DNA of 32,246 bases from an uncultured Candidatus Saccharibacteria bacterium (GTDB lineage Bacteria > Patescibacteriota > Minisyncoccia > JACPKW01 > UBA11713): assembly GCA_964366035.1 (NCBI GenBank), contig CAYISH010000002.1:1-32246 (forward strand), written 5' to 3'. Positions within the stretch are counted from its first letter, which is position 1; every line of letters begins with the position of its first letter. Positions 1 to 32,246 of this stretch are shown here, one piece after another. The position numbers and the translations under genes were made by a program. The notes beneath the pieces were generated by a model. The model saw only the letters and a program-made list of their open reading frames with translations, did not search any database and was not told where the DNA came from.

Positions 1-157
1 TGTCGAAAGCAAGCGAAGACTTCCCGGACCCTGAAAGGCCGGTAATAACCACGAGTTTGTTTTTCGGAATATCAACGTTTACGCTTTTTAAATTATGCGC
101 TCTTGCTCCTTTGATGCGAATCACATCTGCCGATTTTTTCCCGCTTTTTTGCGCCAT
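1..157 (-). CDS. uvrA: UvrA (excinuclease ABC subunit A), first 52 codons only; the gene runs off the left edge
   Basis: Not in the ORF track (<60 aa). Reverse complement from ATG at 157-155 reads [52 protein letters not shown], the canonical UvrA N-terminus with Walker [10 protein letters not shown]. Divergent from uvrC. Confidence 0.9.
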
Positions 158-166
158 AAAGAACTA

Positions 167-195
167 ATTCTACTGCTTCTGTCAAGAAAGTTCAA
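167..195 (-). promoter_or_regulatory. Putative uvrA promoter TTGAAC-17-TAGAAT, with the -10 ending 9 nt before the ATG
   Basis: On the minus strand, -35 TTGAAC is at 195-190, the spacer is 17 nt and -10 TAGAAT is at 172-167. There is no SD between the -10 and ATG 157. Confidence 0.5.
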
Positions 196-207
196 GTGAT
201 TAAACAG

Positions 208-216
208 TGATACAAT
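208..216 (+). promoter_or_regulatory. Extended -10 TGATACAAT, 6 nt upstream of the uvrC ATG (leaderless-type)
   Basis: TGATACAAT at 208-216 is followed by ACGCCC and then ATG at 223. No SD. Confidence 0.5.
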
Positions 217-222
217 ACGCCC

Positions 223-1560
223 ATGTTGGGCAGAAAAGAGTTTAAGAGAGCACCACTGGAGCCGGGGATTTATTTTTTCAGCGATAAAAGCGGAAAAATA
301 TTATATGTAGGCAAGGCGCGGAACTTACGGATGCGACTTTTGAGTTACGCCGATATCAAGTCACAGCCGCCCGCCAAGGCGCAGATGCTCGAGGAAGCTG
401 CAAAAATAGAGTGGCGCGTTTTGGATTCGGAAATAGAAGCACTAATAGAAGAAGCCATTGCCATAAAAGAGCTGAAGCCGCCTTACAACATAATTTTCCG
501 CGACGACAAGCAGTATTTATATGTTGCATTCACCAAAGAACCCCCGCCTGACGGACGGGCAGGCTTCCCGCGCCTCTTTTTTACTCATCAGAGACTAAAA
601 CTAACCGCTAAACGCTATTCGCTAAACGCCGATTATATTGGTCCCTTCACCGACGGAGGCGCCGTCAAACTCGCGCTCAAAAGCCTGCGGCGCGCCTTTC
701 CGTTCTGCACCTGCAAAGAGGCGCATACGCGCCCCTGTCTCCCTTCGGAGATAGGCCGCTGCCTCGGTATCTGCTGCCTTATTGGGACGTCGGACGCCCC
801 AAATTTTTTCCCGGACGCGGCAGAGCGGGAAAAAAGGTATCTGAAAAACATCCGCGCGTTGAAAAACATTCTGCGGGGGCGAAAAAAATCTGTCATCGAA
901 GGATTGGAGCGCGATATGAAGCGGCTGGGGCAGGAGAAAAAATTCGAGGAAGCGGCGGCGGTGCGCGACGAGCTTCGCGCGTTGGAAAATATTTTCCGCC
1001 ACCAGCGCATGGTCATGCGCGAAATCGACCCCGAGCGCGCCAAGGCGCTTTCAGCAGCCCGCGAACTCCTCCGACTCCCAGACCTGCCGCGTAGAATCGA
1101 AGGGTATGATATTTCGAATACCCAAGGCTCCTCGGCGGTAGGCTCGATGGTAGTGTTCGAAAATGGGCAGCCGAAAAAATCTGACTATCGCCGTTTTATC
1201 ATCCGCCTTACTCCGCTGGCCAGCGGAGCCGACGACTTCGCCATGCTTCAAGAAGTGCTGATGCGCCGTTTGAGGCACCCGAAGTGGCCACTCCCCGATC
1301 TTTTTTTAATTGACGGCGGCAAGGGGCAGCTCTCCGCCGCAAAAGCTATTTTGGAGGCGGCGCACATAAAAATTCCCGTCGTCTCGCTCGCCAAACGCGA
1401 GGAGGAGCTGTGGCTAAGCTCTGAAAAACATATCGCGCTAAAACGCGTCCCGCCGCCTCTGTTGTTTCTCTTTCAGCACATCCGCAACGAAGCGCACCGG
1501 TTTGCAATTTCGTACCACCGCAAAAAGCGGTCGAAAGCCTTCCTTGACTCTGCTCAATAA
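223..1560 (+). CDS. uvrC: UvrC excinuclease subunit, short form lacking the C-terminal (HhH)2 domain
   Basis: 445-aa ORF. It has a GIY-YIG motif (GIYFFSDKSGKILYVGKARNLRMRL), a Cys-rich region (FPFCTCKEAHTRPCLPSEIGRCLGICC), a UVR helix (FEEAAAVRDELRALENIF) and an Endo-V-like domain (IEGYDISNTQGSSAVGSMVVF, IDGGKGQL, NEAHRFAISYHRKKRSK). The protein then ends. Confidence 0.92.
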   Translation: MLGRKEFKRAPLEPGIYFFSDKSGKILYVGKARNLRMRLLSYADIKSQPPAKAQMLEEAAKIEWRVLDSEIEALIEEAIAIKELKPPYNIIFRDDKQYLYVAFTKEPPPDGRAGFPRLFFTHQRLKLTAKRYSLNADYIGPFTDGGAVKLALKSLRRAFPFCTCKEAHTRPCLPSEIGRCLGICCLIGTSDAPNFFPDAAEREKRYLKNIRALKNILRGRKKSVIEGLERDMKRLGQEKKFEEAAAVRDELRALENIFRHQRMVMREIDPERAKALSAARELLRLPDLPRRIEGYDISNTQGSSAVGSMVVFENGQPKKSDYRRFIIRLTPLASGADDFAMLQEVLMRRLRHPKWPLPDLFLIDGGKGQLSAAKAILEAAHIKIPVVSLAKREEELWLSSEKHIALKRVPPPLLFLFQHIRNEAHRFAISYHRKKRSKAFLDSAQ

Positions 1561-1566
1561 AAAGCA

Positions 1567-1604
1567 AATCCCAGCTACTTGCGTAGCTGGGATTGTTTAT
1601 TTAT
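1567..1604. terminator. Bidirectional intrinsic terminator between convergent uvrC and the 1618..2148 gene
   Basis: 12-bp stem AATCCCAGCTAC / GTAGCTGGGATT with a TTGC loop. GTTTATTTAT follows on the plus strand and a T-rich run follows on the minus strand. Confidence 0.7.
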
Positions 1605-1617
1605 CGGAAAAAGAGCT

Positions 1618-2148
1618 CTAGCCCGTCATAGCAATGGGTATGTAACATCGGAACCCTCGCATGTTCTCGTAGAGCGCGCGAGACGAGTACCCCCACGGGA
1701 TAGCGTCACAGGCTTTGTCGATGGGTACATCCTTCGAAGAGAGCAAGCACTCAACTGGAGATAGTTTTCTTTTGTGTTCCTTCCGGCTCCTCTTCCCGTC
1801 TACGGAAAGGATTTTATCCTTTGTCTTCTCTCTCCTGTACGGCCCCCAGATAATACTGCTCTTCACTTTGACTTCATCCGGGTATTTCCATCTTTCCTCC
1901 GCAGGAATATGGCGGTAGCGGACATGATGGTCGGAACGATAGACGAGCGTGAAGAAACCTACCTCTGTGACTTCATCCGGGTATTTCCATCTTTCCTCCG
2001 CAGGAATATGGCGGTAGCGGACATGATGGTCGGAACGATAGACGAGCGTACAAATACCGGCTTCCACTTCCGCCGGATATTTTTCCCGTTCCCAAGAAGG
2101 GCAATGGGCATACCTGACACTTTGGCTTTCACAATGTATGCATTCCAT
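1618..2148 (-). CDS. Unknown Cys-containing protein with three 33-aa tandem repeats and a basic C-terminal tail
   Basis: The ORF track gives 1618..2166. I prefer the ATG at 2148 (MECIHCESQ...) because AGGAGG at 2160-2155 lies 6 nt upstream. The repeat unit is VRYxHxPxxERxKYPxEV...TLVYRSDHH, three times. It lies 61 nt downstream of the HD gene on the same strand. No family recognised. Confidence 0.6.
   Translation of the reverse strand: MECIHCESQSVRYAHCPSWEREKYPAEVEAGICTLVYRSDHHVRYRHIPAEERWKYPDEVTEVGFFTLVYRSDHHVRYRHIPAEERWKYPDEVKVKSSIIWGPYRREKTKDKILSVDGKRSRKEHKRKLSPVECLLSSKDVPIDKACDAIPWGYSSRALYENMRGFRCYIPIAMTG
1869..2049. repeat. 99-bp-period tandem duplication inside the 1618..2148 CDS
   Basis: The 82-nt block at 1869-1950 is repeated identically at 1968-2049 (compared base by base). 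The period is 99 bp, or 33 codons. A third diverged unit extends to about 2140. Confidence 0.95.
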
Positions 2149-2209
2149 GGATATCCTCCTTTGCATTTCTTACTCAGATGGTTCAAGGAACCAGTTATTC
2201 ACATATATT

Positions 2210-3640
2210 CTACAACAGACGAGGGCTCTTTACCCAATCAGCTGTTAAAGTAACCCACCGTTCCGTAAGCCGTTTAGCTCTGGACCTTGCATTTTTGTCG
2301 ACAATGAGAATGAACTCCTGCGGTTCGTCCTTCCAGATTACTTCAAGATTGGCGATGAGCCGCGAAACTTCAAGTAGGCTCCTGCCGGTAAACCCCTTCT
2401 TTGATTCGGAGTAAAGGCGGACTCTTTCTTTACTGATTGCTTCAAAGGGAGGGCGAAACATCAACAGCTGAACTCCGAGGCGTCTACTGAGATGGCTTTG
2501 GTAAGCTTCAGGCCTTTCTAATGCAAGGGCTGTAACATTAACATTAGCTCTGTCTGCCACCACCTCACGGAGTTCGTGATATTCCGGCCTCGTTTTCCAT
2601 AAATTGAGCACATTTCGCTTTTCGCGGTAAAAGACGGCGTGCTGAATCATCCTTGTAACTTCACCGTCCGCTTCCATATTTCGAAGGATACCCCAGAGCC
2701 ACACGTCATCGCGGAGCGAGAATTCGTCTGCCTTAGTAGGGTCAAAGTGCTCTTTCTTGATGACACCGAACTCAAGCGCCTTTTGGATAAGAAACCGAAC
2801 TAGCATTTTCATTGCTACCACCCGATGATGAAAGTGAATCCAGACATGAGTGCGATAGCGATCAAGCAGAAGCGCCTCCATCGAGGTAAGAGCTTTCTCG
2901 GAATAGGCGATGCGCCATTCACCATCGTACTGCTCGATGAACACCGCATCGCAAAGGCGTCGGATGTCATAGTGGCCGTACTCGCCACCGGCAAGGAGCC
3001 CGTCACGTTGGACAAAGTCAATGCGGTCAGCGTCAATATCTGAATCCACCAGCGATTTTATGACGGAAAGCGGATTCTCGTATTGATGAAGTAAATCTTT
3101 TTCCGTCATCAGTCGGAGAAGCGCATTCCTCATCACCCGTGAGAGTTTCAGATCGGAAACTATTTGTCTCACAATAGCCGCGCTAAATGCCTCGTGCAGT
3201 TTCTTGAAACCCCCTACTCCAGCCCACTCTTCAATCGCCCTCGGAAAATTGGGCGTGCCTATCCAATCCTCTACCGCAAACTCAAAGAGGTGAGAGAGCG
3301 GTAGATGGCCAATGTCGTGTAGAATGGCGTAGAGCCGGGCAATCTCGACAAACTCTTCTTTCGAGGCTATACCAGTCTGCGCCTTTAGCTCCCGGAAGTA
3401 TGCCCGCCACTTGGGACTTTTGGTGAGAGTTTCGGCCATCATTCCGGCTACACGGCAGGTACCGAGCACGTGCTCAAAGCGCGATGTATTCAGGGAGGGG
3501 AAGACGTAAAATGCGACATCGTTTTGCCGCACCTGGCGGAGCCGCTGGAAGTATGGGTGATTGATAACTCGTTGTTCACACTCGGTGAAAAGTATCGTGC
3601 CGTGGACTAAGTCTCTAATCCGTAACGTGTATTCAAGCAT
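2210..3640 (-). CDS. HD-domain phosphohydrolase, SAMHD1/COG1078-like (probable dNTP triphosphohydrolase)
   Basis: 476 aa. The H...HD...D metal quartet sits in SAMHD1-like contexts: NTSRFEHVLGTCRVAG, AILHDIGHLPLSHLFE, DSDIDADRIDFVQRDGLLAG. SD AAGGAG lies 7 nt upstream of ATG 3640. Confidence 0.8.
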   Translation of the reverse strand: MLEYTLRIRDLVHGTILFTECEQRVINHPYFQRLRQVRQNDVAFYVFPSLNTSRFEHVLGTCRVAGMMAETLTKSPKWRAYFRELKAQTGIASKEEFVEIARLYAILHDIGHLPLSHLFEFAVEDWIGTPNFPRAIEEWAGVGGFKKLHEAFSAAIVRQIVSDLKLSRVMRNALLRLMTEKDLLHQYENPLSVIKSLVDSDIDADRIDFVQRDGLLAGGEYGHYDIRRLCDAVFIEQYDGEWRIAYSEKALTSMEALLLDRYRTHVWIHFHHRVVAMKMLVRFLIQKALEFGVIKKEHFDPTKADEFSLRDDVWLWGILRNMEADGEVTRMIQHAVFYREKRNVLNLWKTRPEYHELREVVADRANVNVTALALERPEAYQSHLSRRLGVQLLMFRPPFEAISKERVRLYSESKKGFTGRSLLEVSRLIANLEVIWKDEPQEFILIVDKNARSRAKRLTERWVTLTADWVKSPRLL

Positions 3641-3782
3641 CTTTGGTCTCCTTTTCTGTCAAAGAATCGGCTTTTATTCAAGCATGAGAGCAAACCAAAA
3701 TCAATCTGATACTTTCCTTTTTCCTTCTAACACGGTATGACTAGCATGTACTTTGTATCTTAAAACGAGAGGAGGATATATC

Positions 3783-5042
3783 GTGAATGTACTTGTCTTC
3801 GGTTCGGGAGGACGTGAAGCCGCGCTTCGATGGGCTCTAGGGAAAAGCGTGTTCGTAAAAAATATTTTCGAAGCGCCTGCCGACATCGGTGTTACCCAGT
3901 GCTCGTGGTGCGATTCCGCAATGCATACCGGTAAGGGGCTGCTTGCCAGCTATGCCACCATGAACAGAATGAAAGATGTGAATTTTTTCATCATTGGGCC
4001 AGAAGCGCCTTTGGTTGCGGGCATAAAGGAGGTGTTTACGAGAGCGGGGAAAGCTGTCTTTGGCCCATCTAGGCGAGCGGCGGAATTGGAGGGAAGCAAA
4101 GAAGCAATGAAGCTTTTTTGCAAGGCATACGGTATTCCAACAGCAGATTTCGACATAGCAAGAACCCCGGAGCAAGCAAAGGCAATTGTGGAGAAACGTG
4201 GAATGCCCGTCGTGATAAAAGCCGACGGCCTTGCTGGAGGAAAAGGAGTAAAGGTTGCAGATACTCTGGAAGAGGCATTTAAAGCAATCGATGAGATATC
4301 TCAACTACCAGCGGGCAAGTCTCTTGTAATAGAAGAGTGCCTCCGCGGATGGGAATGCTCATATATTGTCCTTACTGACGGAAAGAATGTTTTCCCTCTT
4401 CTTTCTGCGATGGACTACAAAACCTCGCAGAAAGGAGAAAAAGAAAACACTGGCGGCATGGGCTGTGTTGCTCCCAACCCGCTTCTTACTCCGAAAATTG
4501 AGGCGCGCATTCTGCAAAACATCATCTACCCAACAATCCGCGCTCTTCGCGAGGAAAAAAGGCCTTTCACTGGCGCATTGTACGCAGGGCTAATGATTAT
4601 AAACGAGCAGCCCTATGTACTCGAATATAACTGCCGGTTGGGAGACCCCGAGACGCAAACCATACTGCCATTGCTGCGAGGTGACATCCTGCCCTATTTA
4701 TATGGGACTACAAATGGGGCCATGAGTTATCGGGTCGCGGAATGGAAAAGAGGAGCCTCTGTGTGCATAGTTCTTGCAGCAGCAGGATACCCCGGCAAAC
4801 CACAACTTGGAGATGCCATCTACGGATTGGAGGAAGCCGAGAGGATAGGAGGCGTATTTATTTTCCATGCAGGCACAAAACGCTTACCTGGCGAAAAACT
4901 GGTTACGCGGAGCGGTAGAGTTTTAAATGTCGTTGGTGTGGGAAAAACGCTGCAAGAAGCGAGGAGGCGCGCGTATGAAGCCGTAGGGAAAATTCACTTC
5001 GACGGCATGTGGTACCGCGAAGATATTGGCTCACTGGAATAA
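3783..5042 (+). CDS. purD: Phosphoribosylamine-glycine ligase (GAR synthetase)
   Basis: The ORF track starts at 3753. GTG at 3783 gives the PurD-like N-terminus VNVLVFGSGGREAAL and has AGGAGG (3770-3775) 7 nt upstream. It has an ATP-grasp core (VVIKADGLAGGKGV, YVLEYNCRLGDPETQ, RVLNVVGVG). Confidence 0.88.
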   Translation: MNVLVFGSGGREAALRWALGKSVFVKNIFEAPADIGVTQCSWCDSAMHTGKGLLASYATMNRMKDVNFFIIGPEAPLVAGIKEVFTRAGKAVFGPSRRAAELEGSKEAMKLFCKAYGIPTADFDIARTPEQAKAIVEKRGMPVVIKADGLAGGKGVKVADTLEEAFKAIDEISQLPAGKSLVIEECLRGWECSYIVLTDGKNVFPLLSAMDYKTSQKGEKENTGGMGCVAPNPLLTPKIEARILQNIIYPTIRALREEKRPFTGALYAGLMIINEQPYVLEYNCRLGDPETQTILPLLRGDILPYLYGTTNGAMSYRVAEWKRGASVCIVLAAAGYPGKPQLGDAIYGLEEAERIGGVFIFHAGTKRLPGEKLVTRSGRVLNVVGVGKTLQEARRRAYEAVGKIHFDGMWYREDIGSLE

Positions 5043-5048
5043 TCGTCC

Positions 5049-5088
5049 GCCCGTCGCGTCTGTACAGCCGCGACGGGCTTTCTTATTG
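5049..5088 (+). terminator. purD intrinsic terminator
   Basis: 10-bp stem GCCCGTCGCG / CGCGACGGGC (5049-5058 and 5069-5078) followed by TTTCTTATT. Confidence 0.7.
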
Positions 5089-5119
5089 CGCTCCACATTT
5101 TCAGGAGTTATATTGAGAT

Positions 5120-5326
5120 ATGATAACTGCTACAAAAATCTACCGAGAACTTACACGGCTCGAAAAAGAACTTCAGCAAATGAAAATTGACGCATATCGT
5201 TCGCTCCCTCGCAAGGAACGAACCGCTTCTTCTTATTCAGAAAAGGCAATCGCCAGAGCGGTAAAAGAAATACGGAATCAAATCTGGAAAGAGCGCTATG
5301 CCAAAAAAGCTTCGCGTGTTCGTTGA
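5120..5326 (+). CDS. Putative antitoxin (small basic helical protein) of a PIN-type TA pair
   Basis: 68-aa ORF that overlaps the PIN ORF start by 29 nt. The call rests on position and size only. TTGCGC-17-TATATT (5086-5114) ends 5 nt before the ATG. Confidence 0.45.
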   Translation: MITATKIYRELTRLEKELQQMKIDAYRSLPRKERTASSYSEKAIARAVKEIRNQIWKERYAKKASRVR

Positions 5327-5723
5327 TACGAGCGCGCTTTTGGCGGGGCTTAACTCACCCACAGGAGCAGCGGGAGTTGTTCTTGCCGCATGTTTTACTG
5401 GGCACGCCATCCCTATCATCTCTCCGCAGATCATCGAAGAGGCTGAACGAAATATCAAGAAAAAATTTCCCAAACTTACAGCTAGTTAGGCTTCTTTTTT
5501 GTTAATTCCACCAGAGATTACTCCAGAACCATCGCTGAAAGAAATTCGCAAAGCTTACGAGCTTCTTCCAACGAGCGATGCTCCCATACTGGCCGCAGCT
5601 ACAAAAACGCATCCCGACGCGCTCGTAACGTGGAACACTAAGGATTTCCTTCGGAAGGAAGTAGTCGAACATTGTCCGTTTCCTATCCTTATCCCGCAAG
5701 AGTTTCTAAAGCAGTTCTTGTGA
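5298..5723 (+). pseudogene. PIN-domain (VapC/PIN_3-like) toxin interrupted by one in-frame TAG
   Basis: ORFs 5298..5489 and 5499..5723 are in the same frame. Together they read ...FPKLTAS*ASFLLIPPE... The first part carries FVDTSAL (Asp1) and IIEEAERN (Glu2). The second carries TSDAPILAAA (Asp3) and LVTWNTKDF (Asp4). The TAG is at 5487-5489. Confidence 0.75.
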
Positions 5724-5752
5724 TTGACCTAAAACCTTTATTAGAGTAGAAT
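5724..5752 (+). promoter_or_regulatory. secG promoter TTGACC-17-TAGAAT, with the -10 ending 7 nt before the ATG
   Basis: -35 is at 5724-5729 and -10 at 5747-5752, with ATG at 5760 and no SD. The promoter abuts the PIN stop codon. Confidence 0.6.
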
Positions 5753-5759
5753 ATATTCA

Positions 5760-5987
5760 ATGTCGATTCTCAAAGGGGCGCTCCCCTTTATACAAATAGG
5801 GGTGTCCATCCTGCTCATTGCCGCCATTCTTTTGCAGCAGCGCGGATCAGGCCTTTCGGGCGTATTCGGCGGGGAAGGAAACGTCTACCGCACCAAGCGC
5901 GGATTTGAAAGGACATTGTTTATTTCGACCATCATTCTCGGTTTCCTGTTTTTGCTCTCGGCTTTTCTCGTTCTTCTTGTAAAGTAA
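5760..5987 (+). CDS. secG: Preprotein translocase subunit SecG
   Basis: 75 aa with two TM segments. It has the SecG signature LLIAAILLQQRGSGLSGVFGG. Confidence 0.85.
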   Translation: MSILKGALPFIQIGVSILLIAAILLQQRGSGLSGVFGGEGNVYRTKRGFERTLFISTIILGFLFLLSAFLVLLVK

Positions 5988-5993
5988 TGTATC

Positions 5994-7733
5994 GTGGCCA
6001 ACGACTCGCCTGAAAAAAAACAGATTTTTCCCTCGTGGAATAAAATTCACTACACCTTCCGGCTCTTCTCGCGCCGCGAGCGGATTTTGCTTATCGCGCT
6101 TTCCATGCTCGCACTTGTAGGATTTTTCGGCACCGTAAGCGAAATTAACAAGCGCTTTTCGTTCGAAACTCCCGCCCCCGGCGGCACATGGAAAGAGGGC
6201 ATTGTGGGAAGCCCGCACGTTGTAAATCCGGTGCTCGCCATCTCCGACCCCGACCGCGATCTTGTAAGCCTCATCTACTCGGGCCTTATGCGCTCGGATG
6301 GAAAAGGAAAATTAGCGCCCGACGTGGCCGAAAGTTATGAAATCTCGCCTGACGGTCTTTCTTATACGTTCGCCCTCAGGCCTGAGGCAGAATTTCATGA
6401 CGGCAAAAAAGTGACGGCGGAAGATGTGGTATTCACCGTGGGGCTCGCCAAAAATCCCGCGGTAAAAAGCCCTCTTCGGGCCAACTGGGAAGGAGTGGAA
6501 GCGGAAGCGACAGACGAGCGGCACGTGCGCTTCACGCTTAAGCGCGCCTATGCGCCGTTTTTGGAAAATACCACTCTCGGCATTATGCCCAAGCACGTGT
6601 GGGGAAAAATAAGCCCCAATGAAATTCCGCTCTCCCCGATCAATTTAAAACCTGTGGGAGCGGGCGCTTGGCGGGTAGACGAAGTTTCCTTGAAAGAAAG
6701 CGGCATAGTAGATTCGTACACGCTAAAAAGCTTTCGGGCCTATCCTTTGGGCGAACCCTACATCCGGAAAATGGTGCTCCGTTTTTATCCTTCCGAGGTT
6801 GAGCTTTTAAACGCGTATGAAGTGGGCGCCATCGATGCGGCTAGCGCTATTTCCCCCCATAATATCCGCAAAGTGCAGCGCCAGGGCGGAGAGATAAAAA
6901 AGCTCACGCTTCCGCGAGTATTCGGCATATTTTTTAATCAAAACGAAAAATCGCTGTTTGTGGAAAAAGAGGTGCGGGAGGCCTTGAACCTTGCCACCGA
7001 CAAAGAGCGCATTATAAAAGAAGTGTTGGAAGGCTACGCGCTGGAGGTAAACTCTCCCATCCCGCCGGGAGTATTCGGAGCGTTGGAACACACGGAGGGA
7101 GAATTTAACCTGGAACGCGCGCGGGCCGGGCTGGAAAAAGCCGGTTGGATGAAAAACAAAGAGACTGGGATATACGAAAAAATCGAGAACAAGAAAGTTG
7201 CCAAAGAATTTTCATTTTCCATCTCCACTTCTAACGCCTCCGACCTGGTGCGGGCGGCCGACATCATAAAACAGAATTGGGAAGCGCTCGGCGCGAAAGT
7301 GGAAGTGCTGGTATTCGAAACTTCCGACCTTAACCAAAACGTGATCCGCCCTCGCCGATACGACGCGCTTCTCTTCGGCGAAGTAGTGGGCCGCGACCCA
7401 GACCCGTTTGCCTTCTGGCACTCTTCCCAACGAAACGATCCCGGGCTTAACATTGCGCTTTACACTAACCGCAAAGCGGATCAGGCTCTCGAGAAAGCGC
7501 GGAGCAGTTTTTCTCCGGAAGAGCGGGAGCGCCAGTATGAAGAATTCCAAAAAGAAGTTATCGCCGATATCCCCGCTGTCTTTCTCTACTCTCCTTATTT
7601 TATCTATATTGTGCCGAAAACCGCGCAAGGATTCGGAACGGAAAATATCGTAACTCCGGCCGAGCGTTTTTCAAACGCGCCCAAGTGGTATTTTTCCACA
7701 GCCCATGTCTGGAACATTTTCAAAAAACCTTAA
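5994..7733 (+). CDS. ABC transporter substrate-binding protein, family 5 (Opp/Dpp/Nik-like), membrane-anchored
   Basis: 579 aa with an N-terminal TM anchor (ILLIALSMLALVGFFGTV). It shows an SBP_bac_5-like pattern (LAPDVAESYEISPDGLSYTFALRPEAEFHDGKKVTAEDVVFT). GTG start 6 nt after the secG stop. Confidence 0.75.
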   Translation: MANDSPEKKQIFPSWNKIHYTFRLFSRRERILLIALSMLALVGFFGTVSEINKRFSFETPAPGGTWKEGIVGSPHVVNPVLAISDPDRDLVSLIYSGLMRSDGKGKLAPDVAESYEISPDGLSYTFALRPEAEFHDGKKVTAEDVVFTVGLAKNPAVKSPLRANWEGVEAEATDERHVRFTLKRAYAPFLENTTLGIMPKHVWGKISPNEIPLSPINLKPVGAGAWRVDEVSLKESGIVDSYTLKSFRAYPLGEPYIRKMVLRFYPSEVELLNAYEVGAIDAASAISPHNIRKVQRQGGEIKKLTLPRVFGIFFNQNEKSLFVEKEVREALNLATDKERIIKEVLEGYALEVNSPIPPGVFGALEHTEGEFNLERARAGLEKAGWMKNKETGIYEKIENKKVAKEFSFSISTSNASDLVRAADIIKQNWEALGAKVEVLVFETSDLNQNVIRPRRYDALLFGEVVGRDPDPFAFWHSSQRNDPGLNIALYTNRKADQALEKARSSFSPEERERQYEEFQKEVIADIPAVFLYSPYFIYIVPKTAQGFGTENIVTPAERFSNAPKWYFSTAHVWNIFKKP

Positions 7734-8508
7734 AGACCGCGCTGGCCTCGACCTGGGTTTTAAAAACTCCGAGCTCCGCCTCGGTCGCGGAATTTCGGGC
7801 GGCGAAAAAAGCGCGCGGCGGGTGGAAGACTTAAACCCCGTGCTTTTTCAAACTTACCCCGGCGATGAGCGAGTGGTATACCATGTGTGGCGGAACGTGC
7901 GGCGCGACCAAGACGCCCAAACGCTAGACCGCCTCAACATCCGCTACGACCTTACCGCCCTTTATCCCGGACCGATTGGCCGCGAACTTCCTAAAACATT
8001 CGGCCATTACCACGCGAAAAACTACCCCGAAGTCTACGAGGTGCTGTCAGGAACTGCCTGGTGGATTATTCAAAAACCGAAACGAAACGACCCGCGCACC
8101 ATCGAGGAGGCATATCTTATTGAAGCGCGCGAAGGGGAAAAAGCAGTGATGCCCCCGGGGTTTGGGCACATCAGCATTAATCCAGGCCCCTCTCCCCTCA
8201 TTCTCTCCAACTGGATCGGCGACTTCTTTCAGTACGACTACGACACGTACGAAAACTTGCACGGGGCATGCTATTACGTTCTTGAATCCAGCGATAAAAA
8301 AACGGTGGAGTTTGAAAAAAATTCGTTTTATTATATAATACCTGAACTGACGAAACTTCGCCCCAAAGAGCCCCCCCGCCTTAATATCATGAAGAAAAAG
8401 CCCCTCTACAATCTTATCGAACACCCCGAGCGTTTGGATTTTCTCTCACATCCGAGAGAGTGGCGGGACATTCTCACTATCGAAAATTGTTTTAAGAAAA
8501 ATAAATAA
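7705..8508 (+). CDS. pgiA: Cupin-type glucose-6-phosphate isomerase (archaeal-type cPGI)
   Basis: 267 aa. It has the cPGI cupin motifs TFGHYHAKNYPEVYEVLSG and MPPGFGHISINPG, and an N-terminal GGEKSARRVEDL that resembles the Pyrococcus cPGI GAKKSVRRLSDM. It overlaps the upstream gene by 29 nt. Confidence 0.75.
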   Translation: MSGTFSKNLKDRAGLDLGFKNSELRLGRGISGGEKSARRVEDLNPVLFQTYPGDERVVYHVWRNVRRDQDAQTLDRLNIRYDLTALYPGPIGRELPKTFGHYHAKNYPEVYEVLSGTAWWIIQKPKRNDPRTIEEAYLIEAREGEKAVMPPGFGHISINPGPSPLILSNWIGDFFQYDYDTYENLHGACYYVLESSDKKTVEFEKNSFYYIIPELTKLRPKEPPRLNIMKKKPLYNLIEHPERLDFLSHPREWRDILTIENCFKKNK

Positions 8509-8526
8509 TCTACTCTAAGCGGACTT

Positions 8527-8610
8527 GCCGCGGTGGCGGAATTGGTAGACGCACTAGCTTCAGGAGCTAGCGTTCGCAAGGACATGGGAGTTCGAATCTC
8601 CCCCGCGGCA
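8527..8610 (+). tRNA. tRNA-Leu(CAG), long variable arm, no encoded CCA
   Basis: Acceptor GCCGCGG/CCGCGGC plus discriminator A. D-arm TGGCGGAATTGGTAGACGC. Anticodon stem CTAGC/GCTAG with loop TTCAGGA. Variable arm about 15 nt. T-arm GGGAGTTCGAATCTCCC. Confidence 0.92.
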
Positions 8611-8612
8611 CT

Positions 8613-10397
8613 ATGAAAACTTCATTAAAAGAGCGGACTCGAAGAGTCCCTCAAAGAAAAGGACCTGTCCGGCACGCTCCAGAGCGGGCCGGGGAGGCCA
8701 GCCTGCCTATTAGAACAGGCGCTCCCGCAGGAGCAAAAACCCTGCGCTTTATTCCTCTGGGCGGATGCGGCGAGGTAACGCGCTCCTGTTACGTATACGA
8801 GTATGGGGACGATATCGTCATTATCGACATGGGCCTCCAATTTCCGGAGGAAAACATGCCGGGAATAGATTATTTGATCCCCAACATCTCGTATCTTGCC
8901 GCAAAAAAGCGCAATATCCGCGGGGTCATTATCACCCACGGGCACCTCGACCACATTGGCGCCATCCCCCATCTTTTGGAACCTTTGGGCTCGCCCGTTC
9001 TCTATACTACCGCCCTTACCCGAGGCATGATCCTCCGGCGCCAGGAAGACTTTAAGCACACCGCTAAGCCAAAGGTGGAGCTGATCAACGAGAACTCAAA
9101 ACTGAAGTTGGGTAAATTCGAAGTCGAGTTTTTCCATGTAAATCACAACATCCCTGATTGCGTTGGCGTGGTACTTAAAACGCCGGGAGGCAGCGTGGTG
9201 CATACGGGAGACTGGAAATTCGACCACACCCCAGTAAACGAAAAACCGGCCGACATCAATCGGTTTAAGGAATTGGGAGCCGCAGGCGTAACGCTCTTGG
9301 TTTCCGACTCCACCGGCTCTCAATCGCCTGGCCGTACTATTTCGGAAAGTGAAATCCAGAAAAATTTGGAAGAGATTTTCAAAGCGGCGAGCGGGCGCAT
9401 TATCAGCGCCACCTTTGCTTCTTTGCTAACCCGCATCCAGCAACTCATCTGGCTTTCGGAAAAATATGGCCGGAAGGTGCTCGTGGAAGGCTACTCAATG
9501 CGCCAAAACGTGATCGTGGCGCAAGAGTTGGGTTATCTGAAAGTGCAAAAGGGTACGTTCATAAGCCACGAGGAGCTTGCGAACCTCCCGGACAACCGCC
9601 TCACTATCGTGTGCACAGGGGCGCAAGGCGAAGACCATGCCGTACTGATGCGGATTGCAAATGGAGAGCACCGGCACCTGCAATTAAAACCCGCCGATTC
9701 CATTATCTTCTCTTCGTCAGTAGTGCCAGGCAACGAAGCAACCGTGCAAAGATTAAAAGACGTTCTCTATAAAAAAGCGGGGAAAATTTATCATTCTGAA
9801 TCTATGGATATCCATGCTTCCGGGCACGCGAAAGGCGAAGACTTGAAAGATCTTATCCGCCTGCTCTCTCCCCGCTACTTCATCCCCATGCACGGCAACT
9901 ATTTCATGCTCCGCCTCCACACGGAACTGGCGCTTGAAGCGGGCGTAGATGCGAAGCACGCCTGCATCGCCGAAGACGGCGAGGTGGTAGAAATTACGCC
10001 TGAAACAATACGAAAAACGAAGGAAAAAGTTCCTATAGACCACGTGATGGTGGACGGACTCGGGGTAGGCGACGTAAAAGAAGTGGTGCTCCGCGACCGG
10101 CAAATGCTCTCGGAAGACGGTATTTTCGTGGTCATTGCGGTGGTAAACGGCGAATCCGGAAAAATAAAAGGCTCGCCCGACATTATTTCGCGGGGGTTCG
10201 TGTATCTGAAAGAGTCGCGCGACCTTCTGGCCCAAGCCCGCGCGCTCGTGCGGCACGTAATCGAAAGCGGCACCGGCAATATGCACCCCATCAATTGGAC
10301 GTTTCTCCGCGACGAACTTCGTGAAGAACTCGGCAAATTCCTCTTCCGCAAAACCGCCCGGCGGCCCATGGTGCTGCCGGTGATCATTGAGGTATAA
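8613..10397 (+). CDS. rnj: Ribonuclease J (beta-CASP metallo-beta-lactamase RNase) with a 45-aa basic N-terminal extension
   Basis: 594 aa, with RFIPLGGCGEVTRSC, the HxHxDH motif ITHGHLDHIG, and HASGHA. The ATG at 8613 is the only canonical in-frame start upstream of the conserved IPLGG block. Confidence 0.9.
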   Translation: MKTSLKERTRRVPQRKGPVRHAPERAGEASLPIRTGAPAGAKTLRFIPLGGCGEVTRSCYVYEYGDDIVIIDMGLQFPEENMPGIDYLIPNISYLAAKKRNIRGVIITHGHLDHIGAIPHLLEPLGSPVLYTTALTRGMILRRQEDFKHTAKPKVELINENSKLKLGKFEVEFFHVNHNIPDCVGVVLKTPGGSVVHTGDWKFDHTPVNEKPADINRFKELGAAGVTLLVSDSTGSQSPGRTISESEIQKNLEEIFKAASGRIISATFASLLTRIQQLIWLSEKYGRKVLVEGYSMRQNVIVAQELGYLKVQKGTFISHEELANLPDNRLTIVCTGAQGEDHAVLMRIANGEHRHLQLKPADSIIFSSSVVPGNEATVQRLKDVLYKKAGKIYHSESMDIHASGHAKGEDLKDLIRLLSPRYFIPMHGNYFMLRLHTELALEAGVDAKHACIAEDGEVVEITPETIRKTKEKVPIDHVMVDGLGVGDVKEVVLRDRQMLSEDGIFVVIAVVNGESGKIKGSPDIISRGFVYLKESRDLLAQARALVRHVIESGTGNMHPINWTFLRDELREELGKFLFRKTARRPMVLPVIIEV

Positions 10398-10446
10398 GTG
10401 ACGCGCGCCGCGAAGAAGAAAAGGCGGGAAAATCTTTTTCCGGATT

Positions 10447-10498
10447 CAAAGACCGTTTTGGCATGGTTCCCGTGCTTCGCGGGACAAAACGGTCTTTG
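10447..10498. other. Long hairpin (14-bp perfect stem) in the rnj-trpS spacer
   Basis: CAAAGACCGTTTTG (10447-10460) pairs with CAAAACGGTCTTTG (10485-10498) and encloses an inner TCCCG/CGGGA stem. Two more hairpins follow at about 10500-10527 and 10530-10560. Confidence 0.6.
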
Positions 10499-10587
10499 CC
10501 TCGGAGGTCGCCTGAGGCGACCGAGAATGAGGAAAAAGGTTGTTCCCGCTTTTTCTTCTCAAGAAAATATTTGATAGAATGATTTAT

Positions 10588-11580
10588 ATGAATCCCATCG
10601 CATTCAGCGGCGTCCAGCCTTCGGGCAACCTGCATATTGGGAATTATCTCGGAGCGATCAAACAATTCGTCGCGCTTCAAAACGACTACCAGACATTCTT
10701 TTGCGTCGTAGACCTACACGCCATCACCGAGCCGCAGGAGCCCGAGGAACTCCGCGCCCGCACACTAGAAATTGCCGCGCTGTATATTGCCTCCGGTCTC
10801 GACCCTCAAAAAAATACCATCTTCGTCCAATCGCACCTGCCCGCCCACACCGAACTCGGCTGGATTTTGGGTACGCTCACTCCCATGGGAGAGCTTGAGC
10901 GCATGACGCAGTTTAAAGAAAAAAGCGGAAAACATGATAGTGTTTTGGCCGGACTTTTTAACTACCCTATCCTCATGGCCGCCGATATATTGCTCTATAA
11001 AACCGCCGTGGTACCTGTGGGCGAAGACCAAGTGCAGCATCTCGAATTTACCCGCACGCTGGCGCGGAAATTCAACGCGCGTTTTGGCGAGACATTCCCC
11101 GAGCCGCAGACACTCTTACAAAAACAAGGGGGGCGCATTATGGGCCTCGACGACCCTTCAAAAAAAATGTCCAAATCCGCGCCGAGTGCGAATAATTATA
11201 TTGCCATGCTCGACGAGCCGGAAGAAATAAGGCGAAAAATAAAAATCGCGGTGACGGACTCCGGCTCCGATATTCGTTACCACCCCGAAGAAAAACCGGC
11301 AATCTCAAATCTTCTTTCCATTATGAGCCACTTTTCGGATACTCCCATCGCTTCTCTTGAAGAAAGATACCAAGAAAAAAACTATAGCGAGTTTAAATCT
11401 GACATGGCGGAGCTCGTGGTAGAAAAACTATCCCTTATCCGCGCGCGCTGCCTCGAACTTCTGGAAAATAAAACGGAACTCATCGCAATTCTCAAGAACG
11501 GGAGAAAGCGCGCCCACGAAACCGCCGAAAAAACCCTCGCCGAAGTCAAACAAAAAATCGGCCTTCTCAAGCTTTCTTAA
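10588..11580 (+). CDS. trpS: Tryptophan-tRNA ligase
   Basis: The ORF track starts at 10540. ATG 10588 gives MNPIAFSGVQPSGNLHIGNYLGAI (HIGH motif). KMSKS is present (KKMSKSAPS). Extended -10 TGATAGAAT (10572-10580) lies 7 nt upstream. Confidence 0.9.
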   Translation: MNPIAFSGVQPSGNLHIGNYLGAIKQFVALQNDYQTFFCVVDLHAITEPQEPEELRARTLEIAALYIASGLDPQKNTIFVQSHLPAHTELGWILGTLTPMGELERMTQFKEKSGKHDSVLAGLFNYPILMAADILLYKTAVVPVGEDQVQHLEFTRTLARKFNARFGETFPEPQTLLQKQGGRIMGLDDPSKKMSKSAPSANNYIAMLDEPEEIRRKIKIAVTDSGSDIRYHPEEKPAISNLLSIMSHFSDTPIASLEERYQEKNYSEFKSDMAELVVEKLSLIRARCLELLENKTELIAILKNGRKRAHETAEKTLAEVKQKIGLLKLS

Positions 11581-12947
11581 GCCCCCAAAATTCGGCGGAT
11601 GTCGGAAAGCGCCATCTCCATCGCTTCTTTTGTGCGCCCTTCTATATTTACCCGCAAAAGGGGCTCGGTGTTCGAGGAGCGGACGTTGAACCAAAAATCC
11701 GGATATTCTACCGAAAGGCCGTCGAGATAGCCGACGTACTCTGCATATTTGAACCTCGCAGCGATCATGTCAATCGCTTTTTCCCGATTATCCACTTTCA
11801 TATCTATCTCGCCGCTCGAGAAGTATTTGTAAAGCGGGGCGGCAAGCTCTTTTAATGTTTTCCCGGATTCGGAAAGCACCATAAGGCATGTGATAAATGC
11901 AAAGAAGGACGACTCAGCATAGAAAGTCGAGCGGAAATAAGAATGTCCTGAAACTTCTCCTCCCATCACCGCGTCTTCCTGGCGCATCAGCGCCTTTACG
12001 AAAGGGTGGCCTACGCGGCATTTAAGAGGAACGCCTCCTGCCGCTTTAATCGCTTCCGGTACTACCTTCGATGAGCGGAGATCGTACACCGCCCGCGCTC
12101 CCGGCTCTTTTGCCGCAAAGAAAGAGGCAAAAAGGGCAGTCATAAAATCGCTCGGCACGCGCACTCCTTCATGGGTCAGAAACCCGATTCTATCGCCATC
12201 CCCGTCAAATGCTACGCCCAAGTCAGCTTTTGTTTCTTTTACTCGTTTTCGAAGCTCGTCGAGTGTGGCATCTTTCAAGGGATTCGCTTCATGGTTCGGG
12301 AATGACATATCGGCCTCTTCGTACAAAATTTCAAAAGAAATCGGTAGCTTTTCGGCAAGCTTCCGCACAAAAAGCCCCGTCATGCCGTTTCCGCAATCGA
12401 ACACCACCTTGAGAGGGCGAAGCTCGTTTGCAGGAATATTCGCGAGAAGAAAATCAATATATTCGTCTGCAATCCTTTTGTCTTCTACCGCGCCGCGTGT
12501 GGTAGGTGTTTCAAACACTCCGCGCACCGCCGCGTTTTTTACCTCTTCCATGCCGCCCCCCGCGTAAATAGGCCGCGCCCCTTCGCGCGAGAGCTTGAAA
12601 CCGTTATATTCTTTCGGATTATGCGAAGCGGTAACCATTACACCTCCCTCTGCTTTCAGATAATTTACCGCGAAGTAGTGCATGGGAGTGGTGGTAAGAC
12701 CCGCATCGATTACTGTTGTCCTCGCATCTTCATCGGTAATGCCGCGGATAAGCTCTTGCTTTAATTCCGGAGAAGACCCCCGCGCATCGGAAGAAACTAC
12801 AATTTGAATAGGGCCTTCGAGCGTGGGGTTATTGCGGAGATAGCTTACGTAAGCGCGCCCGATGCGGTATGCCGCTTCTTTGTTAATCTCATCCGGAAAT
12901 ACGCCGCGGATGTCGTACGCCCTAAAAATACCTGGATTTATATTCAC
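11577..12947 (-). CDS. Phosphomannomutase/phosphoglucomutase (alpha-D-phosphohexomutase)
   Basis: 456 aa with a GTG start. Active-site loop VTASHNPKEYNGFK, Mg site FDGDGDR and sugar loop GGEVSGH. The stop overlaps the trpS stop. Confidence 0.88.
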   Translation of the reverse strand: MNINPGIFRAYDIRGVFPDEINKEAAYRIGRAYVSYLRNNPTLEGPIQIVVSSDARGSSPELKQELIRGITDEDARTTVIDAGLTTTPMHYFAVNYLKAEGGVMVTASHNPKEYNGFKLSREGARPIYAGGGMEEVKNAAVRGVFETPTTRGAVEDKRIADEYIDFLLANIPANELRPLKVVFDCGNGMTGLFVRKLAEKLPISFEILYEEADMSFPNHEANPLKDATLDELRKRVKETKADLGVAFDGDGDRIGFLTHEGVRVPSDFMTALFASFFAAKEPGARAVYDLRSSKVVPEAIKAAGGVPLKCRVGHPFVKALMRQEDAVMGGEVSGHSYFRSTFYAESSFFAFITCLMVLSESGKTLKELAAPLYKYFSSGEIDMKVDNREKAIDMIAARFKYAEYVGYLDGLSVEYPDFWFNVRSSNTEPLLRVNIEGRTKEAMEMALSDIRRILGA

Positions 12948-12954
12948 AAAAAGA

Positions 12955-12964
12955 ATGCTACCAT
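12955..12964. promoter_or_regulatory. Overlapping back-to-back extended -10 elements for pgm (minus) and ychF (plus)
   Basis: On the plus strand, TGCTACCAT (12956-12964) is followed by 6 nt and ATG 12971. On the minus strand, TGGTAGCAT (12963-12955) is followed by 7 nt and GTG 12947. The whole intergenic spacer is 23 bp. Confidence 0.4.
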
Positions 12965-12970
12965 AAAGCC

Positions 12971-14020
12971 ATGCCGCTTCAAATAGGCATCGTGGGGCTC
13001 CCGAATGTGGGCAAATCTACCCTTTTCCAAGCGCTTACCAAAAAACAAGTAGACATTGCCAACTATCCTTTTGCCACCATCGACCCCAACGTGGGAATTG
13101 TAGCGGTGCCCGATGAGCGGCTGGAAAAACTGGCAAAGCTTTCTCATTCAAAAAAAATCGTACCGGCATACGTGGAATTCGTGGACATTGCGGGACTCGT
13201 AAAAGGAGCGGCTGAAGGCGAGGGGCTTGGCAATAAATTTCTCTCGCACATTTACGAGGTAGATGCCATTGTAGAAGTGGTGCGCGCTTTCCAAGATTCC
13301 TCCATTATCCATGTGGAAGGAATGCCCGATCCGGTGCGAGACATCGAAATTCTGGAAACCGAGCTTTTGTTAAAAGACCTGGAAATACTTGAAATGGCGG
13401 TAGCCCGGCTTGAGCGCGAAAAGAAAGCAGGCGACAAAAAATCGCTCGAAAGACATGCCGCCGTCCTTCGGCTTTTGGAGAGCGTCAAGACAGGGGCGTT
13501 ACATAAGGACGCACAGTCGCTCACACTTGCCCGCGAATTGGGTCTTCTTTCGGCAAAACCGATCTTGTATTGCTTTAATGCTAAAGATCCCTCCTCCGCT
13601 AAAGCTATGGAGGGCGAGCCCGCCTTCATTCCCCCTAAAGAAAATGCAATAGGGCTCGATATAAAAGAAGAATTGGAATTAAGCGGATTGAGCCCGGAGG
13701 AGGCAAAAGAACTTGGCGCTCTGCCCCGCTTGGGAGAGCTTATCCGCGCGTGCTACAAGCTTCTGGGACTTTTGACTTTTCTCACTACCGGCGAAGACGA
13801 AACAAGAGCCTGGACCATCCCTCAAGGCTCAAAAGCGCCACGGGCGGGACGCGCCATTCACTCGGACTTTGAAGAAAAATTTATCCGCGCCATGGTCATT
13901 TCGTACGAAAAATTTATCGAAGCAGGCTCATGGGCGCGCGCCCGCGAATTGGGGCTTATTCGCACGGAAGGCAAGGATTATGCGGTGGCGGAGGGAGACA
14001 TCATTGAGTTCAAAATATGA
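12971..14020 (+). CDS. ychF: Ribosome-binding ATPase YchF (Obg-like ATPase)
   Basis: 349 aa, with GIVGLPNVGKSTLFQALT, DIAGLVKGAAEGEGLGNKFL and a C-terminal TGS-like end (RTEGKDYAVAEGDIIEFKI). Confidence 0.9.
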   Translation: MPLQIGIVGLPNVGKSTLFQALTKKQVDIANYPFATIDPNVGIVAVPDERLEKLAKLSHSKKIVPAYVEFVDIAGLVKGAAEGEGLGNKFLSHIYEVDAIVEVVRAFQDSSIIHVEGMPDPVRDIEILETELLLKDLEILEMAVARLEREKKAGDKKSLERHAAVLRLLESVKTGALHKDAQSLTLARELGLLSAKPILYCFNAKDPSSAKAMEGEPAFIPPKENAIGLDIKEELELSGLSPEEAKELGALPRLGELIRACYKLLGLLTFLTTGEDETRAWTIPQGSKAPRAGRAIHSDFEEKFIRAMVISYEKFIEAGSWARARELGLIRTEGKDYAVAEGDIIEFKI

Positions 14021-14069
14021 ATCATGGAACGTGTTCCGTGTTTCAAGTTTCAGGTTTGTGATTGTGGGG

Positions 14070-14098
14070 TTGACCATACGCGCCTTATCTACTATACT
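14070..14098 (+). promoter_or_regulatory. rpsF operon promoter TTGACC-17-TATACT, with the -10 ending 6 nt before the ATG
   Basis: -35 is at 14070-14075 and -10 at 14093-14098, with ATG at 14105 and no SD. Confidence 0.6.
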
Positions 14099-14104
14099 GT
14101 TCCC

Positions 14105-14512
14105 ATGAATTTGGAAGCTAAATTATATGAACTTTTCTGTCTTGTAAATGCGGAAAGCGAGGAAGAAACGGATATAGTAAACAATCTCGCCCGTAAATAT
14201 ATTGAAAACAATAAAGGCGTGGTGTTAGAGACCGCCAGTCCCGTAAAGCGCTGGCTCGCTTACCCCATACAAAAAAGCCGCGAGGCATATTTCTGGTCCG
14301 TTAAGTTCTATCTTTCCCCTTCAGCAGCAAAGGGCCTGGAAGAGATTTTGCGGCGCGAAAAACAGCTCACCCGCTTCATATTAGCTCGTTCCCAACGCAC
14401 AGAACTTGAAACAAGGCGGCGGGGGTCTTCTAAGTTTGCTCGCCAGGAAGAAAAACCCGCTGCCGATATTTCCTTGATCGATAAAAAATTAGAGGAAATC
14501 CTAGGAGCATAA
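14105..14512 (+). CDS. rpsF: 30S ribosomal protein bS6 with a C-terminal extension
   Basis: The ORF track starts at 14024. ATG 14105 gives the S6-like MNLEAKLYELFCLVN... and RWLAYPIQK. The rpsF-ssb-rpsR order is conserved. Confidence 0.85.
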   Translation: MNLEAKLYELFCLVNAESEEETDIVNNLARKYIENNKGVVLETASPVKRWLAYPIQKSREAYFWSVKFYLSPSAAKGLEEILRREKQLTRFILARSQRTELETRRRGSSKFARQEEKPAADISLIDKKLEEILGA

Positions 14513-14516
14513 GAGG

Positions 14517-14990
14517 ATGAACTTCAATAAAGTTTTTATCATAGGCAATCTTACCCGCGACCCGGAAACGCGTTCGCTTCCGTCCGGGCAGCCGGTAGCT
14601 TCCTTCGCGGTGGCAACCAACCGGTTTTGGACCAAAAACGGGCGGCAAGAGAAACAAACCGAGTTCCATAACGTAGTCGCTTTCGGAAAGTCCGCGGAAA
14701 TCGCAAGCCAATATCTCTCCCGGGGAAAATCGGTGATGGTAGAAGGAAGGCTGCAAACAAGAAACTGGGAGGGTAAAGATGGCCTCAAACGAAACCGCAC
14801 GGAAATAGTAGTCGAACGCCTCCAGTTGGGTCCCCGCTTAGGAGGTGGAGGCGGTGGCAGCCCGCAAGGACAAGGAGCGGGGCGCGAAGAAGCCCCTGAA
14901 AGCCAGCAAGCTGCCCCAAAAGCGGAGGAAATCGGGACCATTGAATATCCCCCGGATGAAGATATCAACCCAGATGAAATACCCTTCTAA
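14517..14990 (+). CDS. ssb: Single-stranded DNA-binding protein
   Basis: 157 aa. OB fold (MNFNKVFIIGNLTRDPETRSLPSG...FHNVVAFGK), a Gly-rich tail and an acidic tip ending DEIPF. Confidence 0.92.
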   Translation: MNFNKVFIIGNLTRDPETRSLPSGQPVASFAVATNRFWTKNGRQEKQTEFHNVVAFGKSAEIASQYLSRGKSVMVEGRLQTRNWEGKDGLKRNRTEIVVERLQLGPRLGGGGGGSPQGQGAGREEAPESQQAAPKAEEIGTIEYPPDEDINPDEIPF

Positions 14991-14994
14991 TTTT

Positions 14995-15258
14995 ATGCTT
15001 CACGCTACACGACCCATGATGCACCCCGCCAGACCAACCAATACCGTTCCAGCCGTCGAGAAGCAATGCTATTTTTGCACCTCGAACATCAAAATTGTCG
15101 ACTATAAAAATGCCGACCTTTTGAAGCGCTTTATTGACCCCCAGGCCCGCATTATGCCCAAACGCCGCAGCGGGGTCTGCGCACTCCACCAGCGAAAGCT
15201 CGCCCGCGCCGTCAAACGCGCCCGCATTATGGCGCTTCTACCGTTTGTCGGCTATTAA
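14995..15258 (+). CDS. rpsR: 30S ribosomal protein bS18
   Basis: The ORF track starts at 14845, inside ssb. The first ATG after the ssb stop is 14995. It has the S18 core CYFCTSNIKIVDYKNADLLKRFI...GVCALHQRKLARAVKRARIMALLP. The exact start is uncertain (15016 is also possible). Confidence 0.85.
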   Translation: MLHATRPMMHPARPTNTVPAVEKQCYFCTSNIKIVDYKNADLLKRFIDPQARIMPKRRSGVCALHQRKLARAVKRARIMALLPFVGY

Positions 15259-15271
15259 TTTCATATACCAA

Positions 15272-16054
15272 CTACATGCCTGCCAGGGCTTCGAGTTCTG
15301 CTTTAATTTGGGCATTGGCCGGATCTATCTCCAGTGCCCGTCCAAAGTATTCTCGGGCCTTTTCTTTGTTTCCCGTATCGCGATAATACCCGCCAAGCCA
15401 CGCAAGCGCCGTTACACTCTTTGGCTGCACCTTGAGCGCATCTAAAAGTATATCATCCGCGAGGTGGGCTTTTTCTTTATAGTCATAGCGGTATAAGTCG
15501 CTTAAGTCTTTGTAGAGTCCCAAGTTATCAGAAAAGTTCTCAATTGCCTTCCGGTAGCTTTCCTCCGCTTTCGGAAAATCTCTTAAATAGTGCCAATACA
15601 GATCGCCAAGGTTGTTGTACGAAGTCGAATGTTTGGGGCGGATTAAGATCACATACCTCCACGCGGCGATAGCGCCCTGGTAGTCGCCAAAAAACTTTTT
15701 AATATTGCCTAGTTCTATCCATACGCTGGGAGTATCGGGATTTCTCTCTATGTCGGCAAGCACCGCCTTAAACGCGTCTTCCTGTTTTTTCCGGACCTCT
15801 GCGCTTATTTCCGCCGTTACTTTCTGGTCGTAGCGGATTATTTTATAATTCTTAGGAAATGGCGGCAACTTATCCTTGGGCTGGCTTGCTATGTTACCGG
15901 GCGGAGGATTAACTCCATCAGGAGGCGGAGGAGGCGTTATTACAACAGGCGGCTGGTTCTCTCCCCCGCGAAAACCATACCAATATGCAAAACCGCCCGC
16001 GACCGCCAGCGCAACCACAAACATCAAAATAGTCAATACGTTTTCTCGTTTCAT
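15272..16054 (-). CDS. Membrane-anchored TPR-repeat protein with a polyproline linker
   Basis: 260 aa. N-terminal TM (VLTILMFVVALAVAGGFAYWY), then PPVVITPPPPPDGVNPPPG, then TPR-like repeats (WIELGNIKKFFGDYQGAIAAWRYVI, YNNLGDLYW, AWLGGYYRDTGNKEKAREYFGRALEIDP). Extended -10 TGATATAAT (16072-16064) lies 9 nt before the ATG. Confidence 0.75.
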   Translation of the reverse strand: MKRENVLTILMFVVALAVAGGFAYWYGFRGGENQPPVVITPPPPPDGVNPPPGNIASQPKDKLPPFPKNYKIIRYDQKVTAEISAEVRKKQEDAFKAVLADIERNPDTPSVWIELGNIKKFFGDYQGAIAAWRYVILIRPKHSTSYNNLGDLYWHYLRDFPKAEESYRKAIENFSDNLGLYKDLSDLYRYDYKEKAHLADDILLDALKVQPKSVTALAWLGGYYRDTGNKEKAREYFGRALEIDPANAQIKAELEALAGM

Positions 16055-16088
16055 CGTCTAAAAATTATATCAAAAGGCGAGCAAAAGG

Positions 16089-16120
16089 AAAACCCCTCCG
16101 ATGTACATCGGAGGGGTTTT
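16089..16120 (-). terminator. Intrinsic terminator of the 1225-aa gene
   Basis: 14-bp stem AAAACCCCTCCGAT / ATCGGAGGGGTTTT with a GTAC loop. On the minus strand it is followed by CCTTTTGC. Confidence 0.75.
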
Positions 16121-16159
16121 CCCCGAATCTTCCGGTACTACCGGAACACAAGCGATTCG

Positions 16160-19100
16160 TTATTCGGTCACTGTGACTGCGTCGAGATCGTTGAAGAAGT
16201 TGTCGACGCGGAATCCGTTCGTCCAGTCACTGGTATCAGCATTAGTTGCGGACGAAGTTGCCTCCGCGGTGAAGTCGGTCCAGATGAAGTCATCTTGCCG
16301 ATCAGCTTCCACCGCTCCCCGCTTGAACATGAACGTCTGTCCAAGGCCCGTGGACGATGCCGTCGGGTACGAAGCGTCGGTGAAGAGTTGCGTCGTAACT
16401 TTCTCTCCGGTAGTGGCGGTCAAGGTTACCGATGCAATCTGCAAGGCAAAGGTGTGGCTCGCGCCCGAACTGATCCTCACCCATCTGTCGGAGTAGTTCG
16501 TGGTGTTATCCACAATCGCATGGAGCCGGATGTTGCCCGAGGTGTCGAATGTACACCCGCCAGACCCGTCTCCCGTCGTGTCGCCACATTGCGTTACCGA
16601 GCTAGTAGCAAGGGTAATCGAGTTCGTCATATCTTTCGCCTCTGTTTCGTTCACGATCTTCGCGCTGTCCAAGAGAAGCGCCGCTCCTCCAGAAGTAGAC
16701 ATCTTAAGCGTAAACTTGTAGACGCCGATGTCGCCGCCCTGCGCCGTCACTTTCCAACGGTACACTTTCACGCCAGAGGCAAGCGAGGTGCCCGAGGGCA
16801 AGGTTACCAGCTCCACTTTCGGAACTGCGCGGAAGTACCTAACTCCCGTTACCGAGGTAGTTCCTGAAGTCGTGCCGCTCGAGTATACCGCGGGGGAGTA
16901 TTCCACACCCGAACCGCGGCCTACGCCCTTGTGCTTCACGCTTGAGCCGGGACCCGTGTCAACTGCAATCAGACGTCCAGAACACGGCGTTGCCGAATCC
17001 TGGCAAGATTGCGAATTAAGGGTCGGTAAGTCAACTTTCACGGTAACAATCTTGAAGGTATCGGCAGGAACTTCAAGGAAGTTTGTCGGTTGAGCCGCCG
17101 ATCCGTCTCCTTGAGCCGCAGTGGTGTTGAAGCTGAAGTTTTCTACCCTGCTCTGGAATGTAGGCACTCGTTTCGCGATCAGTTTCGATCCCTCGTAGAG
17201 ATAGACCATCGCAATATCGGCAGCCGTGCTCGATGCGGTGTTCGTAAGCTGAACCTGGAAGTCTTTAACCGCGATGGTTTCGGAAGTCGCGCGAACTTTG
17301 AAGGCCGCGACAGTTACTCCAGTTGAACCATCCGGATACCAACCCTCGGTCTGCCCCGCCGATGTGTCTTCGGTAATCTCATACCCGCCGCCTACTTTGA
17401 ATGTCATCAAAGAACCGGCAGAAGTGGAGAAGGTCTCGGTAATTTCAGTCCCGGTAGATTGGCCGAGCACCGTCCAGTCTCCATTTGTGATACTGCCAGA
17501 GAAGTCAAACCGAACCGTGTCGTCTGCGCCGATGGTTGTGGCGCTGTTTGCTCTCAAGCTTACTATCTTGTTCACTCCCTTGAGAATAATCAATGAAGTA
17601 TCTAAGGTAATTGAAACCGTTACGTCATCGCCATCAGCATTCCCAGACGGGTTCGTGGCAGTGCCCAAAAGGGTGGCGGTGGTGGCAGTGCCATCGTAGA
17701 GCGCAATGGTGTTGAACTCATCCGGGTCAAGCGACCCGGAAGTTACCATTCGAATTTTCACGATATTTACCTTCATGTCGTCTCCCGAACTGCCCGCGTC
17801 CAAGTTATAGCGCCCGACTTCCATCTGATTAGCTCCTCTAATCACATTCTGGGCGATAAGAGAAGTGGAAGGAGACACTGCCAAGGCAGGCGCCTTTACC
17901 GTCTGGGTGTTGGCATCAACATTGGAAGCCGGAGTCGGGGTAATGGTGTTACCCGTTACCTGCCCCGTAACCGATGAGATTGCCGTAGAGGGAGGACGAA
18001 GTCCTACCACAATTGTATCGTTATTTTCCCATCCGGTGGATCCAAGTTTTCCTTTCACCGTGTAGGTGTTCACGCCGATCGGAACCGTTACCGAATCCGT
18101 GAAGGTGATTGAGGTCTTGACAAGGTCCTTCGGACCGGCAACCGCTCCGCCATTTTTGTCGTAGATGGTTACGTTCGTGAGTTCTGCCTTCTCGCCTCCC
18201 GAATCGGCATCGGTGCTTACAATCGTCAGCACCAAGGAGGTATAAGTAATCGGCTCACCTTTGGCCTCGAAGGTGAAAGCACCTATAGCCTGGTTAGAGC
18301 CTCCTACTGCCACGTTTCCGCCGGTAACGGTGTTGGATTTCTCAACTCTCAAAGAACCATTGCCAACGGTAACCTGTGAAGCGTCGTACCATGGGTTGAC
18401 GCTCGAGAAAGCCGAGGAGTCGTCCGTCGGATCGGACGCACCATTAGGAGGAGTAATGTAGAATTTGTGGTCAAGTCCTTTCACTACAAGGTCGGTGCGG
18501 CGGTATACATCGAAGTCAATGGTCCTTGCCGCGCCAGACTCAATATCGCCTTTGATATACAGCTCGGCAATATCGCCTTTGTTCACCCGAATGCCAGAAC
18601 CTATTTTTGCGGTGTAGTACTTGCCATCAGCTGACACCGTTACGTCGTATTTGTTTCCTTTGTTGTCGTACACGGCAATGTTCTTAAGGTCTGCAGATCC
18701 CGCGGAGCCTGATTGATTCCAGCGGATTCTTTCGAGCATCACATCTTCCTGAGAGCCTACGGTCATCTTGATTGATGAGAACACATAGTTCGTCGTGCCT
18801 ACTTCTTTGGTCGGCGAGCTAGAGGGATCGTTGGAACCCTTGTCCATCGTTACCGAACCAATCGCGAGCGTGCCGTTTACCGTGTGCCCAGCTCCAACGA
18901 TCGGGAATGAACCCGTTACCGTTGCCGGTGAAGCATCAACCGCTTGCACAGAAAGGTAACCTACCTGGCCCGCTCTCGCGTCGTTGTCTGCCGCCATATT
19001 TGCGGCAATGGTGTATTCCTTTGAAGTGCCTTTCGGAACCGTGAACAAGTCGTTCAATACTACCTGGTGGTTCGCGTTCAAGCTTTTCTCCACCGTGCTA

Positions 19101-19837
19101 ATCTGGTTGCCGTCTTCGTCCAAAAGGACAATCCCGCTGATTGCCGCATCAGCCATAAAGCCGGTGCGTTCAACGGTAATTGATTTTACTACCACATCGC
19201 CGTCATTCGCGGCGGTAAGTTTCACTCTGGTGTAAGGAACGCGCGCCGCGCTTTCCGGCGACAAGCTGTTTGCAGGCTGTGTGCCCGGATCAACTCTTAA
19301 GCCTGTTCCCACAGTGGGAGGGGGCGGAGGCCCAGGAGGTCCTGGCGGAGGCGGAGGAGTAGTCCCGCCCATCAAGGAAGTGTACTTGGCTCTTGAAAGA
19401 GGGCCAAACACTCCTGCCGCAGGAGAAACGCCATTTGCCGCCTGCCATTTCGCTACTGCCATTTTTGTCTTGGGGCCGAAGCTCGTAGTTTCATTTCCTG
19501 CCGAACCCGCGCCGCTTGCAGACACCTGAAAGCCCGCGCTATTCAGATACTTTTGCAAACATCGCGCATCCTCACCTGCCGAAACCCCTGAATAGAGGCT
19601 GCGGGTAAAGGTGCAAAGCGCTGCGCCCGCGCCTGAACCGCCACCGCTTAATGCTGCGATTTTCGCAGTCAAGTCCGCGATAGTGGCCTGCAGCTGCTCA
19701 ATAGTGTGCGCAGTCGTGTGATCGGCTTGCGCCACCAGAGGTACTGCAAGCGAAGCTCCTCCGGCAGTTAATGCCGTTGAGAAGCTTAAGAAAGTAACGG
19801 CAATTCTTGCCAGTCCTTTCTTATATTTAGTACTCAT
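16160..19837 (-). CDS. Giant secreted or cell-surface protein: signal/anchor, PG_binding_1-like domain, polyproline linker, then about 1000 aa of Ig-like beta repeats
   Basis: 1225 aa. N-terminal hydrophobic segment LARIAVTFLSFSTALTAGGASLAV, a coiled-coil, then LQKYLNSAGFQV...FGPKTKMAVAKWQAANGV (peptidoglycan-binding-like), then PPPPPGPPGPPPPP. The rest is Thr/Ser/Gly/Val-rich beta-type sequence. Confidence 0.85.
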   Translation of the reverse strand: MSTKYKKGLARIAVTFLSFSTALTAGGASLAVPLVAQADHTTAHTIEQLQATIADLTAKIAALSGGGSGAGAALCTFTRSLYSGVSAGEDARCLQKYLNSAGFQVSASGAGSAGNETTSFGPKTKMAVAKWQAANGVSPAAGVFGPLSRAKYTSLMGGTTPPPPPGPPGPPPPPTVGTGLRVDPGTQPANSLSPESAARVPYTRVKLTAANDGDVVVKSITVERTGFMADAAISGIVLLDEDGNQISTVEKSLNANHQVVLNDLFTVPKGTSKEYTIAANMAADNDARAGQVGYLSVQAVDASPATVTGSFPIVGAGHTVNGTLAIGSVTMDKGSNDPSSSPTKEVGTTNYVFSSIKMTVGSQEDVMLERIRWNQSGSAGSADLKNIAVYDNKGNKYDVTVSADGKYYTAKIGSGIRVNKGDIAELYIKGDIESGAARTIDFDVYRRTDLVVKGLDHKFYITPPNGASDPTDDSSAFSSVNPWYDASQVTVGNGSLRVEKSNTVTGGNVAVGGSNQAIGAFTFEAKGEPITYTSLVLTIVSTDADSGGEKAELTNVTIYDKNGGAVAGPKDLVKTSITFTDSVTVPIGVNTYTVKGKLGSTGWENNDTIVVGLRPPSTAISSVTGQVTGNTITPTPASNVDANTQTVKAPALAVSPSTSLIAQNVIRGANQMEVGRYNLDAGSSGDDMKVNIVKIRMVTSGSLDPDEFNTIALYDGTATTATLLGTATNPSGNADGDDVTVSITLDTSLIILKGVNKIVSLRANSATTIGADDTVRFDFSGSITNGDWTVLGQSTGTEITETFSTSAGSLMTFKVGGGYEITEDTSAGQTEGWYPDGSTGVTVAAFKVRATSETIAVKDFQVQLTNTASSTAADIAMVYLYEGSKLIAKRVPTFQSRVENFSFNTTAAQGDGSAAQPTNFLEVPADTFKIVTVKVDLPTLNSQSCQDSATPCSGRLIAVDTGPGSSVKHKGVGRGSGVEYSPAVYSSGTTSGTTSVTGVRYFRAVPKVELVTLPSGTSLASGVKVYRWKVTAQGGDIGVYKFTLKMSTSGGAALLLDSAKIVNETEAKDMTNSITLATSSVTQCGDTTGDGSGGCTFDTSGNIRLHAIVDNTTNYSDRWVRISSGASHTFALQIASVTLTATTGEKVTTQLFTDASYPTASSTGLGQTFMFKRGAVEADRQDDFIWTDFTAEATSSATNADTSDWTNGFRVDNFFNDLDAVTVTE

Positions 19838-20169
19838 AATGTTTTTAATTGCCTAATTAACTAGCACGGAACATCCCGGTCTCGACGCGACCAATGTATT
19901 CCGTGCTCTAATAATCAACCGTTAAATTTTTGCTTTCTTACGGAGTCAAGTCACTCGTTCCACCTACTCCGGCATCCGCCGGTTGGCGGAGCGGAAGGGG
20001 AAGATCGACCAGACTCAAGACTCCAGTTAATTAACTAAAATAAGATACGTTAATACTTTTCCGTTTCCCACCGTACATCCATCAATATGCAATTTTCAAG
20101 GTCCTGGCCAAACAGAAAAAAGCTGCCTAAAAAAACTTTACCTGCACGTTACCTGGCTGCATTAACCCT

Positions 20170-20198
20170 ATTATAGTAATTAGGGAGCACAAGCTCAA
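20170..20198 (-). promoter_or_regulatory. Strong sigma70-like promoter TTGAGC-17-TATAAT, about 325 nt upstream of the 1225-aa gene
   Basis: On the minus strand, -35 is at 20198-20193, the spacer is 17 nt and -10 TATAAT is at 20175-20170. This implies a long 5' UTR running to ATG 19837. Confidence 0.5.
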
Positions 20199-20326
20199 AA
20201 ATATGCTTTGTGGATAACTGCTTTTCTGAACAAAAAGCGCCCCACAACACCTCCGAACTTGCCTTCCTAGAATATCGCGAAACGTCCAATCAAGTCAAGA
20301 AATTCAGACCTCCTTTCTCCCACCCC

Positions 20327-21064
20327 CTATTTGTTTTTCATAGCGTAACGGCGCCACCGCTTATCCCCTTGTTTGTCAACAATTCCTTCCTCTATCATGC
20401 CCGCCAAATCTCTTTGGAGCGTTTTTTCACTCAAGTTGTGCTCAAAAAGGGCGGCTAGTTCCCTCACGCTTACCCACTGACCGGGGCGGCGCTGCAGACA
20501 ATCCACAATTACCGAGCGCCTGTCTTTTTCCGGAAAATAACGGCGGCTTATTTGTCCGTTATCTTGTCCTATAGGCTCATCTCTCTTCTGCGGGCGATCT
20601 CTCTCTCGCATCTGCTTTTCCAAAGCTTCGGGCGGGGCTTTATCGCCTTCCTCCCCAGAAGAAAGCTGCTTCTCTATTATCCCCATGTTTTGGAGCTCAT
20701 AAAATACCGGCAGAAGATTTTGGGAAGGCTCGTTTGAAGGTACCAGGAGAAACCCCTGCAAATTGCGGTATTCGCTCTTTAACACTTCAAAATTAAGGCT
20801 GGAAATAAAGCTTCCGGCTTGGGCCAAATCCAAAAGCGCTACAAGCCTTTGTATTCTCTGTTCCGTATTCTTTAAGCTATCGCCTGTCCCTTTTGGGGGG
20901 TAGCTTCCTAACGACAAAATGACTTCCAAAATTTCAACTGCTCCCGCCCGCAGATTCCACTTCAAAGGTTCTCGGTCAGGAAACAAATCCGTTACGCGAT
21001 ATAGAGCCTCGGTAATTTTTTTTGCCCGCTCTTCCACGTAATGTATATCGGACTTTTCTCCCAT
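20327..21064 (-). CDS. Putative transcriptional regulator with a C-terminal winged-helix (DeoR/Fic-associated type) domain
   Basis: 245 aa with a helical N-domain. The C-terminal IVDCLQRRPGQWVSVRELAALFEHNLSEKTLQRDLAGMIEEGIVDKQGDKRWRRY fits the wHTH pattern. TGGTAATTT (21079-21071) lies 6 nt before the ATG. Confidence 0.6.
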   Translation of the reverse strand: MGEKSDIHYVEERAKKITEALYRVTDLFPDREPLKWNLRAGAVEILEVILSLGSYPPKGTGDSLKNTEQRIQRLVALLDLAQAGSFISSLNFEVLKSEYRNLQGFLLVPSNEPSQNLLPVFYELQNMGIIEKQLSSGEEGDKAPPEALEKQMRERDRPQKRDEPIGQDNGQISRRYFPEKDRRSVIVDCLQRRPGQWVSVRELAALFEHNLSEKTLQRDLAGMIEEGIVDKQGDKRWRRYAMKNK

Positions 21065-21092
21065 TTTTTAAAATTACCATGGCTGATCAAAA

Positions 21093-21126
21093 AGACAAAA
21101 ATCCCGGCGGGCCGGGATTTTTGTCT
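21093..21126. terminator. Hairpin terminator downstream of the 389-aa gene (bidirectional shape)
   Basis: AGACAAAAATCCCGG / CCGGGATTTTTGTCT, a 15-bp stem with loop CGGG and T/A runs on both sides. Confidence 0.75.
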
Positions 21127-21147
21127 TTTACAAGCTCTTCCTAAGCG

Positions 21148-22317
21148 TTATTGAGGATTCGCCAAGAGAGCATTCATCTGTTCCTGCAAGAGACGCAACT
21201 GCTCTTGGAGCCCTACCACGCTCTGCCCATTTGCGTTAGTGCCTACTCCGAGCCCGCTTCCTTGAAGTTCATTGAGCTTAGCTCTGGTTTGAGGCCCGAC
21301 TCTTCCTACTTGGGCAATACCATACTTCTTCTGGAAACGAATGACTGCCTGCTTGGTTAATGCTCCAAAGTATCCGCTTACTTGCCCTTCAGGATACACT
21401 TCTAGGTCCTTGGCAAGAACCTCCTGAAGCTTCTTTACTTCGTCGCCTCGATCGCCCATTTTAAGGTCTTTCGTAAAGGTGAACGACACGGGGGGAGATT
21501 CCGGAGGTGGAGGAGGCGGAGTGGCCCCGAGATTCACAGTAAGAAGTTCATTAAGTTTTGCGAGCGTCTGCGGCCCTACTTTTCCAGCTTGGGAAATGCC
21601 ATGCTTTTTCTGAAAGTTCTTTACCGCCTGCTTGGTTAATGCTCCAAAGTATCCGCTTACTTGCCCTTGGGGATATACTTCCGGGTCACGAGCGAGAAAC
21701 TCCTGTAATTTACTTACTTCGTCACCTCGATCGCCCACCTGCATCGGTTTAGTGAAAGAAGAAACAGAAAAAGGCGTAGTTGCAGGCGGAGGAGGCGGAG
21801 TAACCTGTCCTGCGGGTGGCGGTGGCGGTGGCGTTACTGATGCCGGAGGTGGCGGTGGTGGTGGAGTAATTATTCCACCGCCTCCTCCCCCTCCACCTGT
21901 AGAACCGCTCCCGCCGCCTCCTCCAGAAGAAGGCAGACAGGAACTTCCTATCGAAATTGTTACCTCTTGAGTGCCTGTGGTAGTTTTCGACAATGTTAAC
22001 GAGTTCCCAGAGCTATCACAGTTTGATGCCGTCACAAATGTACCGGGGCTGGCGGTAAGTGTTCGAGAAGCGCTCGAAGTAGCGGTAAGAGCCGAGCCGC
22101 TTGACATAATAAAGCTGAAGTCGGTGCCAGTTACAGTAAATGAATCAACTGTCCCAGTCTTGGTGATGAAGAACGTGATTGCCGGATCGGCAATGGAAAT
22201 CTGGTTTCCGTTCTGAAAGGTCAAATCGTTCGCCGCAAGCGCCACGAGAGGCCCGCCCGCTACCCCGATGAGCGAAGAGAGAAGCCATACTCCCGTTGTG
22301 AGGATATTTTTTCTCAT
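21148..22317 (-). CDS. Secreted protein with Gly/Pro-rich linkers and two PG_binding_1 domains
   Basis: 389 aa with a signal peptide (ILTTGVWLLSSLIGVAGGPLVALA), then GGGGGSGSTGGGGGGG and PPPPPPP tracts. The domain GDRGDEVxKLQEFLAxDxEVYPxGQVSGYFGALTKQAV..FQKKxGI occurs twice. At the DNA level, a 43-nt identical block occurs at 21347-21389 and 21626-21668. Confidence 0.8.
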   Translation of the reverse strand: MRKNILTTGVWLLSSLIGVAGGPLVALAANDLTFQNGNQISIADPAITFFITKTGTVDSFTVTGTDFSFIMSSGSALTATSSASRTLTASPGTFVTASNCDSSGNSLTLSKTTTGTQEVTISIGSSCLPSSGGGGGSGSTGGGGGGGGIITPPPPPPPASVTPPPPPPAGQVTPPPPPATTPFSVSSFTKPMQVGDRGDEVSKLQEFLARDPEVYPQGQVSGYFGALTKQAVKNFQKKHGISQAGKVGPQTLAKLNELLTVNLGATPPPPPPESPPVSFTFTKDLKMGDRGDEVKKLQEVLAKDLEVYPEGQVSGYFGALTKQAVIRFQKKYGIAQVGRVGPQTRAKLNELQGSGLGVGTNANGQSVVGLQEQLRLLQEQMNALLANPQ

Positions 22318-22357
22318 GTGTTGTGTAAGAGAGAAAAGCTGGTAAGGCTTCTATGCA

Positions 22358-23137
22358 TTATCTGCAACTACCCGACTCTACACCCAGCAATGTGGTAGAA
22401 CCGTGGGTAATAAAGATCTTGTATATTGTTCCCGCAGAGTCATTCATTTCGATGCATCCTCCTTTTCCTGCGTTAGCAGTAACATCATTAGAGTAAATTT
22501 TCACCGTACTCGTTCCGCCAGAAGCAAAATGGGTTTCTGTCGTGCTTGCCGCCAATCCAATTTCTGGAGTACCAGGACTAGAAGTAGCAATACCTATTCT
22601 TCCGTTGCTGTAGACAAAGAAATCGTCTCCCACCACAAAGTCTCCGTCGCTGGTAGTCGCGTTAGCTACTCCCAAACCTCCTGATATGTACACATCAGCA
22701 TGCGTACCGGCAGCGCCTCCTATACTCAAGCTAGGTCCGGCCACCACAGGTGAAGTAGTAGCGCCGACCGCGACACGGCCATTGCTAAAGACCGTAAAAT
22801 CGTTGCCGACAAGAAAGTGGCCGGTAGTAGTAGTGGCATTTTCAACCCCAAGCCCCCCGGTGATAAAAGCGCTTGCTGCGGTTCCCGTAACACCGCCAAC
22901 GTTAAGGCCGGTAACCGCAGCTGTGGTAGAACCACCCACAAGCAAATTACCATACGCCAAAACACTGCCCGTCGCCTGTACAGTCGAAGTGGCTTTTACG
23001 TGACCATCTGTCACGACGTTAGTTGAAATAGTGGTAGCCGCCCAAACAGAAAAACCAATGGCGAGCATAAACCCTGCCACCAACGCAAAAAATAATAACA
23101 AGCCTCCTCTTGTTGTGGTAAATGTAGAAGCCTTCAT
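22358..23137 (-). CDS. Membrane-anchored Gly/Thr-rich beta-repeat surface protein
   Basis: 259 aa with an N-terminal TM (LLLFFALVAGFMLAIGFSVWA). It contains an internal duplicated unit (ITGGLGVENATTTTGHFLVGNDFTVFSNGRVAVGATTSP and ISGGLGVANATTSDGDFVVGDDFFVYSNGRIGIATSSP) and a C-terminal Cys pair. It lies 40 nt upstream of the 389-aa gene on the same strand. Confidence 0.7.
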   Translation of the reverse strand: MKASTFTTTRGGLLLFFALVAGFMLAIGFSVWAATTISTNVVTDGHVKATSTVQATGSVLAYGNLLVGGSTTAAVTGLNVGGVTGTAASAFITGGLGVENATTTTGHFLVGNDFTVFSNGRVAVGATTSPVVAGPSLSIGGAAGTHADVYISGGLGVANATTSDGDFVVGDDFFVYSNGRIGIATSSPGTPEIGLAASTTETHFASGGTSTVKIYSNDVTANAGKGGCIEMNDSAGTIYKIFITHGSTTLLGVESGSCR

Positions 23138-23318
23138 AAAATAAGCGTTAAATTGTTAGTAATAATAATGATAACAAGAGAAAAGGACGCGCTTTGACCT
23201 TTTATTAGCGTCCTCCCTTGATTTCAGTGTATCTTTTCCCCCGGTAATTCAGAGGATTATTCATGTGGATAACTCGGAGCCAAGGAAAAGGTTATAGGGT
23301 TTAGATTAGAACTTAAAC

Positions 23319-23343
23319 AATATCGGACATAATGTCCGATATT
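23319..23343. terminator. Palindromic hairpin downstream of typA
   Basis: AATATCGGACAT a ATGTCCGATATT, a 12-bp perfect palindrome. TGTTTAAG follows on the minus strand and TGTCTTTTA on the plus strand. Confidence 0.6.
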
Positions 23344-23384
23344 TGTCTTTTATGTCCTATAAAATGTTTTTACGCCCCTTGGGA

Positions 23385-25178
23385 CTACGCGAGATTTTTT
23401 CTGGCGCGGGAGCGATCCGCTTCGGTGAGAAATTGCTTGCGGAGGCGCACGCTTTTGGGCGTGATTTCCAAATATTCGTTGTCTGACATAATTTCAAGCC
23501 CGCGCTCTATGTTTAACTCGTACGGTGGAGCAAGCTCAATGGCCTCATCGGACAATTTCGAGCGGGTGTTGGTAAGCTGTTTGCCTTTCGTAGGATTTAC
23601 ATACATTTCTTCTCCTTTCGAAGTGTTTCCAATCACCATGCCGCTGTATACCTCCACCCCCGGATTGATGTACAATGTGCCCCGCTCCTGAAGCCCCCAC
23701 AACGAATATCCGAGCGCCCGCCCGTCGGCCATCGAAATCATCGAACCCACCGCCCTTTGTTTAATTTCCCCCGCGTACGGGCGGAATCCGAACACGCGCG
23801 AAGATAAAATACCTTCTCCTTTCGTATCGATAATAAATTGGCTTCGGTAACCCAAAAGTCCGCGCGTCGGCCCCTCGAACGACAGGCGCGCCGTCTCCCC
23901 TTTTTGCGCAACATTATTTAACACGAATGCCCGCATGCCGAGGCGCTCAATCACCGCTCCCTGAAATTTGCTCGGCGTATCGACGACTACCTCCTCAAAA
24001 GGCTCCAACTTTTGCCCGTTCTCTTCGCGGATAATCACTCGCGGCTCGGATACCTGAAGCTCGTATCCGGCTCGCCGCATATTCTCAAGAAGAATGGCAA
24101 TATGAAATTCGCCGCGCCCATAGACGCGGAAGCTGTCCCCAGATTCAAAATCAACCTTAAGACCCACGTTTACTTCTACCTCCCGCTCCAAGTATTCCCT
24201 GATTTGGCGGGAAGTGACAAATTTTCCTTCCTTCCCCGCAAACGGCGAATTGTTTACTAAAAACGTAAGCGCAATGGTCGGCTCGTCGATAGCGATGGCG
24301 GGCAAGGGGGAAGCGTTTTCATCAGTAGTCACCGTCTCTCCTATATATATATCGGAGATGCCCGCTACGAGAACGATATCGCCCGCTACCGCGTTGTCTA
24401 CTTCCACCCTCTCAAGCCCCTTAAACGCGAAAATTTTACTCACCTTTCCCGGCCGCGTCTGGCCATCCGGCTTTTTTACAAACACATTTTCATTTTGGCG
24501 CACTATCCCTTCATGCACCCGCCCCACCGCAAGGCGGCCTAAAAAGTTATCATAGCCGAGGTTAAACGGCTGAAAACGGAGCGCTCTTGCCGCGCGTTCT
24601 TCGGAAAACGCCGAAGGCACATGCCCTAAAATAGTATCAAGAAGCGGCCTTAAATCTTTTGTGTCGTCGCTTAGTTTCAACTTTGCGACCCCGTCGCGGC
24701 CATTTGCATATACCACCGGGAATTCCGCCTGCTCGTCGTTTGCGCCCAATTCCCAAAAAAGCTCCAATACCTGTTCCTCGCACCGGACCGGATCGGCGGC
24801 GGCTTTGTCAATTTTGTTTATCACTACAATCGGCCGAAGGCCCAACTCCAAAGATTTTTTCAGCACAAAGCGCGTCTGCGGCATGGGGCCTTCTTGGGCA
24901 TCTACTACTAACAAGACCGAATCAATCGAACGGAGCACTCGCTCCACTTCCGAACCGAAATCGGCGTGGCCAGGCGTGTCTACTATATTAATCTTCGTTC
25001 CTTTGTACTCGATCGAGGCGTTTTTCGAATAAATGGTAATGCCGCGCTCTACTTCGAGCGTGTTCGAATCCATAGAAACCCCCTCGCCGATAGCGCCCGT
25101 CTGGCGCATCAAAGAATCGGTCAGGGTAGTTTTGCCGTGGTCTACGTGGGCAATAATAGCTATGTTCCTGATCTCCAT
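23385..25178 (-). CDS. typA: Translational GTPase TypA/BipA
   Basis: 597 aa, with NIAIIAHVDHGKTTL, DTPGHADFGSEVER and NKIDK. The EF-G-like domains and C-terminal LRKQFLTEADRSRARK are typical of BipA. Confidence 0.93.
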   Translation of the reverse strand: MEIRNIAIIAHVDHGKTTLTDSLMRQTGAIGEGVSMDSNTLEVERGITIYSKNASIEYKGTKINIVDTPGHADFGSEVERVLRSIDSVLLVVDAQEGPMPQTRFVLKKSLELGLRPIVVINKIDKAAADPVRCEEQVLELFWELGANDEQAEFPVVYANGRDGVAKLKLSDDTKDLRPLLDTILGHVPSAFSEERAARALRFQPFNLGYDNFLGRLAVGRVHEGIVRQNENVFVKKPDGQTRPGKVSKIFAFKGLERVEVDNAVAGDIVLVAGISDIYIGETVTTDENASPLPAIAIDEPTIALTFLVNNSPFAGKEGKFVTSRQIREYLEREVEVNVGLKVDFESGDSFRVYGRGEFHIAILLENMRRAGYELQVSEPRVIIREENGQKLEPFEEVVVDTPSKFQGAVIERLGMRAFVLNNVAQKGETARLSFEGPTRGLLGYRSQFIIDTKGEGILSSRVFGFRPYAGEIKQRAVGSMISMADGRALGYSLWGLQERGTLYINPGVEVYSGMVIGNTSKGEEMYVNPTKGKQLTNTRSKLSDEAIELAPPYELNIERGLEIMSDNEYLEITPKSVRLRKQFLTEADRSRARKNLA

Positions 25179-25277
25179 AAAAAAATCGCGGCCCTATCGG
25201 CCAACGCCCAATCAAGATAACACGTTGAAAGAGAGCCGTCAAATTGAGGTTTCCGATTATTCTTTTTCGCTTTTCGT

Positions 25278-26867
25278 TCAAACTTCCAAAAATCCGAGCT
25301 TCGCGAGACGGGAGCGGATAGCGCCGTCTTTGCGGCCGAATGTCTTGGCAAGTTCGGAAATGGAAGAGCCTTCCCCAAAAAGTTCCTCCAATTTTTTGTC
25401 TTGCGCTTTGTCCCAGGGCTGATAAGCATTGGCGTACATTCCCCGCATCGTGGCGAGCGCTGTCTCCTTTTCCTTATTTTTTTCTCGAGAAGCATTTTTG
25501 CTCGCCCCACTTCTCCCGCCGCACGCTCTTATAAAATTTGTATGCATGTTTTGTAGCTCGCCCTCTAGAAGAGCGGAAAATGTAGCTTCAGCTTCGCCTG
25601 ACTTGGCCTGAAATGCTCCGTCTTTTGCCAATACTTGGGGATGCACTTCAAACGTGCGTTCATTCCAGCCCAGGAGATGCAAACCCGCAAGCCGCCGCAC
25701 CCGCGAGAGCGCTACATAGCCCTGCCCAAATTCAAATACATCGCTTAAATCCATTACCGCTTCGTCCAAACTCATCCCCTGGCTTTTGTGTACGGTAATC
25801 GCCCACGCCAAGCGAAGCGGCAGCTGGGTAATGCGCGCCCGCACTTTGCCACCCTCTTCCACCGTCCAATCCATTGGAGAAACTTCGACCCGTCTTCCGC
25901 TCCGCATTTTCACCACAGGAAAGCCGGTGTATTGGCTAAACGCTTCCACCTTGCCCAATGTACCATTTACAAAACCTTCTTTGGGATTATTTTTCGTACA
26001 CATCACCGAAGCGCTGACTTTAAGTGACAGCTCTTCCGGCGAGAGACAGCCCTTTGTGAGCGAGGCGACCACGGCGCTTGGTCCCTTTGAAGACATGCTA
26101 AACACTCGGGCCGGGCCCGCCACGCCTCTAAGCATCTCATTATTTACTCGGTCTACATCAACATTATGCGAAAAAAGTTTCGGCGCTCCATTAGGCGCAA
26201 ACTTCTGATCAACTTTTCTTTTCTCAATATGGCGAAGATGCTCGCCAGTAAAGGCTCCGCGGCGGATAGCGGAAAGCATGGCCAAAAAATCAGCATCGTC
26301 CTGCCGATGTTGCTCGGTAAGATAGCAGACCACCGGATTTGCCGCCGCCCACGAAGAAGAATCGTACGCAAAACGAGGCAAGGGCAGGGCGGCCAGCATT
26401 GAGAGCATGCCATCCTCTTCTTCTCTTTTCACAATCGGCGGCAACTGGAAAAAATCTCCGACGAGTACAATCTGAAGGCCCCCGAACGGCCGCGGATTTT
26501 GCGAAATTTCCCGGCAGACGGCATCCACCATGGAAAGCATGTTGGGAGAAAGCATAGAAACTTCGTCTATGATAAGCACTCTGGCTTTACGCACTCGGCG
26601 CACGATATATTCGCTCGACGAAATTCTGTCGAGCTCGTAGCGGTCAAGCTTCGTCTTAATGCCGATGCCGCTCCACGAGTGGATAGTCATGCCGCCAATG
26701 TGGGTGGCGGCAATGCCGGTGGAAGCGGTAATAGCGGGCTCGATCCCGCGCGCGCGCAAATACGCTGCATACGTATTTATCGTATGCGTCTTCCCGCTTC
26801 CGGGCTCGCCCGTCAAAAACACATTCGCCCCGGTTTTCAATATGGAAAGTGAAAGTTCCTGATTCAT
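25278..26867 (-). CDS. PIF1/RecD-family (SF1B, AAA_30/UvrD_C_2-like) DNA helicase with a roughly 95-aa C-terminal HTH-like tail
   Basis: 529 aa. Walker A LTGEPGSGKTHT, Walker B VLIIDEVSML, motifs LVGDFFQLPP and AITVHKSQG. The tail carries PWDKAQDKKLEELFGEGSSISELAKTFGRKDGAIRSRLAKLG. Confidence 0.8.
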   Translation of the reverse strand: MNQELSLSILKTGANVFLTGEPGSGKTHTINTYAAYLRARGIEPAITASTGIAATHIGGMTIHSWSGIGIKTKLDRYELDRISSSEYIVRRVRKARVLIIDEVSMLSPNMLSMVDAVCREISQNPRPFGGLQIVLVGDFFQLPPIVKREEEDGMLSMLAALPLPRFAYDSSSWAAANPVVCYLTEQHRQDDADFLAMLSAIRRGAFTGEHLRHIEKRKVDQKFAPNGAPKLFSHNVDVDRVNNEMLRGVAGPARVFSMSSKGPSAVVASLTKGCLSPEELSLKVSASVMCTKNNPKEGFVNGTLGKVEAFSQYTGFPVVKMRSGRRVEVSPMDWTVEEGGKVRARITQLPLRLAWAITVHKSQGMSLDEAVMDLSDVFEFGQGYVALSRVRRLAGLHLLGWNERTFEVHPQVLAKDGAFQAKSGEAEATFSALLEGELQNMHTNFIRACGGRSGASKNASREKNKEKETALATMRGMYANAYQPWDKAQDKKLEELFGEGSSISELAKTFGRKDGAIRSRLAKLGFLEV

Positions 26868-26923
26868 AAGGAATAGGGGGCAGCCATTGCGCTGGCAGCT
26901 ACAGGAGCGTGCGTGAGCTGCCC

Positions 26924-27574
26924 TTAGTATTTCGCAAAATAGTTAATCGAGGCGCTGGCACGCAGAGAATCAATCCATGCTCTGGCCTCTTGGTTTAACT
27001 TCCCCGACTTCAGCTGATTCTTAATTTCTTCTTTTATTTGAACCTCCTGCCCCTTCGGGATAGCCACTTTATTGTCCTTAATATATTTCGCCGCTTCTTC
27101 GTCGCTTATCTGCGTTTTGTCGTAGAACATTTTCTCTACTCTCAGTTGGGTCGCCACTTGTTTTTTTAATTTCACTCTCGTCGTGCCTTCCGCCGCAAGC
27201 GCTTGCTCGAACGTAGTCCCCCGGGCGGTAACTTGTTCTTCGATAGTTTTTATTTTGGCATCCACTTCCTCATCCGGCGCTATAATTCCATTTTTATCCA
27301 ATGCGCCTTCTATTAGTTTCTCGGTAATAAGCGCGTCGAGCACCTGACTTCCAGAAGAACTTTCAAGCCTTTTGATGACGGCGAGGCGGCTTATGGGGCT
27401 TCCGTTTACCGTAGCCGCGATAAACAAGCCTTTGTACACAAAACCAAGGGCGGCTATAATAACCAGGACCGCCACAATAATCGCGGTTTTCGCGCTTACT
27501 ACAATCCCTTTTTTCCCATGCGGCGACTCATATCCCCGCGCCGTCGATGCTGTTTCTGTTTTATTTTCGTCCAC
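26924..27574 (-). CDS. SurA-N/PrsA-like periplasmic chaperone domain protein, membrane-anchored, with no PPIase domain seen
   Basis: 216 aa with a GTG start and a TM (AIIVAVLVIIAALGFVY). The line VNGSPISRLAVIKRLE...ALDALITEKLIE is typical of SurA_N-type chaperones. Confidence 0.6.
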   Translation of the reverse strand: MDENKTETASTARGYESPHGKKGIVVSAKTAIIVAVLVIIAALGFVYKGLFIAATVNGSPISRLAVIKRLESSSGSQVLDALITEKLIEGALDKNGIIAPDEEVDAKIKTIEEQVTARGTTFEQALAAEGTTRVKLKKQVATQLRVEKMFYDKTQISDEEAAKYIKDNKVAIPKGQEVQIKEEIKNQLKSGKLNQEARAWIDSLRASASINYFAKY

Positions 27575-27605
27575 AAAATTTAATTAAAAGATAATGCTTG
27601 CAGTA

Positions 27606-27636
27606 AGGAAAAATCGCGGCTGTAAGCCCAGACCGC
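27606..27636 (-). terminator. Possible terminator after obg and the small ORF
   Basis: On the minus strand, a GCGGTCTG/CAGCCGC stem (7 bp plus a bulge) is followed by GATTTTTCC. Confidence 0.4.
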
Positions 27637-27654
27637 CCCATTTTTTCTCCTGCG

Positions 27655-27783
27655 TTAAATCCTTTTGCTTTTCTTTTTACGAACGGGGTTCATTTTTGCA
27701 TTTTTCGCTTTTCCTTCAAGCCGCGGCGGCCGCGTAAGATGAAGCTCTTTTTCTTTTGACACCTTGGGGACTTGCTTTCTCAT
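27655..27783 (-). CDS. Hypothetical 42-aa lysine-rich peptide (below the ORF-track cutoff)
   Basis: ATG at 27783 and TAA at 27657-27655. It reads MRKQVPKVSKEKELHLTRPPRLEGKAKNAKMNPVRKKKSKRI. It sits 33 nt downstream of obg with no SD. It may be non-coding. Confidence 0.2.
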   Translation of the reverse strand: MRKQVPKVSKEKELHLTRPPRLEGKAKNAKMNPVRKKKSKRI

Positions 27784-27816
27784 ACAATCTATTACACCAC
27801 AAAACGTTCAAATATC

Positions 27817-28779
27817 CTACTTCGCGGAATTTATTTTATTCAAAATCTTTTTCACTTTTTCCAGACTTGCCCAGTCGTGAATGGAAATCGGCAATGTATT
27901 TTTGTTGCACTTTTTGAGCGCGGCAATTTTCTTCTTTATCTCTGCCGCCGATTGAGTATCGCTTTTCGACAAAAATATGTATTCGGTTTTTTTGGCGAGT
28001 TCCTGACTGAATGCCGCGAGCTCGTTTTTGATGGTATGGTAATCTTTTACGGGGTTCCCTGATTCCGCGGAAATAAGATGGAACAAAATTTTCGTCCGCT
28101 CGATGTGGCGGAGAAATTTTGTGCCAAGCCCCTTCCCCGTGGAGGCGCCTTCAATAAGGCCAGGGATATCGGCCAAAATAAGGTTAAAGTACGAGCCCAG
28201 ATTCGGCTCTAGGGTGGTGAAAGGATAGTTTGCCACGCGGCTTTTTGCTTCAGTCAGTTCGTTTAACAGGCTTGACTTGCCCGCATTGGGCAAACCGATC
28301 AGGCCCACGTCTGCGATGAGCTTCAATTCGAGCCGTAGCGTAAAGCGCTCGCCTGGAAGGCCTTTTTGAAACCGCTTCGGGGTGGTAAGCGTCGGTGAGC
28401 GGAAAAGAAAATTTCCCTTCCCGCCCATGCCGCCTTTGGCAACCAACACGCGCTCGCCGATTTTCAGCACTTCCTCGACCGTACCCGTCTCGATTTTTCG
28501 AATGACCGTCCCCACCGGAACTTTTAAGACAAGTTCCCCTCCGTCGGCGCCATCGCGAAATTGCTCTTTTCCATTCTCGCCGTCTAGGGCATGAATGTCT
28601 TTTTTGAATCTAAACTGGCTAAGCGCATTTAGATCGGAGACGCCTTCAAAATACACGCTCCCTCCCCTGCCGCCCGATCCGCCAGTAGGCCCCAAGCTCA
28701 TCAAGTTTTTATTGAACGTAACCGCGCCCCGTCCGCCGTTCCCCGCCCGCGCCGCAATGGTGATATCGTCAATTAACAT
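27817..28779 (-). CDS. obg: GTPase Obg/CgtA (short form, 320 aa)
   Basis: Obg fold at the N-terminus (MLIDDITIAARAGNGGRGAVTF...GGSGGRGGSVYF). G-domain motifs GLPNAGKSSLLN, DIPGLIEGAS and SKSD. Confidence 0.92.
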   Translation of the reverse strand: MLIDDITIAARAGNGGRGAVTFNKNLMSLGPTGGSGGRGGSVYFEGVSDLNALSQFRFKKDIHALDGENGKEQFRDGADGGELVLKVPVGTVIRKIETGTVEEVLKIGERVLVAKGGMGGKGNFLFRSPTLTTPKRFQKGLPGERFTLRLELKLIADVGLIGLPNAGKSSLLNELTEAKSRVANYPFTTLEPNLGSYFNLILADIPGLIEGASTGKGLGTKFLRHIERTKILFHLISAESGNPVKDYHTIKNELAAFSQELAKKTEYIFLSKSDTQSAAEIKKKIAALKKCNKNTLPISIHDWASLEKVKKILNKINSAK

Positions 28780-28799
28780 GTTTTGTTCATTCTCCGCCT

Positions 28800-29360
28800 T
28801 TAAGCCCCCGGTTTTATACTTCGCCCAAGTTCCTGAATTTTCAAAATGGCGACAGAGCTCGCGCCATGAGTAATCTCGCTATTCATCACCATTTTTACCG
28901 CCTTCGCGAATGTAATTTTAATTACTCGAATTTGTTCCGTGCCTTCCTGCTCAGATTTTCCATGCGCTAAGTCTTCGGCCAAATACATATGATTCGGCGA
29001 AACAAGAATAGTGGTAAATGGATCAATAATTCCTAGGTATGTCCACTTTTTTGCAACAAGGCCAGTCTCTTCCTTCAATTCTCTCTTTGCGGCCCGCAGC
29101 TTGCTCTCTTTGCCATCAATCCCGCCGCTGATTGCTTCCGTAGTTATCCTTTCAACCGCGTAATGATATTCTCTCGTCAAATAGATGTTTCCTTGGGCAT
29201 CCATCGGAATAACCGAGACGCCCCCTTTTTGCTCTATCACTCCAAAAATCCCAGGCTTTTTATCCGGCCTTATCACCTTATCTTCCCTCACTTTTATCCA
29301 GGGATTTTGATATACGGTCTTGGAATCAGTGACAATCCAAGGTCCTTTGCGTTTTTTCAT
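28800..29360 (-). CDS. NUDIX hydrolase (ADP-ribose pyrophosphatase-like)
   Basis: 186 aa. Nudix box GGIDGKESKLRAAKRELKEETGL. It lies 20 nt upstream of obg. TACAAT (29375-29370) is 9 nt before the ATG. Confidence 0.85.
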   Translation of the reverse strand: MKKRKGPWIVTDSKTVYQNPWIKVREDKVIRPDKKPGIFGVIEQKGGVSVIPMDAQGNIYLTREYHYAVERITTEAISGGIDGKESKLRAAKRELKEETGLVAKKWTYLGIIDPFTTILVSPNHMYLAEDLAHGKSEQEGTEQIRVIKITFAKAVKMVMNSEITHGASSVAILKIQELGRSIKPGA

Positions 29361-29527
29361 GGTTTTGCAATTGTATCGCTTTGTAGAATAAAATCTACTG
29401 GGCCGCGTTCATGCACGGCAACTTAGGTAAAGCTTCATCATACTGATTTGAAAAGCCAATTATTTTTCCGTAATCATGGAGCCAGATCATTAACTTCACC
29501 AAATTTCTGTCGGCATTCTCGTAGATG

Positions 29528-29581
29528 TTACACAATGAAGGAATTGTCGGCGCACTGGAGGATGTAGACAGTGTATGCCAT
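29528..29581 (-). pseudogene. Orphan 5' fragment of the GIY-YIG gene (17 codons)
   Basis: Inside repeat copy 1, ATG at 29581 reads [15 protein letters not shown], identical to the intact gene. It then leaves the repeat and reads IV-stop. Confidence 0.8.
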
Positions 29582-29670
29582 AAAATTAATAAGCGCAGAT
29601 GTAGTCCCTCGCTTCACTCGGGATGATGAAAATCTAATCCGCCCACGGCGGAAAGATTTTCTATCAGCTG
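29537..29670. repeat. 134-bp direct repeat, copy 1
   Basis: Identical at all 134 positions to 30829-30962 (compared base by base). Confidence 0.97.
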
Positions 29671-29802
29671 GGGGCATCGGACGAAGTTAGAACCGTTTTG
29701 CTGGGTAGGAAGTCGCACTTTTCAACATCGCTTTGAGTTTATAGATTTTATCCTACCGCAAAAAGCACTATTTTTAGCAATTTTAAGATATGCACACCCC
29801 CA

Positions 29803-29830
29803 TTGACTTTTCACACTCACCAGCTATATT
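29803..29830 (+). promoter_or_regulatory. Orphan promoter TTGACT-16-TATATT
   Basis: -35 is at 29803-29808 and -10 at 29825-29830. A hairpin plus T-run follows about 15 nt downstream, ahead of the NYN gene's own -10. Confidence 0.45.
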
Positions 29831-29843
29831 GAATATATACACG

Positions 29844-29886
29844 CCCCATGCCAGCCGAAAGGTCCGCTGGGGTTTTTGGTTTTTTT
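29844..29886 (+). terminator. Imperfect hairpin plus T5GGT7 run (intrinsic-terminator-like) just upstream of the NYN promoter
   Basis: Outer stem CCCCA / TGGGG and inner stem GCC-GAAA-GGT, then TTTTTGGTTTTTTT (29873-29886). Confidence 0.5.
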
Positions 29887-29905
29887 ACTGGTAAAATAGA
29901 GATAA

Positions 29906-30508
29906 ATGACAAAGGTGCTTTTTATTGACGGCGAAAACTTCAAAGGCAAAATCCGGTCTGTTTTCAAAGATGCGGGCAAAGGGAAACCCGTATGGCACGA
30001 GTACAACTTCAATGGCCTTCTGGATAAGGTGCTCGGGGGTGTTGAAATAGGCCAGAGAGTATTCTATTTCGCGCGCATCAATGAACACGAGGAGAGCAAA
30101 GAGAAATCAAAACAGCTTATTGAAGAACAGCGCTTGCTTAAAACCCATCTTGAGGGACAAGGATTTGAGGTGGTGTTGAGCGGCAGGGTCCGTGGGCAGA
30201 TGGAAAATGGCGAAGGCGGTAAGGGGAGAAAGGTATTGGTTTTCAAAGAAAAGGGCGTTGATGTGCGTATCGCCGTGGATATGGTAAGCATCGCCTGCGA
30301 TAAGAAGGCGGATGAGATAATTCTCGGCAGTTCCGACTCGGACTTGCAACCGGCAATCAAAGAAGTGCGTGCGCGCGGAGTTTTTTGCGTATACCTCGGA
30401 TTTGAAACACAACCGAATAAGGGAATTTCCTACACGACCAACAGGACTATCATTATCCGCAACTCGGAGATTTTTGAGTTTGAAAAAGTGAAAGAGGGGC
30501 TATTTTAG
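29906..30508 (+). CDS. NYN-domain (LabA/DUF88-like) putative ribonuclease
   Basis: 200 aa. NYN/PIN-like acidic motifs VLFIDGENF, KGVDVRIAVDM and ILGSSDSDLQPAIKEVRARG. Extended -10 TGGTAAAAT (29889-29897) lies 8 nt before the ATG. Confidence 0.75.
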   Translation: MTKVLFIDGENFKGKIRSVFKDAGKGKPVWHEYNFNGLLDKVLGGVEIGQRVFYFARINEHEESKEKSKQLIEEQRLLKTHLEGQGFEVVLSGRVRGQMENGEGGKGRKVLVFKEKGVDVRIAVDMVSIACDKKADEIILGSSDSDLQPAIKEVRARGVFCVYLGFETQPNKGISYTTNRTIIIRNSEIFEFEKVKEGLF

Positions 30509-30589
30509 AGGTGTGCTCTAATCATACACTAAATAACAGAAAAGTATCAGTGAATTATTGACAGCCCGATCAGTTAAACTGAGAAGCAG

Positions 30590-30617
30590 GATAACTGGGA
30601 TAACTGATAACGATAAC
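30590..30617. repeat. Cluster of four GATAAC hexamers
   Basis: GATAAC occurs at 30590, 30599, 30606 and 30612 (caGGATAACtgGGATAACtGATAACGATAACag). The cluster sits between the convergent NYN and GIY-YIG genes and ends 4 nt from the GIY-YIG stop. Confidence 0.9.
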
Positions 30618-30621
30618 AGAG

Positions 30622-30873
30622 TCAGGAGCGCTTTTCTGTAAGCTTAAGTTTCTTCTCCCGTTTCCATGATTTTATTTCCGCTTCGCGGGCGCGGGCTGCT
30701 TTTAAGGTCGAGTGGCTTTCGGAATGCGCAAGTGCAACAGGCCTTCGAATTTTTGTATAGTGCGCTCCGGATTTTGAGTTATTATGCCGATGCATCCTCT
30801 TCTCGAGATTGTTCGTACAGCCAACGTAGAAGGAATTGTCGGCGCACTGGAGGATGTAGACAGTGTATGCCAT
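30622..30873 (-). CDS. Small GIY-YIG nuclease-family protein (YhbQ/URI-domain-only type, 83 aa)
   Basis: The ORF track's 30622..31008 runs through the tRNA-Gln gene. The internal ATG 30873 gives [31 protein letters not shown]...AREAEIKSWKR, a complete GIY-YIG core. Confidence 0.8.
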   Translation of the reverse strand: MAYTVYILQCADNSFYVGCTNNLEKRMHRHNNSKSGAHYTKIRRPVALAHSESHSTLKAARAREAEIKSWKREKKLKLTEKRS

Positions 30874-30962
30874 AAAATTAATAAGCGCAGATGTAGTCCC
30901 TCGCTTCACTCGGGATGATGAAAATCTAATCCGCCCACGGCGGAAAGATTTTCTATCAGCTG
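30829..30962. repeat. 134-bp direct repeat, copy 2
   Basis: It covers the last 3 nt of tRNA-Gln, the 86-nt spacer (with hairpin TCCGCC-GTG-GGCGGA plus TTAGATTTT) and the first 45 nt of the GIY-YIG CDS. Confidence 0.97.
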
Positions 30963-31030
30963 CCGGGCTTGGATTCGAACCAAGGTGACGACTTTCAGAG
31001 AGTCGCATCCTACCACTAGATGACCCGGCA
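30960..31030 (-). tRNA. tRNA-Gln(CUG)
   Basis: Minus strand: TGCCGGG TC ATCT AGTGGTA GGAT G CGACT CTCTGAA AGTCG TCAC CTTGG TTCGAAT CCAAG CCCGGCA G. It has a U1-A72 pair and G73 as in bacterial tRNA-Gln, with anticodon CTG. 71 nt, no encoded CCA. Confidence 0.88.
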
Positions 31031-31064
31031 ATTTATCACTGCCTATGACGGCAATAACATAAAA

Positions 31065-31093
31065 ATAGTATCCTAGATTGCGGGTATTTTCAA
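31065..31093 (-). promoter_or_regulatory. Putative tRNA-Gln promoter TTGAAA-17-TACTAT
   Basis: On the minus strand, -35 is at 31093-31088 and -10 at 31070-31065, about 35 nt upstream of the tRNA 5' end. Confidence 0.5.
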
Positions 31094-31100
31094 TGAAGAT

Positions 31101-31130
31101 GCCCTGGCTTGCGTAGCCAGGGCTTTCTCT
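31101..31130. terminator. Hairpin between the 134-aa gene and tRNA-Gln
   Basis: 9-bp stem GCCCTGGCT / AGCCAGGGC. The T-run (TTTCTCT) is on the plus strand only, so the orientation is ambiguous. Confidence 0.45.
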
Positions 31131-31146
31131 AGAACAATTGCCTACC

Positions 31147-31551
31147 TTAGGGCGGCAGATCTAAAGCCTTGCAAAAAGCTTCGCGGGTTATTTGAGTTAA
31201 ATAACTCAGCAATATCTCGCCGACTTTGTTTCTCCAGTCTATCTCCACAATCACTTCAAGGCCCTCATACCTGCCTCTCTGCTGCCGAGGAGATATTGTT
31301 ATCGCTTTAAACCGCGCATTGTCATGCAGACGAAACCCCTTTTCCTTCAATGCCTCATCCATTTTCTTCTCCAAGCTTGGCTCGGCATAAGAATTTTTTA
31401 TGTCGAGTCCTGGATGGGCAAAGTTCTTTGAGAGTCTCGCGTGTATGCAATACTCCCCAAGCCAATCCCATTGGTCCTCCTTGCCCTGCTGCTTTTTGGG
31501 CCTCTCGTTCTTCTTAACCGAGAACTCTGTTAATCCTTCTGCCGCTTTCAT
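31147..31551 (-). CDS. Hypothetical protein, 134 aa, no recognisable family
   Basis: A complete ORF with a strong SD (AGGAGG at 31564-31559, 7 nt before the ATG). Charged N-terminus, no TM or signal peptide. Confidence 0.6.
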   Translation of the reverse strand: MKAAEGLTEFSVKKNERPKKQQGKEDQWDWLGEYCIHARLSKNFAHPGLDIKNSYAEPSLEKKMDEALKEKGFRLHDNARFKAITISPRQQRGRYEGLEVIVEIDWRNKVGEILLSYLTQITREAFCKALDLPP

Positions 31552-31626
31552 GCCTTGTCCTCCTTTTGTTAATGCATCTTAACTCTTGATACCATCCGTT
31601 CTGCGAGTGGTCAATAATTAGTTATG

Positions 31627-32246
31627 CTATCTCCTTAATACTGCCTCGAGCTCTTTAAGAGAGTTCAGCAATGTTTGGAGCACCGAGGCCAAAGCGCTTT
31701 GGCCAATTTTTCTCTCCGGTGATCCCACGGAGCTTCCGACGACGCTAATGCTGAATGTGCTGTCACTGGAATCCGAAGACCCGTTCGGCAGAACCTCGCT
31801 GACCTCCGGGCAAAGACTTACATAGCACCCTCTCGCCAAAAAGATTCTTACCTTATAATTACTTCCCGCATCCGGCACATAGGAAGGAATTGTCCAACTG
31901 TATGAAGATTGATTAATCGGGACACTCCACAGATACCATCCCGTATCACCCACTCGATCAAGATTAATATTCCAAGTAAAATTCTGGTCGCCGGAAAATC
32001 CCGCCGTGAGGGGATTTGCCCATTGAATCTGATGGGTGCTCCCTTTCGCCCATTGCTCGCCGCCGTTAGGGGTAATAACTCTTAACGTTTCGTGGGAAGC
32101 CGGAGGTGGTGGCGGGAGTGCTGGGGTAGACGAGGCGGTGGGAGGAGGAGGTGGCAATAATCCGCCAGCTGGCGGAGGGGGAGGTGGTGGGGTGGTCGTT
32201 CCTGATGGCGAGGCAGGTGTGGCAGGAATTGCTGGAACCGTGGTAG
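31627..32246 (-). CDS. C-terminal part of a secreted polyproline-linked protein; the gene start is beyond the right edge
   Basis: The reading frame stays open from 32157 to the window end (...TTVPAIPATPASPSGTTTPPPPPPPAGGLLPPPPPTASST...). A beta-rich domain follows (ITPNGGEQWAKGSTHQIQW...YKVRIFLARG). Confidence 0.65.
   Translation of the reverse strand, partial: TTVPAIPATPASPSGTTTPPPPPPPAGGLLPPPPPTASSTPALPPPPPASHETLRVITPNGGEQWAKGSTHQIQWANPLTAGFSGDQNFTWNINLDRVGDTGWYLWSVPINQSSYSWTIPSYVPDAGSNYKVRIFLARGCYVSLCPEVSEVLPNGSSDSSDSTFSISVVGSSVGSPERKIGQSALASVLQTLLNSLKELEAVLRR

Follow-up and report, generated by a model that had tools for sequence, protein, structure and literature searches.

In the window (the whole 32,246-nt stretch of DNA that was analysed), two identical direct copies (R) of a 134-nt sequence were located, one of which adjoins tRNA-Gln and runs into the start of a GIY-YIG gene. 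The remainder of this gene and a NYN-domain gene lie in the unique part (U) between the copies (Table 1). The genes of the window are ordinary chromosomal genes, and NYN and GIY-YIG are the only domain-bearing ORFs between the repeats. A sequence-only reading of the locus had taken the arrangement for a possibly mobile cassette of two nucleases or for an integration scar, with a very recent segmental duplication as the alternative. Both domain assignments of that reading were borne out by profile searches, with NYN above the gathering score, and the GATAAC cluster between the copies, the promoter with hairpin and T-run upstream of NYN and the orphan GIY-YIG start in the left copy were likewise found.

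Table 1. Features at and around the two copies of the 134-nt repeat.
Feature	Position in window	Strand	Evidence or remark
Short ORF with WLHDYGK	29395..29535	-	Starts at repeat boundary; sub-threshold Cas3_HD E=0.054, HD E=0.12
Orphan GIY-YIG start	29528..29581	-	15 GIY-YIG codons, then I, V, stop
Left repeat copy (R)	29537..29670	-	134/134 match to right copy; truncated second junction; spanned by contig L002
Recurrent box resembling tRNA-Gln 3' end (CCAGCAAAACGGTTCTAACTTCGTCCGATGCCCCCAG)	29668..29704	-	Alignment; occupies position of tRNA-Gln in right copy
Promoter TTGACT-16-TATATT	29803-29830	+	Upstream of NYN
39/40-nt hairpin RNA with U tail	29837-29876	+	After NYN-side promoter; whole unit 29803..29876
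NYN-domain gene, 200 aa	29906..30508	+	PF01936 E=3.8e-14; 53.9 bits vs gathering cutoff 24.2
GATAAC x4 micro-tandem repeat	30590..30617	+	Between convergent ends of NYN and GIY-YIG genes
GIY-YIG gene, 83 aa	30622-30873	-	PF01541 E=2.6e-17, residues 3-76; stand-alone UPF0213-type domain
Right repeat copy (R)	30829..30962	-	Last 3 nt of tRNA-Gln, 86-nt spacer, first 45 nt of intact GIY-YIG gene
GA hairpin CCC-GAG-UGAAG-CGA-GGG	30898..30914	-	Single-unit form of motif conserved before UPF0213 GIY-YIG genes
Long hairpin directly after tRNA-Gln (UGAUAGAAAAUCU..AGAUUUUCAUCA)	30916..30958	-	RNA fold, terminator scan
tRNA-Gln(CTG)	30959/30960-31030	-	ARAGORN; Rfam 56.3 bits
Promoter-like site beside tRNA-Gln	31065-31093	-	Sequence scan

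Extent and Content of the Repeat

The two copies were identical at all 134 positions, as had been noticed from the letters, with a mismatch directly at both sides and no extension; a looser alignment extended them to 145 nt at 97%. They form the sole perfect repeat of at least 28 nt in the window, and the remaining long repeats (1866-2058, 10384/19222 and 21264-21737) are diverged copies at 78–95%. The content previously read from the sequence was confirmed by the sequence itself and by the ARAGORN and Rfam tRNA calls, the tRNA contributing 3 nt (CAG) and the spacer and GIY-YIG coding sequence the other 131 nt. Neither end respects a gene boundary: the repeat reaches 3 nt into the tRNA and breaks off within codon 15-16 of the GIY-YIG ORF. 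Perfect direct copies, ends across gene boundaries and short homology at the junction, all of which were found here, are the marks of a recent segmental duplication. Because the repeat consists of the spacer and the first 15 GIY-YIG codons, and because tRNA-Gln followed by GIY-YIG is a conserved arrangement (see below), the right copy is simply the ordinary junction between tRNA-Gln and GIY-YIG. The left copy, which spans the final 3 tRNA nt, the spacer and 15 codons, is most likely a very recent, partial second junction.

The tRNA-Gln/GIY-YIG Unit

The GIY-YIG protein matched two UPF0213 structures (PDB 1ywl, E=2.1e-11, residues 4-76; PDB 1zg2, E=6.7e-10, residues 3-79), and 3402 homologues were found. 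The exact 83-aa protein has no record in the assemblies because gene callers skipped the gene. Its mRNA is probably leaderless or provided with a very short leader, since a -10-like TATTAA lies directly before the ATG. The comparison of tRNA-Gln loci that the sequence-only reading had proposed revealed a strong site bias: a co-oriented tRNA-Gln lies 56–233 nt upstream in 17 of 41 close homologues (64–74% identical; metagenome loci), in about five more of these loci tRNA-Gln is fragmentary or lies up to about 400 nt away, and other tRNAs occur there occasionally. The same order was present in a Liptonbacteria genome locus (L022), in which three GIY-YIG copies within 3 kb are interspersed in an oxidase operon. 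Vertical inheritance of the tRNA-Gln/GIY-YIG pair would also be compatible with this bias. A phage origin found no support, as neither GIY-YIG nor NYN has close relatives in viral contigs.

The spacer contains two hairpins, both of which recur in the left copy (post-tRNA hairpin at 29624-29666; GA hairpin at 29606-29622). The post-tRNA hairpin looks like a terminator; homologous hairpins, and the spacer architecture of the right copy as a whole, were common to the tRNA-Gln/GIY-YIG loci L088, L097, L124 and L094. In the two-unit form of the GA motif the closing stem covaries. In the loci compared, the spacer modules were confined to the interval from tRNA-Gln to GIY-YIG and were not dispersed. 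One spacer (L088) has its own 42-nt internal duplication, arrays of spacer modules are present in L100, L102, L112 and L113, and partial tRNA-Gln copies were found in L101, L110, L118 and L096. These loci suggest that the tRNA-Gln/GIY-YIG region is plastic. The conserved unit of Patescibacteria is read here on the minus strand as tRNA-Gln, post-tRNA hairpin, GA hairpin, -10 box and UPF0213-type GIY-YIG gene. An Rfam search of the spacers of 15 tRNA-Gln/GIY-YIG loci at the gathering threshold returned only tRNAs as known RNA families. Compared by eye, the GA motif did not fit the hammerhead consensus, whose core requires a GAAA following stem II that is absent here.

The NYN Gene and Its Hairpin RNA

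The NYN gene was found in 80 Patescibacteria species genomes at 52–78% identity, among unrelated neighbours and with no shared synteny. It thus behaves as an essentially single-copy, conserved chromosomal gene of a housekeeping-like kind, and not as cargo. The comparison yielded no close relative that shares the gene order, and the nearest NYN (78% identical) has no synteny with the locus; in L033 Obg is near NYN, yet an unrelated 373-aa gene lies between them. For the orphan ORF hyp134, strain variants were the sole matches. The proposed survey of NYN/GIY-YIG co-occurrence spoke against a linked pair, the two genes being adjacent in one of the 80 NYN genome loci (L015) and within 6 kb of each other in three more. 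The NYN protein had no sequence match to any solved structure, and its score against TIGR00288 was below the cutoff.

The promoter-hairpin unit was present upstream of NYN in all 78 loci with upstream sequence, and the hairpin had 0 matches in 425 kb of other DNA and is absent from Rfam 15. A DnaA-box-like sequence is often found upstream of it. Together with this unit, the NYN gene just happens to be located between the repeat copies. Domain searches of the whole 32-kb contig detected no integrase, transposase, other recombinase or replication gene, which agrees with the earlier statement that no integrase or transposase lies inside the repeats.

Surroundings of the Left Copy

At the left copy, the place of tRNA-Gln is taken by a box that had been described as a tRNA-like relic. 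Its identity as a tRNA did not hold: Rfam at E<=10 on 29380-31100 gave only tRNA-Gln, ARAGORN was silent, and a tRNA-Gln nhmmer profile had no match at the left copy at E<=10. What stands is a recurrent, conserved box, found twice in L121 (once directly before spacer and GIY-YIG), in L119 and L014, and also in an L094-like variant. As the box precedes the spacer and a full GIY-YIG gene in L121 and the L094-like variant, the unit is known elsewhere in the layout that the left copy shows. The box and the 3' end of tRNA-Gln share ..TCCnAnnCCnnCAG(C), with CAG(C) and a 10/14 match, a homology that is short, imperfect and not significant by HMM. At the other end of the left copy, no GIY-YIG-like sequence was detected beyond codon 15 in any frame. 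The short ORF that starts at this boundary, before the NUDIX-Obg genes, may be what is left of an HD-domain gene that the junction truncated; the HD-like fragment had no homologue in the loci compared.

Assembly Support

The contigs compared were metaSPAdes assemblies of three replicate Hainich groundwater samples (R1, R2 and R3), all of low coverage (2–6x). The assemblies, of H51 0.1-um libraries, have the accessions ERZ1292623, ERZ1292627 and ERZ1292643. Both repeat junctions were supported by independent contigs, the left copy being crossed by L002 (R1; window 27236-30247) and the right copy by L003 (R3; 30079-32115) and L004 (R1; 30236-31841). Contig L001 (R2) consists of the unique part, extended on either side by exactly 55 repeat nt, that is, a k=55 graph node; L161 also stops exactly 55 nt into R, and the repeat is a branching node in the k=55 graphs.

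The sequence-only reading had suggested a search for an empty site with a single repeat, and a contig of this form does exist: L160 (R2) is exactly flank-R-flank, with 1292 nt missing, and has its own SNP haplotype on both flanks in data where haplotypes co-exist. SNPs lie at window positions 29219, 31473 and 31488. Coverage and assembler behaviour leave its meaning ambiguous. Coverage in R2 was 6.2 for the unique part versus 5.2 for the flanks, so that U is present about once per genome, and L160 came only from the assembly in which U forms an intact graph loop. In R1 and R3 a coverage gap breaks U, there is no graph loop, and the assembler took flank-R-U and U-R-flank. Because U is covered like the flanks and the contig came only from the intact-loop assembly, L160 may be an assembler shortcut in loop resolution. 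It would also be compatible with a segment that reversibly excises and integrates by way of the repeat, and in this respect it counts against a duplication.

Discussion

In tRNA-targeting integrative elements, part of the tRNA 3' end is included in the att repeats. The locus resembles such elements in that its direct repeats abut a tRNA 3' end and in that a single-repeat contig, of ambiguous meaning, exists, but it has no integrase, the repeat contains 3 tRNA nt and no att-type core segment, and the bracketed NYN gene is of a conserved housekeeping type and not sporadic accessory cargo, being present in 80 species genomes with its leader hairpin in 78/78 loci. With the normal tRNA-Gln/GIY-YIG junction at the right copy, these findings do not agree with an integration scar. 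Nor could the mobile two-nuclease cassette be upheld, given the unshared synteny of NYN, its rare adjacency to GIY-YIG and the lack of a recombinase. The two 134-nt copies are most likely not the ends of an inserted element.

The alternative named by the sequence-only reading, a very recent segmental duplication, fits the identity of the copies, their ends across gene boundaries and the homology at the junction. We therefore favour, with a probability of roughly 0.55, a recent segmental duplication or ectopic repair guided by microhomology as the origin of the repeat, which would then not be the edge of a mobile cassette, with NYN as a bystander. We infer the direction and the mechanism of this duplication from the arrangement of the two junctions. 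On its upstream side, the left copy would have been joined to the resident box resembling the tRNA-Gln 3' end, and on its downstream side it would have been joined illegitimately to the possible HD-gene remnant before the NUDIX-Obg genes. Two routes are possible, and each would exploit the short match of the box to the tRNA-Gln 3' end. The 134 nt may have been copied by microhomology-guided ectopic repair or a template switch, or the whole segment may have been duplicated in tandem and then trimmed by illegitimate deletion. The GIY-YIG nuclease encoded next to it may have introduced the initiating break, in the manner of phage SegB. Against this reading count the shortness and imperfection of the box homology, the low coverage of all source assemblies and the result that no close relative shares the gene order of the locus.

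A different origin would be gene conversion at a locus that had long held a pair of GIY-YIG units, the right one following tRNA-Gln and the left one following the box. A recent 134-nt tract from the right unit would have overwritten the left unit after the rest of that unit had already been deleted. Units of box, spacer and full GIY-YIG gene do exist elsewhere (L121, L094), several GIY-YIG genes per locus are common, as in L022, and identity drops sharply from 100% to background at both repeat ends. Such a tract would nevertheless have had no homologous downstream anchor, because the left copy is devoid of GIY-YIG-like sequence past codon 15, and its upstream anchor would be merely a short imperfect match, so that we regard conversion as unlikely. 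The cassette of the sequence-only reading would correspond to a Campbell-type cycle, in which a 1292-bp circle (R + U) with box-spacer-GIY-YIG and NYN is reversibly excised and integrated, recombining at the tRNA-Gln-R site via the 134-nt repeat. Contig L160, with its exact flank-R-flank structure and its own haplotype, is what an excised chromosome would look like, and the circular form would restore an intact GIY-YIG unit of the known box type. We consider this cycle quite improbable, as the empty form would be left without any NYN, a conserved and essentially single-copy gene in 80 genomes, and as no recombinase or replication gene is present. The coverage of U also corresponds to about one copy per genome, and the outcome in R1 and R3, where no graph loop arose, suggests that L160 is a loop shortcut.

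That R-U-R is itself an artefact of the deposited contig, either because strain variants were joined into a chimera or because the repeat was wrongly resolved, might be suspected from the low coverage, the co-existing haplotypes and the branching of the k=55 graphs at the repeat, where L001 and L161 end. The three replicate assemblies, however, gave contigs that lead from the unique flank across all 134 nt of the repeat and on into the unique middle part at 99.6–99.9% identity to the window, which makes this explanation very improbable.

The duplication reading has a precedent in phage, where SegB-dependent breaks led through microhomology to segmental duplication of a tRNA and truncated segB unit (PMC13096335). 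The locus is similar to the SegB-type GIY-YIG homing endonucleases of T-even phages in having a GIY-YIG gene beside a tRNA gene and a duplicated, truncated GIY-YIG start. It differs in that the gene lies on a Patescibacteria chromosome and has no relatives in viral contigs, that one incomplete duplicate is present where SegB gives an amplified array, and that cleavage is putative. The protein, at 83 aa, is a bare UPF0213 catalytic domain: the GIY-YIG catalytic domain of Seg/I-Tev-type enzymes is present and their additional DNA-binding domain is absent, and TIGR01453, the NCBIfam group I intron endonuclease model of 215 positions, scored 22 bits against a cutoff of 56. The absence of a DNA-binding domain from so small a protein, whose role in cleavage is putative, speaks against the duplication reading. 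In length and near-full-length alignment the protein agrees with the single-domain UPF0213/YhbQ type (1ywl, EF2693, and 1zg2, BH0048, with chains of 96 and 107 aa).

A bolder proposal is that the tRNA-Gln 3' end (or the box mimicking it), the hairpin modules and the UPF0213 GIY-YIG gene together form a self-propagating, recombinase-free selfish element of Patescibacteria that targets the tRNA-Gln 3' flank. Nuclease-driven copying would then have left the repeat as its fresh footprint, perhaps along with a genuine single-repeat or excised form. We put this forward tentatively and consider it rather unlikely. As in REP/RAYT systems and MITEs, short hairpin modules occur inverted and in arrays beside a small nuclease gene; unlike in REP/RAYT, the nuclease is a GIY-YIG enzyme and not an HUH/Y1 transposase, the modules are not dispersed in the loci compared, and mobility is hypothetical.

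In the literature searched, neither a tRNA-Gln linkage nor a GA-hairpin leader was found for the UPF0213 family, and nothing on these arrangements came up for GIY-YIG proteins in connection with Patescibacteria/CPR, with tRNA or with the names UPF0213 and YhbQ, or for NYN in Patescibacteria. The tRNA-Gln/GIY-YIG linkage with its GA-hairpin motif and the NYN-specific 39-nt hairpin RNA thus look new. The repeat alone is a small recent rearrangement, and the wider interest comes from the comparison that it prompted. One clade of uncharacterised UPF0213 GIY-YIG proteins is tied to the tRNA-Gln 3' flank in Patescibacteria, with partial tRNA-Gln copies nearby, which raises the hypothesis that the family may be a tRNA-flank-directed nuclease or a homing-like element, a chromosomal counterpart of T-even SegB. 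The 39-nt hairpin with its own promoter is a candidate RNA that could be a regulator, substrate or partner of the NYN protein, a predicted RNase. Both ideas could be checked in existing metagenomes and in vitro.

Results

Rechecking of coordinates, ORFs and tRNA in the complete NCBI contig (32,246 nt) confirmed the perfect 134-nt repeat and the annotated features around it as the sequence-only reading had given them. Positions 29537-29670 and 30829-30962 are identical at 134/134 nt with a mismatch immediately beyond either end, relaxed extension of the alignment gives 145 nt at 97% identity, and no other perfect repeat of at least 28 nt was found in the window. The GATAAC cluster between the copies is composed of GGATAACTG (twice) and GATAAC(T) (three times).

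Features of the repeat region and metagenome contigs covering it (window positions)
Feature or contig	Positions	Strand	Source	Remarks
Repeat, left copy	29537-29670
Repeat, right copy	30829-30962
tRNA-Gln(CTG)	30960-31030	minus		final 3 nt within repeat
GIY-YIG ORF, 83 aa	30622-30873	minus		start 86 nt 3' of tRNA; first 45 nt in repeat
Left-copy orphan GIY-YIG start				identical 15 codons, then I, V, stop
NYN ORF	29906-30508	plus		between repeat copies
GATAAC x4 micro-tandem repeat	30590-30617			between copies; immediately after GIY-YIG stop codon, convergent genes either side
GA-rich hairpin	30898-30914 and 29606-29622	minus		one per repeat copy
NYN-linked 39-nt hairpin RNA unit with own promoter	29803-29876	plus		single site per locus, L005-L084
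L002	27236-30247		replicate R1	left flank, entire left copy and unique part
L004	30236-31841		replicate R1	unique part, entire right copy and right flank
L003	30079-32115		replicate R3	unique part, entire right copy and right flank
L001	29616-30883		replicate R2	1158 nt of unique part, flanked at either end by exactly 55 nt of the repeat; k=55 graph edge
L161	28529-29591		well H32	stops exactly 55 nt inside left copy

On its downstream side, the left copy ends between codons 15 and 16 of the GIY-YIG gene, and no GIY-YIG-like sequence remains past this junction; a short ORF with WLHDYGK follows, with sub-threshold HD-domain matches only, and NUDIX and Obg genes lie beyond it. Upstream on the minus strand, the left copy is bordered by CCAGCAAAACGGTTCTAACTTCGTCCGATGCCCCCAG, a box that had been described as a tRNA-like relic. 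The box was rejected as a tRNA by every test (ARAGORN, Rfam and a tRNA-Gln profile) and is instead an element recurring in other loci. It (AAACAGGTTCTAACNTCGTCC..CCCNCAGC) occurs twice in the metagenome locus L121, one copy lying ~1.7 kb 3' of a tRNA-Gln(TTG) and directly 5' of a spacer with a full GIY-YIG gene. It was also found in L119, in diverged form ahead of the L094 unit, and in the NYN locus L014, 338 nt upstream of NYN and on the strand opposite to it, an orientation shared with the window. The box takes the position of the tRNA-Gln 3' end, and GGTTCnAA..TCCnAnnCCnnCAG(C) is common to both.

The sample was Hainich groundwater from well H51 (0.1-um fraction), for which independent metaSPAdes assemblies exist per replicate. 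Because five other contigs (L001-L004 and L161) match the window at 99.6-99.9% identity, the direct-repeat arrangement is not an artefact of the deposited contig. In replicate R2, the contig L160 (9869 nt, coverage 5.18) has the order right flank, single repeat copy, left flank, and is without exactly 1292 nt of the window. Across its two flanks, 11 positions differ from the window; at those of the 11 that they cover, L002, L003 and L004 have the window alleles. Coverage in R2 was 6.2 for the unique part between the copies (L001) versus 5.18 for the flanks, and therefore the unique part is present about once per genome. A contig of the L160 type appeared only in the R2 assembly, the sole one where the unique part forms an unbroken loop edge. 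A coverage gap splits the unique part in R1 and R3, for which the assembler output was flank-repeat-unique part and unique part-repeat-flank.

Several other spots were observed in the window. A 94-nt direct repeat with 95% identity (1866-1959 and 1965-2058) is an in-frame internal duplication of a 182-aa ORF (1618-2166, minus) that had no Pfam match. The 134-aa protein adjoining tRNA-Gln (31147-31551, minus) is an orphan, with a single matching cluster, composed of Hainich strain variants, among 5.8 billion protein clusters. At 32033-32115, 8 SNPs within 70 nt distinguish the window from L003, and beyond 32115 the resemblance to this contig ends inside a proline-rich 176-aa ORF, a strain-variable spot.

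The 83-aa protein is a stand-alone GIY-YIG domain (matching PDB 1ywl and 1zg2) and a member of UPF0213, with more than 3400 homologues, many of them in Patescibacteria. Among 41 metagenome loci with close homologues (L085-L125, 64-74% identity), tRNA-Gln (CTG or TTG) precedes the gene in the same orientation, at a distance of 56-233 nt, in 17, and a tRNA-Asn is present in one; no tRNA-Gln was found beside more distant homologues (38-52% identity). The linkage is clade-specific; tRNAs other than Gln (Asn, Asp, Ser) occasionally lie beside GIY-YIG homologues. A profile search revealed additional full or partial tRNA-Gln at about 400 nt or nearer in six loci (L089, L096, L100, L102, L112 and L113). 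In L096, L101, L110 and L118 a second, partial tRNA-Gln (profile positions ~18-73) lies between the true tRNA and the GIY-YIG spacer; the copies in L096, L110 and L118 begin with conserved GGCGGGGTGAAGTAGGA, and the normal D arm appears to be missing from such copies.

The window-type spacer, also present in L088, L094, L097 and L124, consists of a long post-tRNA hairpin followed by CCC-GAG-UGAAG-CGA-GGG. More generally, about 30 of 40 loci have a GA hairpin of the form N4-GAG(GAG)-loop-(CGA)CGA-N4' ahead of the GIY-YIG ATG. Covariation was observed in its closing stem (CCCU/AGGG, CACU/AGUG, CAUU/AAUG, CUCU/AGAG), which is fully paired in 20 of 26 pattern matches in GIY-YIG loci versus 1 of 16 in NYN loci. 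An inverted copy often stands against the tRNA-Gln 3' end (L108, L120, L090), and L019, which is without a GIY-YIG gene, has a solo motif after tRNA-Gln (6708-6735). The terminator-like tRNA hairpin and the GA hairpin both fall within the 134-nt repeat, together with a -10-like box and 15 codons. The repeat is therefore precisely the 5' boundary region of a tRNA-Gln/GIY-YIG unit.

Within the spacer closest to that of the window (L088:771-917), the post-tRNA hairpin is present as a 42-nt direct repeat, which brackets an expanded GA-hairpin region and is a further local duplication at a similar site. Arrays of two to three spacer modules lie between tRNA-Gln and the GIY-YIG gene in L100, L102, L112 and L113 (CUUCGUCGC..GCUCCUCAG..GCCUUCGGC..CUGAGGAG..CGACGAAG), and are MITE-like inverted-repeat units. 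In the Liptonbacteria genome L022, tRNA-Gln(CTG) and GIY-YIG are separated by a gap of ~82 nt with an unrelated spacer (10487-10889; 92 nt from the tRNA to the domain match), and NYN is 5.5 kb off. The same MAG has a haem-copper oxidase-like operon at 4942-10437, assigned by translations only (315-aa subunit II-like, 653-aa subunit I-like, 193-aa and 106-aa subunits and a 302-aa prenyltransferase-like product), interrupted between genes by two more small GIY-YIG genes (7994-8287 and 8953-9210).

The 200-aa NYN protein has relatives (52-78% identity) in 80 Patescibacteria species genomes, including Paceibacterota and Kaiser-, Sung-, Adler-, Wolfe-, Nomura-, Lipton-, Doudna-, Shapiro- and Buchananbacteria. 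No consistent linkage to any neighbour gene of the window was found in these loci; GIY-YIG is next to NYN in one (L015) and within 6 kb in three more. NYN is not cargo but a core gene of housekeeping nature. The promoter-terminator unit that had been read as an orphan does exist and is conserved upstream of NYN wherever upstream sequence is available, in the order promoter, ACACGCCCCAGCCAGCCGNNAGGUCCGCUGGGG, U run and a TGnTAnAAT box near the NYN ATG. Its hairpin (ACACGCCCCAGC-CAGCCGNNAGGUCC-GCUGGGG, then a U tail) covaries strongly: it is 99.8% paired over 45 distinct sequences, with double-sided changes at five pairs, and its score was matched by 0 of 500 shuffles. A covariance model gave exactly one match in each NYN locus (78/78); in 425 kb of other DNA rich in Patescibacteria, the only match was that of the window itself at 29837-29876. 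Rfam 15 has no family at this site. The hairpin is a candidate for a new NYN-associated small RNA or leader. A DnaA-box-like 9-mer (TTATCCACA or its complement, at most one mismatch) was observed in 37 of 79 loci directly ahead of the promoter's -35 element, ~40-60 nt 5' of the hairpin (background 0.04 per 130 nt); the window has ATATGCACA at 29788-29796, with two mismatches.

Discussion

The simplest account of the repeat is that a recent local event duplicated the 134 nt proximal to the tRNA and set the new copy beside the box, in support of the earlier suggestion of a very recent segmental duplication. One junction of the left copy would have been guided by the short stretch of homology that the box shares with the tRNA 3' end, and the other would be illegitimate. 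This could have happened in a single step of ectopic repair or template switching, or the whole segment from repeat to box could have been duplicated in tandem, followed by deletion from codon 16 into the HD-like gene. Judging from relatives, the region is visibly prone to local duplication (the L088 spacer, the module arrays and the partial tRNA-Gln copies). By analogy with SegB of phage T6, the breaks may come from the adjacent GIY-YIG nuclease. SegB, a tRNA-linked GIY-YIG homing endonuclease, drives duplication of a tRNA-Tyr and truncated segB unit via microhomology (PMC13096335). The lack of a DNA-binding domain excludes the 83-aa protein from the Seg/I-Tev homing endonucleases, but it may still act in a SegB-like manner.

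Three independent assemblies speak against an assembly artefact as the source of the repeat, and for gene conversion between two old units the homology anchor is missing downstream. Campbell-type integration or excision of a 1292-bp circle would be compatible with L160, which has the form of the empty single-repeat site that the sequence-only reading had proposed to search for, but the coverage and assembly behaviour of this contig call for caution. The empty form would be without NYN, which was found in every relative, and it is unlikely (roughly one chance in four) that L160 is a real variant. Further points against a circle are the coverage ratio of unique part and flanks, the housekeeping nature of NYN, a contig free of recombinase genes and a search that found no viral or other mobile relatives. 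The proposal of a mobile two-nuclease cassette was not supported on the same grounds of coverage, recombinase and NYN, and because the repeat is not of att type. Nor does the structure belong to the tRNA-targeting integrative elements: it has no integrase, it brackets a core gene, and its repeat is no att-type segment of a tRNA.

A local duplication of this kind is an ordinary type of rearrangement. In the literature searched, no published account was found of the GA hairpin, of the link to tRNA-Gln or of the hairpin linked to NYN. What makes the locus interesting is chiefly what the comparison revealed: a conserved unit of tRNA-Gln and GIY-YIG, and a hairpin RNA specific to NYN.
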